Assembly: GCA_039030855.1 (NCBI GenBank)
Contig: JBCCDJ010000018.1
Location: 12,031-76,030 of the forward strand
Reading direction: 5' to 3'
DNA from: Pseudomonadota bacterium
Lineage (GTDB): Bacteria; Pseudomonadota; Alphaproteobacteria; Rhodobacterales; Rhodobacteraceae
Length of the DNA: 64,000 bases
The notes under the pieces were generated by a model. The model did not search any database. It worked only from the letters and a program-made list of their open reading frames with translations, and was not told where the DNA came from. Below, piece by piece: positions 1 through 64,000 of the stretch (position 1 is the first letter of the stretch; each line of letters opens with the position of its first letter). The position numbers and the translations under genes were made by a program.

Positions 1-2127
1 GACCCCCGCACCGCGCTCATCATTGCCGTGTTTTCGGCTCTCTACGCCGTGTTTCACATGGCCGTGCTCAACGGCTGGTCAATCCGCGGCTGGACCGGCG
101 TCAACATCCCTTTTCTGCCCGTCTTCCCAATGGAGACGTGGAATTTTCGCATCGTCCATGTCGCTGGCGCGCTGATCCTCGGCTTCATCCTGTATTCAGC
201 CCGCAGCTTTCCCGAACAAGACCGGGGCGGACGACACCCTCTTGACCTTGTGGCTTGGGTTGCAATGCTGCTCGCGCTCTATGCCTGTTACACGGCGCTG
301 ACATTCGCTTCGGATATCGCGGGTGGGGTCATGTGGAACGGGATTGACGAGGGGATCAAGGCGGCGGAGACTTTTCACTATGGCTATCCCCTGATCGCGG
401 CCACGGTCACCGGTGTCCTGATTGGCTGGCTGCGTCCGCGAACGCGCGGAGTGATTGCGCCCGCTGATCTGGTGCTGTGTATCTGCGCCATTGGTGTCGC
501 AATCTATCTGATTGCCATCTTCGGAACCCTGATGCGCAATGCCACCGGGACCCCCTTTGCTCCCATCGGGATGAGCCTGGCTGCCGTTGCCGGGACCATC
601 CTGATCATGGAAATGACACGCCGCGTTGCGGGTCTCGCGCTCGTGGTCATCGCAGGCATGTTCCTTGTCTATGTGTTTGTCGGCGATCAACTGCCTGGTT
701 TTCTGAACGCGCCCGACATCGCATGGCAGCGCTTTTTCAGTCAGGTCTATACGGATGCGGGCATTCTCGGTCCGACGACGGCGGTATCTTCGACCTACAT
801 CATCCTCTTCATCATCTTCGCGGCATTCCTGCAGGCATCGAAAGTCGGCGAGTATTTCGTTAACTTCGCCTTCGCGGCCGCCGGGCGTGCGCGGGGTGGC
901 CCGGCCAAGGTGGCGATCTTCGCATCCGGCCTGATGGGCATGATTAACGGGACCTCGGCGGGTAACGTGGTCGCCACCGGCTCGCTCACGATCCCGCTGA
1001 TGAAGAAGGTCGGCTATCGCGCCAAGACCGCCGGTGCGGTGGAGTCTGCTGCATCGACTGGCGGGCAGATCATGCCGCCGATCATGGGCGCCGGTGCCTT
1101 CATCATGGCTGAAATTACCGGCATCCCCTATACTGACATCGCCATAGCGGCAATTCTGCCAGCGGTTCTTTATTTCGTGTCAATCTACTTCATGGTGGAT
1201 TTCGAGGCGGCCAAGCTCGGCATGCGCGGAATGCGCGAGGATGAACTGCCCAAATTCCGCGACATGGTGCGCCGGGTCTTTCTGTTCCTGCCAATCATCA
1301 TTCTGATATTCGCGCTTTTCATGGGCTATTCGGTAATCCGCGCCGGCACGTTGGCGACAGTGGCGGCGGCCGTTGTCAGTTGGCTGACGCCTTATCGCAT
1401 GGGGCCGCGATCCGTGGGCAAGGCGTTCGAAATCGCCGGCACCATGTCGATCCAGATCATTGCGGTCTGCGCCTGCGCTGGGATCATTGTCGGCGTTATC
1501 TCGCTGACCGGTGTCGGTGCGCGGTTCTCATCCGTCCTTCTGAACATCGCGGACGCCAACCAGTTGCTGGCGCTGTTCTTCGCCATGTGCATCTCCATAT
1601 TGCTGGGCATGGGGATGCCAACCACTGCGGCCTATGCCGTAGCCGCCTCAGTGGTCGCGCCGGGCCTCGTGCAGCTTGGAATTCCGACGCTGACGGCACA
1701 TTTCTTCGTTTTCTACTTCGCTGTCGTCTCGGCCATTACCCCGCCCGTGGCGTTGGCCAGTTATGCGGCGGCGGGCATATCGGGCTCAAACCCGATGGCA
1801 ACTTCGGTGGCGTCGTTCAAGATCGGCATTGCCGCTTTCATCGTGCCCTTCATGTTCTTCTACAACTCGGCAATGCTGATGGACGGCACCTGGTTCGAAA
1901 TCTCCCGATCGGCCGCGACGGCAATATTTGGTGTATTCCTGCTCTCCTCCGGTATCCAGGGATGGTGGGCCGGTGCCCGCGCCAACTGGCCGATCAGGAT
2001 CGGGCTGGTCGTCGTCGCGCTATTGATGATCGAGGGTGGAGTGATGTCCGACCTGATCGGGGTCGGCGGCGCAGTCGGGCTGTATCTCTTGTCCCGTGTC
2101 ACACGGCAGAAGCCCGCAAATCCCTGA
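1..2127 (+). CDS. TRAP transporter fused permease (DctQ/DctM-type, TAXI-associated class); 5' end outside window
   Basis: Frame 1 is open from base 1, with no stop before the GTG at 28, so the gene is 5'-truncated by the window. It is a polytopic membrane protein of at least 699 aa. It has DctM-like blocks such as MGMINGTSAGNVVATGSLTIPLMKK and GGQIMPPIMGAGAFIMAE, typical of fused 4TM/12TM TRAP permeases. Confidence 0.85.
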   Translation, partial: DPRTALIIAVFSALYAVFHMAVLNGWSIRGWTGVNIPFLPVFPMETWNFRIVHVAGALILGFILYSARSFPEQDRGGRHPLDLVAWVAMLLALYACYTALTFASDIAGGVMWNGIDEGIKAAETFHYGYPLIAATVTGVLIGWLRPRTRGVIAPADLVLCICAIGVAIYLIAIFGTLMRNATGTPFAPIGMSLAAVAGTILIMEMTRRVAGLALVVIAGMFLVYVFVGDQLPGFLNAPDIAWQRFFSQVYTDAGILGPTTAVSSTYIILFIIFAAFLQASKVGEYFVNFAFAAAGRARGGPAKVAIFASGLMGMINGTSAGNVVATGSLTIPLMKKVGYRAKTAGAVESAASTGGQIMPPIMGAGAFIMAEITGIPYTDIAIAAILPAVLYFVSIYFMVDFEAAKLGMRGMREDELPKFRDMVRRVFLFLPIIILIFALFMGYSVIRAGTLATVAAAVVSWLTPYRMGPRSVGKAFEIAGTMSIQIIAVCACAGIIVGVISLTGVGARFSSVLLNIADANQLLALFFAMCISILLGMGMPTTAAYAVAASVVAPGLVQLGIPTLTAHFFVFYFAVVSAITPPVALASYAAAGISGSNPMATSVASFKIGIAAFIVPFMFFYNSAMLMDGTWFEISRSAATAIFGVFLLSSGIQGWWAGARANWPIRIGLVVVALLMIEGGVMSDLIGVGGAVGLYLLSRVTRQKPANP

Positions 2128-2210
2128 AGCGCTTCGACGATGTGCTGAGCGATGCTGCGAGCAACCGTCCAAACGCCCGAGATGCGTGCCGCTGGTGACG
2201 GACGGCCTGA

Positions 2211-3938
2211 TCAGCCGTCGGACTGCAAGAGGCTTGCAATATCCTCGTGCCCGCCATCGCGTGCGTAATCGGCGATCGTGCGACCGGTGCCATCGGTAAT
2301 GTCAGGATCGGCCCCCGCTGCCAGCAACATCCGGGCGGCGTCGTCCCGCCCGTTGACTGCCGCAAACCACAAAGCTGTGGCCCAGTCGTTCACGTAGTCA
2401 TCCTGCGGTCCTGTCCTGATCGTGCGAAATCGCGCATTCACGAGTGCTGGATCGCGCGCCAGTGTCGTCCTCAGATGATCGACCTGTCCCATGGCGGCGG
2501 CGGCGAAGATGTCCATGGGCTGATCCATCAACAGGGCGACCGCTGCGTCCTGATGATTGTGCATGGCATGACCGATGGGTGGTGAGTGATATTCGGGATC
2601 GCGGATCGTTGTATCTGCCCCGGCATTGATCAGTGCGCGCATGATATCGATATGCCCCTTGAAGGCCGCAACATGCAGTGGCGTCCGCGTACCGCGCGGG
2701 CTCAGCTCAAACCCCAGATCGATCATGGTCTGAACGGCGGCCAGGTTCCCGTTTCCTGCGGCTTCGCGCAGAAGTTCGCTGTCCTTGTCGGGATCGACAC
2801 CCATATTTTTGGGTGCCAGCGCTTTCGCCACCTCTAGGTCGCAGCCCATGCAGGCAGCCTGAAACCGCTCCGCATCGCCAAGGGGGTCGGCCCGTCCGCC
2901 CCTCGTCTTGATCAGCGCGGCGATCTCGGGCATGCCGCGCATCAGTGCCACCTGATAGGGCGTGTAGCCAACCGTGTATGTCGGATAGTAATTCCTGTCA
3001 GGCGTATCGATATCGACCCCATGCTCGATCAACAATCGGGCGCGATCGGTAAAACCCCAGCGCATCGCCATGATCAGATGAAAATGCATCGTGCGGTGAT
3101 CCTGGGGGTTGCGATCCGGCTCCGTCAGCCACCAGTCGGATGGATCGCTGTCCTTCAATCCGTATTCCAGCATCAGTTGCAGATGCGTGTTGTCGGGACT
3201 GAAGCATCGGTTATAGGCCCCCTGGCTGTCGTTTGGATTGGCACCGGCATCAAGAAGAGCGCGGGCGAAGAGCACCATATCCGGATGGGGTGGCTGTCTG
3301 ACCAATCCGCCCTCACCGTTGCCGAAGACCCCGGTCAGAACCGTGAAGCGGTATGTTCCGCCCCACATGTAATGCGCGTTGGGATCTGCGCCAGCGTCCA
3401 ACAGCACCTTTGCAACCGCATATGTCGAAACGCCGGGCAGGCGGGCATAGGCTGCATACATCAGCGGCGTCCACTGGAAGGGGCCGCCCTTCTGGTCCAC
3501 TTCGCCCCTGGTGTTGATGAGCAGATGTCGAAGCGCCTCGATGTCTCCTGCTGCTGCGGCTGTGTGCAGGGTATGGTGAGCAATGTCCGGATGCGCGGCG
3601 AGCAGCGCGGCGGCCTGCTCGAGCTCTGCCGGACCGCGGTCGGGATCGGGGCCGTAATGGATGCAGGCAAGGTCCAGAAACCGGTTCGCCCGCTGTTCTG
3701 TCGTCTCTTCGGTCCCTGCATCGGATTCAACATGGCGTTTCAGCCGCGTCCAGCTGGAGAATCCGTAACCTCTGGCGATGACCAATTGCGCTTCTTGCAG
3801 GGAAATTTCGGCAGGATCGCCGAAATAGGGCCCGACCTGCGCCAACGCGTCGGGTTGGCGGGCCCTGGCGGCCTTGTGCAGGCGTTTGGCTTGTTTCTTC
3901 AGGTGCTCCAGCGAGGGGCGTGCGGGAAGGGGGGGCAT
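2211..3938 (-). CDS. Ankyrin-repeat protein with a helical N-terminal domain; function unknown
   Basis: 575-aa ORF. The ATG has AAGGAGG 5 nt upstream (reverse complement of 3944-3950). It has several ankyrin-like repeats (TPLMYAAY, LLDAGANPND, TPLHVAAFKGHIDIMRALINAGADT, ALWFAAVNGRDDAARMLLAAGADPD). No signal peptide. It is convergent with the TRAP gene. Confidence 0.8.
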   Translation of the reverse strand: MPPLPARPSLEHLKKQAKRLHKAARARQPDALAQVGPYFGDPAEISLQEAQLVIARGYGFSSWTRLKRHVESDAGTEETTEQRANRFLDLACIHYGPDPDRGPAELEQAAALLAAHPDIAHHTLHTAAAAGDIEALRHLLINTRGEVDQKGGPFQWTPLMYAAYARLPGVSTYAVAKVLLDAGADPNAHYMWGGTYRFTVLTGVFGNGEGGLVRQPPHPDMVLFARALLDAGANPNDSQGAYNRCFSPDNTHLQLMLEYGLKDSDPSDWWLTEPDRNPQDHRTMHFHLIMAMRWGFTDRARLLIEHGVDIDTPDRNYYPTYTVGYTPYQVALMRGMPEIAALIKTRGGRADPLGDAERFQAACMGCDLEVAKALAPKNMGVDPDKDSELLREAAGNGNLAAVQTMIDLGFELSPRGTRTPLHVAAFKGHIDIMRALINAGADTTIRDPEYHSPPIGHAMHNHQDAAVALLMDQPMDIFAAAAMGQVDHLRTTLARDPALVNARFRTIRTGPQDDYVNDWATALWFAAVNGRDDAARMLLAAGADPDITDGTGRTIADYARDGGHEDIASLLQSDG

Positions 3939-4625
3939 GTCAGCCTCCTTTCAATCATCCGGTATCCGCGCCCTCGGACCTGAAAGAAGGTCAGATGATG
4001 GGGTCGTCGTCCTGTTCAGATGGGCTGAGCCCTTCCCGCGGATCAGGTGCATTCTGAAATGCGTGACGACAGTATCACGATGGGTTGCCGTTAGAAAGCT
4101 GGTTGCCAGATGTGATGGGTGCATCTGAGGCTCCGATTGGTGGCTAGCCCTCTTTGTCTGAAGCGTAGCTCTGACCGGCTGTCTGCCATGGCCGGGTTGT
4201 GCGGTGGCGGCTCGCGATGGGTGGGTGAATACTCCGGTCATCTTGCAAGCGCGTATTCGACCATACTCAGCGCAATTGTTGCCTCACAAAGAAGTGGCGT
4301 TTGCCTGAAGGCTAGCTGATCTCGGGCACCATTGCTGCGCATGGTGCTTTGCGCGTTCGCGGGGGTGACGGCGAACTGCATCTCCGGGGCTGTTCGGATG
4401 TGGGCCGAAAGTCAGGGACGGATGCTCATCCGATCAGCGCAGTCTATATGTCGGTCGGCCTCATGATGTGCGGCGGCGTTGGCAGATGCCGCTCGATTGA
4501 GCATCAGTTGCGCGCTGGTGGACACCGCGCGTCATCTGCGAGCGCCTGTTGCTCTACCGGGCAAGCACGATATCCCGACTGCCGTCGGCACCTGATGGCA
4601 GGTCTTGGTCACAATGTCTGACATC

Positions 4626-4641
4626 TGGCAGATAAATGGCT
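4626..4641 (+). promoter_or_regulatory. Sigma-54-type -24/-12-like element (TGGCAG-N5-TGGCT); orphan, function unproven
   Basis: The sequence tggcag ataaa tggct matches TGGCAC-N5-TTGCW at the GG and GC dinucleotides with correct spacing. No credible CDS lies downstream on the plus strand. Transcription from here would run antisense into the fliG 3' end. Confidence 0.2.
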
Positions 4642-4925
4642 GCCTGCCGAGCCACTAGCGGGAAAAACAGCGCGCCTGGCAAATCGCTCCTTCAGCGCCG
4701 GTGAGTGCTACTATTTGGGAGGCACAACAAAACGCATGACATGACACGAGGATGCCGGCGTGCAGCAGCCCTTCAATGCCCCTTAGGTTTGGCGCGGATC
4801 GTCCGACGTCTCATCTACATGCAGGCATCAAGCTCTGGTCGACACAGATATTTTGATCGAGCTGGCGGATTGATCGGGCTCCAAGTGTGTGGCTCCGCCC
4901 GCCAATGAGGCGGAACGCCATTCGG

Positions 4926-6047
4926 CTATTCCTCCAGAAGCTCGTTCTCGACCATCTTGATATCACCGTTGTCGCGTAGCCCGACGATCACCGCGACCAA
5001 ATCTGCTCGGGCGGCCTCCCCATCCTTTCGGGTTGGCTCTTCCATCGCACCGAGATCTTCGCGCAGCCGCTCCGACAGCCGCTTGGTCATGTTATTGAAG
5101 AAGAATTCTGTAACCTCCTCTCCATTCGTGCCGCCGAGTTTGAGTGCTGTAAGCAGGGCCGTTTCATCGATTTGTCGTGCAATCAATGCCGCGTCGCGGG
5201 GGTTCACGCGCTCAACGATATTGTCGAACGTGAACATGACCTGTTGCACCGATGTCGCCAGGCCGGGTGCCTTTTCTGTCAGATGAGCCATCAGTTCTGC
5301 GCGTATCTTGTCAGACACGTGGTTCATGACGGCGGCAATCAGATCAGCGGGGTCCTGGGTGCGCTCGGTATGGGCGACGGCGGGCAGGAACTCCTCTTCG
5401 ATCACCTTGGCGATTTGTGCGATGATCGTGTCGTCCGCGCTAGCGGCGTGTTCCATCCGCAGCACGATGCTTCGCGCCTCCAGCGGATCGTATTTCTCCA
5501 GAACCCGGGCCGCCTTGACCGAAGTCAGCTTGGAAAGCGCGATGGCAGCCACCTGTGGGTGTTCAGCCTGCAGCCAGGTGGCGATCCGACCGTCGTCGAC
5601 ATCTGCGAGAATGCTCCATACAGAGCGTCCGGCGTTGTCCACGTCTTCAAGGATCTGGTTGAGCTGTTCCTTGTCGACGACCTCGCTCAGGAATCGCTTC
5701 AGCTCCTCTCGCCCACCGCTGAGCGCCCCGGTTTGACTGAGTTGTGCAAGAAACTCGCTGATGACGTTTTCGACCACGCCCGGCTCGATCTCATTCATGC
5801 CGTTGACGATACCGGCAAACCGCCGGACCCGCCCAGCGCCGAGCGAGCGCAGCAGTTTTGAGGCCGGATTGGGGCCCAGCGCAATCAGCACGATCGACGC
5901 CTTCTCCGCTGTCGAAAGACTGGTTGGCGGGGCTGGCGGGATCTGGGGACCTGTAGCTGCAGGCAGGCTTGGCTCTTCAGGGATGATCAATGCGGTCGAC
6001 GGCTCGAAACCCGCAATATCGGCCGCGAAGGGTTCAGTAGCGTTCAT
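4926..6047 (-). CDS. fliG: Flagellar motor switch protein FliG
   Basis: 373 aa. The ATG overlaps the fliP stop (ATGA, 6044-6047). FliG-like blocks are EKASIVLIALGPNPASKLL, HPQVAAIALSKL and the C-terminal MTKRLSERLREDLGAMEEPTRKDGEAARADLVAVIVGLRDNGDI. It has a Pro-rich N-terminal extension of about 45 aa. Confidence 0.85.
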   Translation of the reverse strand: MNATEPFAADIAGFEPSTALIIPEEPSLPAATGPQIPPAPPTSLSTAEKASIVLIALGPNPASKLLRSLGAGRVRRFAGIVNGMNEIEPGVVENVISEFLAQLSQTGALSGGREELKRFLSEVVDKEQLNQILEDVDNAGRSVWSILADVDDGRIATWLQAEHPQVAAIALSKLTSVKAARVLEKYDPLEARSIVLRMEHAASADDTIIAQIAKVIEEEFLPAVAHTERTQDPADLIAAVMNHVSDKIRAELMAHLTEKAPGLATSVQQVMFTFDNIVERVNPRDAALIARQIDETALLTALKLGGTNGEEVTEFFFNNMTKRLSERLREDLGAMEEPTRKDGEAARADLVAVIVGLRDNGDIKMVENELLEE

Positions 6048-6862
6048 GTTCCATATCCTCTCACGAGTGCGCCGGCCAGCAATGTCCAGCCATCGGCCAG
6101 GACGAAGAAAGCGAGCTTGAAGGGAAGAGACACGATGGCGGGCGGGACCATCATCATGCCCATTGCCATCAGAATTGATGCGACCACAAGATCGATCACC
6201 AAGAAGGGGAGAAAGATCAGGAAGCCGACCTCGAAGCCGCGCTTGATCTCGCTCAAGAGGAAAGACGGGATCAGGAGCGACAATGGCGCGTCCCCCGCAC
6301 GGATCGCCTCCGGTGTCGCCAACGCGGTGTCGTCGGCAGTCGGCCGGTCTGCGGTGCCCGGCTGATCTGGCAAAGCGCGGCTGTTCGGGGCCGCTTCCTG
6401 CAATGCCTCTATGGTGGCGGGATTGGTGCGCCCTTCCATGAAAACGCGAAATGGCGCGAGTGTTTCGGTGAACGCCTCCTCCGCGGTGGCCTGACCCTCG
6501 ACCAGCGGAGAGATGCCTCTGTCCCAGGCTTCCTCGAATACCGGGGCCATGACGAAATAGGTCAGGAACAGCGCAAGGCTGACAATCATCATATTCGGTG
6601 GAGCCTGCTGTACGCCAACCGCCTGGCGCAGGATCGACAGAACCGTCACCATGAACGGAAAGCAGGTCACCATGATGGCGATACCGGGAGCGAGGCTCAG
6701 CACCGTCAACAAAGCGAATAACTGCACAATCTGCAAAGTGATCGCGCCTTCTCCACCAAGGTCGATGGAGATGTCCTGCGCGCTGGCCATTGTCGCGCTC
6801 AGCAATAGTGCGGCAAGGGGCAATAGCGCCTGCGCCATCCGGGATAAGGTCATGCGGCTCAC
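6044..6862 (-). CDS. fliP: Flagellar export apparatus protein FliP
   Basis: 272 aa with a signal peptide and the conserved FliP core (LLTVLSLAPGIAIMVTCFPFMVTVLSILRQAVGVQQAPPNMMIVSLALFLTYFVMAP; SEIKRGFEVGFLIFLPFLVIDLVVASILMAMGMMMVPP). The GTG start overlaps the fliN stop (GTGA). An alternative ATG lies at 6853. Confidence 0.9.
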   Translation of the reverse strand: MSRMTLSRMAQALLPLAALLLSATMASAQDISIDLGGEGAITLQIVQLFALLTVLSLAPGIAIMVTCFPFMVTVLSILRQAVGVQQAPPNMMIVSLALFLTYFVMAPVFEEAWDRGISPLVEGQATAEEAFTETLAPFRVFMEGRTNPATIEALQEAAPNSRALPDQPGTADRPTADDTALATPEAIRAGDAPLSLLIPSFLLSEIKRGFEVGFLIFLPFLVIDLVVASILMAMGMMMVPPAIVSLPFKLAFFVLADGWTLLAGALVRGYGT

Positions 6863-7332
6863 AGGGTTTGGGATAGATCGGCCACTTCGGTCAGGCGTAC
6901 GCCAAGGCGTCCCGTCCCTTCTTCGATCTCCTGCAACTCTCCTCGGGCGATGACCCGATCACCGATCATGATTTCAACCGGATCCGCGACATTCGTGTTT
7001 AACGTCAGCACACTATCGCGGCGCAGGTCGACCAGTTCGCTCAACAGGGGGCGGGCCTTGCCGACAGATACGATCACTTCGATCGGCACGCCCAGCACAG
7101 CCTTTCGCCTTGGGTTGCGCTGCGGTGCCTGAGTGGTGGCCGGCCTGCCGGTCTTTGGGTCGGCAACAGCGGTCATCTCGGGCGTTTCGGGTTGCGGCCC
7201 GGTCGGCACATCGGCCGCTGATCCGTCCGCTGCCGGCGTATCGAATTCGGCGTTGTCGAAGCTGGGCATGTCTTCCATGGGAGTGCCGAAATCAGGGATC
7301 TCTCCTTCGGGCGTCTGCTCGTCTTCAGTCAT
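6859..7332 (-). CDS. fliN: Flagellar motor switch protein FliN
   Basis: 157 aa. The N-terminus is acidic and Pro-rich. The C-terminal SpoA/FliN domain reads VLGVPIEVIVSVGKARPLLSELVDLRRDSVLTLNTNVADPVEIMIGDRVIARGELQEI. It overlaps the upstream gene by 8 nt. Confidence 0.85.
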   Translation of the reverse strand: MTEDEQTPEGEIPDFGTPMEDMPSFDNAEFDTPAADGSAADVPTGPQPETPEMTAVADPKTGRPATTQAPQRNPRRKAVLGVPIEVIVSVGKARPLLSELVDLRRDSVLTLNTNVADPVEIMIGDRVIARGELQEIEEGTGRLGVRLTEVADLSQTL

Positions 7333-8008
7333 GGGTCAACTCCTGGTTCGATTCCGTTGGTTCAAAGAGGGGAGCAAGGCTTCCGGTATTGACCGAGACG
7401 CCGCCGCCGAGATGGGTTGCCAGAACGGCGCGCGCGTTCGTGATCGCGGTGCTGAGGTCGATGGCGTCGAGGCCATCGCGCCAATGGATATGTGCTTCGG
7501 TATCGGTGAGATCTCCATCAGGCTCGATCCGGCAAGGCAGATTCCTGTCTTGGAGCTGCGCAGCTATCTCGGCTGCCCAATCAGGGCTGACCTCAACAAC
7601 CAATGTGGAATCGGGTGCTGATTTCATGGCCTCGGCCAGTGTCGCGGCGATTTCATCCACAAGCGCGGTGCGGGCGAAATGAGGTGCAATCGCGTCCAAA
7701 AAAACACTGACAATCTTATGTACCTGATTTGCCATCGTCTCGGTGAGCGCGCTGTGATCAGCCTGCGCGATCTCGATGGTTGCCGCGAGCGATGTGATGC
7801 GGCTCTCAAGATCCCGGGCGATTCGGCTTTCGGTCTGGGCGACACCGTCGGCGAAGCCTTCCGCGCGCGCCGCGCCGCGCGCCGTTGCGATCAGGAGAGA
7901 CAGTTCCTCGTCGCGCTGCGCACCGGTTTGGGGATCGCCTGATCCGGACTGCGATGGCACCGCGCGATCTTTGGAGAATTCTGGCAACGCGATTGAACGA
8001 CCGGTCAT
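7325..8008 (-). CDS. fliH: FliH-like flagellar assembly protein (tentative)
   Basis: 227 aa, wedged between fliF and fliN with 4-nt and 8-nt overlaps. It has a charged helical N-half and a C-half compatible with FliH-type ATPase regulators. The call rests mostly on position and composition. Confidence 0.5.
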   Translation of the reverse strand: MTGRSIALPEFSKDRAVPSQSGSGDPQTGAQRDEELSLLIATARGAARAEGFADGVAQTESRIARDLESRITSLAATIEIAQADHSALTETMANQVHKIVSVFLDAIAPHFARTALVDEIAATLAEAMKSAPDSTLVVEVSPDWAAEIAAQLQDRNLPCRIEPDGDLTDTEAHIHWRDGLDAIDLSTAITNARAVLATHLGGGVSVNTGSLAPLFEPTESNQELTHD

Positions 8009-9660
8009 GCAGCCTGCTCCTTGTCCGCAGGCTCATCAAGCCAGGAGCTCAGAAGTTTCGTCGCCTCATCCGGTTTCTCGGCAACCGTCGTCTCAAGCAG
8101 TGCGCGCTGGTCGACGTCGAGCGCCTGAGCGTCGATCATGTCACCGGAGGGGATGTCAAACCCCTGTCCGGCAGGCATGTCGGAGAAGAACCCGCCACCC
8201 ATCTCGCCGCCCGTACCGCCAGTGCTGCCGGCAAAGCCGCCGTCGCCAATTTCTGTCGGCATTGCAAAGTCCTGGCCGCCCGCCGGGCCTGCAACCGACA
8301 GGATGGGACGCACAACGAAGAGTCCGAGCATCAACGCGACCATGCCGAGGGTCAGCAACTGTATGATCGACATCGCGTTATCGCCGAGTATGTCCATCAC
8401 GCTGGACGTGGCGACGCTGCCCTGACCGCCGACATCGCTGAATTGCAGCGACTGGATCGTCACAACGTCTCCGCGTGCCTCGTCATATCCGACAGCGCTC
8501 TTCACCAGATCGCCGAGGGCGTTTAGCTCTTCTTCCGGGCGCGGCTCCCAAATCATGGTGCCGGTGCCGTCATCGGTACGAATACCATCGACCATAACCG
8601 CGACGCTGATCTTGCGAATCTCGCCTGCCGGGCGAATGCGTTCGCTTACGGTTTCGGAGATCTCGTAATTGATTCGCTCTCTGGTCCGTGATGCCTGGCG
8701 GCTCGACTGGTCGCCGCCCTCGACATCACCGTCTGCAAGGTTCGATGCGACCGTCACGCCCGTCGCCTCGCCTTCTGCCGCATCGGTACTTTCTTCGGTA
8801 TCGGTGTGGATGACGATTCGGCTTTCCGGATCGAGCCGTCTTTCGCGAATGGTCTCACTGTCGCGGGCGGCATCGACGGCGACCTCCACGATCGCCGCGC
8901 CTGCACCCACGCGCGCTTCGAGGAGGCGCATTACATTGCGGCGCAGGGCCTCGGTCTGGGTTGCTGCTTCTTCCGCCGCTCCGGCCTTTGTTTCGGTCTC
9001 GCCGGACCTGAGAATCACGCCGTTTTCCTGGTCGATGACAGCTACATTATGCAGCGACAGGCCGGATACAGCGGATGCGACCAGAAACCTGATTGCCTCA
9101 GCCTGATTGCGGCTCAGCGCACCGCTGGATGTTGAAACCGTGACCGAAGCGGTGACCGGTGCGTTGGCTTCGAACGGACGGCGTGTTGTCTGTGCGATAT
9201 GGACGCGTGCGCGGATAACCCGGGGTGACGCAAGCACTGTGCGCGCCAACTCTCCCTCCTTCGCCCGCCAGTAGGCCGCATCGAACATTTCTGCCGTGGT
9301 GCCAAAGCCGGAGAGGCCGTCCAACAGCTCATATCCTGCTGCACCGGCGGCCGGCAGCCCTTCACCCGCGAGTGTGATTCGCACTCGGTCGCGCACATCA
9401 GCGGGCACATATATTGCGTCGCCGCGTACTTCATATTGGACGGCCTGGCGATCAAGGCCCTCGATGACGCCGCTGGCCGCGGACGAATCAAGCCCTGAAT
9501 AGAGGAGTGCCATCGTCGGTGTCGCAACAATACGTGCGAAAAGGGCGAGGGCCGCGATCATTGCCGCAAGGCCGAGGACGAGCATTGCTTTGCGCCGCGG
9601 TTCTGCGGCGTTCCACGCCATGCTGAGCTTCGAAGTTACCGTGTTCACATCATTGACCAT
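8005..9660 (-). CDS. fliF: Flagellar MS-ring protein FliF
   Basis: 551 aa from the ATG at 9660; the ORF track starts two codons earlier at TTG 9666. It has the FliF/YscJ pattern LLYSGLDSSAASGVIEGLDRQAVQYEVRGDAIYVPADVRDRVRITLAGEGLP and N- and C-proximal TM helices. Its stop overlaps the fliH-like start (ATGA). Confidence 0.9.
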   Translation of the reverse strand: MVNDVNTVTSKLSMAWNAAEPRRKAMLVLGLAAMIAALALFARIVATPTMALLYSGLDSSAASGVIEGLDRQAVQYEVRGDAIYVPADVRDRVRITLAGEGLPAAGAAGYELLDGLSGFGTTAEMFDAAYWRAKEGELARTVLASPRVIRARVHIAQTTRRPFEANAPVTASVTVSTSSGALSRNQAEAIRFLVASAVSGLSLHNVAVIDQENGVILRSGETETKAGAAEEAATQTEALRRNVMRLLEARVGAGAAIVEVAVDAARDSETIRERRLDPESRIVIHTDTEESTDAAEGEATGVTVASNLADGDVEGGDQSSRQASRTRERINYEISETVSERIRPAGEIRKISVAVMVDGIRTDDGTGTMIWEPRPEEELNALGDLVKSAVGYDEARGDVVTIQSLQFSDVGGQGSVATSSVMDILGDNAMSIIQLLTLGMVALMLGLFVVRPILSVAGPAGGQDFAMPTEIGDGGFAGSTGGTGGEMGGGFFSDMPAGQGFDIPSGDMIDAQALDVDQRALLETTVAEKPDEATKLLSSWLDEPADKEQAA

Positions 9661-9707
9661 GTTCAACCCGCCTTTCTGGCGACGAGGTCAATCTGCGTCG
9701 ACGGCAA

Positions 9708-9722
9708 TTAATTTAAGGTTAG
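9708..9722. promoter_or_regulatory. CtrA-box-like element TTAA-N7-TTAG in the fliF/fliL divergent promoter region
   Basis: ttaa tttaagg ttag lies centrally in the 105-bp AT-richer spacer between fliF (ATG 9660) and fliL (ATG 9766). The alphaproteobacterial CtrA consensus is TTAA-N7-TTAAC. This is a single near-match found by eye. Confidence 0.3.
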
Positions 9723-9765
9723 TCGTTGGCGTCTATCCAAGAGTGACCGACAAAAACAGCGGTGG

Positions 9766-10284
9766 ATGGACATGGTTGACGTGACAGACGACATGGCGGA
9801 CGACGACAGCGCGCCCAAGAAGGGATCGCGCAAACTTCTCTTGATCGTCCTTGTGCTGAGCCTCCTGCTTGGTGGTGGTGGCTTTTTCGCCGCGTTTTCA
9901 GGGCTTGCGCCGAAACCTGGCTTCCTTGGCGGTGAGGCGGGCGATACCGCCGGCAAAACTCCCGTTGCCGCACCTGTCGATCAGGGAATCGCTTTCATGC
10001 CCCTGGGGCAGATCGTGATTCCCCTAAGCCCACGCGCGCGCGCCAAGCATCTGCTGCTGGAGGCTGAGCTGGAGGTCAACAAGGGTGATCTTTCGGCGGT
10101 AGAACAGATGCGACCGCGCATCCTCGACATGATTAACACATATCTCCGTGCAATCGATGAATCTGACCTCGATGACCCCAGCGCCGTCATCAGGCTGCGC
10201 GCACAATTGCTGCGCAGGGCCAGCGTCGTTGTCGCTCCCGCGCGCCCGCGTGATCTGCTGATCACCTCGTTTATCCTGAAATAG
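9766..10284 (+). CDS. fliL: Flagellar basal-body-associated protein FliL
   Basis: 172 aa. It has one N-terminal TM helix (LLLIVLVLSLLLGGGGFFAAF) and a FliL-type domain (FMPLGQIVIPLS, LLLEAELEV, MRPRILDMINTYLR). It is the first gene of the plus-strand flagellar operon. Confidence 0.8.
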   Translation: MDMVDVTDDMADDDSAPKKGSRKLLLIVLVLSLLLGGGGFFAAFSGLAPKPGFLGGEAGDTAGKTPVAAPVDQGIAFMPLGQIVIPLSPRARAKHLLLEAELEVNKGDLSAVEQMRPRILDMINTYLRAIDESDLDDPSAVIRLRAQLLRRASVVVAPARPRDLLITSFILK

Positions 10285-10293
10285 GAGATAGCA

Positions 10294-11016
10294 ATGGAAC
10301 TGATCTCTGACGGCCTTCTCATTCTCGCCGCTGTGACGGCATCTCTGTACTGCCTCGTTCTCTCTCGGCGTCTGCGGCGTCTGAGCCAGATGGATGGCGG
10401 GCTTGGCCAGATGATCGGCCAGCTATCGGCCCAAGTCGACGAAATGCAGGCGGCTCTTGGTGCCATGAAAAAAACGACCGAAGCATCCGCTGTTAGCCTG
10501 ACCAAACAGACGCGGGAAGCGGATGGCACGTTGCATGACATGCGGCTCATGGCGCGGAAGACGACGGACGCCGCGAGCGAGGCAAAGGCCCAGCGGACCC
10601 TGCTCGCCACTGTCATGGCGGATTGCGCAGATATGATTGCGGAACTCGCGAGCCAGAAAAACATCAACAATTTTATTGGCCCGCAGCTACCGGCAGCGCT
10701 GCCCGGAGAGCCGGTCGCAAATATAGCTACAGAGACTGCAATTGACCTTTCATCGGCGCAGGATCGCGAGACATCGCCATTTTCGACAACTGCCACAGAG
10801 CCTGCAACCTCATCTCCGCCCACCGACCGCTCTGGCGACGCAGTCACCGAAAAGGCGGCGAAGCCGCCGCAGATCGCAAAACGCAATCTGGAGGTCCCGG
10901 AAGCTGTTGGTGCCGTGCTCGCTGCCGGGCGTACCGAAGATGATGAAGCATTCGCACGCCGTCTGATCGACGCGCTGGCAGCTACCGAGCCCGACTTTGG
11001 CGGAGCGCCTGCATGA
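10294..11016 (+). CDS. Hypothetical membrane-anchored coiled-coil protein in the flagellar operon
   Basis: 240 aa. AGGAG lies 6 nt upstream of the ATG. The gene starts 9 nt after the fliL stop, and its own stop is overlapped (ATGA) by the next gene. It has an N-terminal TM helix (LLILAAVTASLYCLVL), a charged helical segment, and a Pro/Ala/Thr/Ser-rich tail. I recognise no family. Confidence 0.6.
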   Translation: MELISDGLLILAAVTASLYCLVLSRRLRRLSQMDGGLGQMIGQLSAQVDEMQAALGAMKKTTEASAVSLTKQTREADGTLHDMRLMARKTTDAASEAKAQRTLLATVMADCADMIAELASQKNINNFIGPQLPAALPGEPVANIATETAIDLSSAQDRETSPFSTTATEPATSSPPTDRSGDAVTEKAAKPPQIAKRNLEVPEAVGAVLAAGRTEDDEAFARRLIDALAATEPDFGGAPA

Positions 11017-11600
11017 AATCCCATCGGCGAAATCGCAAACCGCCCGCGATGGCGTTGCTGGCTGCGCTCTTCATGTCCTCGGCAGTCATCCGGGCGATCG
11101 ACCCCGCGATCGCGTTGGCTGTCGAGGTGCCCGGTCTGGCCGAGGGTGATGCCCGTGTCGAGGAAGCGAGGGTAGCCGATGAATTCAGTTATTCCGATCT
11201 GGATGGACTGCTGAAGACGATCCGTCAGCGCGAAGCGCAGCTGAATGAGCGCGATGCCAAAGTGGCAGAAAAAGAGAACCTGATGCGTGCTGCGGAGCAG
11301 AAATTGAGAGATCAGCTGGCCCGCCTCGAGGAGGCGGAAAGCAGGCTGGGATCGCTGCTGAGGCTGGCCGACCAGGCGGCTGACAAGGATGTCGACAAGC
11401 TGGTCACTACATTTCAGAGCATGGACGACAAGAAGGCCGGCCCCATTTTCGAGAATATGGACGTCCCGTTTGCGGCGGGTCTGATTTCTCGTATGGACGG
11501 TGTTGCCGCAGCCAATATCCTTTCTGTTCTGACCCCCGCCAAGGCCTATGCAATCACCGTGCATATTGCGGGCCAGAACGCGCAGGTTCCGCGCGAATGA
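11013..11600 (+). CDS. MotE/FlbB-like flagellar protein (MgtE_N-like C-terminal region)
   Basis: 195 aa. It has an N-terminal signal/TM segment and a coiled coil (REAQLNERDAKVAEKENLMRAAEQKLRDQLARLEEAESRL). The C-terminal block is VTTFQSMDDKKAGPIFENMDVPFAAGLISRMDGVAAANILSVLTPAKAYAI, as in MotE/FlbB-type proteins. Confidence 0.55.
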   Translation: MKSHRRNRKPPAMALLAALFMSSAVIRAIDPAIALAVEVPGLAEGDARVEEARVADEFSYSDLDGLLKTIRQREAQLNERDAKVAEKENLMRAAEQKLRDQLARLEEAESRLGSLLRLADQAADKDVDKLVTTFQSMDDKKAGPIFENMDVPFAAGLISRMDGVAAANILSVLTPAKAYAITVHIAGQNAQVPRE

Positions 11601-11675
11601 TTGCCATTTAGCGGATCTGTCTTCGCTGTTTGTTAAGAGGCAGCCCCCTACAAACATCTCATGTTCAGAAGAGCA

Positions 11676-11696
11676 AGGCGAAGCTGGTCTTCGCCT
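11676..11696 (+). other. 8-bp perfect stem-loop immediately upstream of the motA ribosome-binding site
   Basis: aggcgaag ctggt cttcgcct (arms 11676-11683 and 11689-11696). The motA SD AGGAGG is at 11704-11709 and the ATG at 11714. No U-tract follows, so this is not a classical terminator. Confidence 0.4.
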
Positions 11697-11713
11697 ACTA
11701 TCCAGGAGGCGAC

Positions 11714-12580
11714 ATGGTCGGGATCATAGGCATTCTCATCACTTTCGTGATGGTCTTCGGGGGGTATCTCATCGCCGGCGGCAAGATGAAAATCATCCTC
11801 GGCTCTCTCCCTTACGAGATGATGATGATCGGCGGTGCAGCCTGTGGTGCTTTCATCCTTGGCAACAGCATCCCTGAGATCAAACACACGCTCAAGGACC
11901 TCGGCAAGGTCTTCAAGGGACCAAGATGGAAGGACGAGGATTACCGCGATCTTCTGTGCCTCCTGTTCTCCTTGATCCGCATCGGTCGCGCCAATCCGAT
12001 GGATATCGAGACACATATCGAGGATCCGGAGAACAGCCCGGTTTTCCAGAACTACCCGAAGATACTGAATGATCGCATGACGGTCGACCTGATCTGCGAC
12101 ACGATCAGGGCAGGTTCGATGAACTATGACGATCCGCACCAGGTGGAGGAAATTCTCGAAAAGCGGATCGAGGCTGCCCTGCACCACAACTTGCATTCCA
12201 GCCATGCCTTGCAGACGATGGCGGACGGCTTGCCAGCGCTCGGGATCGTCGCGGCGGTCTTGGGTGTGATCAAGACAATGGGCTCCATTGATCAGCCTCC
12301 CGAAGTTCTCGGCAAACTGATCGGCGGCGCGCTTGTCGGAACCTTTCTGGGCGTCTTCCTTGCCTACGGTATTGTCGGCCCATTTGCCAACAAGGTGAAG
12401 GCTGTCATCGAGCAGGATCACAAGTTCTATTGGCTGATCCGCGAAGTGCTTGTTGCGAATCTGCATAATCACTCGCCGGATCTCTGCGTCGAAGTCGGAC
12501 GGCAGAATGCGCCGGGTGATATGCGCCCCAGCTTCAGCGAGCTCAGCGATGCATTGCAGGCCGTAAAGGCAACAGCATGA
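11714..12580 (+). CDS. motA: Flagellar stator protein MotA
   Basis: 288 aa from ATG 11714, preceded by AGGAGG. It has the MotA/TolQ/ExbB pattern (MVGIIGILITFVMVFGGYLIAGGKMKII; LPALGIVAAVLGVIKTMGSI; GALVGTFLGVFLAYGIVGP). The ORF-track start at 11630 was rejected. Confidence 0.9.
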   Translation: MVGIIGILITFVMVFGGYLIAGGKMKIILGSLPYEMMMIGGAACGAFILGNSIPEIKHTLKDLGKVFKGPRWKDEDYRDLLCLLFSLIRIGRANPMDIETHIEDPENSPVFQNYPKILNDRMTVDLICDTIRAGSMNYDDPHQVEEILEKRIEAALHHNLHSSHALQTMADGLPALGIVAAVLGVIKTMGSIDQPPEVLGKLIGGALVGTFLGVFLAYGIVGPFANKVKAVIEQDHKFYWLIREVLVANLHNHSPDLCVEVGRQNAPGDMRPSFSELSDALQAVKATA

Positions 12581-15138
12581 TCTGGACACGTGGCATATGG
12601 GCGAGCGCGGCGCCGGCACTCATCTTTACTGCTTGGTCAGTGTCGGCTGCGGACCTCAATGTGCAGGCTTCAGATATCCGAGGTGGCAGCCGGGTGGATA
12701 TTGCGCTCGGCGCAACACCGTTCTCCGTTTCATCCGCAGGCAGCCGCGCTATCGATGTCATTGCGCCGGACCGGTCTGTGGGATTTGACATCGGTCAGAT
12801 CACGCGTGGGCAGTTTGCCTCTCGCATCGAGACTGCGCGCGTTTCGCAAACCGATGAGGGTACAAGGCTTCGCCTGCTTCTCAATTGCGAATGCAGCTAC
12901 GCCACTCTCGTGACGAACGGAACACTGTCGATCGAAATCAGGGACCCGGGACCAGGCGACGCGCAAACAGACCTGACCGAAGAGATCGTTCAACGGACAG
13001 ATGCAGCATCTCGGCGCTTTCGCTCTGCATTTGCGCCGGGGCGGGCACCTGCTCCGCGCGCGCGCCAAACAGCGATCGCCGATCTCGGACTTCAGACTGG
13101 TGCCGAGGGTGATACGAATGGCGCGTCGCCGGTAGCGCAGATCGGCACGCCGTTTGGTGAGCAGGACCGCGACGGTACCCGCGGCGCGAGGGCCGAGGAA
13201 ATCCGACTGGCGCGGCTGCGACTGGTGGAGCAACTCGCCAAAGCGGCAGAGCAGGGGCTGCTCGATTTCGCGACGGCTGAAAGCGCGGAGCTTTTCGCGC
13301 AAACCACGCCGACCGAATTCCCCCCCGACGAAATCAATGAAGAGCCGGTTGACCAGCCCATCGCAGAGGCGGCTCCGAGACCGCCCGCGCGCAAGACACT
13401 GGTCGTCGAGCCTGATCCCGAGCGTCTCGTTCCCGGTGATGAGACACTGCTCGTCGAGCTTCCGCTTCGTGCGCGGACCGCCCGTGATCGGGTGTTCCGC
13501 CGTGACCGGCTGGAGACACTGATCCCGTCGCATGAATGCATCGACGATCATCAGTTCACCCTTTTGCGGCTGGACAACGACAGGGGCTTCGCCGACCTTG
13601 TGACTGATCATGGCGGCCAGTTGATCAGTCGCTTCGATGAGCCCGACCCCGCCGCAGTAGAGAAACTGGCGCGCCTCTATCTCAGTTTCGGCTTTGGTGT
13701 GGAGGCCAGGCAACTACTCGATACGCTGGGCGACAATGTCGAGAATCGCGCACTTCTTTCTGACATTGCGATGATCATCGAAAATGAAACACCATCCGTT
13801 ACCGGGCCAATCGCACGAAATGGTCACTGTTCGGCGCTGGCGCTGCTCTGGTTTACCCTTGCAGGGTTTCAGATGGAGAATGGCAGCATCGAAAGGCTGA
13901 CCGCCGCTGGTCGGCAATTGATCAGCCGCGAAGAGCGCAATCGCGAGATCCTCGCCCAATTCGTCGATCAGACACCGGTTTTGCGTCGTCTTCTCGGCCC
14001 CAAGCTCATGGGTCGCGGTCTTGATGCAGGTGATATCGAACTCGCCGAGAGCGTCGACAAGATCATGCGCCGCATGGTTGATGCGAACAGCCCAAAGCTT
14101 GAACTCGCGCGCGCGCGTCTTCTCGCCGAGGGTGGAAATGTCGCATCCGCCGAAGCTGTCTACAAACGGCTTGCCCTCATGTCTGTTCCGGAGGCGCAGA
14201 AGGCGCTGCTGTTGCTTCTGGAAAGTCAGGTGGACCGGGGGGCCGCACCGTCGGTCGCTTTGGCGGATGCACTTTCTGATGCCGCACTGATCGCGCGCGG
14301 TAGTCCTTTTGAGCGGCGCCTGAAGGTTGCGGAAATCCGGGCGCGTGCCATCGCAGAAGGTTTGCAATCGGCGCTGGATCAGGTGGACCGGGCGATCAGA
14401 CGGAACCCGGCCAATCGAGCGCTCCTAGTGGATAGCGCGCATGCGGTCTTCGAGGATGCGGTTGCCGACCCTGAACAGCCGCTTCTTTTCGCGCGGGCCG
14501 TTCTTGATCAAAGCGACCTCATCTCGCCCGCGGCGGATGGTGATCTGGCCCGCAGTCGTGTGGCAGAGCAGTTGATCGCCATCGGTCTTGCGAATGCGGC
14601 ACTCGATATTCTGACCCCGGCCGCAGGACGCAAGACGGCATCGCTGCGGCAGGTTGCAGCCACCGCCCATGTGGCCCTCGGTGATGGTGCATCCGCCCTG
14701 TCGGCTCTTGATGGCATCGAAAGTCCTCGGGCCTCCTCTCTGCGTACGGCTGCTTATCTGCTGGTTGACCAGCCGAACGACGCTTTGGCAGCTGCAGCGC
14801 AGGATACGGAACTTGCGAGCGAAGCCCGGGCAAAGCTGGCATTGCTTGCCGGCGACTGGCGCGGTGCCTCGGAGGCGGGCAGCACAGCTGATCGGTTGCT
14901 CGCGGCCTACATGGCCGAAGCAGGAGACGCACAACAGTCGGGCGAAACATCTGGTCCATCGGCCGGCGCAGGCGCGCGTCTTGTGTCAGAGCTTGAGCGC
15001 GACGCGCCGGTTCCAACCTCCGCCATGCTGCGGCCGCCATCGGTCGGCGATGCGCTGACGCTGAATGACGCTCAGGCGGTCATGGATGCGTCCCAAACTG
15101 TACGTGATCTCGTCAAGGAGATGTTGGAAGATGGATAA
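12577..15138 (+). CDS. Large secreted hypothetical protein (AMIN-like N-domain, charged linker, helical-repeat C-region) embedded in the flagellar operon
   Basis: 853 aa. The ATG overlaps the motA stop (ATGA). Its stop overlaps the flgF start by 8 nt. It has a signal-peptide-like N-terminus (MIWTRGIWASAAPALIFTAWSVSA). Domain assignments are from pattern only, not from an HMM. Confidence 0.75.
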   Translation: MIWTRGIWASAAPALIFTAWSVSAADLNVQASDIRGGSRVDIALGATPFSVSSAGSRAIDVIAPDRSVGFDIGQITRGQFASRIETARVSQTDEGTRLRLLLNCECSYATLVTNGTLSIEIRDPGPGDAQTDLTEEIVQRTDAASRRFRSAFAPGRAPAPRARQTAIADLGLQTGAEGDTNGASPVAQIGTPFGEQDRDGTRGARAEEIRLARLRLVEQLAKAAEQGLLDFATAESAELFAQTTPTEFPPDEINEEPVDQPIAEAAPRPPARKTLVVEPDPERLVPGDETLLVELPLRARTARDRVFRRDRLETLIPSHECIDDHQFTLLRLDNDRGFADLVTDHGGQLISRFDEPDPAAVEKLARLYLSFGFGVEARQLLDTLGDNVENRALLSDIAMIIENETPSVTGPIARNGHCSALALLWFTLAGFQMENGSIERLTAAGRQLISREERNREILAQFVDQTPVLRRLLGPKLMGRGLDAGDIELAESVDKIMRRMVDANSPKLELARARLLAEGGNVASAEAVYKRLALMSVPEAQKALLLLLESQVDRGAAPSVALADALSDAALIARGSPFERRLKVAEIRARAIAEGLQSALDQVDRAIRRNPANRALLVDSAHAVFEDAVADPEQPLLFARAVLDQSDLISPAADGDLARSRVAEQLIAIGLANAALDILTPAAGRKTASLRQVAATAHVALGDGASALSALDGIESPRASSLRTAAYLLVDQPNDALAAAAQDTELASEARAKLALLAGDWRGASEAGSTADRLLAAYMAEAGDAQQSGETSGPSAGAGARLVSELERDAPVPTSAMLRPPSVGDALTLNDAQAVMDASQTVRDLVKEMLEDG

Positions 15139-15853
15139 TGCAGGTTATGTCGCGCTGTCGCGTCAGGTGGGCCTGGCCAAGGACATGCGCATCATCGCGA
15201 ACAACATCGCCAACATGTCCAGCGACGGATTTCGGCGAGAGAGCGCGGTCTTCACGGAGATCGTTGACAATCTCGGTGTGGCTGGTGGCTCCCTGTCTCA
15301 GACCGCATCACGGGTTCGCACAACCGACTTCTCACTGGGCGGGCTTAGGTCAACGGGCGGTGAGTTCGACTTTGCCATTGAGGGAGAAGGCTTCTTTCGC
15401 ATTGAAACCGCCGAAGGTGAGGCGCTGACACGAAACGGCAGCTTCGCTCGCTCGGCCGATGGCGAACTGGTGACCGCATCGGGTCGTCGGGTCCTCGGTG
15501 CCGGCGGTGTTCCTCTTTTCTTTCCCGCAGATGCAACAGCGATCAATGTCGGTGCCGACGGGATCATCTCCGCGGACGGTCAGCCTGTCGGTCAGCTTGA
15601 AATCGTGACCGTGGAAGACCTTTCGGACCTGCGCCGTCGCGAAGATGGCCTTTTTGAGACCGATCAGCCATCGATCCCGGCGATCGAAGCTTCGCTTCGC
15701 CACGGTTTCGTCGAGCGCAGCAATGTCGATCCGGTGCGGGAAATGACCCGCATGATCGAGGTCCAGCGCGCTTATGAAATGGGACAGTCGTTCCTCGAAA
15801 CCGAAGATGAACGGATCCGGCAGGCCGTGCGGATCATGGGTGCGGGCTCATGA
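15131..15853 (+). CDS. flgF: Flagellar basal-body rod protein FlgF
   Basis: 240 aa from ATG 15131. It has the rod-protein termini MDNAGYVALSRQVGLAKDMRIIANNIANMSSDGFRRE and VERSNVDPVREMTRMIEVQRAYEM. The track start at 15065 was rejected. Confidence 0.85.
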   Translation: MDNAGYVALSRQVGLAKDMRIIANNIANMSSDGFRRESAVFTEIVDNLGVAGGSLSQTASRVRTTDFSLGGLRSTGGEFDFAIEGEGFFRIETAEGEALTRNGSFARSADGELVTASGRRVLGAGGVPLFFPADATAINVGADGIISADGQPVGQLEIVTVEDLSDLRRREDGLFETDQPSIPAIEASLRHGFVERSNVDPVREMTRMIEVQRAYEMGQSFLETEDERIRQAVRIMGAGS

Positions 15854-15910
15854 TTTTGGCTAGTGAAACAAACACCCACCCCAGCAGGCAACCCAGGTAA
15901 GGAGAGCAGA

Positions 15911-16696
15911 ATGCGCGCCTTGGACATCGCAGCAACAGGTATGGAAGCCCAGCAGACAAGGGTGGAAACCATTTCGAACAACCTCGCGAACATGAGCACG
16001 ACTGCATATAATCCGCGTCGGGCCGAATTTGCGGATCTGCACTATCAACAGGCCCGATCACCAGGGGCCGTGAACGCGGCCAACGGTTCTCTGCTTCCTG
16101 CCGGCGTGCAGCTTGGCCTTGGTGTCCGCACCGCCGCCGTATCAATGGAGGTAACGCAGGGTGCCTTGCGGCAAACGAGCGGAGAGCTTGATGTCGCGAT
16201 CGAGGGCGACGGCTACCTCGAAATTGAGTTGCCGTCAGGGATCGCGGCCTATACGCGCGATGGTCAGCTCAAGAGGACCGGCGACGGGCTCATCGTCACG
16301 TCCGAGGGCTATCCTGTGGTGCCGAATATCACGATCCCCGAGGATGCTGTGTCGGTGACGATCAATGCCGACGGTGATGTCGTTGCCAGCTTCAATGACC
16401 AGATTAACACTGAGATCCTGGGCCGACTCACCCTTGCCGATTTCGTCAATGACAAGGGTCTTCAGGCGCTTGGCGGCAATCTGTTTCGTGAGACTGCGGC
16501 GTCCGGCCCACCCGCGATCGGCGATCCGGGTGTCGACGGTCGTGGCACGTTGCGGCAGGGCTTTCTCGAGGAAAGTGGTGTTGATCCGGTGCGCGAAATC
16601 ACTGAACTGATCGAAGCGCAGCGCGGCTACGAGATGAATGCCAAGGTGATCACCGCTGCTGACCAGATGCTTGGCGCGACGGTGCAGATCCGATGA
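15911..16696 (+). CDS. flgG: Flagellar distal rod protein FlgG
   Basis: 261 aa from ATG 15911, with GGAGAG upstream. Diagnostic blocks are MRALDIAATGMEAQQTRVETISNNLANMSTTAYNPRR and LEESGVDPVREITELIEAQRGYEMNAKVITAADQML. Confidence 0.9.
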   Translation: MRALDIAATGMEAQQTRVETISNNLANMSTTAYNPRRAEFADLHYQQARSPGAVNAANGSLLPAGVQLGLGVRTAAVSMEVTQGALRQTSGELDVAIEGDGYLEIELPSGIAAYTRDGQLKRTGDGLIVTSEGYPVVPNITIPEDAVSVTINADGDVVASFNDQINTEILGRLTLADFVNDKGLQALGGNLFRETAASGPPAIGDPGVDGRGTLRQGFLEESGVDPVREITELIEAQRGYEMNAKVITAADQMLGATVQIR

Positions 16697-17154
16697 TGGT
16701 GGGACGATCGAGAACGCCGCCGTTGCGGTCTGCGATTGCCGTCTTGCCTTTGGTATTCGGCCTCTCCGCCACGAATGTAGTTGCTGAAAGCCTGGTGGCT
16801 GCGCGTGCCATCATCGGGGGCTCGGTCATCGAGGAGGTTGATCTGAGGCGGTCCAAGAAACAATATCCGGGTGCCATCTCAGATCCGCTCGACGCCATCG
16901 GTCAGGAAGCGCGTGTGACCATTCACGCCGGCCGGCCCGTCCACGTGAACAATGTCCAGGCACCTGCATTGGTCGAGCGTAATGACCGGGTGCAGATCAG
17001 TTTTACCACGAAGACGCTTTCGATCACGACTGAGGGGCGCGCTCTGGACCGTGGCAGTGTGGGCGATCGCGTGCGGGTGATGAACCTTTCATCACGCTCA
17101 ACGGTCTCCGGCGTGGTGACAAAGGATGGCCGCGTAGAGGTATCTCGGCCATGA
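16693..17154 (+). CDS. flgA: Flagellar P-ring assembly chaperone FlgA
   Basis: 153 aa with a signal peptide and a SAF/FlgA-type C-region (GQEARVTIHAGRPVHVNNVQAPALVERNDRVQISF; GSVGDRVRVMNLSSRSTVSGVV). It has ATGA overlaps with both neighbours. Confidence 0.8.
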   Translation: MMVGRSRTPPLRSAIAVLPLVFGLSATNVVAESLVAARAIIGGSVIEEVDLRRSKKQYPGAISDPLDAIGQEARVTIHAGRPVHVNNVQAPALVERNDRVQISFTTKTLSITTEGRALDRGSVGDRVRVMNLSSRSTVSGVVTKDGRVEVSRP

Positions 17155-17936
17155 AGATTTCAGTGACCGCCTACATTCGATCCGGATTGATCCTTGTGGT
17201 TGGCGCGCTTGTGCTGACCGCTTGTGGACGGCTGGATCATGTCGGCAAGCCGCCCACAATGACAGCGCCCGGCCAAGCGATGGCCGAGGTTGCGCCAATC
17301 ACGGAGGAGCGGGTCGCCTTGGCGACGCCAGTACCCCTCCAGCGCGCGCCGCTGACACCTGTGGCACACACATCTCAAACTTCGACAGCGTCATTGTGGC
17401 GGTCCGGGCCTTCTTCGTTGTTCGGCGACCGTCGCGCGCAAGGTCGCGGCGATATTCTGACAGTTGTGATCGAGATTGATGAGGAGGCTACGATCTCCAA
17501 CGCCACAGCGCGGAACCGGTCAGGCAGCGAAGATCTCGCGGTCGGTGCGCTGCTTGGACTGCCCTCGCTTGTCGATCAGTTGACTGGCGTTGATCTTGGT
17601 AACGCCGCACAGGTGACGTCAGGATCGGCGTCCAGCGGCGATGGCAGTGTGCGCCGCACTGAGGAGATCACCCTGCGTCTCGCCGCGACTGTGGTCGATG
17701 TGTTGCCCAACGGGCATTTCGTGATTGTCGGCAATCAGGAAGTTCGTGTGAATTTCGAGTTGCGTGATCTGAGGGTCCACGGCGTGATACGGCCTGAGGA
17801 TATCAGTCGTAGTAATGAAATTACCTATGACAAGATTGCCGATGCGCGGATCAGCTACGGCGGCAGAGGTCAGATCACGGATGTTCAGCAACCCCGCTAT
17901 GGTCAGCAGATCGCCGACATCATTCTTCCATTCTGA
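17151..17936 (+). CDS. flgH: Flagellar L-ring lipoprotein FlgH
   Basis: 261 aa with lipobox LVLTAC. The FlgH core reads SLWRSGPSSLFGDRRAQGRGDILTVVIEIDEEA, NGHFVIVGNQEVRVNFELRDLRVHGVIRPEDI and ISYGGRGQITDVQQPRYGQQI. Confidence 0.9.
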   Translation: MKISVTAYIRSGLILVVGALVLTACGRLDHVGKPPTMTAPGQAMAEVAPITEERVALATPVPLQRAPLTPVAHTSQTSTASLWRSGPSSLFGDRRAQGRGDILTVVIEIDEEATISNATARNRSGSEDLAVGALLGLPSLVDQLTGVDLGNAAQVTSGSASSGDGSVRRTEEITLRLAATVVDVLPNGHFVIVGNQEVRVNFELRDLRVHGVIRPEDISRSNEITYDKIADARISYGGRGQITDVQQPRYGQQIADIILPF

Positions 17937-17947
17937 GGACCACGGAT

Positions 17948-18487
17948 ATGAAAAAGATTCTGATCTTTCTGCTTGTGCCTCTCTTTGCGGTCGGAGGTGC
18001 GGGCGCGGGTTTCATGCTGAAGCCACCGGTCGAGATGGAGATGGAGGAGCCGTCCGATGATGACGCGCCCGCCAAAGCCGTCGCCGAGATGAATGACCTC
18101 TCCGCGCAAGGGGAGCCGGCGCAGCCACAGATGGTCTCACCGCCGCTGGCTTCGGGACCGCCTGAAGTAGATTACGTGAAGCTCGACAAACAATTCGTCG
18201 TGCCGCTCGTCGACGAAAACCGCGTTGGCGGGTTGATGATCATCACCATGGCGCTGGAAACGGAGCCCGGCGCGACCGATCTGGTTTTCGCACATGAACC
18301 AAAGCTGCGGGATGAGTTTCTGCAGGTGCTTTTCACCCATGCGCAGTCGGGGGGGTTCTCCGGATCTTTCACAGACCTCAAGTCGATGGAGGATCTGAGA
18401 TTGGCACTAAACGCCACAGCAAGATCTGTTCTGGGCGATGTCTTTCGTTCGGTGCTTCTGACCAACATGATCCGCCAGGACCTTTGA
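17948..18487 (+). CDS. Second FliL-family basal-body-associated protein
   Basis: 179 aa with an N-terminal TM helix (ILIFLLVPLFAVGGAGAGFML). The FliL-like pattern is VDYVKLDKQFVVPLVDENRVGGLMIITMALE and EPKLRDEFLQVLF. It is the last gene of the plus-strand operon. Confidence 0.7.
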   Translation: MKKILIFLLVPLFAVGGAGAGFMLKPPVEMEMEEPSDDDAPAKAVAEMNDLSAQGEPAQPQMVSPPLASGPPEVDYVKLDKQFVVPLVDENRVGGLMIITMALETEPGATDLVFAHEPKLRDEFLQVLFTHAQSGGFSGSFTDLKSMEDLRLALNATARSVLGDVFRSVLLTNMIRQDL

Positions 18488-18878
18488 TCGCCAACTGGCG
18501 GGTCTGACGGATAGTGCTGCGTATGTGCTGGACACGCACCTTGGGCACCGTTCATCCCTCGTCGCCTTGGCTTGGTCCGACACAGCGCGCTCTGACAGGC
18601 GATGTTGCCAGACACAATCGGGCGGATCTTTCCTGCGTGCCCGGGGCTCTGACTTCATTGTAGATACGCCAGAGCCGGCATCATCGTGTCGGGAGAGAGG
18701 GTAGCCGTCTGTTCGTCATCAGCCTCTTGCGAGCGGTCTGCCCTGAGGTCAATGCAGCACTGCCCAGATGCTTGACCAGATCGTTAGATATTCGGCTGGG
18801 TCCGTTGGGCTGCCTTCAGTCAGTGTTTCCGGTGATGCTTTGGTATCTGACCAACACCGAACCGCTACCGCTTCGCCT

Positions 18879-20003
18879 TCAGAGAGCCTCGGTCGTGACG
18901 AATGTTGCCAATTCTCCCGCGCCCAATCCGAGCGACATGCCGCAGGAGACGCCAGGTACAACTGCGGTGTCGTAAATTTCGGCGACTGCTCCATCGATGC
19001 GAAACCATTCAGCGACCGAACCGGTTGAGAGGTTGATAATCTGTACGCCAGTCCAGGGTTCGCTGTCGGCGGCGATCAGGCGATCATCAAGCGCAAGCCC
19101 CTCGAACCTCTTGTATCTCGGGCGGGACAGACCGATGATCGCGTGGCCATCAATGAATGACAGGCCGCGCACAAATCCCGGGCAAAAGGCGATGACCGAT
19201 TTCTCGCCTGTCTTTCGGTCGACCTGCATCAACTCGCCCGTACCCGAATTCAGGACATAGAGATTGCCTTTGTAGATCTGGGGCGAGTGGGGCATCGACA
19301 GGCCGTCGGCCAGAACCTCGTTCGACTTTACGTCAACGATAACACCTCCGTCCGCGCGCCTGTCACGCCATCCGTCGATCGTGTCTGATCGCGACACGGC
19401 GGTGACATAAGCGGGTTCTCCATCCTCCATCGCAAGGCCGTTCAGATGGCAGCGATCCTCTGCGATGATCTTCGAGATGAAAGGAGGTTTCCAAATCGGT
19501 TTGAAATTGTGGGTGGCTGACAGCCGGGCAACGCAATTGTACTTGGTGACGACGAAAATCGGCTCACCCGCCTTGTCGAGGCCGACATCGTGCGCGTCGA
19601 CAGCGCCGATGATATTAACCCGGCGGGGGACAAAGCACGCATCATAAATTTCATTGGCGCGTTCGGTGCCGCTGAGCACCGAGGCCATCTCGACCAGCGC
19701 CGTTTGGGTGACGAGGAATATGCGTTTGCCGTTCACGGCGATCCCCATAGCGTGCTGATAAAGCCGCTCATCGACAAGCAATCCGCCTTTGGGATTGCGG
19801 CCGATCAGATAGAATTTCCCTGACTGGTAGGATGACAAAGCCAGCGATGTGTCATGCGCCGTAAGCCAGCCCACGAGCCCGCCCGACATCGAATAGGTGA
19901 CTGTTTGCGACGTCGCGATATCGTCCTGAGCGGGCGCGGTGGCCGTGTCGACTGCATCCGTAGCTTTTCCATCCGCTGCGGTTGCCTTCTTCTTGTGCGC
20001 CAT
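18879..20003 (-). CDS. TIGR03032/DUF4915 family protein; function unknown
   Basis: 374 aa. I recognise this family's conserved blocks: FKPIWKPPFISKIIAEDRCHLNGLAMEDGEPAYVTAVSRSDTIDGWRDRRADGG, GLSMPHSPQIYKGNLYVLNSGTGEL and FVRGLSF. The N-terminal tail of about 35 aa is Ala/Thr/Asp-rich. Confidence 0.8.
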   Translation of the reverse strand: MAHKKKATAADGKATDAVDTATAPAQDDIATSQTVTYSMSGGLVGWLTAHDTSLALSSYQSGKFYLIGRNPKGGLLVDERLYQHAMGIAVNGKRIFLVTQTALVEMASVLSGTERANEIYDACFVPRRVNIIGAVDAHDVGLDKAGEPIFVVTKYNCVARLSATHNFKPIWKPPFISKIIAEDRCHLNGLAMEDGEPAYVTAVSRSDTIDGWRDRRADGGVIVDVKSNEVLADGLSMPHSPQIYKGNLYVLNSGTGELMQVDRKTGEKSVIAFCPGFVRGLSFIDGHAIIGLSRPRYKRFEGLALDDRLIAADSEPWTGVQIINLSTGSVAEWFRIDGAVAEIYDTAVVPGVSCGMSLGLGAGELATFVTTEAL

Positions 20004-20162
20004 GACCGCGCTTCTCCTGACCGTTTAATCCCATTGCGCAACAGGGGTATCTACGCCTTTCAGCACGGTCAATCGCGAATGGAACAGGGCATCGGGGCGT
20101 CTATTGTCAGCGCAGGATGGATGAGCAATGTTTCGCGAAGATGGCAGAAGGGGATAGGACAG

Positions 20163-20966
20163 ATGAAAGATCTCAATGGCAGACTGGCGCTTGTGACCGG
20201 ATCGGCGACAGGCCTCGGCCGCTCCATCGCGGTGAAACTGGCGGAGCGCGGCGCAGAGATTTTTGTCAATTGCGCGCGCAGCCTGGAGGAGGGGCAGCAG
20301 ACCGTGGCACTCTGCGAGGCAGCGGGCGCAAAGGCTGCGCTGATCCAGGCCGATGTCTCCACCGCCGAAGGCTGTGCCACGCTGGCCGAAGGTATCGGCG
20401 CGGGCGGGCGACTCGACATTCTGGTGAACAATGCCGGCATCACCCGGCATGCCCGCGATCACGGTGATCTCAATGCCTTGTCGCGAGATGATTTCATGGA
20501 CATCTACGCGGTAAACGTGGTCGGCCCGTTCCTCTGTCTGCAGGCACTGAAGCCGCTTCTGTTGGCAGCCGAGGCTGTAAGCGGTCGCCCGAGTGTCGTG
20601 TTGAACACGTCATCCATTGCGGGGACCACGGGCATCGGGTCATCAGTGGCCTATGCTGCATCGAAGGGTGCCCTAAACACCATGACACTTTCCCTCGCAC
20701 GCGGGCTGGCACCCCAAATTCGGGTCAATGCGATCTGTCCCGGCTTCATCGGCACACGATGGTTCAAGGACGCAATGGACGAGGCGACCTTTGAGAAAAC
20801 TGTAAGAGGTGTGGAGGCTTCGACACCTCTTGGCGTCGCAAGCGGGCCCGATGACATTGCTGATGCCGCGCTCTTTTTCCTCACCGATGCGTCCCGTCAT
20901 GTCACCGGTGAGACCTTGCATGTCGATGCTGGCCTTCATTTGGGCTATTCGCCGCTCAAGGCCTGA
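20163..20966 (+). CDS. SDR-family oxidoreductase (FabG-like)
   Basis: 267 aa from ATG 20163. It has TGSATGLGRSIA (TGxxxGxG), NNAG and the S...YAASK catalytic pattern. The track start at 19854 was rejected as an N-terminal extension overlapping the divergent promoter. Confidence 0.85.
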   Translation: MKDLNGRLALVTGSATGLGRSIAVKLAERGAEIFVNCARSLEEGQQTVALCEAAGAKAALIQADVSTAEGCATLAEGIGAGGRLDILVNNAGITRHARDHGDLNALSRDDFMDIYAVNVVGPFLCLQALKPLLLAAEAVSGRPSVVLNTSSIAGTTGIGSSVAYAASKGALNTMTLSLARGLAPQIRVNAICPGFIGTRWFKDAMDEATFEKTVRGVEASTPLGVASGPDDIADAALFFLTDASRHVTGETLHVDAGLHLGYSPLKA

Positions 20967-21654
20967 GGGCGTTATTGACTTCTTCCAGCCGAGAAATGCG
21001 CGAGGTCCGCTCATATCAACGATGCTGCCTGTGATTTTGACGCCGTGACGACGTCAGCCTCAGTGACTGGAGTGGCGAAGGCTGAGGGCTGCGTCTTTCC
21101 TATCGAGAGGATTTAGTGCCGGATTCTGCGACTGAACTTGGTCGCTTCGCGCGCATGAAGCCGTAATTTGGCAAGAGGAGGTCCGACTGGTGGGCCTGTT
21201 GGTTGATCCGGTCGAGAACCATGCCGGATAGGCGGACGATATCGCTCATCTGTCCGGGATGGCGACGGATGATCCGATGATAGGTGATACTGCCCCGAAG
21301 GTGGTCAAGTTCAAAAAAATGCTACCAGCGGCGGTTGGCGAGTGGTCTGAGGCGTGAACAGCGGCTCATCAGCACCTTGACCCGCGCCGGTTATGTTATT
21401 GGAGGAGATCGGAAAGCCAAGCTGTTGGCGACCTATCCGATGACAAGATGAGGGCAGTTCGATGAGATCTTGCGGGTGGTCGGCAGAATGCAGCTGACTG
21501 GCTTGCGCATGGTGGCAAACCCTGCTGACCGGACGTCTGGCACCGATGTGATGCCCACGGCAGCCGTCTATAATGATGGGGTGGATTTCGGCTCCCGGGC
21601 TAGATGAGCAAGAAACCTGATCCAAACGGGACGAAACAGCCGGGATGATCGCGC

Positions 21655-22590
21655 TCAGTTACCCTGGGAACCTTCGACCGGGCTGATCTTGCTTTTGATA
21701 AATTCACCCGCCCGCCGCACAGCTTCATCGGCTTCTGGCGCACGTCCGCAAAATATCTGCCAAGCGTGGGGCGCTCTCCTGAACCATTCGAGACGAACTT
21801 CGCCACCCGACGCGCGCAGCTTCTCCGCCATAGCGGCAGCTTCGTCTTCGAGCAGCTCAATCCGGCTGGCTTGTATCAGGGTTGGCGGCGGTGCGGGAAT
21901 GTCGGCATGCAGCGGTGATGCCGTGGGTGCAGAGGCGTCTTCTTCAGAGACATAGAAATCCCGTGTCTCGGCCATCCGGCCTGCGGGCAACATCGGGTCC
22001 GTTCGGGCGTTCCGGCGCAGGCTCTTGGTGCTTAGCGTCAGGTCGACCCAGGGCGAGAACGCTACGATACAGCTCGGATCCGGCAAGCCGGCTTCGCGTG
22101 CCGCGATCAGCGTGGCAAAGGCCAGGCCCCCACCGGCGCTGTCACCGGCGAAGGCGATTTTCGAAGGCTGGTACCCTGTGTCCAGAAGGCACTGATAGCA
22201 GGCGAGCGCATCTTCGACCGCGCCCGGCCAGCGAGCCTCGGGCGCGCGCCGATAGTCTGGCAGCAGAACGCGCGTGCCCGAACGCGCGCTCAGCGTCGCT
22301 GCCAGATGCCGATGCGTCGCGCGGGAACCCATGATGTAGGCACCGCCATGGAGATAGATGATAACGGTGCGCCGGTCGGGCCGCCCCATTGTCACCCAGT
22401 CGGCGGTGATCGGCCCCGCAGGCCCGTCCATCCGCGTTTCCATGACATTGGCATCGGTTGGCATCAGGAATGCGCGCACGGCGGTCTTTTCAAACAGGTC
22501 ACGGGCGACAAGCGGGTCCTTGATCCGCGCCAGACGCGGTTTTTCGAAGAGCCGCAGATAGAGCGAAATTGCGGCCAGGCGGAGGGACAT
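21655..22590 (-). CDS. Alpha/beta hydrolase (HSL-type esterase/lipase, fold-3)
   Basis: 311 aa with the HGGAY oxyanion block and the GDSAGG nucleophile elbow. The start shares 1 nt with the gshB stop (TGATG). Confidence 0.85.
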   Translation of the reverse strand: MSLRLAAISLYLRLFEKPRLARIKDPLVARDLFEKTAVRAFLMPTDANVMETRMDGPAGPITADWVTMGRPDRRTVIIYLHGGAYIMGSRATHRHLAATLSARSGTRVLLPDYRRAPEARWPGAVEDALACYQCLLDTGYQPSKIAFAGDSAGGGLAFATLIAAREAGLPDPSCIVAFSPWVDLTLSTKSLRRNARTDPMLPAGRMAETRDFYVSEEDASAPTASPLHADIPAPPPTLIQASRIELLEDEAAAMAEKLRASGGEVRLEWFRRAPHAWQIFCGRAPEADEAVRRAGEFIKSKISPVEGSQGN

Positions 22591-23537
22591 CAGGAAGCCC
22601 CGCGCCGCTGTTCTATCGCATCCCAGATCAAACTGGCGACATTGACGCCGTCAAAGCGTTGCAGCTCCTGAATGCCGGTTGGCGAGGTCACGTTGATTTC
22701 CGTGAGGTAGCCGCCGATCACGTCGATGCCAACGAAAACCAGACCTCTCTCGCGTAATAGCGGGCCGATCCGGGCGCAAATCTCGCGGTCGCGGTCATCC
22801 ATCGCGATCTTCTCGGGCCGCCCACCGACATGCATGTTGGAGCGCGTCTCGCCCTTTGCGGGAACGCGGTTGATGGCCCCGATGGGCTCTCCATCAACAA
22901 GGATGACACGCTTGTCGCCCTTCTCCACATCGGGCAGGAACTGCTGGGCGATCAGTGGCTCCCGGTTAATGCCCATGAAGAGTTCGTGGAGAGAGTTCAG
23001 GTTGCTGTCGGAGGATGACAGCTTGAACACGCCTGCACCGCCGTTCCCGTAGAGCGGCTTGAGGATCATGTCGCCATATTGATCGCGGAACCGGCGGATA
23101 TGGCTGAGATCACGCGCGATCATCGTTGGCGGCGACAGATCGGCAAAGTCCAGCACCAGCAGTTTTTCCGGGCAATTGCGGATCCAGAAGGGATCGTTGA
23201 CCACCAGGGTTTGCGGATGGATCCGCTCCAACAGATGCGTGTTGGTAATGTAGGCCATGTCAAATGGCGGATCCTGGCGCAGCAGGACGACGTCTTGCGA
23301 CGCCAGATCAATGGTCTGGCGGGGGCCGAGCTCAAAATGATTTCCGGTCTCGCGGCGGACTTTCAGCGACTGTCCCGTCGCCTCCACCCGGCCCTGGTTC
23401 CAGGTCAGGTCCGCGACCTGATAGTAGAATAGCGATGCGCCGCGCTCCTGCGCCTCTTCGGCCAGCCTGAACGTGCTGTCAGCGTCGATATCCACCGCTT
23501 CGATCGGGTCCATCTGGACGGCTACGGATAATGACAT
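22590..23537 (-). CDS. gshB: Glutathione synthetase
   Basis: 315 aa with a prokaryotic GshB N-domain plus ATP-grasp ([65 protein letters not shown]). Confidence 0.92.
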
Positions 23538-23562
23538 GGAACCCCCTCCTGCAATTACGGGG

Positions 23563-24177
23563 TCAACCTGTTACCCGCCGGTCATCATGTTTGGTCAGGA
23601 CATGGCTAACGACTTGCTTAACACCGTCAATGGTGCGGGCATGGTTGACCACACGTTCCAGCTCGGTCTGTGTGCGCGCAACGCCGATCAAATGGACAGT
23701 CTGGCCCACTGTTTCGATGTTGTAATTGATCGAATTGATCTCCACATCGCCGAGCAGTTTTCCGCGAAGCTGGGTCGAGATCCAGACATCACGCGCGAAG
23801 GAGGCTGTGCCTGCATCCCGCTCCACCGTGACTTCATTGATCAGTTCGATCACATCGGGGGTCTCCCAGACCAACTGGGCGGCACGCAGCCGGTCGTCCG
23901 GGTCGGGGACGGACCCTGCCAGCAGAACACGACCCTCCACAACCTCGGTGGTGATGTCGCCAAACAGCCCGTAATCCTCGTTCAACAGTTTGTTGTTGAT
24001 CGTGACCCGGATTTCCGCGTCGGTCAGGGCCTGTCTGGTTGATCGCTCCTGCGCCACGGATACGCCGGTTGTTGCCAGGGCACCGACACCAAGACCGACT
24101 GCGGTACAGCCCGATGTCAGGAATGCGAAGGTAAGTGCAACGCCGCCAAGGCGCGCATAGCTGCGGTATCTGCTCAT
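23563..24177 (-). CDS. BON-domain lipoprotein (DolP/OsmY-like)
   Basis: 204 aa from ATG 24177, with AGAGG upstream. The track start at 24228 would overlap yraN. It has lipobox LTSGC and two BON-like repeats ([14 protein letters not shown]; [15 protein letters not shown]). Confidence 0.8.
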
Positions 24178-24194
24178 TTCTGTCGCCTCTTTGC

Positions 24195-24647
24195 TCACAA
24201 GCGGGCGTTTTTTGTCACCTCCACGCACCCGTCCCGGCCCACAAGGGCAAGGTCAAAGCGAAGCGGCGCTGTGCCCGTCTCCGCGATCACCATATACCGA
24301 AGTGCCGCTGCCTCCAAGCGTTGCCATTGTTTTTGGCTCACGGGATCGTCGTGGATCGGGCGGCAGCGTGCCTTCACCTCGACAAAGACGATGGTGTTTT
24401 CGTCCCGGATGATCAGGTCGATTTCACCTTCCTTGCAGCGCCAGCGCCGCGCGAGGACGGCGCATCCGCGCTGGCAGTAGTGACGTGCCGTGATCTCCTC
24501 CGCAGCGATGCCTGCATGAAAGGACTGCATGCCGCGCGCGGCGCGGGCGCGCCTGAATTCGGGCGGCAGATCGCAACTTGTGAACGATGCCGAGCCAATG
24601 CCCGGCACTGGCGGTCCATCATCGGGCGTATGGGGCAGGTCAAACAT
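24195..24647 (-). CDS. yraN: YraN-family (UPF0102) endonuclease-like protein
   Basis: 150 aa with the block GIAAEEITARHYCQRGCAVLARRWRCKEGEIDLIIRDENTIVFVEVKAR, typical of YraN. Confidence 0.8.
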   Translation of the reverse strand: MFDLPHTPDDGPPVPGIGSASFTSCDLPPEFRRARAARGMQSFHAGIAAEEITARHYCQRGCAVLARRWRCKEGEIDLIIRDENTIVFVEVKARCRPIHDDPVSQKQWQRLEAAALRYMVIAETGTAPLRFDLALVGRDGCVEVTKNARL

Positions 24648-24677
24648 CTGACGACCCTAGATCCATTTGCCTAACGA

Positions 24678-25637
24678 TTAGCGAATATCCTCTTCCATAA
24701 GAACCAGCGCCCGATTGTAGACCTCGCGCCGGGGCAGCCCCAGCTTTTGCGCGACGATGCGGGCCGCATCGCCAACCCGGTCTGTCACCAGCGCTGCGCG
24801 CAAGGCTTTGTCGAGATCCTCTTCGGTTGCCTGCCTCGGCAGTGGTGGGCCGACGCTGACGACAATCTCGCCGCGTGGTTCGGTGTCGCTGTAATGGGCT
24901 GCCAGTTCACCAACGGTACCGCGCCTTGTCTCCTCATGCCGCTTTGTGAGCTCTCTGCTAACCGCCGCCTGACGCTCCGGCCCCAGTGTCAGGGCCATTT
25001 CGGCCAACAGCGCCGCCAGGCGTCGCGGGCTTTCATAGAAAACCAGCGTTCCCGGCACTGCGGCCAATGTGTTCAACTCGGCCCGCCGTGCGGCCTGTTT
25101 TGGCGGCAGGAAGCCCGCGAACATGAATCGATCTGTTGGCAGCCCGGAAACAGTCAGTGCCGCCAGCAAGGCGGAGGCACCGGGCAGCGCCTGCACCAGC
25201 AGGCCCTGATCGATCGCATCCCGCGCAAGCCGCCATCCCGGATCGGCAATCAGCGGTGTTCCGGCGTCGGATACGCAGACAACGCTTTTGCCCTCGCTGA
25301 TCGCGGCCAGCAGGCGCGGGCGCTGGGAGGCCGCGTTATGATCATGATAGGGGACCATCCTCTTGCCCGATCGTTCAATTCCGTGAAGTGTCATGAGGGT
25401 CTGGGTGCGTCTGGTATCCTCGGCCGCGATGATATCGGCATCGCGGAGCGCGTCGAGCACGCGCAGGGTCACGTCGCCCGCCGTTCCGATTGGCGTGGCT
25501 GCCAGAAACAGGCCGGGCATCAGTTGAGGTGAGGCGCTCTGGCGCGTTACAGCATCGTCCGGGGTGCCGCCGCCGCCCATGATGGGCCCGCCTCGTGGCG
25601 GTGTTTCTGCGCGTTTACTTTGTGTCTTGCGGGCCAT
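24678..25637 (-). CDS. rsmI: 16S rRNA (cytidine1402-2'-O)-methyltransferase RsmI
   Basis: 319 aa from ATG 25637. It has the tetrapyrrole-methylase fold blocks LFLAATPIGTAGDVTLRVLDALRDADIIAAEDTRRT and VCVSDAGTPLIADPG. The longer track start at 25706 would overlap the divergent gene. Confidence 0.88.
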   Translation of the reverse strand: MARKTQSKRAETPPRGGPIMGGGGTPDDAVTRQSASPQLMPGLFLAATPIGTAGDVTLRVLDALRDADIIAAEDTRRTQTLMTLHGIERSGKRMVPYHDHNAASQRPRLLAAISEGKSVVCVSDAGTPLIADPGWRLARDAIDQGLLVQALPGASALLAALTVSGLPTDRFMFAGFLPPKQAARRAELNTLAAVPGTLVFYESPRRLAALLAEMALTLGPERQAAVSRELTKRHEETRRGTVGELAAHYSDTEPRGEIVVSVGPPLPRQATEEDLDKALRAALVTDRVGDAARIVAQKLGLPRREVYNRALVLMEEDIR

Positions 25638-25704
25638 AGTCTCTCGTTCGGTTCCGCAGGCCGTGGGGGTTCGGCGTGCAGTCCTGTATTCTGGAGGGTC
25701 TACC

Positions 25705-26970
25705 ATGGTTCAGCGCACAGCGCCCGTCATCCGTCATTTTTTGCAAAGGCCCCGTCCGGCTATCAGAGGACGCGGCATTCTCGGGCGTATCGCCGCCATG
25801 TGCGCCATCGTCGCCATTGCCGCCTGTTCCAGCCAGACCGCCGGGCGCGGCGGCGCAGCGGACCCGGCCACTGGCGGCAATACTGCAGGTGCGACCGGTA
25901 CAGCGGCGACGGTCGATCCGAATGCCCCGGTCATCGTTGCCTTGTTGGCACCGACGACGGCGTCCTCGGGCGGTGCCCGGCGTGCGGCGCAGGATCTTGT
26001 GGCTGCCGCGCAGATGGCGCGATCCGACCTTGCACCCGCCAATATGGTGATGAAGGTCTATGATACACGCGGCACTGATGCCGGTGCGGTCGAGGCGGCG
26101 GAGCATGCTGTCCGGGACGGGGCGGCATTGATGCTCGGACCGCTCTTTGCGCGATCAGCGCAGGCGGTCAAACCCATTGCGCGCGCGGCGGGTCTGAATG
26201 TCATGGCGTTCTCGAATGACAGTACGGTTGCAGGCGACAATATCTGGGTTCTGGGCCAGCTACCGGGTGATGAGATGCGCCGTCTTTTGGCCTATGCCGG
26301 ATCACGGGGCATCGGCTCCGTCGCGCTGGCTTATCCGACGGATCGCTATGGCAATCAGGTCGCATCCCTTGCCCCTGAAGTTGGTCGCGACGTTGGTGTC
26401 GGCGTCGGTCCGTTCATCGGATATGAGAGATCTTTCAATGGGATCGAGACTGCCAGTCAGGATGGCGCACGCGCCGTTCGTGACAGTGGCGCGGGTGGTG
26501 TGTTGATTGCGGATGCGGGCGATGCGCTGCGCTCCATGGCGGCATTCCTGTCCTATTACGACGTCTCGCCGCGACAGGTGCAGTATATGGGCCTCTCGCG
26601 CTGGGCCGACCCGAAGAACGCGACTGAACGTACGCTGCGCGGCGGCTGGTATGTCGCCCCCGATCCTGCGCTCCGCTCGTCTTTCGGTCAGCGCTTTGCC
26701 TCGCAGATGGGTCGCCAACCTGCACCGCTTGCGGCGATCGGGTATGACGCGGTTGCGGCTGCGTCCTCCCTGCTGCGGTCAGCGCAGGCCAGTGGCGACC
26801 AGCCATTTGATCGGCGAGCGATCGCCGGCGGGGTGTCGGTGCGTGGCGCGCAGGGGCCGTTTCGCCTGACCGCGGATGGCCTTAACCAGCGCAGCCTTGC
26901 GGTCATCACCGTCTCGGATGGTGTTGACGAGGTGATCGATCCCGCGCCCAGCGGCGCGCCTTCCTCCTGA
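25705..26970 (+). CDS. LpoA-like penicillin-binding protein activator lipoprotein (type-1 periplasmic binding fold)
   Basis: 421 aa from ATG 25705, with GGAGGG at 25693-25698. It has lipobox IAACS and a Leu/Ile/Val-binding-like domain. It is divergent from rsmI, as lpoA is in E. coli. Confidence 0.7.
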   Translation: MVQRTAPVIRHFLQRPRPAIRGRGILGRIAAMCAIVAIAACSSQTAGRGGAADPATGGNTAGATGTAATVDPNAPVIVALLAPTTASSGGARRAAQDLVAAAQMARSDLAPANMVMKVYDTRGTDAGAVEAAEHAVRDGAALMLGPLFARSAQAVKPIARAAGLNVMAFSNDSTVAGDNIWVLGQLPGDEMRRLLAYAGSRGIGSVALAYPTDRYGNQVASLAPEVGRDVGVGVGPFIGYERSFNGIETASQDGARAVRDSGAGGVLIADAGDALRSMAAFLSYYDVSPRQVQYMGLSRWADPKNATERTLRGGWYVAPDPALRSSFGQRFASQMGRQPAPLAAIGYDAVAAASSLLRSAQASGDQPFDRRAIAGGVSVRGAQGPFRLTADGLNQRSLAVITVSDGVDEVIDPAPSGAPSS

Positions 26971-26999
26971 GCCGCGCGAGCCAGAAAAGAGAGCATCCC

Positions 27000-29792
27000 A
27001 TGGATGGTCCATCTGATACGGGGGTTGAGGCGGCCGGGCCAGAGGCGGTGCCTGCGCAGCCACTGAAATGTCCAACCCCGGCGGAGTTGGCAGCGTCGCT
27101 GGACGAGGCGGCGAAGGCCGATGACCCGCGCGCGGCGGCGGTGGCTGTTCTGGCCGATGCGTTGAACCGGGGCCGGGCTGCCGCGACCCGGCTTCTGGGC
27201 CGTGGGCGTGATTCGGGCCCACGCGTGGCACATGAGTTGACGGAGGTTGCCGATCTCGTTGTGCGCGGTGCCCTCGACTATGTCACGACGGTTCTGCACC
27301 CCAACGCATCGCCCAGCACCGGCGAACGGATGGCCGTGATTGCGCTTGGCGGCTATGGGCGCGGGGAGATGGCACCGTTCTCCGATGTCGATCTCCTCTT
27401 TCTGACCCCCTACAAGCAGACCGCATGGGGCGAGACAGTGATCGAGGCCGTGCTCTATATCCTCTGGGATCTGAAGCTGAAAGTCGGACAGTCGGTCAGG
27501 TCCATATCCGAGACGCTGCGCCTCGCCCGCGATGACTTCACGATTCGCACATCGGTGCTGGAGACCCGGTACATCTGGGGTGATGAGGCCCTGGTGGAGA
27601 ACATGGACAAGGCGCTGCGAAAGGAGCTGTTCCAATCCACCGGGTCGGAATTTGTCGAGGCAAAACTGGCCGAGCGTGATGCCCGCCACGCCCGCCATGG
27701 CGGATCGCGCTATATGGTGGAGCCGAACATCAAGGAAGGCAAAGGGGGTCTGCGTGATCTGCAGACGCTCTTCTGGATCGCGAAATACATCTATGACGCT
27801 GACGAAGTTGCGGCCCTGATCGAGAAGGATGTTCTGACAGCGGATGAGGCGGAGATATTCGCTTCTGCTGAAAGCTTCCTCTGGACCGTACGCTGTCATC
27901 TCCATGATGCGGCGGGGCGCGCGCAGGAACAGCTGACATTCGACTATCAGATTGAGATCGCCCGCCGGCTTGGCTTCGCCGATCAGGGGGGGCGGCGCGG
28001 TGTGGAGATCTTCATGCAGCGCTATTTCCGCCATGCGAAGGATGTGGGTGACCTGACCCGCTTTTTCTGCGCAGCTCTTGAGGCGGATCAGAAGAAGAGC
28101 CGCCCGGTCCTCGGCCCGATCCTGCGCGCGCTCAGCTTCGGGGCAACGCGGAAGGAGGAAAAGGGCCTCTTCATCCGCGATGGCCGCATTGATGTGGGTG
28201 ATGAGGTCTGGTTCGACGAGGACAAGCTGAACATTCTGAGGTTATTTGAGGAAGGTCTGCGCACAGGTGCCCTCATTCACCCCAATGCCCATCGGATGGT
28301 CGCGCGCAAGCTGGATCTGATTGATGACGAGATGCGTCATGACCCGACTGCGAACGCGAAATTCCTGGGCCTTCTGGTCGATAGCGGTGATCCGGAGCGG
28401 GCGTTGCGGCGGATGAACGAGACCGGCGTCCTGGGGGCCTTTGTGCCGGAATTCGACCGCATCGTCTCGATGATGCAGTTCAATATGTATCATTCCTACA
28501 CGGTGGACGAGCATACGATCTATGCCATCGGATCGCTGAACCGCCTGATCGGCGGGGAGTTGATCGAGGATCTTCCGATCGCGACCGAGATCATCAAGAA
28601 GGGTGTCGATCTGACCGTCCTCTATCTAGCGCTCTTTTTCCATGACATCGGCAAGGGATCGCCGAGCCCGCATGAGGAAGTCGGGGCGGAGATCGCAGCC
28701 CGCGTCTGTCCGCGTCTTGGCCTGTCGGAGGGGCAGACCGAGATGGTCGAATGGTTGGTGCGCCACCACCTGATCATGTCCGACATCGCGCAAAAACGCG
28801 ACATTTCGGACCCCGCGACCGTGCGAGCCTTTGCCGACGAGGTTCGTTCGGTTGAACGCCTGAAGCTGCTGCTGGTCCTGACGGCACTCGATATCCGCGC
28901 TGTGGGGCCCAATGTATGGAATAACTGGAAGGCACAGCTTCTGCGCTCCCTCTATTCGGAGACGATGAGCGTGCTGGCGGTCGGCAACGAAGTGTTGAGC
29001 CGCGCTGACCGCGTGGAGGAGGCCAAGGAGGCCCTGCGCGCACGCCTGTCCGGCTGGCCGGAGGCGGAGCGCGAGACGTGGATCGCCAATCAGTATGCGC
29101 CATTCTGGATCGGCTTCGATGTGGATGCGCATGAGCGTCTTGCCGAAATGGGCCGCACCGCAAAGCCGGAGAACGTCAATTCCCGGTTCGACAGCGATCC
29201 CGACCGCGATGCGACGCGCTGTTGCTTCTACATCGCCGATCATCCGGGTCTGTTCAGCCGGATCTCGGGCGCATTGGCCCTAGCCGGGGCATCAATCAAG
29301 GATGCGCGGACCTTTACGTCCTCGGACGGGATGGCGACGGCCGTGTTCTGGATGCAAAATCGGGAGGGAGAGGCGTTCGACCCCAGCCGTCATGAACGCC
29401 TGAAGGCATCGATCCACAGGGCGCTGCGCGGTGACTATGTCGCACGGGAGGCGCTGAAGCCCAAGCGCGGGCTGAAGCGCCGCGAGCGTCCGTTCGATGT
29501 GCCGACCACCATCACATTCGATAATGAAAGTTCGGACAACTACACCGTGATTGAGGTCGATACCCGCGACAGGATCGGTCTTTTGCACGACCTGACGAGG
29601 GTTCTGGCGGCGTCCAGCATCAATATCTCGTCCGCCGTCATCACGACCTATGGCGAACAGGCCGTCGACAGTTTTTATGTGAAGGATCTTTTCGGCTTCA
29701 AGATCCGCGCGGCATCGAAACAGCAGGCCATCGAGAAGAAACTGCGCGCAGCGATCCGCCGTGCCGCCGACGAGGCGGAGGAGGGGCAATGA
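27000..29792 (+). CDS. glnD: Bifunctional [protein-PII] uridylyltransferase/uridylyl-removing enzyme GlnD
   Basis: 930 aa with a nucleotidyltransferase motif (GGYGRGEMAPFSDVDLLFL), an HD domain (FFHDIGKG) and two C-terminal ACT-like domains. Confidence 0.93.
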   Translation: MDGPSDTGVEAAGPEAVPAQPLKCPTPAELAASLDEAAKADDPRAAAVAVLADALNRGRAAATRLLGRGRDSGPRVAHELTEVADLVVRGALDYVTTVLHPNASPSTGERMAVIALGGYGRGEMAPFSDVDLLFLTPYKQTAWGETVIEAVLYILWDLKLKVGQSVRSISETLRLARDDFTIRTSVLETRYIWGDEALVENMDKALRKELFQSTGSEFVEAKLAERDARHARHGGSRYMVEPNIKEGKGGLRDLQTLFWIAKYIYDADEVAALIEKDVLTADEAEIFASAESFLWTVRCHLHDAAGRAQEQLTFDYQIEIARRLGFADQGGRRGVEIFMQRYFRHAKDVGDLTRFFCAALEADQKKSRPVLGPILRALSFGATRKEEKGLFIRDGRIDVGDEVWFDEDKLNILRLFEEGLRTGALIHPNAHRMVARKLDLIDDEMRHDPTANAKFLGLLVDSGDPERALRRMNETGVLGAFVPEFDRIVSMMQFNMYHSYTVDEHTIYAIGSLNRLIGGELIEDLPIATEIIKKGVDLTVLYLALFFHDIGKGSPSPHEEVGAEIAARVCPRLGLSEGQTEMVEWLVRHHLIMSDIAQKRDISDPATVRAFADEVRSVERLKLLLVLTALDIRAVGPNVWNNWKAQLLRSLYSETMSVLAVGNEVLSRADRVEEAKEALRARLSGWPEAERETWIANQYAPFWIGFDVDAHERLAEMGRTAKPENVNSRFDSDPDRDATRCCFYIADHPGLFSRISGALALAGASIKDARTFTSSDGMATAVFWMQNREGEAFDPSRHERLKASIHRALRGDYVAREALKPKRGLKRRERPFDVPTTITFDNESSDNYTVIEVDTRDRIGLLHDLTRVLAASSINISSAVITTYGEQAVDSFYVKDLFGFKIRAASKQQAIEKKLRAAIRRAADEAEEGQ

Positions 29793-30133
29793 ACTGGATC
29801 GCGGTCGCCGGTCCCTATCGTTCCGGCGGGGCGGATGCGGAGCAGCAAGCCGCCAATCTGAAGGCGATGAACGAGGTCGCCTTGCATCTGTTCGACAAGG
29901 GCTGGGTGCCCGTGATCGGCGTTAACATGGCGCTGCCGCTGATCGCGGTGGCTGGTGAAAGCCGCTATGGGGAGATCATGCAGCCCCTATCGAATGCCCT
30001 CGTCAGCCGCTGCGACGCGATCCTGCGGATCGGCGGGCCTTCGGTCGGGGCGGATGCCGAGGTTGCGCTGCTCGAACAGAAGGGCGCGCCGGTTTATCAT
30101 CGGCTGGAAGACGTACCGCCAGCCGCCCCATGA
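29789..30133 (+). CDS. Small hypothetical protein, nucleoside 2-deoxyribosyltransferase-like / DUF4406- or DUF1937-like (tentative)
   Basis: 114 aa with ATGA overlaps to the glnD stop and the murJ start. The pattern IAVAGPYRSG ... GWVPVIG ... RCDAILRIGGPSVGADAEVALLEQKGAPVY resembles small Rossmann-like NDT-fold proteins. This is an assignment by eye only. Confidence 0.6.
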   Translation: MNWIAVAGPYRSGGADAEQQAANLKAMNEVALHLFDKGWVPVIGVNMALPLIAVAGESRYGEIMQPLSNALVSRCDAILRIGGPSVGADAEVALLEQKGAPVYHRLEDVPPAAP

Positions 30134-31677
30134 ACGCACGCCCGATCCGCATGCTGCGCGCCTTCGCGACGGTCGGGGGCTGGACCATGGGCAGCCGTGT
30201 TCTCGGCTTCATCCGCGATGTGATGATTGCCGGGCTTCTCGGCGCAGGGCCGGTGGCGGAGGCGTTTTTCGTGGCCTTCCGCCTGCCCAACATGTTTCGC
30301 CGGTTCTTTGCCGAGGGTGCCTTCAACATGGCCTTCATCCCGCTTTTCGCCAAACGGCTGGAGGGGGGCGAGGATGCCAAGGGCTTTGCGGAGGAGGCAT
30401 TGGCAGGTCTGCTCTCCGTCCTTCTGATCCTCTCAGCGGCGGCGATTATCTTCATGCCTGCGCTGATGTTCGCGCTTGCCGCCGGGTTCGCCGATGATGC
30501 TGCAAAATTTGACCTGGCTGTGTTCTATGGGCGCATCCAGTTTCCCTATCTCCTCTGCATGTCACTGACGGCGCTGTTTTCGGGCGTCCTGAATGCGTTG
30601 GGCCGGTTCGCCGCGCCCGCTGCCGCGCCGGTCCTATTGAACGTCATCCTGATCGGCGCGATGGCGCTTGCCTTCGGCCTCGCGTTCCCGGTGGGGGATG
30701 CGCTGGCCTTTGGCGTTTTGCTTGCCGGGTTTGCGCAGGTTGCGCTGGTGGCCTGGGCTTGCCGCGCGGCGGGGATGGGCCTGCGGCTCCGCCGTCCGCG
30801 CTGGACGCCAGCTATGCGCCGCCTCGTGCAGCTTGGTGTGCCGGGGGCGCTGGCGGGCGGGGTGACGCAGGTCAATCTTCTGATCGGGACAGTGATTGCC
30901 AGCTTTTACACCGGGGCGGTGGCGTGGCTGTCCTATGCGGACCGCATCTATCAATTGCCGCTTGGCGTTGTCGGGGTGGCCATCGGCGTGGTCCTGTTGC
31001 CCGAGTTGTCGCGCCGGGTGCGGGCCGGTGATCATGCTGGCGCGCGCGATGCGTTCAACAGGGCGGCGGAGTTTTCCATGGCGCTGACGCTGCCCGCAGC
31101 GACGGCGCTGATCGCCATACCGGGCGCGCTGACTTCGGTGCTGTTCGCGCGCGGGGCCTTCAGCGCCGAGGACGCCGCCGCCGTGGCCATCGCGGTCGCG
31201 ATCTTCGCTGTCGGCCTGCCCGCCTTCGTGCTGCAAAAGGTGCTGCAGCCTGCCTATTTCGCCCGCGAGGATACGGTTTCTCCGCTGAAATTCGCGGTCG
31301 CCTCCATGCTGCTGAATACAGTGATTTCGATTGGCGGCGCGGCGCTTTACGGCTGGATCGCAATTCCCGTGGGCACGGCGCTTGCGGGATGGCTGAACGT
31401 CGCGCTCCTGTGGCGCGGGGCAGGGGCGTTCGGGGATGCGGTCACGCCCGATGCGCGGCTCCGCCAGCGCCTGCCGCGTTTGCTGGTCGCGGCGGCCTCG
31501 ATGGGTGCGCTGGTCTGGTTTGCGGGGCAGGGCGCTGCTGATCTGCTGACCGCACCCGGCCTGCGCTATGCGGCGCTTGCCGGGTTGGTGATTGCGGGCG
31601 CGGTCAGCTACGCTGTTCTGGCCATCGCGCTCGGCGGGGCGAAGCCATCGGACCTCAGGGCTGGCTTGCGGCGCTAA
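30130..31677 (+). CDS. murJ: Lipid II flippase MurJ (MviN)
   Basis: 515 aa polytopic protein. It has the signature GSRVLGFIRDVMIAGLLGAGPVAEAFFVAFRLPNMFRRFFAEGAFNMAFIPLF. Confidence 0.93.
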   Translation: MNARPIRMLRAFATVGGWTMGSRVLGFIRDVMIAGLLGAGPVAEAFFVAFRLPNMFRRFFAEGAFNMAFIPLFAKRLEGGEDAKGFAEEALAGLLSVLLILSAAAIIFMPALMFALAAGFADDAAKFDLAVFYGRIQFPYLLCMSLTALFSGVLNALGRFAAPAAAPVLLNVILIGAMALAFGLAFPVGDALAFGVLLAGFAQVALVAWACRAAGMGLRLRRPRWTPAMRRLVQLGVPGALAGGVTQVNLLIGTVIASFYTGAVAWLSYADRIYQLPLGVVGVAIGVVLLPELSRRVRAGDHAGARDAFNRAAEFSMALTLPAATALIAIPGALTSVLFARGAFSAEDAAAVAIAVAIFAVGLPAFVLQKVLQPAYFAREDTVSPLKFAVASMLLNTVISIGGAALYGWIAIPVGTALAGWLNVALLWRGAGAFGDAVTPDARLRQRLPRLLVAAASMGALVWFAGQGAADLLTAPGLRYAALAGLVIAGAVSYAVLAIALGGAKPSDLRAGLRR

Positions 31678-33929
31678 CCGCCCTTGCGCCTTGCTTTCTT
31701 GGCCGCCTTGATCTTGCGCGCCTTGGCCTGCCCCAGCTTGCGGCGCGGCGTGCCCTTGCGCCCGCCAGCGGCGCGGGTCGGTTTGCCGAAGCCTTCAACC
31801 TCCAACACCTCGAACAAAAGCCCGCCTGTCAGGGGCGTCGCCTCCTTCAGGCGCACGCGGGCGCGGGCCCCGGCCATGATGGTCTTGCCGGATTTCTCCC
31901 CGATCAGCGCCATGCGGGTCTCATCGAAACGGAAATATTCCGACCCGAGGGATGAGACCGGTACCAGCCCGTCGGCACCTGTCTCGTCCAGTTTCACGAA
32001 GAGGCCGAACCGCGCGATGCCGGAAACGCGGCCCTCGAATTCCGCCCCGATCTGGTCGCTCAGATATGTCGAGAGATAGCGATCCGTCGTGTCACGCTCC
32101 GCCAGCATGGAGCGGCGCTCGGTCGACGATATATGCTCTGCCGTCTCTTTCAACATCGCCTCTTCCTCGGCGCTCTGCCCATCCTTGCCCCAGCCATGGG
32201 CCGCGATCAGGGCGCGATGGACGACGAGGTCAGCATAGCGCCGGATTGGCGAGGTGAAATGCGCGTAAGACCGCAGCGCGAGGCCGAAATGGCTGAAATT
32301 GTCTGGGCTGTAATAGGCCTGCGTCTGGGCGCGCAGGACGGAGAGGTTGATCAGTTCCGCCTCGGGCGTGCCCGCCGCCGCGTTCAGCAGCGCGTTGAGG
32401 TGCTTGGTCATCAGAACCTGCCCCTTGGCAAGGTTGAAGCCCGCTTCCTCCACCTGCTCGCGCAGGGCGTCCATTTTCAGCGGGTTGGGCTCTTCATGCA
32501 CGCGGTAGAGAAAGGCGCGCTTCCTACGCTCCAGCGTCTCGGCGGCGGCGACATTGGCGAGGATCATGAATTCCTCGATCAACTGGTGCGCTGCCAGCCG
32601 CTCGCGGTATTTCACCGAGGTGACCACGCCTTCGGGGCTGAGCTCGATCCGCCGCTCCGGCAGGTCGAGCGCGAGGGGCTGGCGACGGTCACGCGCCGAT
32701 GCGGCGGCGGCATAGGCCGCGTAGAGCGGCTTCAGGACAGGCTCCAGCAGGGGGCCCGTTACCTCGTCCGTTTGTCCGTCAATCGCGGCTTGCGCCTGTT
32801 CATAGGTCAGCGAGGCGGGGGAGCGCATCATGCCGCGATGAAAGCTGTGGGAGGCGAGGTCACCGTCGGGCGTCAGCACAAGACGCACCGCGATGCAGGG
32901 CCGCTCCACCCCTTCGTGGAGGGAGCAGAGATCGCCAGACAACGCCTCCGGCAGCATCGGCACGACCCGGTCGGGGAAGTAGGTGGAGTTGCCGCGCTTG
33001 CGCGCCTCGCGATCCAGCGCCGATCCGGGCGTGACATAATGGGCGACATCGGCGATGGCCACCCAGACGGCCCAGCCTCCTCCATTGGCGGGGTCATCAT
33101 CGGGCAGGGCGCAGACCGCGTCGTCATGGTCGCGCGCGTCAGCCGGATCGATGGTGACCAGCGGTAGATCGCGCAGATCCTCGCGCCCCTTGAGGCCCCG
33201 GACCGGTTTGGCCTTCTCGCCAGCCTCAACCACGGCATTGGGAAAGGCATTGGGGATGTCATGGGTGTGGATCGCGATCAGCGAGACGGAGCGCGCCGCG
33301 CCCGGATCACCGAGCCGTTCGGCCACCTGCGCCCGCCGCAGGCCGTATTTCGGGCCGGGGAGGGTTTCAACCTCCACCAGTTCGCCATCCACCGCATCGC
33401 CCGCGTCGACGATGATCATCTCGTCCTGTTTGCGATCCACCGGGATGAGGCGCCCGCCTGAGCCCTCGGCCCGAAAGACCCCGAGTGCGCGTTTGGCCGA
33501 TGCCGCGATCTTCTTGATCAGGCGGGCTTCAAACGCGCCGTCCTCCGTTGAGGATGGGATCAGCTTGGCCAGCAGCCGGTCGCCCTTGCCCAGGGCGGGA
33601 TCGCCCTTCTTCTCGGTGATCAGGATGCGCGGGGGCGCGGTTTCGTCCTCCCATGCCTGCGGCGTCGCCATCAGATCACCGTCATCGCTGGGGCCGGTGA
33701 CCACGATCATGCCCACGGGCGGCAACCCGCCTTCGCCGCGATAGGCGCGGCGACCGGATTTTTTCAGCTCACCTGATTGCTGCATCTCGCGGATCAACTG
33801 CTTGAAAGGTACGCGTGCCGCGCCCTTGATCCCAAAGGCGCGCCCGATATCACGCTTGGACGCCTTGCCAGGGTTTTCGCGCACCCATTCGAGAATGTCT
33901 GCTTTTGACGGAAGTTCGATCATGCGCAC
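31674..33929 (-). CDS. rnr: Ribonuclease R
   Basis: 751 aa with RNB-domain blocks (DPADARDHDDAV, STYFPDRVVPMLPEALS), an S1-like C-region and a Lys/Arg-rich tail. Its stop codon (31674-31676) shares 2 nt with the convergent murJ stop codon (31675-31677); the two annotated CDS spans overlap by 4 nt (31674-31677). Confidence 0.93.
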   Translation of the reverse strand: MRMIELPSKADILEWVRENPGKASKRDIGRAFGIKGAARVPFKQLIREMQQSGELKKSGRRAYRGEGGLPPVGMIVVTGPSDDGDLMATPQAWEDETAPPRILITEKKGDPALGKGDRLLAKLIPSSTEDGAFEARLIKKIAASAKRALGVFRAEGSGGRLIPVDRKQDEMIIVDAGDAVDGELVEVETLPGPKYGLRRAQVAERLGDPGAARSVSLIAIHTHDIPNAFPNAVVEAGEKAKPVRGLKGREDLRDLPLVTIDPADARDHDDAVCALPDDDPANGGGWAVWVAIADVAHYVTPGSALDREARKRGNSTYFPDRVVPMLPEALSGDLCSLHEGVERPCIAVRLVLTPDGDLASHSFHRGMMRSPASLTYEQAQAAIDGQTDEVTGPLLEPVLKPLYAAYAAAASARDRRQPLALDLPERRIELSPEGVVTSVKYRERLAAHQLIEEFMILANVAAAETLERRKRAFLYRVHEEPNPLKMDALREQVEEAGFNLAKGQVLMTKHLNALLNAAAGTPEAELINLSVLRAQTQAYYSPDNFSHFGLALRSYAHFTSPIRRYADLVVHRALIAAHGWGKDGQSAEEEAMLKETAEHISSTERRSMLAERDTTDRYLSTYLSDQIGAEFEGRVSGIARFGLFVKLDETGADGLVPVSSLGSEYFRFDETRMALIGEKSGKTIMAGARARVRLKEATPLTGGLLFEVLEVEGFGKPTRAAGGRKGTPRRKLGQAKARKIKAAKKARRKGG

Positions 33930-34038
33930 CCTATGGACGAGCCGCAGCGCTGCGTCCAGTGCGGCCCGTTGGCGTTCTGATATCCGAAGGCGGGCCAGTG
34001 CGCAGGCTTAAAGCAATCTTCAACATTGCCGGGTTTCT

Positions 34039-35556
34039 ATGTCAGAGCGGTACTACAGAGGCCGGAACAGCGGCGCAATTACATGGGGAGCGGTGAACGC
34101 CGTGGTCATCGACCCGAAATCCGTGGTCCTTTTTGCTGGCGCGACGGTTTTGATTGCGCTCCTGCTCGGCATTGTACGGGCGCGCAAGCGGCGGCGCGAG
34201 CCAGCCTATCGATGGTTGGTCATGGGCAATGTAACGCTGCTTCTGGCGGTCATTGCGCGTTTTTCGCGGCCGGTCATTGGGTTTGAGTTTGGCGCGCTTC
34301 TGTCATTGCTGGTGCCTATATTGGCATCTGTTGCGCCATTTTCGCGGTGCTGAGCGCCGAGAACCTGCCGCTTCCGATCCGGCCACTTGTCGGCATTGGC
34401 ATCTCGGCGATGGTCGTACAGGTGGTCATTACCTATGTCTTTCAGTCGGTTGACGTACTGATGGGGTCCAGCTCCATCGTCAATGGTGCGGTGGCCTGCT
34501 GGATGTCGGTCGTGGTCTGGCGGCACCTGCGTCCCTATGGCTGGCGCATCGCGATGTTGATGACCTTGCCGTTCTCCGCAGTGGCTTTCGGTTACCTATT
34601 GCGACTGGCCGCGCTGGTCGCGGTGCCGGATACGGCGCTGCTCCTCTTTGCGGCGGTGCTGATTGTAACCCTCCTCGCCTGGGCCTCGATTGTGCTGGAA
34701 CTGGGCTTCGTGGCCCTGAAGGAGCGTCAGACCAGCAGGGCGCTGGAGGTGGCTTTGCGTCAGGCGGATGCGTCAGCGCAGGCGCGAACGCGGTTTCTCT
34801 TTGGCGTCAGTCATCAGTTGCGCACGCCGCTGTATGGCATTCTCGGGCTGTCGGAACTGATGCGTTCAGATGCCGTCGATGCGGTGTCGGATGCGCATCG
34901 CCCCTATGTCAGGGCATTCACACTAACGGTCTCGCGCTGAACGATCTGGTGGTTGATTTGCTTGACATTGCAGCCATCGAAGCCGGGGCGATCGAGATCG
35001 AGAGCGAGGCGCTCGACCTAGGGGGCTTTGTGAAGAAGTCAGGAGCAAATTTGCCGGACCGGCGCAGGCGCTGGGCCTCGAGATCACGCTTCATGCGGAG
35101 GTCGATGGCCCCGCGCTTATCTCCGGCGATATGGTCCGCGCCCGGCGCATGCTGGTCAATGTCGTTGATAATGCGGTGAAATACGCGGCGCTGCATGGTC
35201 GGATCGATATCGTTCTGCGTGGGCGTAGTGAAGAATCGGGATATGAAATCATCATTTCTGATGACGGGCCCGGCATTGCCGCTGATGATATAGCTGTGGC
35301 GCTGGAGCTTTTTGGCAGGGTAGGCGGCGTGGATGATCCCTTTGCAGAACCGGGGATCGGCCTGACCATCGCTGCCAATATCGCGGCGGCCCATGAGGGT
35401 CGCCTGTCCATCAATTCAGTGCCCGGCCATGGCACGAATGTGGTAATCGCTCTGCCGGCCGAACCCGCGGCATCTGTCGCCGCGCTTCAGGAGAGGGTCG
35501 CGGCGCAGTCCGGCACCGGGCTGATGAACGGCAATCAGTCGACCAGTGCCGCATAG
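34039..35556 (+). pseudogene. Multi-TM sensor histidine kinase disrupted by at least two frameshifts
   Basis: The HisKA H-box (RTRFLFGVSHQLRTPLYGILGLSELMRS) is in frame 3 and ends at the stop at 34938-34940. The DHp continuation (NGLALNDLVVDLLDIAAIEAGAIEIESEALDLGGFV) is in frame 2. The HATPase_c region (SKFAGPAQALGLEITLH ... VVDNAVKYA ... DDGPGI ... GIGLTIA) is in frame 1. The shifts lie near 34912-34916 and 35030-35040. The upstream 104-aa TM-rich ORF (34039-34353, frame 1) may be a third fragment or a separate small gene. Confidence 0.6.
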
Positions 35557-36668
35557 GCCATGTTCTGCAAATCAAAACTGGCCCCTGGCCAGTCGAAATT
35601 CTGGGCCATTTGCACCATGAACATGTCGGATTGCGGATCGACATTGAACCATGTCTCCGCCGCGCCGGACCACCCGAAAGAGCCGGGGCAGGTCGTCAGC
35701 GGGCCGCCTGCCTGACTGATGGCGAAGCCAAGGCCAAAGCCTTGCCCCGTCATGCCCGGATTGATCGATTGGGGCGGCAGCTCAATATGGAGCGGCATGA
35801 CCCTCGCCGCGTGGTTCGCCGTTGCGTGGCCGAGGGTTGCTGCCGACAGAAGCCGCGGCACACCATCGCCGCGCGCATCCCGGAGGAGCGTCTGCGCAAA
35901 AACCGCATAGTCCCTTAGTGTAGAAAAGAGGCCATGGCCGCCGCGCGCGAAATCCGGATCATCATGCGGATAGCTGCGCGTCAGTTGATCGGGGGACAGG
36001 AGCCCGCCTTCCATGCCCCCTTGTATCGGCGCGATCCGGTCGGCGGCATCCTTACCCGGACAGAAGGATGTGTCGGTCATGCCGAGCGGGCCAGTCACGC
36101 GTGACGCGATAATCTCGCCGAGCGGCCTTTGCTCGATCTCCTCCACCACCGCTGCCAGAACATCGGTTGCGACCGAATAAAGCCAGCGTTTGCCCGGCTC
36201 GAACTGGAGGGGGATCGTGGCGATCTTTGCGACATCCTCGCGCAAGGGTATGCTTGCATCATCATGGATACCGGCCTTCAGCATCATCTGGCCGGTCGCA
36301 TCGCCCATGAAGGCGTAACTGAGCCCCGACATATGGGTCATCAGGTGATGCACCAGCATGCGCCGCGATGCACGGCGCGGCCCTTCCGGTGTGAAGACAT
36401 GGATCTTTTCAAACTCGGGCAGGTACTTGGCTACGGGGTGGAAGAGCTGAAGCCGCCCTTCCTCCACCAACTGCATCGCGATGACGGAGACGACGGGCTT
36501 CGTCATCGAATAGATGCGATAGAGCGACGGGTCCGCCGTCGCCCCCTGATAGACGATGCCGGTGCTGTCACCGAGGCACCATTCGAGCCGCTCATAGGCC
36601 CCCTCCGCCACCCAGTCTGCCATGCGGGCGTCAATCCGGGCGAGGCGGTCCGGGGCAAAGCGGCTCAC
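35535..36668 (-). CDS. Serine hydrolase (class C beta-lactamase/esterase family)
   Basis: 378 aa from GTG 36668, which overlaps the upstream stop (GTGA). It has the SxxK motif SMTKP and a beta-lactamase-fold pattern. The track start at 36788 was rejected. Confidence 0.8.
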   Translation of the reverse strand: MSRFAPDRLARIDARMADWVAEGAYERLEWCLGDSTGIVYQGATADPSLYRIYSMTKPVVSVIAMQLVEEGRLQLFHPVAKYLPEFEKIHVFTPEGPRRASRRMLVHHLMTHMSGLSYAFMGDATGQMMLKAGIHDDASIPLREDVAKIATIPLQFEPGKRWLYSVATDVLAAVVEEIEQRPLGEIIASRVTGPLGMTDTSFCPGKDAADRIAPIQGGMEGGLLSPDQLTRSYPHDDPDFARGGHGLFSTLRDYAVFAQTLLRDARGDGVPRLLSAATLGHATANHAARVMPLHIELPPQSINPGMTGQGFGLGFAISQAGGPLTTCPGSFGWSGAAETWFNVDPQSDMFMVQMAQNFDWPGASFDLQNMAYAALVD

Positions 36669-37615
36669 GCGGCGACCCGGGCCTTTGCGGCGGTGTATTG
36701 CGCGGCGATCTGATCCACCAGACCTGCGGTCGGCTGAATGCGGTCGATAGCACCAATGCCCTGGCCGCAGCCCCAGATGTCCTTCCACGCCTTGGTGGTG
36801 CTGGAGCCAAAGCTCATCTTCGAGGGATCGCTTTCGGGCAGATTGTCGGGGTCCATCCCGGCATTTTCGATGGATTTGCGCAGGTAATTGCCGTGCACGC
36901 CGGTGAAGAGGTTGGAATAAATGATGTCCTCGCCCGTCCCATCGACGATGCCCTGCTTGTAATCTTCGGAGGCGCGCGCCTCGTCCGTCGCGATGAAGGG
37001 CGAGCCGATATAGGCCAGATCCGCCCCCATGGCCTGCGCCGCCAGCACCGCGCCGCCCGTGGCGATGGAGCCGGAGAGGAGAAGCGGGCCGTCGAACCAG
37101 GCGCGGATTTCCTGGATCAGGGAAAACGGCGACAGCGTCCCTGCATGGCCGCCCGCGCCCCAGGCCACCGCGATCAGGCCATCTGCGCCCTTCTCGACCG
37201 CCTTCTTGGCAAACTTGTTGTTAATCACATCATGGAGCGTAATGCCGCCGACCGAGTGCATTGCTTGGTTCAGCTCTTCGCGCGCGCCGAGGGACGTGAT
37301 GGTAATCGGCACCTTGTACTTCACGCACATCTCGACATCGTGCATCAGTCTGTCGTTGGAGCGGTGCACGATCTGGTTCACGGCATAGGGTGCTGCTGGA
37401 TTGTCCGGGTTGGCCTGATTGTGGCGGTCCAGCTCCTCCGTGATCTCCTTCAGCCATTCTTCCAGCTGCTCGGCCGGGCGCGCGTTCAATGCCGGCATTG
37501 AGCCGACGACGCCGGCCTTGCACTGAGCGATGACCGATTTGGGGTTCGAGATAATAAAGAGAGGTGCTGCCACGACGGGCAAACGGAGGCCCTGAAGTTG
37601 GGAAGGCAATGCCAT
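36665..37615 (-). CDS. Nitronate monooxygenase (2-nitropropane dioxygenase) family flavoprotein
   Basis: 316 aa from ATG 37615. It has the blocks LPVVAAPLFIISNPKSVIAQCKAGVVGSMP, GGHAG and SGSIATGG, typical of NMO TIM-barrel enzymes. Confidence 0.85.
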   Translation of the reverse strand: MALPSQLQGLRLPVVAAPLFIISNPKSVIAQCKAGVVGSMPALNARPAEQLEEWLKEITEELDRHNQANPDNPAAPYAVNQIVHRSNDRLMHDVEMCVKYKVPITITSLGAREELNQAMHSVGGITLHDVINNKFAKKAVEKGADGLIAVAWGAGGHAGTLSPFSLIQEIRAWFDGPLLLSGSIATGGAVLAAQAMGADLAYIGSPFIATDEARASEDYKQGIVDGTGEDIIYSNLFTGVHGNYLRKSIENAGMDPDNLPESDPSKMSFGSSTTKAWKDIWGCGQGIGAIDRIQPTAGLVDQIAAQYTAAKARVAA

Positions 37616-37703
37616 GCGGTTGGTCCTTGTGTTCTGTCCGGCGCTGGGCCGGGGTTCTTGTGTTCGGGCGGGCCCCGGATCAAGTCCGGGGCGGTTCGGT
37701 TCC

Positions 37704-39782
37704 TTATACGAGCGCGATCTGTACGGGCAGGCCGTTGAAGGCGGCATTGCCGGTCAGTGGATCGATCCGCGTATCATCCGTCAGGTCATTGATCGACGCC
37801 GTTTCCACGCGGGTCGCGGTCGAAAGCCTGCCGCGCCGCTGCCCCCACCCCTGAGGCATGGAGACGACGCCAGGAGCCATTTGGTCAGTGACCTCCGCCG
37901 GTAGAGTGATCGACCCAGTGCGGGAGGTTACCGCGACCTCCGCCTCGTCGGCGACATTCAGGCGGGCGGCATCAGCGGGGTTGATCTGCAGCGTACAGCG
38001 GTTTCGCCCCTTCACGAGGCGCGGCGCATTCTGCGTCCATGTGTTGTGAGAGCGCGATTGCCGCCGCCCGATCATCAGGAACGGATGATCCTGATCCGGC
38101 GCATGATCCAGCAGGCGCGGCAGATCGGCGAGCATGGCGTCAGGTGCGAGATTGAGCCGCCCTTCAGGGGTCTCCAACCGCTCCGCCAGCGAAGGCACCA
38201 GCGGGCCGAGATCCACCGATCCGTCCGCGGCGGCAAGTTTGTCGAAGGACGCGGCCTCGGGGTGGTAGCCACCGGCCAGTACCATCTTCAGCGCATCGGT
38301 TGGCGACGGCCCGATCTGGTTCGCGCCGGTCAGCGCCGCTGTCAGCCGCGCGATCAGTTCCCATTCCTGCATAATGCCGGGCGGCGGATCGAATAACGGC
38401 GCGGCATAGGCCGCCGTATTGCGCACCGCGAAGGTGTGGAAGACCATGTCATAGACGGCCTCTTCCAGTGCCACCGTGGCGGGAAAGATCAGGTCGGCAT
38501 GGCGGGTCGTGTCATTGATGTGGATGTCGATGGACATCATGAAGTCGAGATTTTCCAACGCTGCCTCGATCCGCCGTCCGTTCGGGGCGGAGAGCACCGG
38601 ATTGCCGGCCACCGTGATCAGACCCCTGATCTGGCCATCGCCGGGTGTTTCCATCTCTTCGGCCATGACCGAGACAGGGAACTCGCCATTGTAAAGCGGC
38701 TGGCCTGAGACGCGCGAGCGCCTTTCGGGGTAGGCGCGTATCTGCCCCTTGCGGCTGGTCATGCCGACATAATCGAAGGCGGGGGTGGTAAACATCGCGC
38801 CGCCGGGGCTGTCGAAATTGCCGGTGACGATGTTCAGCGCACTGGTCGCCCATTGGCAAAGGCCGCCAAAGCTCTGTGTCGAGGCCCCCATGCGGCTGTA
38901 GCAGACGGCGCTGGGAGAGGTTGCAAATTCGCGCGCCAGACGGCGGATCGTGTCCGCGTCGATCCCAGTTCGTGATGCGGCAAGCTCCGGCGTAAATGGC
39001 TGCACGGCATCGCGCAGCGCCGCCACCCCGTCGGTGACATCCGCGAGCGTGCCGAGGGTCTCCGCCCCGTTGGCGAACACTTCGTGGATCAGGGCCAGGA
39101 TCAGGAATGCGTCGGTTTCCGGCTTGATGAAATGATGCTCGGCCGCGCGTTTTGCGGTTTCCGTCCGGCGCGGATCGATGACAACGACGCGCCCGCCCCG
39201 GCGCTTGATCTCCTCCATCCGGTTCGGAAAATCCGGTGCGGTCATCATCGAGCCGTTGGAGACGACGGGATTGCCGCCGATGATCAGAAGGTAATCCGTC
39301 CGCTCCAGATCCGGGATCGGCATCAGCATCGGATGGCCGAGCATGTGGATGGCGGCGACATGATGCGGGATCTGGTCGGCGGTCGCGCTGGAATAGCGGT
39401 TGGATGTGCCAAGCGCTTTGACCAGGCCGGGCAGGTTCAGCAGATTGCCGAACTTGTGGGCGTTCGGATTGCCGAGATAGACACCCATGCCATCGCGGCC
39501 ATGGGCATCCTGCACGGCGCGAATACGCTCCACCGCATAGGCGATGGCATCGTCATAGCTGATCTCCTCCCACCCTGTTGCGGTCTTGCGCAGGGGCGTT
39601 GTGACGCGGTCCGGATCTGTTCGAAAATCCTGCAGGGCGACGGCCTTGGGGCAGATATGGCCGCGCGACAACGGGTCGTCCGGATTGCCGCGGATCGAAA
39701 TCACCTTCTCGGCATCATGCTCAATTACGAGGCCACACATGGCCTCGCAGATGTTGCAGGTTCTGTAGTGACGCTCTGCCAT
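37704..39782 (-). CDS. Molybdopterin-dependent oxidoreductase (MopB superfamily, cytoplasmic, substrate unknown)
   Basis: 692 aa from ATG 39782. It has an N-terminal 4Fe-4S motif (CNICEAMCG ... HICPK), a MopB catalytic core and a C-terminal dinucleotide-binding barrel. There is no twin-arginine signal. The track start at 40004 was rejected. Confidence 0.85.
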   Translation of the reverse strand: MAERHYRTCNICEAMCGLVIEHDAEKVISIRGNPDDPLSRGHICPKAVALQDFRTDPDRVTTPLRKTATGWEEISYDDAIAYAVERIRAVQDAHGRDGMGVYLGNPNAHKFGNLLNLPGLVKALGTSNRYSSATADQIPHHVAAIHMLGHPMLMPIPDLERTDYLLIIGGNPVVSNGSMMTAPDFPNRMEEIKRRGGRVVVIDPRRTETAKRAAEHHFIKPETDAFLILALIHEVFANGAETLGTLADVTDGVAALRDAVQPFTPELAASRTGIDADTIRRLAREFATSPSAVCYSRMGASTQSFGGLCQWATSALNIVTGNFDSPGGAMFTTPAFDYVGMTSRKGQIRAYPERRSRVSGQPLYNGEFPVSVMAEEMETPGDGQIRGLITVAGNPVLSAPNGRRIEAALENLDFMMSIDIHINDTTRHADLIFPATVALEEAVYDMVFHTFAVRNTAAYAAPLFDPPPGIMQEWELIARLTAALTGANQIGPSPTDALKMVLAGGYHPEAASFDKLAAADGSVDLGPLVPSLAERLETPEGRLNLAPDAMLADLPRLLDHAPDQDHPFLMIGRRQSRSHNTWTQNAPRLVKGRNRCTLQINPADAARLNVADEAEVAVTSRTGSITLPAEVTDQMAPGVVSMPQGWGQRRGRLSTATRVETASINDLTDDTRIDPLTGNAAFNGLPVQIALV

Positions 39783-40027
39783 GGCGCTTCTCCCGTGGAG
39801 CTTTTCGGGAAACCTCTGGGGTATCGAGTATCGCCAGAAACCAGGGATCGCGAAGCGCGGCAGGGTTCTGATGATCCGGGTGTTTTCCGAAACGCTTTGA
39901 CAGGAACGTAAAGCAAGCGGTGCCAAGGTCGAAAGGGTTTTCGTCGATCTGTGCAGATTGACGTGGCGTCCGCCATGATTTCGTCGTTTCTTGGGGGCAG
40001 GCATTTCGACGAGGAAAGGGCAAGAGG

Positions 40028-40894
40028 ATGATCAAGGCAGGACCGATTGCCGTGCTGTTTGGTTTGATACTCGGGGCAGATCAGCTGTCAGCGGAGCCCG
40101 TGAAGTATGAATTCGGCGCGCGCGGCGATGCGGCTTCTCTGCCGACTGCGCCTCATGGTTCCTACGCCAAAGGGTGCCTTGCAGGGGGGCAGCGGCTGGC
40201 CGAAACCGGTCCGGGCTGGCAGGCGATGCGCCTATCGCGTAATCGCAACTGGGGGCATCCTGATCTCGTGGCTTTTGTTGAGCGTCTCGCTTCCGAGGCC
40301 CGGCAGATCGGGTGGGAGGGTATATTGGTCGGCGATCTCAGCCAGCCGCGCGGCGGGCCGATGACCTCAGGCCATCGCTCCCACCAGATCGGGCTGGATG
40401 CCGATATCTGGATGCGCCCCGGTTATGCGCGGGAATTGTCGCGCGGCGAGCGCGAGGAGATCGGCTCCTTCACCGTCGTGCGCGGCGACAAGCGGGACGT
40501 GAACGGCAACTGGACCCCGGCCCATGGCGACGTTTTGCGCGCTGCCGCGTCCGATCCTGCCGTTGCGCGCATCTTCGTCAATGCCGCGATCAAGCAGCAG
40601 CTTTGCCGCGATGCGGCGGCGGATGACCGCGACTGGCTACGCAAGATCAGGCCATGGTGGGGGCATGATGCACATTTTCATGTGCGCCTGTCCTGCCCCG
40701 CCGGGGCTGAGGGCTGCTTCGATCAGGCCCCGCCGCCGTCCGGTGACGGATGTGACGAGACGCTGGCCTGGTGGATGTCGGATGAGGCGCTGAACCCCAA
40801 GCCCGATCCGAACGCCCCCGCTAAACCTGCCCGGCGCGAGCTGACACTGGCTGACCTCCCGCCGGCCTGTCGCGGCGTGTTGGAGGCCGAGTGA
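40028..40894 (+). CDS. mepA: Penicillin-insensitive murein endopeptidase MepA
   Basis: 288 aa with a signal peptide. Conserved blocks are NWGHPDLV, GHRSHQIGLDADIW and WGHDAHFHVRLSCP. Confidence 0.88.
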   Translation: MIKAGPIAVLFGLILGADQLSAEPVKYEFGARGDAASLPTAPHGSYAKGCLAGGQRLAETGPGWQAMRLSRNRNWGHPDLVAFVERLASEARQIGWEGILVGDLSQPRGGPMTSGHRSHQIGLDADIWMRPGYARELSRGEREEIGSFTVVRGDKRDVNGNWTPAHGDVLRAAASDPAVARIFVNAAIKQQLCRDAAADDRDWLRKIRPWWGHDAHFHVRLSCPAGAEGCFDQAPPPSGDGCDETLAWWMSDEALNPKPDPNAPAKPARRELTLADLPPACRGVLEAE

Positions 40895-41814
40895 TCCCGC
40901 GGCTTCTTCTGGGCCTGTGCCTGGCCGCGCTCGCCAATGCCGGCTTCGCGTCAGAGGTGGAGACACCGCGCAGCGCTCCTTTTGACATTGCTCTTCCCAC
41001 AGACAGCCCGCTGGTGTTCAGGGGCGCGGTTTCGGTTCTGGCGGATGACGAGGATTTCGGCGGTCTTTCTGGCATGGTGATCGGCGCTTTCGGCCAGATC
41101 ATCGCGATCAGCGACCGTGCACGCTGGGCGACGTTTTCCCTTCGGATCGAGAATGGCAGATTGACCGGCATTGACGATCTGCAAACTCATCCGATGATCA
41201 CCCACAAGGGTCAGATCGGCCACGGCCGCAACTGGGATGCGGAGGGTATGACCCTTGGCCCTGATGGCCGGCTCTGGGTCTCTTTTGAGCGGGTCCACCG
41301 GCTCCAGTCCTTCACCAGCGTGACGGAGCCCGCAGGCGTGGCACGGCGCACGAAGGAATGGGACAAACTGCCGAATAATGGCGGGCTGGAGGCATTGGCA
41401 ACGTCCGCCGATGGCCGCCTCTGGGCCATCGAGGAACAATCCGTTGGCGCGGCGCACTCTTTCCGCGTCTTCGTTTCCGGTCCCTCCGACGTGGAAGTAA
41501 AGCATCTGCCACGACATGGCGAATTTTCGCCCACGGGTGCTGATTTTGGCCCTGACGGTTGGCTTTACATTACCGAGCGTGCCTTCAGCCTTATCGGTGG
41601 TTTTCGTGTCCGCCTGCGCCGCGCCCGCTGGTCCGACGGTGCGGCACCGGTTGCGGATGAGCAGCTTGCGGCCTTCGATGCCGCCTCCAATATCGATAAT
41701 ATCGAGGCGATCACGGTGTGGGAGGACGATGACAAGACCTATGCCGTGGTCCTCTCCGATGATAATTTCAACATCTTCCAGCGGACGGTGGTTGCGCTTT
41801 TCGAGGTCGAGTAG
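40891..41814 (+). CDS. Esterase-like activity of phytase family protein (secreted beta-propeller-like)
   Basis: 307 aa. The GTG overlaps the mepA stop (GTGA). It has a signal peptide and repeated blocks (GGLSGMV, EGMTLGPDGRLWVSFE, NGGLEALATSADGRLWAIEE, GADFGPDGWLYITER, NIEAITVWEDD). Confidence 0.75.
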   Translation: MIPRLLLGLCLAALANAGFASEVETPRSAPFDIALPTDSPLVFRGAVSVLADDEDFGGLSGMVIGAFGQIIAISDRARWATFSLRIENGRLTGIDDLQTHPMITHKGQIGHGRNWDAEGMTLGPDGRLWVSFERVHRLQSFTSVTEPAGVARRTKEWDKLPNNGGLEALATSADGRLWAIEEQSVGAAHSFRVFVSGPSDVEVKHLPRHGEFSPTGADFGPDGWLYITERAFSLIGGFRVRLRRARWSDGAAPVADEQLAAFDAASNIDNIEAITVWEDDDKTYAVVLSDDNFNIFQRTVVALFEVE

Positions 41815-41850
41815 TGGTTGGCGAACGAAAAGGATCGCGCAAGGCGTAGG

Positions 41851-42535
41851 TCACCTCCATCCAGGTGGTTGGTCACCGGCCTGGTGAGGCGGCGGCGATC
41901 TATCAATCACGGTCATCTTCCTGATCGGGAACCGTTTGATCCGGCCTTTCTCAATCGCTTTCGCCAGTCGGTCAGAGAAGAACCATGCGTTCAGCACACG
42001 ATCGTCGTGCCAGAAATCGACACCCTCGTCGCTGCCCGTCAAACCACATACATCGTTGATGAAGGTGACCCGCGAAACCGATGATGATGGTAGAAGTCAC
42101 ACGGTTCATGGACCGGCAGGTCTGATTTGAACATGGGGTTGTAGACGGTCTGGTCTGGTAGAGTGCACCGTTGCGCTGGCGCACAAGCAGGGCTGAGTGC
42201 TGGATTTCCAGGGCGACATCGCCATTGGTCGCGACCTTGCTGCCTTTCAGGATCGACGCTCCAAGATCAAAGTCTTCGAGAACAGTGCGTAGTCTGTAAG
42301 AGACAATATGGGGGCTTGAATCGCCTTCAAAAAGTCTGGATGCGCTGCATCTCTGAATTTCTGAAACCAGAGCTTTGCAGGAATGTCATCAATATTGAGA
42401 TCGTATCCGTTGGCGGCGTGAACTGCGATCACAAAGTTCCACCGCTCGCCTCGGTCCACGCATTACGTCCCGAGCGTGAAGCGTGTATCGCCTGTTCGGG
42501 GGGCCAAGCCGTCACTGACCTCCTGCTGATACTTC
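41851..42535 (-). pseudogene. Decayed gene remnant, possibly a DUF1629/Imm11-like immunity-type protein (low confidence)
   Basis: Three short minus-strand ORFs abut end to end (42247-42459, 41972-42184, 41851-42042). The outer two share a frame, as expected from two compensating frameshifts. The last piece (VDFWHDDRVLNAWFFSDRLAKAIEKGRIKRFPIRKM) resembles the C-terminus of DUF1629 proteins. By eye the region has lower GC than its flanks. Confidence 0.3.
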
Positions 42536-42604
42536 AAAGACGTGCAGGGCGTCTCTACGGGTCCATGCCGACAGTAGGACAAGCGGCCACCGTTCAACCC
42601 CGCC

Positions 42605-45600
42605 TCAGGCCGACGCCGCCAGCAACTGCGCGTTGCCGCCCGCCGCCGTCGTGTCGATACATAGTGCCCGCTCGGCGGTGAAGCGTTCCGGGGCGATGGC
42701 CTCGGTGATCAGGCGCGTAATCGGCCCTGTGCGCCGCGCCAGTGCCGCCCGCACGGCGGTCACGCGGTCCGCGGCGGTCAGCGCGACTGCATCGAAAGGT
42801 GCCGTCGTCAGGAACGCCTTGTCCACATCGCCGTCGAGCGCGATCAGCGGGATGCGCTGATCCATCAGGGGCGCGAGGGTCCTTGTGGCGTCTGGCCCGA
42901 TAGCGAGCACAGCATTACCCGCGCGCAGCGCTTGCGCGACATGGCCGAGCAGCGCATCACCTGATCCGATGCAGAGGACCCGGCCCAACGCGGCGAGGCG
43001 AAGCCGGTTGCTCTCGCCCGTCGGTCCGGGCAGTTCCACCGCTCCGCAGTCGAGCGCGGCCGCCGACGCCATCGGTTTTGACGCCTTGCCCTTAAGCAAC
43101 TCGCGCAGTACCCCGATCCGGTCCTTGCGCCCGGCCCATGCTCCGGGCGCAAGACGCCCGAGGGCACTCAGCGCCAGTGGGGTATCGACGGGCGGCGCGC
43201 TCGGCATCGTGCCTGTTGCGGCTGGTGCCTTGCGAAAGCGCGGCAGGTAATGCGGCCCGCCTGCCTTCGGCCCGGTGCCTGACAGTCCCTCGCCGCCAAA
43301 TGGCTGAGAGCCCACGATGGCACCGATCTGGTTACGGTTGACATACAGATTGCCGATCTCGGCGCGGTCGACCACATCCTGCACCCGCCGGTCGATCCGC
43401 GTATGGAGCCCGAAGGTCAGCCCGTAGCCGCGCGCATTCACCGCCTCGACGACCTCGCCGATGTCCTCCGCCTCAAACCGGGCGATGTGCAGCACCGGGC
43501 CGAACACCTCTCGTTCCAGGTCTTCAATACCGCCCACTTCCAGCAGGGTGGGTGCGATGAACAAGCCGGCATCAGGGGCTTTGGTCTGATGCACGAGTTG
43601 CCCCTTAGTCCGGGCTGCTTGGATATAGGCAGCGATGCCGTCGAGGGCCTCCTGATCGATCACCGGCCCGATATCGGTGGCCAGATCCATGGGATCGCCG
43701 AGCCGCAGCGCATCCATCGCGCCCGTCAGCATCTTGGTCAGTTTTTCGGCGACATCGTTTTGCACATAGACGATGCGCAGGGCGGAGCAGCGTTGACCCG
43801 CGCTCTGGAATGCCGAGGCGATGATATCGCGCACGGCCTGTTCCGGCAGCGCGGTGCTGTCGACGATCATGGCATTCAACCCGCCGGTTTCCGCGATCAG
43901 CATCGCCTCGGGCGCGGTTTCGGCCAGTTTGCGGTCGATGATCCTGGCCACCTCGGTCGATCCGGTGAAACAGACCCCGCCGAGGCGTGGGTCGGCGGTC
44001 AGGGCCGCCCCGACATCACCCGCGCCGGGCACGACCTGCAAGACATCGGCAGGGATGCCCGCCTCATGCAGCAGGGCGACGGCGCGCGCGGCGATCAGGG
44101 GTGTTTGCTCGGCCGGTTTCGCGATTACGGCGTTGCCTGCAGCCAGCGCTGCCGCGATCTGGCCGGTGAAGATGGCAAGGGGGAAATTCCAGGGGCTGAT
44201 GCAGACCACAGCACCTCGCGCGGTTGTCCCTGCCTCCGCTCCGGCGGCTTCACTGGCATAGTAGCGCAGGAAGTCGACGGCTTCGCGCATCTCTGCGATG
44301 CAGTCGTCCAGCGTTTTGCCCGCCTCACGCGCCAACAGGGTGAACATCTCGCCCATACTGGCTTCATAGAGGTCCGCGGCTGCCATGAGCGCTGCGGACC
44401 GCGCGGCGGCGGGCGTGTCGGCCCAACCGGGCGCGGCGGCTGTGGCCGTCGCCACCGCCGCAGAGGCATCGTCGGCGCTGGACCAGCGGACATGCCCGAC
44501 CGGTGCCCCCGTGGCCGGATTGGCGATCATCGTATCGCCGTTGCCCCATTCATGGGTCAGAAACGGCGCGCGGGCGGCGGCGATCTCCGCAAGATCTGCC
44601 TCATTGGCGAAATCCCAGCCGTGAGAATTGATCCGCTCCGGCGCATAAAGCATGGACGGGGCCGGGATCGTCGGGCTAGGGATCGTCATCTCCGCCAGAA
44701 CATCAAACGGATCAGCCGCAATCGTCTCAGGTGCGACGCTCTCATCAACGATCTGGTTGACGAAGCTGGAATTCGCGCCGTTCTCCAACAGCCGCCGCAC
44801 CAGATAGGCCAGCAGGTCTTCATGTGCGCCAACCGGGGCATAGATGCGACAGCGCGCGCCGTTCTGCTTGCGCAGCGCCTCGTGCAGCGCCTCACCCATA
44901 CCGTGGAGGCGCTGAAATTCAAACGTGTCATCCGGCCCACCAGCGATATTCAGGATGGCGGCTGCGGAATGGGCGTTGTGGGTGGCAAACTGTGGATAGA
45001 TGCGGCTGCGCAGTCCCAGCAGTTTTTTGGCGCAGGCGATGTAGCTGACATCGGTTGCGGCTTTCGCGGTGAAGACCGGATAATCGGTCAGGCCCATCAC
45101 CTGGGCGCGCTTGATCTCCGTGTCCCAATACGCGCCCTTCACCAGCCGCACCATGATCTTGCGGTCCAGCTTCTCCGCGAGGGCATGGAGCCAGTCGATC
45201 ACATGAGGCGCGCGGCGCGAATAGGCCTGGACCACGATGCCGAACCCGTCCCAACCTGAGAGCGAGGGATCGGACAGCACGCCCTCGATGATGTCGAGCG
45301 AGAGGTCGAGGCGATCAGCCTCCTCCGCGTCCACATTCAGGCCGATCTTCGCCGCCTTCGCCATTTGGCAGAGCTGCAGTAGCCGTTCGGTCAGATCGTC
45401 GGTCATCACCGCTTTCTGCCGCCGCTCATATCGCGGATGCAGGGCGGAGAGCTTGACCGAGATACCGGGATTGGAGCGGATGTCGCCCTTCGCCCGCCCG
45501 GCAATGGCCTTGATCGCGGTCTCATAGGCGGCGAAATAGCGGTCCGCATCGGCATGGGTGCGCGCCGCCTCGCCGAGCATATCGTAAGAGTAGCTGTAGC

Positions 45601-46159
45601 CCTTGGCAACCATGCCGTCGCCGCGCTTCATCGCCGCCTCGATGGTCTCGCCGAGGACAAATGCCGCCCCCATCTCGCGCATCGCCGCCCCGACAGCGCG
45701 TCGGATCACCGGCTCGCCCAGTCGCCGGACCATACCGCGCAGCGCACCGACCACGCCCTTATCCTCGTCTTCCAGAACACGGCCCGTCAGCATCAGGCCC
45801 CAGGTGGAGGCATTGACAAGGATGGAGCCGCTGTCGCCGATATGGGCACCCCAATCATGGGGGGCGATCTTGTCCTGGATAAGGTCGTCGATGGTCTCAG
45901 CATCCGGCACCCGGAGAAGCGCTTCGGCAAGACACATGAGCGCGACGCCTTCTTCGGTCGAGAGACCGTATTCGGCCAGAAAACTCTCCATCAGGCCGGG
46001 GCTTGATGAGCCGCGTACCACCCGGATCAGATCGGCGGCGCGGGCGGAGATGGCCTTTCGGTCATCGGACTGCAGATCGGCCAAAGAGACCAGAGAAGCC
46101 AGGCAGGCAGCCTCGTCAGAATGGTGAGTGGCGCGTAGATCGGTACGAATCTGGTCCAT
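42605..46159 (-). CDS. putA: Bifunctional proline dehydrogenase / L-glutamate gamma-semialdehyde dehydrogenase PutA
   Basis: 1184 aa. The N-terminal PutA arm and PRODH barrel include ESFLAEYGLSTEEGVALMCLAEALLRVPD and FEFQRLHGMGE. The central aldehyde dehydrogenase domain includes ISPWNFPLAIFTGQ and FQSAGQRCSA. There is also a C-terminal domain. Confidence 0.95.
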   Translation of the reverse strand: MDQIRTDLRATHHSDEAACLASLVSLADLQSDDRKAISARAADLIRVVRGSSSPGLMESFLAEYGLSTEEGVALMCLAEALLRVPDAETIDDLIQDKIAPHDWGAHIGDSGSILVNASTWGLMLTGRVLEDEDKGVVGALRGMVRRLGEPVIRRAVGAAMREMGAAFVLGETIEAAMKRGDGMVAKGYSYSYDMLGEAARTHADADRYFAAYETAIKAIAGRAKGDIRSNPGISVKLSALHPRYERRQKAVMTDDLTERLLQLCQMAKAAKIGLNVDAEEADRLDLSLDIIEGVLSDPSLSGWDGFGIVVQAYSRRAPHVIDWLHALAEKLDRKIMVRLVKGAYWDTEIKRAQVMGLTDYPVFTAKAATDVSYIACAKKLLGLRSRIYPQFATHNAHSAAAILNIAGGPDDTFEFQRLHGMGEALHEALRKQNGARCRIYAPVGAHEDLLAYLVRRLLENGANSSFVNQIVDESVAPETIAADPFDVLAEMTIPSPTIPAPSMLYAPERINSHGWDFANEADLAEIAAARAPFLTHEWGNGDTMIANPATGAPVGHVRWSSADDASAAVATATAAAPGWADTPAAARSAALMAAADLYEASMGEMFTLLAREAGKTLDDCIAEMREAVDFLRYYASEAAGAEAGTTARGAVVCISPWNFPLAIFTGQIAAALAAGNAVIAKPAEQTPLIAARAVALLHEAGIPADVLQVVPGAGDVGAALTADPRLGGVCFTGSTEVARIIDRKLAETAPEAMLIAETGGLNAMIVDSTALPEQAVRDIIASAFQSAGQRCSALRIVYVQNDVAEKLTKMLTGAMDALRLGDPMDLATDIGPVIDQEALDGIAAYIQAARTKGQLVHQTKAPDAGLFIAPTLLEVGGIEDLEREVFGPVLHIARFEAEDIGEVVEAVNARGYGLTFGLHTRIDRRVQDVVDRAEIGNLYVNRNQIGAIVGSQPFGGEGLSGTGPKAGGPHYLPRFRKAPAATGTMPSAPPVDTPLALSALGRLAPGAWAGRKDRIGVLRELLKGKASKPMASAAALDCGAVELPGPTGESNRLRLAALGRVLCIGSGDALLGHVAQALRAGNAVLAIGPDATRTLAPLMDQRIPLIALDGDVDKAFLTTAPFDAVALTAADRVTAVRAALARRTGPITRLITEAIAPERFTAERALCIDTTAAGGNAQLLAASA

Positions 46160-46236
46160 GGGAGGGTCCGGTGCAGGAGGGTGGAGCGTTGCGTCAACAA
46201 TAGCCCATTCGCAATGCAGTAGCTGTTCTGTATTTG

Positions 46237-46270
46237 GCTCAAAACCGGTATCTTTTCCCCGGTTTTGAGC
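46237..46270. repeat. Perfect 12-bp inverted repeat (gctcaaaaccgg N10 ccggttttgagc) upstream of putA
   Basis: The arms are 46237-46248 and 46259-46270, with the loop tatcttttcc. It lies 78 bp upstream of the putA ATG and 126 bp downstream of the acyl-CoA synthetase stop. No flanking U-tract is present on either strand. Confidence 0.5.
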
Positions 46271-46395
46271 ACGAACTGCATGACCGAACTGTTTGCGGGG
46301 TCCGAAACAGTCTATTCGTCCGTGCGCCTAGGCAGGCTCCGCCAAAATGCCGTGTGATGGATCCCGCGCCGGGGTCTCCCACGCAACCTGCCCCA

Positions 46396-48204
46396 TTAGC
46401 GATAGAGCGCTGCGATTTCGTCCGCGTAACCCTTGTAGATACTGGCCCGCCTGACTTTCATCGTCGCGGTGACTTCGCCATCATCATGGTCCAGCTCCTT
46501 GGTCAGGAGGTGGAACTTCTTGATCTGCTCGACCCCGGCCAGACCGGCATTGCCCTTGTCGACGGCCTTCTGGATCAGCTCGCGCACTTCCGGCAATTTC
46601 GTCAGCGATGCAAAAGTGGTGTAGTTCAGCCCCTTCGCCTCTGCCCATTTCGACACGGTGTCCCAGTCGATCTGGATCAGTGCGGCGGGAAATTTGCGCT
46701 GGTCGGCGATGACGATGCATTCCTTGATGAAGGGGCTGGCCTTCATCGTATTCTCAATCAGCGATGGCGTCAGGTTCTTGCCGCCCGCCGTGATCATGAT
46801 GTCCTTCTTGCGATCAACGATAGAGATCGATCCATCATCATGCATCTTGGCCACGTCGCCCGTATGCAACCAGCCGTCGATGATCGTATCGACTGTCGCG
46901 TCATTGCGCTTGTAGTAGCCCTTGAAGACGATATCGCCACGAATGAGCAACTCGCCATCCTCGGCCAGTTTCATCTCGATCCCCGGCAGTGGGTGGCCGA
47001 CCCGCCCCTCCGAGGGGCGGCCATGCTGCTGGGCGCAGGCGGTGCCCGAACTTTCGGTCATGCCAAACCCCTCCAGAAGCGGCAGGCCGATACCCCGGAA
47101 GAAATCGAGTGTCTCCGGCGCGATGGGTGCTGCACCCGACACGGCTGAATGGCAGCGCGTCAGGCCGATCATATTGCGCAGGGGCCGATAGATCAGCCAT
47201 TCGTAGAACTGCGCCTTGGGGCCGGTCGGGCGGTTGTTCAGATCGGCGTTGGCTTTGGCATAGTCCATCGCGGGTTTCAGGAACATCTTCTGTACCGGGC
47301 CGCTATCGGCCATGGCGAGGCTGAGATCCGCCTGCATTTTTTCCCAGATGCGCGGCACGCCGAGGAAGATCGTCGGCGCGACCTCTCGCAGGTCTTGCTG
47401 AATGGTGCGCAGGCTTTCGCCGAAATTCACCTGATAGCCGCCCTTGAAGGCGAGGAAGACGGAAAAGAGCTGTTCCGCCACATGGCAGAGCGGCAGATAG
47501 GAAATCACCCTATCATCTGGGGTAGCGGGGGTCACGGCGGCGGTGACGGTGCCGACCGCCGCGATGTTGCGAAAGGAGATCATCGCCGCCTTTGGCAAGC
47601 CGGTGGAGCCGGAGGTGAAGACGATCAGCGCGGTGTCATCGGGATGATGGTCCTTCAACATGCGGTCCAGAAATTCCGGATCATCCTCTGCAGCCCCCGC
47701 CTGCATCACGCTGCCCCAGGTGATCAGTTTGGGATGGTCGTAGCCGGAGAGACCTTTCTGGTTGATCGCTATGATCTCACGGATCATTGGCAATTCATCA
47801 ATGACGGATAGAACCTTGTCGACCTGTTCCTGATCTTCGCAGATCACGGCGACCGCGTCCGACGCGCCAAGTGCGTGGCGGATTTCCGGCGCGGGGGAGG
47901 TCGGATAGATACCAGCCGTCGCGGCCCCGAGGAGGTGGATGCCGAGTTCCCCGATCACCCATTCCTTGCGGTTTTCAGACAGCATCGCGATATGATCGCC
48001 GCGCTTGTACCCGCGCGCGGCCAGGCCTTGCGCGAAATGCGAGGCCATGCGTTCGTAATCGCGCCAGGTATATTCCTTCCAGACGCCATGTTCCTTCTGG
48101 CGGAGGGCCACTTTGTCGCCGATCGCACGCGCGTGCTCGCGCAGCATTCGGGGCAGTGTGCCAAGGGCAGCGTCCTGTGCATTCGGGTCGACGGATACGT
48201 CCAT
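46396..48204 (-). CDS. AMP-dependent acyl-CoA synthetase (FadD/long-chain type)
   Basis: 602 aa, with AGGAGG upstream of the ATG. It has the AMP-binding motif TSGSTGLPKAA and GWLHTGD. It is the last gene of the Liv-type ABC cluster. Confidence 0.85.
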   Translation of the reverse strand: MDVSVDPNAQDAALGTLPRMLREHARAIGDKVALRQKEHGVWKEYTWRDYERMASHFAQGLAARGYKRGDHIAMLSENRKEWVIGELGIHLLGAATAGIYPTSPAPEIRHALGASDAVAVICEDQEQVDKVLSVIDELPMIREIIAINQKGLSGYDHPKLITWGSVMQAGAAEDDPEFLDRMLKDHHPDDTALIVFTSGSTGLPKAAMISFRNIAAVGTVTAAVTPATPDDRVISYLPLCHVAEQLFSVFLAFKGGYQVNFGESLRTIQQDLREVAPTIFLGVPRIWEKMQADLSLAMADSGPVQKMFLKPAMDYAKANADLNNRPTGPKAQFYEWLIYRPLRNMIGLTRCHSAVSGAAPIAPETLDFFRGIGLPLLEGFGMTESSGTACAQQHGRPSEGRVGHPLPGIEMKLAEDGELLIRGDIVFKGYYKRNDATVDTIIDGWLHTGDVAKMHDDGSISIVDRKKDIMITAGGKNLTPSLIENTMKASPFIKECIVIADQRKFPAALIQIDWDTVSKWAEAKGLNYTTFASLTKLPEVRELIQKAVDKGNAGLAGVEQIKKFHLLTKELDHDDGEVTATMKVRRASIYKGYADEIAALYR

Positions 48205-48278
48205 ACGGTCCTCCTATGCGGTAAGGTGGGCCCTCTGCCCACCATTGCGTGACGGCGGGCCGAGGCCCACCCTACGCT

Positions 48279-49067
48279 TCAGCTCAGCCAGCGTTTGCGG
48301 CGCTTGTAGTGTTTCACGTCACGGAAGGATTTGCGGGTGTCGCCACCCATGCCGAGATAGAACTCCCGCACATCCTTGTCGTTTCTCAGCTTGGCGACCT
48401 CACCTTCGGTCATCACGCGGCCGCTTTCCATGATGTAGGCGAAATCGGCGACGGAGAATGCCAGCGCGGCGTTCTGTTCGACCAGAAGGATCGTCGCCCC
48501 CTGTTCTTCGTTGATGCGTTTGACGACCTGAAAGATCTCTTGCGCGACCAGCGGCGCAAGGCCGAGCGAAGGCTCGTCCATCAGGATGACAGAAGGTTTG
48601 CCGATTAGCGCACGACCAACCGCAAGCATCTGCTGCTCGCCGCCCGAAAGGTACCCCGCGACCTGACGCTGGCGTTCCTGCAGGCGGGGAAACATGGAGA
48701 AGACCATGTCATAGTCGGCCTTGCCGCTGCGCCCGTCCAACGCATGGGTGGCGGCGATCAGATTTTCCTCGACCGTCAGGTCGGCAAAGATACGGCGGCC
48801 TTCACGCACATGGGACATGCCGCGTCGGACCAGCGTATGAGGCGATACAGTCGTGATGGACGCGCCCTCGAATTTCACGTCGCCCTCGGTGATCGCGCCG
48901 TATTCAAGCGGAAGCAGGCCTGATATCGCCTTCAGCGCGGTCGACTTGCCTGCCCCGTTGGACCCCAAGAGCGCCACGATCTTGCCCTTTGGTACCTCGA
49001 GCGAGAGGCCGCGCAGCGCCTGGACGACGTCATGATAGTAAACCTGGATCGAATTGACCGCGAGCAT
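48279..49067 (-). CDS. ABC transporter ATP-binding protein (LivF-like)
   Basis: About 262 aa from ATG 49067; the track TTG is at 49073. It has Walker A GSNGAGKST, signature LSGGEQQML, Walker B ILMDEPSLGLAP, and a basic C-terminal tail. Confidence 0.85.
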   Translation of the reverse strand: MLAVNSIQVYYHDVVQALRGLSLEVPKGKIVALLGSNGAGKSTALKAISGLLPLEYGAITEGDVKFEGASITTVSPHTLVRRGMSHVREGRRIFADLTVEENLIAATHALDGRSGKADYDMVFSMFPRLQERQRQVAGYLSGGEQQMLAVGRALIGKPSVILMDEPSLGLAPLVAQEIFQVVKRINEEQGATILLVEQNAALAFSVADFAYIMESGRVMTEGEVAKLRNDKDVREFYLGMGGDTRKSFRDVKHYKRRKRWLS

Positions 49068-49080
49068 GGGCAAAGGGCTC

Positions 49081-49116
49081 CGCCGAAAGGGAAACGGGGG
49101 CGGCGGACCGCCCCCG
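49081..49116 (-). terminator. Intercistronic GC-rich hairpin with U-rich tail (terminator/attenuator or mRNA stabiliser) after the binding-protein gene
   Basis: There is a 9-bp perfect stem cgggggcgg / ccgcccccg (49095-49103 and 49108-49116) with a 4-nt loop. On the minus strand it is followed by tttccctttc. It lies 14 nt after the SBP stop and before the LivF-like start. Confidence 0.5.
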
Positions 49117-49129
49117 CGAAGAGATGTGA

Positions 49130-50341
49130 TCAGACTTCAATCGTGTCGGAGACCGGCAGGAAGAGGCTCTTCTCCGCGCTGTACTGATAGACACGCGCCT
49201 GGTTGATGGCGTGATCGTCCACATTGACTGGCAGACCGAAATAGCCGCCCGAATCCCAGCCCTGCACCTTGCCGAGCGCGGCGGAGAGATTCTCTGGCGT
49301 CGGCTCGATATCGGCCTCAGTGACATCGGTGAAGACCTTCTCCAGCAATGCGAGTGTTGCCAGACCCTGCAGTGACCAGGTCGTGATATAGCCCGGGAAT
49401 TCGTCGCCGTATTTCGCGGTCTTGAACGCTGCCAGTTCCTGATAAGCCGGGCTTTCGGCAGCTTCGTAGAAATAGCGATAGGGCATCACACCGGCATAGC
49501 CGTCGAGCGCATCGCCGAGCTTCTCCTGAACGGTTCTGGCAATGACCAGTTCCATCCCCCAGAAGGTGCCGACGAACTTTGCATCCATGCCGAAGGCGCG
49601 CGCGGTGCCGATGATCTGCGGCCAGACACTGGTCACATAGCCGTGGATGAAAATGTGATCGGGGTTGGAGCGGCGCACCTGCGCGACATGGGTCTGCACC
49701 TCGGCACCCTGAAGGTCCGTTACCTCCTCATGAACCACTTCGAGGCCTTGCTCAGCGGCGATTTTTTTGGCGTGTTCGATCGGATCGCGGCCATATTCAT
49801 TGTCGGAATAGACGAAGGCGACCCGCTTGCCGCCCTGCTGGGCGATGTACTTCATATTGATCTCGGCCATCGCATTATAGGTCGGGCCGGTGATGAACTG
49901 GTAGGGGCTGTTGGCCGGATCGGCGAGGTCGGTCGCGAAGGACGTGCCGCCATTAAGAACCGGCGTGCGCGACAATTCCGGCTGCACCAGTTTCATGAAC
50001 CCGGTGCTGTCGCCCGAATAGAAATGCGGTTTCACATCGTCCGACATCGTCTTCTTGAAATTGGCCAGCGAGGTTGTCGGGTTGTAGCCCGAATCCTCAT
50101 ACTGAAGATTGACCTGTTTGCCCGCGATGCCGCCTGAGGCGTTCTTCATTTCCACCCAGTCCTGGGTGTTTTTCAGGCCATCTACTCCGGCCTGGGCGAA
50201 CGGACCGGTGAGCGGGATGGAGCCGCGCAGGATCCATTCCTTGTTGGCATGGGCCGCCGCACGGGCAAGATAGGGCGTGGCGAGCGTGGCGGCACCAAGT
50301 GCCGCGCCGCCCTTCAGAACTGTTCTGCGATTGAGGGTCAT
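49130..50341 (-). CDS. ABC transporter substrate-binding protein (Leu/Ile/Val-binding-like type-1 PBP fold)
   Basis: 403 aa with the signal sequence MTLNRRTVLKGGAALGAATLATPYLARA and a type-1 periplasmic binding fold pattern. Confidence 0.85.
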   Translation of the reverse strand: MTLNRRTVLKGGAALGAATLATPYLARAAAHANKEWILRGSIPLTGPFAQAGVDGLKNTQDWVEMKNASGGIAGKQVNLQYEDSGYNPTTSLANFKKTMSDDVKPHFYSGDSTGFMKLVQPELSRTPVLNGGTSFATDLADPANSPYQFITGPTYNAMAEINMKYIAQQGGKRVAFVYSDNEYGRDPIEHAKKIAAEQGLEVVHEEVTDLQGAEVQTHVAQVRRSNPDHIFIHGYVTSVWPQIIGTARAFGMDAKFVGTFWGMELVIARTVQEKLGDALDGYAGVMPYRYFYEAAESPAYQELAAFKTAKYGDEFPGYITTWSLQGLATLALLEKVFTDVTEADIEPTPENLSAALGKVQGWDSGGYFGLPVNVDDHAINQARVYQYSAEKSLFLPVSDTIEV

Positions 50342-50389
50342 CTTGATCTCCCTGAGTGATGACGAGGTTTTCGTTTCGGCCAGTGCCCT

Positions 50390-51433
50390 TCAGGGGCGGA
50401 ACGGCCAGAGGTTCACGAACCGCCAGAACCGCCGCCATATGGCAACCAGGCCCTGACTTTCGAACAACATGAAACCGATGATGAGCATACCATAAACAAG
50501 CGTCGATGCGGGTGCGGTGTATTCCGCCCACGACATGTCACCGCCGGACAGGAGGCCGAGCACCCCCTTGACGATTTCCGGTACCATCACGATGAACGCC
50601 GCACCGAAAATGGGTCCCAGCGTTGACGCAACGCCGCCGATTACCAGCGCCGCCAATAACTGGATCGAGATCGGCAGTTCGAACAGTGTTGGCGTGATGG
50701 CGAGGAACATATAGCTGAACAGCGCGCCAGACAGACCGGCCAGCGCCGAGGCAATGGCAAAGCTGTAGAGCTTGTATTTCATCAGGTTGACGCCGATGAT
50801 TTCCGCAGACAGCTCTCCATCACGAATGGCGATGAAGGCGCGCCCAACGCGGGTGCGAAACAGGTTCTGGCCGAACAGGATCGCTGCGATGGCAAAGGGC
50901 AGGATAAAATAGAACTTCTGTTGATCCGAGACGATTTCGATCCCGAAGATATTGGCGGGGGGAATGGTGATTCCGCTATCGCCATTGGTCACGCTCTCCC
51001 AGGTCTCCAGCACGAAAACGATGATGAAACTGGCTGAGATTGTCGCAATCGTCAGATATAGCCCTTTGATGCGGAGGGAGGGCAGACCGAACAGCAGTCC
51101 CACCGCCACGGTCATCAGCATCGCCGCCGGGATCGTCACGAAGACCGGCATGCCATAGGTGTTGGCAAGCACTGCCGTCGTATAGGCCCCGACCCCGACC
51201 ATCGCTCCATGGCCGAGAGAGACGAGGCCGGTATAGCCCGTCAGGATGTTCAATCCCACAAGCGCAATCAGATAGACGGTCGCTTGTGTCGTCAGATAAA
51301 GTTGATAGCCCGACATGAATTGCGGCGCGATCAGCGCCACGGCGATGGCTGCCCAGAAGCCCCAGCGCAGGGGCCAGGACCGCAGGATCGCCTCGTCGGC
51401 GGCGTAGTTCGATTTAAGATTGCCGATGATCAT
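50390..51433 (-). CDS. Branched-chain-type ABC transporter permease (LivM-like)
   Basis: 347 aa from ATG 51433, 4 nt after the upstream stop at 51438. It is a polytopic LivM-type permease. The track start at 51475 was rejected. Confidence 0.85.
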   Translation of the reverse strand: MIIGNLKSNYAADEAILRSWPLRWGFWAAIAVALIAPQFMSGYQLYLTTQATVYLIALVGLNILTGYTGLVSLGHGAMVGVGAYTTAVLANTYGMPVFVTIPAAMLMTVAVGLLFGLPSLRIKGLYLTIATISASFIIVFVLETWESVTNGDSGITIPPANIFGIEIVSDQQKFYFILPFAIAAILFGQNLFRTRVGRAFIAIRDGELSAEIIGVNLMKYKLYSFAIASALAGLSGALFSYMFLAITPTLFELPISIQLLAALVIGGVASTLGPIFGAAFIVMVPEIVKGVLGLLSGGDMSWAEYTAPASTLVYGMLIIGFMLFESQGLVAIWRRFWRFVNLWPFRP

Positions 51434-51437
51434 CGTG

Positions 51438-52355
51438 CTACACCCTGTTGATGTCGGCGGTGCCGAACAGGCCATGGGGCCGGATCAGGATGATGGCGAG
51501 GACGACAATATAGGGGACGAGATCCTTGGCCTCGCCTCCGAAATAGTGGTTCGTGGCCGCCTCCAGCCAGCCGACGATCAGCCCGGCGACGAAGACACCG
51601 ATCACGCTGTCCACCCCGCCGAGGATCACCACCGCGATGACCGAGAGACCAATGGTCGACAGGCCCGGCGTCAGCGAATTGACGGGGGCCAGCAGGATGC
51701 CCGCCAGTGCCCCTGTTGCCGCCGCGACCACCCAGGCTGACGCAAAGACCGCCGGGACGTTGATCCCCATCGCATAAGCCGTCGACTGGTCTGTCGCGGT
51801 CGCCCGCATGGCGATCCCGGCGCGCGACTTCTGGAACAGGATCACGATGATGACGAAGACCACCAACGCAATGCAGAAGGACCAGACCATCTGTGTGTTG
51901 ATGAGGATGCCGCCCAGATCGACGATGTTCAGCTTCGCAAGTTCGGGCGGGTAGCGTGCATCCGTCTTCCAGATCAACGCGGCGAGGCCGTCGAGCACGG
52001 AAATCAGCCCGATGGTCACCATGATCATGGCGAAGACGTTCTGCCCCAGCATAGGCCGCATCAACAGCCGCTCCAGCAACATCCCGAAGAGCGACGCGAG
52101 GATCAGCGTGGCTGGCAGGGCGATCACATAGACAGACCAAGACCCAAGCCCCATCGCATCGAGGCCGAGATTGATCGAGTAGTAGAAATAGGCACCGAAC
52201 ATCACCACGGCACCATGGGCGAAGTTGAAAACCTGCGTCGCGCGAAAGACGAGGACGATCCCGACGCCGATCAGCGCGTAGATGCCGCCGGTCATCAGAC
52301 CGGTCAGACTGTCTTCAATTAGGAAAGGAAGGTTGTTCATGAAGGCTTCCATCAT
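51438..52355 (-). CDS. Branched-chain-type ABC transporter permease (LivH-like)
   Basis: 305 aa with the block GGIYALIGVGIVLVFRATQVFNFAHGAVVMFGAY, typical of LivH. The start overlaps the upstream stop. Confidence 0.88.
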   Translation of the reverse strand: MMEAFMNNLPFLIEDSLTGLMTGGIYALIGVGIVLVFRATQVFNFAHGAVVMFGAYFYYSINLGLDAMGLGSWSVYVIALPATLILASLFGMLLERLLMRPMLGQNVFAMIMVTIGLISVLDGLAALIWKTDARYPPELAKLNIVDLGGILINTQMVWSFCIALVVFVIIVILFQKSRAGIAMRATATDQSTAYAMGINVPAVFASAWVVAAATGALAGILLAPVNSLTPGLSTIGLSVIAVVILGGVDSVIGVFVAGLIVGWLEAATNHYFGGEAKDLVPYIVVLAIILIRPHGLFGTADINRV

Positions 52356-53176
52356 GCGGCCTCCGCGCCGAGATAGGCTTCGATCACGGCGGGCGACGCC
52401 TGCACCTGCGCCGGGGCTCCGGTTGCGATGACTTCGCCGAAATTCAGGACCGCGACATGGTTCGAGATATCCATGACCATCGACATGTCATGCTCGACCA
52501 GAAGGATCGTCACGCCGCGCTGTTCCTGCAGGTCGAGGATGAACCGGGCCATGTCTTCAGTCTCCTCGTGGTTCATGCCCGCAACCGGTTCGTCCAGAAG
52601 CAGAACCTTTGGCTGCATCGCCAGTGCGCGCGCCAGCTCAACCCGCTTCAAATAACCATAAGGCAGCATGGACACGTAGTGATTGCGGATATGGTCGATC
52701 TCCAGAAAATCGATGATCTCCTCCTCGATCTTCTGGCGGAGGGCAACTTCCTCGCGCTGGGCGCCACCCCAAAACCAGCCTGCCGACAGAACGCTGGTCT
52801 TCATGTGGGTATGCGCGCCGAGCTTGATGTTCTCCAACACCGTCATGCCAGGATACAGCGAGATGTTCTGGAAGGTCCGCGCAAACCCGCGCCCGGCCCG
52901 CTTGTCTATCGCCAGCGAAGTGATGTCCTCTCCTGCCAGCACAACCTGCCCTTGTTTGGGTTTCGCGAACCCCGACAGGACGTTGAACATGGTCGTCTTG
53001 CCAGCGCCGTTGGGCCCGATGACCGCAGTGATCGATCCTTCGGCGACGGAAAAGCTGACATCTTTCAGTGCATGCACACCGCCAAAGCTGACGGACACAT
53101 TTCGAATGTCGAGTAAGGGCTCTGAGACCAAGGCATCCTCCCGGGAGAAGCGGTCGTCGCGCCGCTTGCGCGACAA
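52352..53176 (-). CDS. ABC transporter ATP-binding protein (LivG-like)
   Basis: 274 aa with Walker A GPNGAGKTT, a signature-like LPYGYLKRVELARAL and Walker B LLLDEPVAGM. It is the first gene of the cluster. Confidence 0.85.
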   Translation of the reverse strand: MSRKRRDDRFSREDALVSEPLLDIRNVSVSFGGVHALKDVSFSVAEGSITAVIGPNGAGKTTMFNVLSGFAKPKQGQVVLAGEDITSLAIDKRAGRGFARTFQNISLYPGMTVLENIKLGAHTHMKTSVLSAGWFWGGAQREEVALRQKIEEEIIDFLEIDHIRNHYVSMLPYGYLKRVELARALAMQPKVLLLDEPVAGMNHEETEDMARFILDLQEQRGVTILLVEHDMSMVMDISNHVAVLNFGEVIATGAPAQVQASPAVIEAYLGAEAA

Positions 53177-53254
53177 AATAGTGGCGTCAGAAGGATTAGC
53201 AATGACTTTGCCAGAGTTACGCTAGGGCAATTGCCTCAGTTGACCCCTCAGCGA

Positions 53255-54247
53255 TCAGGAATATCGCTCGGGTCCGACCCATTGCGCGGCTGAATACCTG
53301 TCGCCATGGGCCCAACCGACGGGGAGCACCGCATCGATTCGCGCAAAATCGCTCTCGGCCAGCTCGATCGCGGCACCGGCCGCGGCCTCCCGCAGATGAT
53401 GGAGGGAGCGCGTGCCGGGGATTGGAATAACATGATCGCCCTGATGGAGCAGCCACGCGATAGCCAGACTGGCCGCCGCGAGACCCATATCCGCCGCCAG
53501 TTCCCGAAACTGGGCGTTCTTCGCGAGGTTGGCGGAGATATTCGGCTCAACGAAACGCGGATTGTTTGCCAGAAACGGGATTTCCGCGGCCGCTTTACGG
53601 TCATGGGGTGTATCGGTCAGGAGAGCCCGCCCGACCGGAGAGAACGCGACCAGTGCCGTGCCAAGCGCTGCGCAGGTCTGCACCAGACCCATTTCGGGGG
53701 ATCGGGTGGATAATGAAAATTCCGACTGCACCGCCGTGACAGGATGCACAGCATGCGCACGGCGAAGCGAGGAGGGGGCTATTTCAGAATATCCGATGGC
53801 GCGGCATTTCCCGGCCCTTACCAACCCGGCGAGGGTCTCCGTCACCTCCTCGATGTCCCATCGCGGATCGCGCCGATGCACATAGTAAAGATCGACATGG
53901 TCGACCCCGAGGCGCTGCAACGACGCTTCCAGCGCGTTTGTCAGATAGGCGGCTGAGTTGTCGAAGCGCCCATGCTCATCCGCCTCGCGTTTGATCCCGC
54001 CCTTGGTCGCGATGGTGAACGGGTTTGATCCCTTCCGCCTGATCCACTCGCCAATCACCGTTTCCGACCGACCGCCGCCATACACATCGGACGTATCCAG
54101 ATGCGTGATGCCGAGATCGAGGCATTCATCCAGAACCGTCATCGATATCTGATCCGTGGTCTTGCCGTAGAAATCGGAAAACGACATCGCACCATAGCCA
54201 ACGGCACCGATGATCGGGCCTGCCGCCCCGAGTGTGCGCTGTTTCAA
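53255..54247 (-). CDS. Aldo/keto reductase
   Basis: 330 aa from TTG 54247, preceded by AGGAGG plus a 6-nt spacer. The N-terminus (M)KQRTLGAAGPIIGAVGYGAMSF fits the AKR family. The track ATG at 54286 would overlap the upstream gene. Confidence 0.85.
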   Translation of the reverse strand: MKQRTLGAAGPIIGAVGYGAMSFSDFYGKTTDQISMTVLDECLDLGITHLDTSDVYGGGRSETVIGEWIRRKGSNPFTIATKGGIKREADEHGRFDNSAAYLTNALEASLQRLGVDHVDLYYVHRRDPRWDIEEVTETLAGLVRAGKCRAIGYSEIAPSSLRRAHAVHPVTAVQSEFSLSTRSPEMGLVQTCAALGTALVAFSPVGRALLTDTPHDRKAAAEIPFLANNPRFVEPNISANLAKNAQFRELAADMGLAAASLAIAWLLHQGDHVIPIPGTRSLHHLREAAAGAAIELAESDFARIDAVLPVGWAHGDRYSAAQWVGPERYS

Positions 54248-54257
54248 GGCGTACCTC

Positions 54258-55034
54258 CTATCGAGGTGCCATGCGAATGGCACCATCCAGCCGAATGACT
54301 TCGCCGTTCAGCATCGGATTGGCGACAATGCTCTCTACCAGCCGCGCATATTCTGACGGCTCGCCCAGCCGCGACGGGAACGGCACCTGTGCACCGAGGC
54401 TGCGCTGCGCCTCCTCTGGCAGACCCTTCAGCATCGGTGTCAGGAACAACCCCGGAGCGATCGCCATGACCCGGATGCCGGAGCGGGCAAGGTCGCGCGC
54501 CATCGGCAGGGTCAGGCCGACAACGCCCGCCTTGGATGACGCATAGGCGACCTGCCCGATCTGTCCGTCAAAGGCCGCGACGGAGGCGGTGTTGATCATC
54601 ACGCCCCGCTCGCCCTCATCATCCGCTGGATCGGTCGCCGCCATTCCTGCGGCTGCCGCAGCGCAGCAGTTGAAGGTGCCGATCAGGTTGACCTGCACGA
54701 CCTTGGCATAGATGGCGGCGTCATGGGGGTCGCCTTCGCGGGTCACGGTTTTTGATGCGGGCGCAATACCGGCGCAATTCACCAGAACCCGCTCCTGCCC
54801 ATGGGCGGCGCGCGCGGTTTCGAACCCGGCGGCCACCGATGCGGGGTCGGACACATCGACCTTGGCGAACGCGCCGCCAATCTCCGCCGCCACGGCTTCG
54901 CCCGGCTCAGCGTTCATATCGAAGAGCGTTACCCTCGCTCCGCCCGCCGCCAACATGCGCGCCGTCGCCTCGCCCAGTCCGGAGGCACCGCCGGTCACGA
55001 CCGCCGCGATCCCCTGCATGTCCATCGCCGTCAC
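54258..55034 (-). CDS. SDR-family 3-hydroxyacyl-CoA dehydrogenase-like oxidoreductase
   Basis: 258 aa with TGGASGLG, NCAG and YASSKAGVVGLTLPMARDL. The C-terminal NGEVIRLDGAIRM is typical of HSD10-like SDRs. Confidence 0.85.
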   Translation of the reverse strand: MTAMDMQGIAAVVTGGASGLGEATARMLAAGGARVTLFDMNAEPGEAVAAEIGGAFAKVDVSDPASVAAGFETARAAHGQERVLVNCAGIAPASKTVTREGDPHDAAIYAKVVQVNLIGTFNCCAAAAAGMAATDPADDEGERGVMINTASVAAFDGQIGQVAYASSKAGVVGLTLPMARDLARSGIRVMAIAPGLFLTPMLKGLPEEAQRSLGAQVPFPSRLGEPSEYARLVESIVANPMLNGEVIRLDGAIRMAPR

Positions 55035-55091
55035 TCCTTCTTTCTCTTCGTCAAATATCCCCCGCCGGGAGGCTCGCCCATCGGGCGAAAT

Positions 55092-56675
55092 TCACCGCCC
55101 GAATGCCGCTTTCATCAGCGCCTGGGTATATTCGTGCGACGGCGCATCGATCACATCCGCCGCGTCGCCGAATTCCATCACCTCGCCACGCCGCATCACC
55201 AGGACCCGATGGCTGACCGCGCGCACGACCTTCAGATCGTGGCTGATGAAGATATAGGCCAGCCCGTATTTCTGCTGCAGACCACGCAGCAGATCGATGA
55301 TCTGGGTCTGTACCGTCATGTCGAGCGCTGAGGTCGGCTCATCCAGAACCACCAGTTTCGGCTTCAGGATCATCGCGCGGGCAACCGCGATCCGCTGGCG
55401 CTGACCACCGGAGAACTCATGCGGATATCGGTCCATCGCATCCAGCGGCATGCCAACCTCGCCCAGAACCTCCGCCACGCGTTCGCGCGGCGTCTGATCG
55501 CCGGTCAGTTTGTGAACGCCCAGCCCCTCTGCGATGATCTCGAAGCAGGACATGCGCGGCGAGAGCGATCCGTAGGGGTCCTGAAAGACGATCTGCATCT
55601 CGCGGCGCAGCGGGCGCAATTCGCGCCGCTTCAACCCGTGTATATCGCGCCCCATGAAGGCGATCCGTCCCTCGCTGTCGATCAGCCGCATGAGGGCGAG
55701 CGCGATCGTGGTCTTGCCGGACCCGCTCTCGCCGACAATGCCCAGTGTCTCGCCGGCGCGGACCGAGATATCGGCCCCGTTCACGGCTTTCACATGTCCG
55801 ACCGTGCGGCGCAGCAGCCCGCGCCTGACCGGAAACCAGACCTTCAGGTTCTCGGCCATCGAAACGGTGGCAGCACCCTTTTCCACCGGATCGGGCGTAC
55901 CCGTCGGCTCCGATGCGAGCAGTTTCTGGGTATAGGCATGCTGGGGGTTGTCGAACACCTCTGCCGTCGGCCCTGTCTCGACGATGACGCCGCCCTGCAT
56001 CACGCAGACGCGATCGGCGATGCGGCGCACGATGTTCAGATCATGGGTGATGAACAGCATCGACAGCCCTTCATCGCGCTGTAGCTCTTTCAGCAGATCG
56101 AGGATTTGCGCCTGAATGGTCACGTCGAGCGCCGTCGTCGGCTCATCCGCGATCAGGAGGTCCGGCTTGTTCGCCAGCGCCATGGCGATCATCACGCGCT
56201 GGCGCTGGCCGCCCGACAATTCATGGGGGTATGATCCCAGCCGCTCTTCGGGGTCATTGATGCCGACCTTGGTCAGCAATTCGAGGATGCGCCCGCGCGC
56301 CTCCGCCCCGGTCACGCCCTGATGCAGCGCGAGGCTTTCGCCGATCTGCTTGTCGATCGTGTGAAGCGGGTTGAGCGATGTCATCGGCTCCTGAAAGATG
56401 AAGCTGACATCGTTGCCGCGCACCGCTCGCAGGCGCGTGTCCGTCGCGCCGGTCATCTCCTCCCCGTCATAGGTGACGGAGCCCGCGATGACGGCGGAGG
56501 AGGGGAGGAGCGATACGGTCGACAGCGCGGTGACCGACTTGCCGGAGCCACTCTCCCCCACCAGCGCCACCGTCTCGCCGCGTTGGATGTCAAAAGAGAC
56601 GCCCCTCACAGCCTCGGCAATGCGCCCCTCGGTCCGAAACCCGACCGTCAGGTCCTTGATCGACAATACGCTCAC
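55092..56675 (-). CDS. yejF: Peptide/microcin C-type ABC transporter, fused double ATPase YejF
   Basis: 527 aa from GTG 56675, which overlaps the yejE stop (GTGA). It has two ABC cassettes (GESGSGKSV / LSGGQRQR and GESGSGKTT / FSGGQRQR). Confidence 0.88.
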
Positions 56676-57730
56676 TGAAAGGTCTTCCTCGGATCGAACG
56701 CATCGCGCACCGCCTCGAAGATGAAAACGAGGAGCGAGAGCATGATCGCGAATGTCAGGAACGCCGTGATGCCGAGCCACGGTGCCTGCAGGTTGTTCTT
56801 CCCCTGCAAAGCCAGATCGCCAAGCGAGGGATAGGACGCCGGCAGGCCGAGGCCCAGAAAATCAAGCGAGGCGAGGATCGACACGGACCCTGCCAGCAGA
56901 AACGGCATGATCGTGAGGGTCGCGACCATCGCGTTTGGTAAAAGATGCCGGAACATGATCGGCCAGTCGCTGACGCCGAGCGCCCGCGCTGCGCGGACAT
57001 ATTCAAAATTTCGCGCCCGCAGAAATTCTGCCCGCACCACGCCCACAAGCGCCGTCCAACTGAAAAGCGTGAGCAGGAACATCAGGATCCAGAAATTCGG
57101 GGTGATGATGGCCGAGACGATGATAAGGACATAAAGCGTCGGGATGTTCCCCCAGATCTCAACAATCCTCTGGAAAGTCAGATCCACCCAGCCGCCGAAG
57201 AACCCCTGCGTCGCGCCCGCAAGGATGCCGATCAGCGAGGCCATGATGGTCACGGAAAACCCGAACAGGACCGATATGCGAAATCCGTAGATGACCCGCG
57301 CCAGCACATCGCGTGTCTGGTCATCCGTGCCAAGCCAGTTCTGGGCCGAAGGGGCCCCGGGCGCCGTCTGCACATCGTAGTTCGGGGTGTCGTAGGAAAA
57401 CGGGATCAGGGGCCAGATCATCCAGCCTGCCTCCTCTCCCTCGCTGATCTCCATGTCGCCATTGCCGCGAATGAGGTCCTGCACGAACGGGTCGGTATAG
57501 TCCGGCTCCGTCGCGAAATCGCCGCCGAAATATGTCTCCGGATAGAAGGTGATCAGCGGCGAATGCAGCTCCCCCTTGAAGGACAGGAGGAGCGGTTTGT
57601 CATTGGCGACCAGTTCGGCGAAAAGCGAGATCAGAAACAGCGCGAGAAAGATCCAGAGCGACCAGTACCCGCGCCGGTTAGCCTTGAAATTCCGCCAGCG
57701 CCGCTGACCGATCGGGGACAGCTTCATCAT
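56672..57730 (-). CDS. yejE: ABC transporter permease YejE
   Basis: 352 aa. The N-terminus [39 protein letters not shown] is characteristic of YejE. It has an ATGA overlap with yejB. Confidence 0.88.
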
Positions 57731-58803
57731 CGACCCTCGAAATCGATTCGGGGATCGATCTGCACATAGACGAGATCAGTGATCAGGTGCATCACGAGGC
57801 CGATCAGACCAAAGAGATAGAGGGTGCCGAACACCACGGGATAATCGCGGTTGATGATGCTCTCATAGCCAAGCAGCCCGAGCCCATCGAGCGAGAAGAT
57901 CGTCTCGATTAGAAGGCTGCCGGTGAAGAAGATCGAAACGAACGCGGCGGGGAAGCCCGCCACCACGATTAGCATCGCATTGCGGAACACATGGCCGTAA
58001 AGAACGGTGCTTTCCTTCAGGCCCTTGGCCTTGGCGGTCACGACATATTGCTTGCCGATCTCGTCGAGGAAGGAGTTTTTCGTCAGCAGTGTCAACGTCG
58101 CGAAGCCTGAGATTGCCATCGCCAGAACCGGCAGCGCGATATGGTGGAAATAGTCGATTAGCCATTCTAACGTGGACATGTTCTCCGCCCCGGATGAGCC
58201 GAGCCCGCGCAAGGGGAACCATTGGAAATAGCTGCCGCCCGCAAAGAAGATCAGCAGCATGATCGCGAACAGAAAACCCGGGATCGCGTAGCCGATAATG
58301 ATCACACCGGATGTCCATGTATCGAAGCGCGAGCCATCGCGCACAGCCTTGCGGATGCCGAGCGGGATAGAGATCAGATAGCTCAGCAATGTCGTCCAGA
58401 TGCCAAGCGAGATGGAGACCGGCATTTTTTCGAGGATCAGGTCGATGACCGAAACCGACCGAAAATAACTTTCGCCGAAATCGAACTGGATATAGTTCCA
58501 GACCATGTTCGCGAACCGCTCCAATGGCGGCTTGTCGAAACCGAACTGTCGTTCAAGTTCGGCAATGAATTCCGGGTCGAGGCCCTGCGCGCCCTTGTAT
58601 TGCCCTTCGCCCGACTGTGCGATGCCATCGCCGCCGCCGCCCGCGAACCGTTCTGTCGCTCCGCCTGAGGCATTGGTCAGTTCGGCAATCACCTGCTCAA
58701 CCGGGCCGCCGGGGGCAAATTGGATGATCGCGAAATTGATCGCCATGATCCCCAGAAGCGTGGGGATGATCAGGATCAGACGTCTGAGGATATAGGAAGC
58801 CAT
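57727..58803 (-). CDS. yejB: ABC transporter permease YejB
   Basis: 358 aa. The N-terminus [42 protein letters not shown] is characteristic of YejB. Confidence 0.9.
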
Positions 58804-58851
58804 TGGCGACAGATTTGCGGCTCGCGTCGCCGGGGGTCAAGGGGGATGGCG

Positions 58852-59367
58852 CTATTCTTCCTCAGGTAACGTAATCTTGGGACCAAGCGAGGCAATCACC
58901 TCGCGTGCATCATAGCTGTCATCGCCGACCGGGCGGGGCCCCTGGAAGGTTCTGATCTCGGCGAAGGCCTCATAGCGGCGCACGGGCACTGCGTCATATG
59001 TTCCAAAGGTCGGAAACAGACCGGCATGGAAGCGCGCACCATGGCGGCGCGGGAAGAGCCGTGGATGATGCCCGAAACCGGTGCCGACATAGGTGGTGTG
59101 CACTTCCGTATCGCGGTCGACAATCACGAAGCCCTCCGCGCCGCTGTCGAGGGTGACTTCCGCCGCGCGGTAGAGGACATAAAGTTCCACTGTCTCGCGG
59201 GTGGTGCGCGAATTCCCCTTGAAGGACACGCGGTGGCGATCTGCGGCAATGGTGGCATCGGCAAATCCCCGGCCAGCCTCGCCTGCCGGTTGGTAAGGCG
59301 TTGGCGTGGTGCAGGCGACCAGCAGCGCTGCCAGCGGCATAAACAGCAGTCGTTTCAGCGTCAGCAT
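58852..59367 (-). CDS. Hypothetical lipoprotein
   Basis: 171 aa with lipobox LLVAC-T. The block FKGNSRTTRETVELYVLYRAAEVTLDSGAEGFVIV resembles small alphaproteobacterial lipoprotein families, but I cannot name the family confidently. Confidence 0.65.
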   Translation of the reverse strand: MLTLKRLLFMPLAALLVACTTPTPYQPAGEAGRGFADATIAADRHRVSFKGNSRTTRETVELYVLYRAAEVTLDSGAEGFVIVDRDTEVHTTYVGTGFGHHPRLFPRRHGARFHAGLFPTFGTYDAVPVRRYEAFAEIRTFQGPRPVGDDSYDAREVIASLGPKITLPEEE

Positions 59368-59503
59368 GTCTTCGCCTCTCCATCCCTTCCCGACAGATAT
59401 GGGGTGGGTTCCGCCCCGGTGAAAGGCGGCTCATCATTCCTGTCAGGAACTGTCAGCAAGGGGTGCTATGCCAAGGTCGAATTCAGGAAAGCAGGTGGAT
59501 ATC

Positions 59504-60052
59504 ATGGCACGAGGGACCAGACTGAACGGCAGTTTTCGCCGGTTTATCGAAGCGCAGCGCATGTTTTTCGTCGCGACGGCCGCGCCGGATGGGCGGGTGA
59601 ACGTCTCGCCCAAGGGCATGGATAGTCTGCGTATTCTGGGCGACAGCACAGTTCGCTGGCTCAACCTGTCGGGCAGCGGCAACGAGACTGCGGCGCATCT
59701 GCGCGAGGATGCGCGCATGACATTGATGTTCTGCGCCTTTGAAGGCGATGCGCTGATCCTGCGCCTTTACGGCTCGGCCCGCGTCATCCATCCGCGCGAC
59801 GCCGAATGGGACGATGCGATCGCCGACTTTCCCCAGATGGCGGGCACGCGGCAGGTGTTCGATCTGACCATCGATCTGGTCCAGACCTCCTGCGGCATGG
59901 GCGTCCCGCTGATGGACTACCGCGCGGATCGGGGGGCGGCGGAGCTGCTGCCCTATTTCGACGACCTTGGGCCGGATGGCGTTACGGCGTTCTGGCGACG
60001 CAAGAACGTGGTCAGCTTAGATGGCAAACCGACCGGCGTGATAGCCGATTGA
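59504..60052 (+). CDS. Pyridoxamine 5'-phosphate oxidase family (FMN-binding split barrel) protein
   Basis: 182 aa from ATG 59504. It has the pattern FFVATAAPDGRVNVSPKG ... RMTLMFCAFEG ... LRLYG. It is the only plus-strand gene inside the yej region. Confidence 0.8.
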   Translation: MARGTRLNGSFRRFIEAQRMFFVATAAPDGRVNVSPKGMDSLRILGDSTVRWLNLSGSGNETAAHLREDARMTLMFCAFEGDALILRLYGSARVIHPRDAEWDDAIADFPQMAGTRQVFDLTIDLVQTSCGMGVPLMDYRADRGAAELLPYFDDLGPDGVTAFWRRKNVVSLDGKPTGVIAD

Positions 60053-60066
60053 TCACATGCTGCTGA

Positions 60067-61899
60067 TCATTGCCGGGCCGCCGTCAATTCTGCCTCTTTG
60101 TCCGGATCAATCCACCAGGTATCGACGATGGAACGGGCAAAGGGCGGCTTGAACTCGGGCCTGCCGAATTTGTCCCAATAGGCTATCGTATGGGTCCCCT
60201 TGGACCATTGCGGCACCCAGACATGGAGGCTGCGCAACGCCCGGTCCAGCGCGGAAATGGCGGTCGCATGGTCCTCTGCCGATTTCGCACCGATCACGGC
60301 CTCGACCAAGGCATCGATGGCCGGGTTACTGATCCCGGCAAGGTTAAGGGTATTGGGCGCTTCGGCGGCAGCGCTGGTGAAGAGGTTCTTCAATGCCACC
60401 CCGGGGGTCGGAGCCATGGGCATGCGCGCGATTGTGATGTCGAAATCGTAATTCTTCACACGCTCCTGCAACTGCGCGGCATCAATGGTGCGCATCTCGG
60501 CGTCGATACCAAGCTGGCGCAGATTGCGAATGTAAGGTCCGGTGATCCGCTCGAAAGCCGGGCTGTCATCAAGGAACTCAACCGACAGCGTCTCGCCCGT
60601 CGCATTGCGCCGCAATCGGCCCTCGCCGATTTTCCACCCGGCCTCATCCAATAGCGCACCGGCAGCGAGTAATTCGCGCCGGAGACGGCCAGAGCCATCG
60701 GTTTTCGTGGGCACGAATGCCTCCCCAAACGCGGCCTCCGGTAGGTGCTCGCGCAGCGGGTCGAGCAAGAGAAGCTCCGCCTCGGTCGGCACGCCACTGG
60801 CGGCGAGGGGAGAGCCCTGAAAGAAGCTCGTCGTGCGCGAATAGAGGTCGTAAAACAGCGTCCGGTTAGACCATTCGAAATCGAACACCATGCCGATAGC
60901 CCGGCGCACCTTCGGGTCCTGCAGAATCGGGCGGCGCATGTTCAGCCAGTAGCCTTGCGTGCCCGACGGGCGCCCATCGGGCAGGACATCGCGTATGACC
61001 CAGCCCCGGTCAACGGCGGGGAAATCATAGCCGGTCGCCCAGAGCTTCGAGAAAAACTCCTCATGCATCTCGTATTCGCCCGACTTGAACGCCTCGAAGG
61101 CGGCAGTCGAATCCTTGAAATATTCGTAGCGCAGCGTGCCAAAATTCCAGCGCCCGACATTCACTGGCAGATCGCGACCCCAGTAATCCTCACGCAATTC
61201 ATAGGTGATGTAGGTGCCCGGACGCACATCGCCGATCCGGTAGGGGCCCGAGCCCATCAGGGGTTCCAGCGTGCTCTCGCCGAACGCCTTGCCGTTCCAC
61301 CAGGCCTCTGGAAGAATCGGAATGGAGCCGGCGAGCATTGGAAGATCGCGGGTCGATGCGCCATCCTTGAAATCGAAACGCACCCGGTCCGGCGCAAGGG
61401 CGGTGGCGCTTTCAATCGCGTCGTACTGGATCTTGTAGCTCGGCGCGCCCTCGTCGCGCAGGATGTTCAGTGAAAAGACGACGTCACTGGCCGTGACCTT
61501 CGTGCCATCGGCAAAGCGCGCCTCATCGCGGATGGTGAATTCCGCCCAGGATCGGTCTTCGGGATAGGTGATGCTTTCAGCCAGAAGGCCATAGACCGCG
61601 TCCAGTTCATCTGCTGCCGAGACCATCAGCGTCTCGAAAACGAAAAGCTGCACCTCCAGCGCTGCCTCGCCCTTGAAGATGAAGGGATTGAGGCTGTCAT
61701 AGGTCTTGGCGGCGAAGGTCGAACGGGTCTTCAGAAGGCCGCCTTTTGGGGCTTCCGGGTTCACATAGTCGAAATGCGAGAAATCCGCCGGGTACTTCAG
61801 CTCCCCAAAGGCGGAGACGCCGTGGGAGGTGATCGTCTCCGCGCGGGCGGGCAGTGCGGCGAGGAGAAGCGCAGCCGCGCCAATCAGAGCCCCCCTCAC
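60067..61899 (-). CDS. yejA: YejA-like extracellular solute-binding protein (family 5), copy 2
   Basis: 610 aa from GTG 61899, which overlaps the upstream stop (GTGA). It has a signal peptide ending ALPARA and the YejA N-block HGVSAFGELKYPADFSHFDYVNPEAPKGG. The track start at 62058 was rejected. Confidence 0.85.
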   Translation of the reverse strand: MRGALIGAAALLLAALPARAETITSHGVSAFGELKYPADFSHFDYVNPEAPKGGLLKTRSTFAAKTYDSLNPFIFKGEAALEVQLFVFETLMVSAADELDAVYGLLAESITYPEDRSWAEFTIRDEARFADGTKVTASDVVFSLNILRDEGAPSYKIQYDAIESATALAPDRVRFDFKDGASTRDLPMLAGSIPILPEAWWNGKAFGESTLEPLMGSGPYRIGDVRPGTYITYELREDYWGRDLPVNVGRWNFGTLRYEYFKDSTAAFEAFKSGEYEMHEEFFSKLWATGYDFPAVDRGWVIRDVLPDGRPSGTQGYWLNMRRPILQDPKVRRAIGMVFDFEWSNRTLFYDLYSRTTSFFQGSPLAASGVPTEAELLLLDPLREHLPEAAFGEAFVPTKTDGSGRLRRELLAAGALLDEAGWKIGEGRLRRNATGETLSVEFLDDSPAFERITGPYIRNLRQLGIDAEMRTIDAAQLQERVKNYDFDITIARMPMAPTPGVALKNLFTSAAAEAPNTLNLAGISNPAIDALVEAVIGAKSAEDHATAISALDRALRSLHVWVPQWSKGTHTIAYWDKFGRPEFKPPFARSIVDTWWIDPDKEAELTAARQ

Positions 61900-63743
61900 A
61901 GCGCCGCCTCGACCTTGGCAGCCTTTTCCTCGTCCCACCACCAGACGGTCGGGAAGGCCGGACCGCGCGGGGGCAACGGATCGGGATGGCCGAACCTGTC
62001 CCACCAGGCGATCCGCTCGAATGGTGTGTAAAGCTGCGGGATCATGTAATAATTCCACATCAACACCCGGTCGAGCGCCCGCGATGCAGCCTCCAGCTCA
62101 GCCCGGTCCTTCGCAAAGATGATCTTCTCGATCAGCGCATCCACCGCCGGATCGGCAACACCGCCCACATTGCGCGCGCCGACCTTGTTTGCCGTCTCTG
62201 AGCCCCAGAATTCCCGCTGCTCGTTTCCGGGGCTTTCGGAATTGCGCACGCCCCAGATGATCATGTCCCAGTTGAAACTGTCATCCTGCTGAACCCGCCG
62301 GATATATTGCGGCCCGTCGACAATCCGAAAACTGGCATCAATGCCCAGTTGTTCGAGGTTCTTGATGAAAGGATTGATGACCCTGGACTGGGTGTCCTGC
62401 GCGGACAGAAATTCAAGCGTGAAAGGCTGTCCATCCGGCCCTTTCAGCGCGCCGCCCTCAGTGACATAGCCCGCCGCCGACAAAAGGTCTGCCGCTTTAT
62501 TCAACTCGCGCCGGATGCGGCCCGACCCGTCGGTTTTCGGAGGCTCATATGCTTGGCCGAAAACCTCTTCTGGGACCTGACCGCGCAAAGCCTCCAGCAT
62601 GGCAAGCTCAGCGCCTTCGGGTGCGCCGGCCGGCATCAGGCTTTCGGTGCCCTGGAAATAGCTGCGCGGACGCGCGTATTGGCTGAAATAGATGGCCTTG
62701 TTGGTCCGCTCAAAGTCGAAGGCGAGCGATATCGCCTCCCGCACGCGCCGATCCTGGAATTTCGGGCGGCGCAGGTTGAAGGCAAAGGTCTGGGTCTGTT
62801 TTGGTCCCTCGGTTTCAATCTCCTCGCGTTGCACCAGTCCTCTGCCAACGGCGGGAAAATCGTATTTCTCCGCCCATGTCGAAGCGGAGTTCTCGGCCCG
62901 AAAATCGAACTCACCTGATTTGAAAGCCTCGAAGGTGGCCGTCCCGTCGAGGAACACCTCGTAGCGGATCGCGTCCATATTGTTCAGGCCGCGATTGACT
63001 GGCAGATCGACGCCCCAGTAATCGGCAACCCGATCGTACTGGATAAATCTTCCCGGCTCGAACGCACCGATTCTATAGGGGCCTGAGCCGAGGGGTACCT
63101 CAAGCGAGCTCTCATCGAAGGCTCGCCCCTCCCACCAGTGTTTGGGCAGGATCGTCAGCTGGCCCATGATATGGGGTAACTCGCGATTGTTCTTCACGTC
63201 GAAATCGAACCGCACAACACGCTCGCCAAGGTCCCGTGCGCCCGTCACATTCGCATAGTAGAAGCGGAACTGCGGATGCCCCTTTTCGATCAGGATATTG
63301 AACGAGAAGATGACATCATCGACCGTGACCGGTGTCCCGTCATGCCATCGCGCGCCATCACGCAACTTGAAGGACGCCCATGAATAATCGTCCGGGTATT
63401 CGAACCATTCGGCCAGCAGCCCATACTGCGTCGAACCCTGATCCAGCGACGGGGTCATCAGACTGTCGTAAATGAGGCTGATGCCCGCCGGGCTGTCGCC
63501 TTTCACGATGAACTGGTTGAAACTGTCGAAGCTGTTCGCGGTGGCCAGCCTCGCGATCCCACCCTTCGGCGCGTCCGGGTTCACGTAGTCGAAATGCGTA
63601 AAATCCGGGCCGTATTTCAGATCACCGATCAGGCTTTCGCCATGGCTGCGTTTGACGTTTTGGGCGCGGGCGACGGTGGGCAGGGCAGCTGCCACGCCGG
63701 CAGCGGCGGTCAGGGCGGCGAAGTCGCGGCGGGTGATGCGCAT
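61896..63743 (-). CDS. yejA: YejA-like extracellular solute-binding protein (family 5), copy 1
   Basis: 615 aa with a Tat-like signal (MRITRRDFAALTAAAGVAAALPTVARA) and the YejA N-block HGESLIGDLKYGPDFTHFDYVNPDAPKGG. It is clearly paralogous to copy 2 along its whole length. Confidence 0.85.
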   Translation of the reverse strand: MRITRRDFAALTAAAGVAAALPTVARAQNVKRSHGESLIGDLKYGPDFTHFDYVNPDAPKGGIARLATANSFDSFNQFIVKGDSPAGISLIYDSLMTPSLDQGSTQYGLLAEWFEYPDDYSWASFKLRDGARWHDGTPVTVDDVIFSFNILIEKGHPQFRFYYANVTGARDLGERVVRFDFDVKNNRELPHIMGQLTILPKHWWEGRAFDESSLEVPLGSGPYRIGAFEPGRFIQYDRVADYWGVDLPVNRGLNNMDAIRYEVFLDGTATFEAFKSGEFDFRAENSASTWAEKYDFPAVGRGLVQREEIETEGPKQTQTFAFNLRRPKFQDRRVREAISLAFDFERTNKAIYFSQYARPRSYFQGTESLMPAGAPEGAELAMLEALRGQVPEEVFGQAYEPPKTDGSGRIRRELNKAADLLSAAGYVTEGGALKGPDGQPFTLEFLSAQDTQSRVINPFIKNLEQLGIDASFRIVDGPQYIRRVQQDDSFNWDMIIWGVRNSESPGNEQREFWGSETANKVGARNVGGVADPAVDALIEKIIFAKDRAELEAASRALDRVLMWNYYMIPQLYTPFERIAWWDRFGHPDPLPPRGPAFPTVWWWDEEKAAKVEAAL

Positions 63744-63956
63744 GGGGCAGGCTCCGTCTTCTGGTGATGTGCAAAGCTAGGGTCGGCGCAGGGTGCTGAC
63801 AAGGCGGCAATCGCGCTGATGACATGGCTGTCATCCGAAAGCCCGCAGTGCGAACCGGTGGCCAGGGCAGAAATCCGACATGGGCCGTCGCGTCCGGCTG
63901 CGCGGTGGGCTTGCAAATGGTGCCAGTTCCGAACCGGGATGAGAGGGAGCCACCGC

Positions 63957-64000
63957 ATGAAAGCCGCCGTAAACCGTGCCTTCAAGACGCCGCTGACCAT
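63957..64000 (+). CDS. Start of a probable Zn-dependent alcohol dehydrogenase/MDR-family gene (only 14 codons in window)
   Basis: ATG 63957 is preceded by GAGAGGGAG. MKAAVNRAFKTPLT matches the common MDR/ADH N-terminus. It is too short for the ORF track. Confidence 0.35.
   Translation, partial: MKAAVNRAFKTPLT

Follow-up and report, generated by a model that had tools for sequence, protein, structure and literature searches.

The 64,000-nt stretch of Rhodobacteraceae DNA analysed here (the window) carries a long ORF wedged between the stator gene motA and the rod gene flgF, which raised the question of what protein this ORF encodes. In the original prediction, the product was regarded as a candidate uncharacterised periplasmic motor/stator scaffold, analogous to PflA and acting alongside a MotE-like gene upstream.

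Gene boundaries and flagellar neighbourhood

The 853-aa ORF after motA is a genuine gene. Its full-length homologues and confident fold rule out a frame that is open by chance in GC-rich DNA, and 3,255 representative proteins matched the family profile, mostly at full length. The ATG of the gene (12577-12579) overlaps the TGA stop of motA (12578-12580) within a 4-nt ATGA, and its TAA stop (15136-15138) lies inside ATGGATAA, giving an overlap of 8 nt with flgF, whose ATG is at 15131. Both overlaps had been predicted and were borne out by the coordinates, and translational coupling with the two neighbours was implied. In the public record of the contig the gene start was placed at GTG 12661, 28 codons short, by which the signal peptide is lost. 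No perfect CtrA box (TTAA-N7-TTAA) was found in the window.

The flagellar genes upstream of flgF and the parts of the encoded protein are listed in Table 1. The TIGR03818 alignment of motA began at residue 29 of a 316-aa ORF, and motA homologues were 288-289 aa in length. The place of the pflI-like gene equals that of pflI in Cereibacter sphaeroides and was kept in the compared Rhodobacterales loci, where motE homologues were also detected upstream of motA by tblastn. The window motE matched two models below their curated cut-offs, collar_FlbB of NCBIfam (E=2.4e-8) and MgtE_N of Pfam (2.7e-4). Downstream, flgF was followed by flgG, flgA and flgH and then, reaching 18487, by another fliL-like gene; a fliG-fliP-fliN-fliH-fliF cluster was divergent. 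A scan of the larger ORFs, which extended to about 52 kb of the window, revealed neither motB nor motC, as had been predicted, and no PflB-like gene (transmembrane segment plus TPR) was present among the flagellar genes of the window.

Table 1. Positions in the window of the flagellar genes and of the parts of the MotK-family protein
Feature	Positions	Strand	Description and evidence
fliL	9766..10284	+	First gene of the fliL-pflI-motE-motA-motK operon; Pfam FliL E=4.6e-10
pflI-like gene (DUF6468)	10294..11016	+	Pfam DUF6468 E=4e-5, just below cut-off
motE	11013..11600	+	FlgY/FlbB-like E-ring candidate, putative MotK partner; collar_FlbB and MgtE_N matches
motA (stator)	11711..12580	+	Probable start ATG 11711; TIGR03818 MotA1 E=2.5e-106
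motK-family gene	12577..15138	+	853 aa including signal peptide; ORF and homology (HMM, BLASTP)
Putative Sec-type signal peptide	12577..12648	+	Residues 1-24, MIWTRGIWASAAPALIFTAWSVSA followed by A; read from sequence
AMIN-like beta-sandwich domain	12649..12951	+	Residues 25-125; AF2 domain model and Foldseek
Pro/Ala/Glu/Arg linker, mostly disordered	12952..13536	+	Residues 126-320; pLDDT and alignment
Conserved linker helix	13219..13266	+	Residues 215-230, RLVEQLAKAAEQGLLD; family motif LxxQLxRAAxQGL
TPR-like helical repeat domain	13537..14946	+	Residues 321-790, about 470 residues; AF2 pLDDT 85-90
Conserved C-terminal helix	15043..15132	+	Residues 823-852; helical in AF2 model
flgF	15131..15853	+	NCBIfam PRK12690 E=1.2e-90, aligned from FlgF residue 1

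Homology to MotK and conservation of gene order

MotK (RSP_1318 / RSWS8N_12065, UniProt Q3IY86) is a protein of the C. sphaeroides Fla2 flagellum described in PLoS One in 2024 (PMC10954123), and its gene, as in the window, directly follows motA in a fliL-pflI-motE-motA operon. The exact FW-1318 primer scan of genome contigs gave 0 matches, and a wobble-degenerate primer succeeded, yielding 44 motA-anchored loci. Since C. sphaeroides was not among them, the orthologue of C. johrii, its closest relative, was taken as the stand-in in the sequence comparisons; the published primers for C. sphaeroides MotK, MotA2 and MotE matched the C. johrii locus (L005) with 0-1 mismatches. Two profiles were used, the A1 HMM, built from the window protein with its five nearest relatives, and the A2 HMM, built from 105 members of the wider family. 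The 651-aa ORF after motA in C. johrii was matched at E=6e-55 (A1) and 1e-117 (A2), and was colinear with HMM positions 1-621 and 721-766 of 768. BLASTP between this protein and the window protein gave 31% identity over 356 aa (E=1e-21), the similarity being detected in the helical domain only. These sequence comparisons place the window protein, as a divergent member, in the MotK family. At 50% identity the family fell into 3,255 clusters, of which 2,160 had E≤1e-30. A word-indexed protein search returned only 5 matches when the query was the single sequence; the 105-member profile raised this to 9, the four extra ones being unrelated TPR proteins. The prefilter of this search was swamped by Ala-rich words. 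With MotK already characterised and matched by profile, the predicted novelty of the component was unsupported.

The window protein and MotK are alike in layout: a putative signal peptide is followed by an N-domain of AMIN-like fold, for which AmiC (4BIN) is the best template, then by a disordered linker rich in Pro, the TPR-like domain and, at the C-terminus, a conserved helix. They differ in length, 853 aa in the window compared with 651-652 aa in Cereibacter, whose MotK is missing about 100 profile positions in the final TPR repeats. Their identity is about 31%, and the first strand of the window protein is divergent and without the GEH motif. The window MotE contains no cysteine, whereas Cys20 is needed for the stability of C. 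sphaeroides MotE, and the MotE-MotK module may therefore differ in detail.

A gene with a signal peptide overlapped the motA stop in 42 of the 44 loci, and 41 of these 42 genes matched the family HMM. The order fliP-fliN-fliF / fliL-pflI-motE-motA-motK was common to the window and the Rhodobacterales loci. Outside the window, the motK-flgF junction was present in the window's closest relative alone, whereas in other Rhodobacterales, as in Cereibacter, sltF-flhA lay downstream of motK, with the order motA-motK-sltF-flhA in C. johrii, Thalassovita and one further family member (P0005). The flgF junction is thus specific to the lineage of the window, and of the predicted locking between motA and flgF, the motA side proved general and the flgF side did not.

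The same order was recognised in Phaeobacter inhibens DSM 17395 as motA-CP4-sltF-flhA. CP4 (PGA1_c35690) was reported in 2025 to be required for swimming, on the basis of six immotile transposon mutants and complementation, and no link to MotK was drawn in that paper (PMC12363192). Judging from synteny and from related Roseobacteraceae proteins matching the family HMM, CP4 is probably the positional equivalent of MotK, a second respect in which the component was not uncharacterised.

No Pfam or NCBIfam model matched the window protein at E≤0.1. On this ground FliK, MotC, MotB/OmpA and rod/hook identities were rejected, all but that of MotC in agreement with the original prediction. The missing profile match and the ubiquity of TPR proteins would also suit a generic periplasmic TPR protein that merely lies in a flagellar cluster, or a mis-called FliK/MotC/MotB-like protein. 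This explanation is extremely improbable, given the overlap and implied coupling with both neighbours and the absence of any FliK, MotC or OmpA-type match, and it was refuted for practical purposes by the post-motA position kept in 42/44 loci and by the strong MotK homology.

Domain architecture of the window protein

The N-terminus has a single Arg, a hydrophobic core and the sequence SVSA/A, and signal-peptide-like N-termini were aligned in all homologues, in line with the predicted secretion signal. The following domain was modelled by AF2 with a pLDDT of 94.1 and a pTM of 0.86, residues 26-122 forming an eight-strand beta-sandwich. The closest structural matches by Foldseek were AMIN domains, with AmiC 4BIN at the top (TM 0.65, RMSD 3.9 Å) and PilQ AMIN/B2 4AQZ likewise at TM 0.65, in support of the AMIN-like reading made from the sequence. 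Neither Pfam AMIN (PF11741) nor AMIN-like (PF24837) matched the window protein at E≤0.1, and PF24837 matched just 2/58 family members (E about 0.003). The first beta-strand of the window protein was off the family consensus (ASDIRGGSRVD vs RxGEHxxFSRxV). A C104-x-C106 motif in this domain was near-invariant, being kept in 97% of the 105 family members, and is particular to the MotK family as against the AMIN domains of AmiC and PilQ.

The linker (residues 126-320) was rich in A, R, E and P, with low alignment occupancy and conservation, and pLDDT fell below 50, predicting disorder, at residues 126-205 and 245-318. This agreed with the charged linker of the original prediction, in which a strongly conserved helix at residues 199-228 had been overlooked; its motif-bearing segment is given as residues 215-230 in Table 1. 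L216, A223, A224, Q226 and G227 of this helix were kept in at least 90% of the 105 family members; it is helical in the AF2 model and was found in C. johrii MotK too.

The predicted stacked helical part was recovered with confidence as about 30 helices in stacked hairpins between residues 321 and 790 (AF2 model). C321, E376, C418 and R499 were invariant in this domain, and GEFDxPD and LARLYxxxGFGAEA were its motifs, while the window protein left the family at three near-invariant positions (W332L, E352R and P466T). With the full-length model, all Foldseek fold matches were TPR superhelices. The top one (E=3.2e-5) was 9hmf_K, from the periplasmic scaffold of C. jejuni, and with a TM of only 0.16 this match could reflect generic TPR similarity; the 773 residues of that chain would fit PflA residues 16-788. 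No Pfam TPR-clan profile matched the window protein itself, while TPR_19 was detected in 17/58 family members (best E 8e-10) and TPR_14 in 13/58. Among PDB sequences, the family profile gave weak matches to coatomer epsilon, MamA and a Sel1 protein and picked up neither a PflA nor a PflB chain at E≤1, and phmmer of the window protein against PDB sequences found nothing. The C-terminal helix was conserved family-wide and was recovered in C. johrii MotK as well (HMM positions 721-766).

The four conserved cysteines of the family are compatible with an oxidising compartment. The linker helix, the CxC motif and the C321/C418 pair are family-wide, yet they are not described in the MotK/PflA literature examined.

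A putative stator-associated scaffold and its alternatives

MotK of C. sphaeroides is periplasmic and is required for rotation but not for assembly, the motK mutant being flagellated and paralysed with normal hook protein export (PMC10954123). It binds MotE in vitro, stabilises MotE in vivo and binds MotB2, and MotK-sfGFP formed a polar focus that colocalised with the hook and depended on MotA2/MotB2 (PMC10954123). The orthologue of the Pikeienuella-related window lineage would be expected to behave likewise.

PflA of Campylobacter jejuni and Helicobacter pylori constitutes periplasmic scaffold spokes (PDB 9HMF; PMC12222027, PMC12054838, PMC11870540). From predicted structure, three groups independently likened MotK to these spokes in 2025-2026, and MotE to the FlgY E-ring (PMC12054838, PMC11870540, PMC13023049). 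PflA and the MotK family are built of the same three parts: an AMIN-like beta-sandwich at the N-terminus, an extended flexible linker, and a superhelix of TPRs (about 16-17 repeats in PflA). Both PflA and MotK are periplasmic, each is needed for rotation and dispensable for assembly, and each is paired with a FlgY/MotE-type E-ring protein. Their homology is proposed in the literature and unproven. The product of the window gene is very probably a member of the MotK family and, as such, the counterpart of PflA in Alphaproteobacteria, a periplasmic stator-associated motor scaffold; the present analysis showed its homology to MotK, the conserved order motE-motA-motK, and folds of AMIN-like and TPR type. 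The predicted PflA-like scaffold alongside MotE thus accords with what has been shown or proposed for the homologous MotK.

[quoted passage not shown] The AMIN-like beta-sandwich, carried on the flexible linker, may reach the peptidoglycan or the stator rim, and may bind peptidoglycan. Together, MotK and MotE would recruit MotA/MotB units, or hold them active and peptidoglycan-anchored. A spoke geometry would follow by analogy with PflA. Without MotK the flagellum would be built, and no rotation would be expected.

Several TPR-rich periplasmic proteins partner MotE/FlbB-type proteins as MotK does, namely CC_2058 of Caulobacter crescentus, MotC of Sinorhizobium meliloti and FlcA/FlcB of Borrelia, and these were set beside the window protein by description only. 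CC_2058 was reported to have an AMIN-like N-domain and a Mot- phenotype, with BLAST similarity to MotK reported absent. MotC, unlike the MotK family, has no AMIN domain, and no MotC-type match to the window protein was found in NCBIfam.

The MotE of S. meliloti was first described as a chaperone of MotC, and a related possibility is that the MotK homologue acts mainly while the flagellum is being assembled or its proteins exported, for instance as a periplasmic chaperone or as a platform on which rod, ring or stator parts are put together, and is not a stable motor part. The coupling of the window gene to the rod gene flgF would fit such a role, and so would the CP4 mutant of P. inhibens, in which flagellin and hook proteins were still exported and a reduced flagellar protein set was secreted (PMC12363192), hinting at some role in assembly. 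This possibility is nevertheless improbable, as the C. sphaeroides mutant was paralysed with its flagellum and hook export intact, the polar focus of MotK depended on the stator, and the flgF junction is lineage-specific.

The protein might instead be a peptidoglycan-anchored stator activator in the manner of MotY/FlgT, acting via the AMIN-like domain and MotB only, with no spoke to a MotE ring and a convergent likeness to PflA. The binding of MotK to MotE and its stabilisation of MotE, the TPR domain and C-terminal helix being conserved as much as the AMIN-like domain, and the equivalence to PflA reached by three groups all make this highly improbable, although the AMIN-like fold was the best structural match, peptidoglycan binding was proposed in the original MotK model (PMC10954123), sequence similarity to PflA/PflB was absent with a low TM to 9hmf_K, and the cluster holds no PflB-like gene.

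Within the preferred reading of a PflA-like scaffold, the linker deserves consideration, since that of PflA wraps the rim protein PflB, for which the flagellar genes of the window include no counterpart. A tentative and rather unlikely suggestion is that the linker helix is the alphaproteobacterial substitute for the PflB-wrapping loop, perhaps as a docking motif clamping the MotB periplasmic domain or the MotE coiled coil, with the cysteines maybe stiffening the spoke via disulfides. If this were true, the family would define how a stator cage is built in a motor without PflB.

The window protein is no new kind of component, as MotK has already been described, and the biological gain is small: publications of 2024-2026 already cover the component together with its phenotype, partners and likely equivalence to PflA. 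The practical value lies in annotation. Members of the MotK family are labelled 'hypothetical protein' almost everywhere, because no Pfam or NCBIfam model covers them, and the family alignment and motifs could seed a curated model. The CxC motif, C321/C418, E376, R499 and the linker helix are candidates for mutation in this family.

Homology to MotK

Velez-Gonzalez et al. (2024, PMC10954123) described MotK, the product of the gene that follows motA2 in the Fla2 cluster of Cereibacter sphaeroides (fliL-pflI-motE-motA-motK). This 652-aa protein has a signal peptide of 24 residues and an N-domain (residues 23-119) of AMIN-like type, for which AmiC 4BIN was the best modelling template; it also has disordered Pro-rich stretches, and its C-terminal part is helical and TPR-like. 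The window protein showed the same succession of signal peptide, AMIN-like N-domain, disordered linker and TPR-like helices. This resemblance was regarded as a lead only, and homology was tested directly through the sequences in the primer table of PMC10954123. Two overlapping published primers encoded the mature MotK N-terminus AEAAVRTGEHPGF, which agreed with the first strand of the family consensus. No match was obtained when the genome contigs were scanned with the exact published FW-1318 primer; with the motA2 primer made wobble-degenerate, 44 Rhodobacterales loci were recovered, including those of C. johrii, C. azotoformans, C. ovatus and C. changlensis. The MotK, MotA2 and MotE primers had 0-1 mismatches at the C. 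johrii locus, and the 651-aa ORF after motA was therefore assigned, by sequence, as the MotK orthologue.

This orthologue matched an HMM restricted to the window protein plus the five relatives nearest to it with E=6e-55 (Z=1e6), and the 105-member family HMM with 1e-117. It was colinear with profile positions 1-621 and 721-766 of 768, and in BLASTP a stretch of 356 residues aligned to the window protein with 31% identity (E=1e-21). Based on these scores and colinearity, the window protein was identified as a MotK homologue. Within the family it was rather divergent. The Cereibacter MotK proteins represented a shorter variant, in which about 100 profile positions were missing from the last TPR repeats. 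The original prediction of a periplasmic motor/stator scaffold was judged right through this homology, and the underlying observation was confirmed. Its claim that the protein was uncharacterised was wrong on novelty and was refuted by the match to MotK, since a confident match to any protein of known character had been set out in the prediction itself as a refutation.

Predicted folds and conserved residues

The structure was modelled with AlphaFold2 at full length and, separately, for residues 24-128 from 37 aligned sequences (pLDDT 94.1, pTM 0.86), and the models bore out the structural description predicted from the sequence. Among PDB structures, the N-domain was best matched by the AMIN domain of AmiC from E. 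coli (4BIN; TM 0.65, RMSD 3.9 A), and the PilQ AMIN/B2 domain 4AQZ reached an equal TM of 0.65. The remaining matches, at an RMSD of about 4-15 A, were alpha-crystallin sandwiches. Pfam AMIN did not match the window protein, and PF24837 (Pfam AMIN-like) was marginally matched in only 2/58 relatives, so the term AMIN-like, as predicted for the beta-rich N-terminal region, was supported by the modelled fold and not by sequence. The predicted stacked repeats at the C-terminus were likewise recovered, the helical domain resembling TPR superhelices of APC/C subunits, OGT and IFIT in Foldseek; TPR_19 and TPR_14 were found in 17/58 and 13/58 relatives respectively, and neither matched the window protein itself.

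The region between the two domains was indeed an A/R/E/P-rich linker, as predicted, but a conserved helix at residues 199-228 within it had been overlooked; its motif LxxQLxRAAxQGL ranked with the best-conserved segments across the family. Other invariant or nearly invariant positions were R39, R83, C104-x-C106, C321, E376, C418 and R499, and GEFDxPD and LARLYxxxGFGAEA were further conserved motifs. The four conserved cysteines would fit an oxidising periplasmic location. The linker helix, the CxC and C321/C418 were family-wide motifs that the MotK and PflA papers cited here do not report. Together with its nearest relatives, the window protein read ASDIRGGSRVD in the first strand (residues 29-41) versus the family RxGEHxxFSRxV, and carried W332L, E352R and P466T at sites where at least 90% of family members share a residue. 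These changes mark a distinct subclade, the same one with the motK-flgF junction.

Gene neighbourhood and synteny

The ORF was placed exactly as originally predicted, among genes that were all flagellar. Its ATG (12577-12579) shared bases with the motA stop TGA (12578-12580), and its TAA (15136-15138) lay 5 nt beyond the flgF ATG at 15131, giving an 8-nt overlap ATGGATAA; this flgF start was supported by the NCBIfam alignment, which began at residue 1 of FlgF. The longest motA ORF started from TTG 11630 (316 aa). Since the MotA model aligned only from residue 29 and motA homologues were of 288-289 aa, ATG 11711 is probably the true start.

Features of the window protein and its flagellar neighbourhood
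Feature	Coordinates	Strand	Remark
fliG, fliP, fliN, fliH, fliF	4926-9666	-	
fliL	9766-10284	+	
DUF6468/PflI-like gene	10294-11016	+	
MotE/FlbB-like gene	11013-11600	+	
motA	11711-12580	+	start probable
Target ORF	12577..15138	+	853 codons
flgF, flgG, flgA, flgH, second fliL-like gene	up to 18487	+	3' of target
Signal-peptide-like N-terminus	residues 1-24		
Eight-strand beta-sandwich	residues 26-122		AlphaFold2
A/R/E/P-rich linker segments	residues 126-205, 245-318		low-confidence in AlphaFold2
About 30 stacked helices	residues about 321-790		pLDDT 85-90
Terminal helix	residues 823-852		AlphaFold2

The flgF-flgG-flgA-flgH block was closed by a fliL-like paralogue at 17948-18487 (Pfam FliL E=9.4e-7; no NCBIfam match), making two fliL paralogues in the cluster, and a DUF4915 protein (E=8e-117) at 18879-20003 (-) adjoined the cluster end, convergent with this paralogue. 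ORFs scanned past 18.5 kb were housekeeping genes, and neither motB nor motC was present among the larger ORFs scanned up to about 52 kb of the window. About 1 kb from fliG, a 575-aa ankyrin-repeat protein (2211-3938, -; Ank_2 E=1.5e-34) was encoded, which is unusual in a bacterial genome and had no obvious tie to the flagellar genes. Fla2-type clusters are under CtrA control in C. sphaeroides and P. inhibens. Within the 99 bp that separate the divergent fliF and fliL, TTAATTTAAGGTTAG at 9708-9722 differed at one position from a CtrA-type box (TTAA-N7-TTAA); as two such one-mismatch sites occurred in 64 kb against 1.8 expected by chance, only its position is suggestive.

Anchoring the 44 loci on motA rather than on the target provided an unbiased test of the gene after motA. 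In 42 of them, this gene either shared 1-4 nt with the motA stop or began within 2 nt of it, and encoded a signal-peptide protein, usually opening with an xGEHxxF(S/T)R strand; 41 of these 42 proteins matched the family HMM. The upstream order fliP-fliN-fliF / fliL-pflI-motE-motA was common to the window and the loci. The predicted locking of the gene between motA and flgF thus held on the motA side, but a directly adjoining flgF on the 3' side was confined to the window and P0002, its closest relative, which is 52% identical and shows an overlap of 8 nt as well. In C. johrii, Thalassovita, Litoreibacter and the metagenomic P0005, also a relative, the genes after motK were one with an SLT domain and flhA. 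The motK-flgF coupling is a lineage-specific rearrangement. The alternatives of a TPR protein that is a bystander and of a wrongly called FliK, MotC or MotB were extremely improbable and were excluded by the absence of a Pfam/NCBIfam match, the conserved motA-adjacent position and the MotK homology.

Among the motA-anchored loci, the Sulfitobacter MAG (L016) had a matched motA without a MotK-like gene 3'; this motA may be a second, orphan copy of the kind reported in P. inhibens. The post-motA protein of Thalassococcus (L007/L027) was shorter (539 aa) with a weak family match (E about 1e-25), and flgF/flgG, not motE, lay upstream.

Proposed role in the motor and annotation of the family

In C. 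sphaeroides, MotK was protease-sensitive in spheroplasts and hence periplasmic, and the motK mutant was flagellated, normal in hook export and paralysed (PMC10954123). MotK-MotE binding was detected by far-western and pull-down, MotE was unstable in the absence of MotK, MotB2 was concluded to interact with both, and the polar focus of MotK-sfGFP at the hook required MotA2 and MotB2 (PMC10954123). PflA, the Campylobacter/Helicobacter spoke protein, combines an AMIN-like sandwich with a flexible loop and 16-17 TPR repeats and forms 17 spokes from ring to stators; the equivalences MotE = FlgY and MotK = PflA have been proposed (PMC12054838, PMC11870540, PMC12222027, PMC13023049).

With homology, synteny and folds established here, function was transferred from these relatives, and the window protein very probably serves this motor as a spoke of MotK/PflA type. 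Its TPR arm would extend between the MotE ring and the MotA/MotB stators, and the tethered AMIN-like domain would make contact with peptidoglycan or with the periphery of the stators, both jointly recruiting stators or keeping them active; we infer this spoke geometry and the peptidoglycan binding. The top Foldseek match of the full-length model was chain K of the C. jejuni periplasmic scaffold model 9HMF (E=3.2e-5, TM only 0.16), a chain of 773 residues that would fit PflA residues 16-788. This weak similarity to PflA, with no sequence signal and no PflB gene in the cluster, would suit a purely peptidoglycan-anchored activator without a spoke, which was considered very unlikely.

In Phaeobacter inhibens, six transposon mutants of CP4 (PGA1_c35690) were immotile and CP4 was complemented, with flagellin and hook proteins still exported (PMC12363192). 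The order motA-CP4-sltF-flhA-fliR-flhB is that of C. johrii-type loci downstream of motA, and CP4 is thus the positional MotK equivalent, a link not drawn in PMC12363192. The reduced exoproteome of the CP4 mutants, and the former description of MotE as a MotC chaperone, could point to a mainly assembly or chaperone role for the window protein; the phenotype and localisation of C. sphaeroides MotK oppose this role, which is unlikely. The window MotE-like protein contained zero cysteines, unlike MotE of C. sphaeroides (Cys20) and S. meliloti (Cys53), which rely on a single cysteine for a dimer disulfide, and matched collar_FlbB (NCBIfam, E=2.4e-8) and MgtE_N (Pfam) only below cut-offs.

GlnD of the window was closest to that of Pikeienuella (73-76% identity), a member of Rhodobacterales, family Paracoccaceae, and this lineage lies among the taxa from which MotK-like proteins have been reported before (PMC10954123). 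The public record AAF367_15540 (NCBI MAG 'Pseudomonadota bacterium'; 825 aa, 100% identical) begins at GTG 12661 and misses the signal peptide; the longer form from the ATG overlapping the motA stop was the one aligned by all homologues. An exhaustive profile search retrieved 3,255 representative proteins (50%-identity clusters) at E<=1e-3, 2,160 of them at E<=1e-30 and most full-length (750-900 aa). A word-indexed protein search with the target gave only five matches, and neither Pfam nor NCBIfam holds a family model; this explains why the original prediction and the public annotation saw only a 'hypothetical protein'. This annotation gap touches thousands of genomes.
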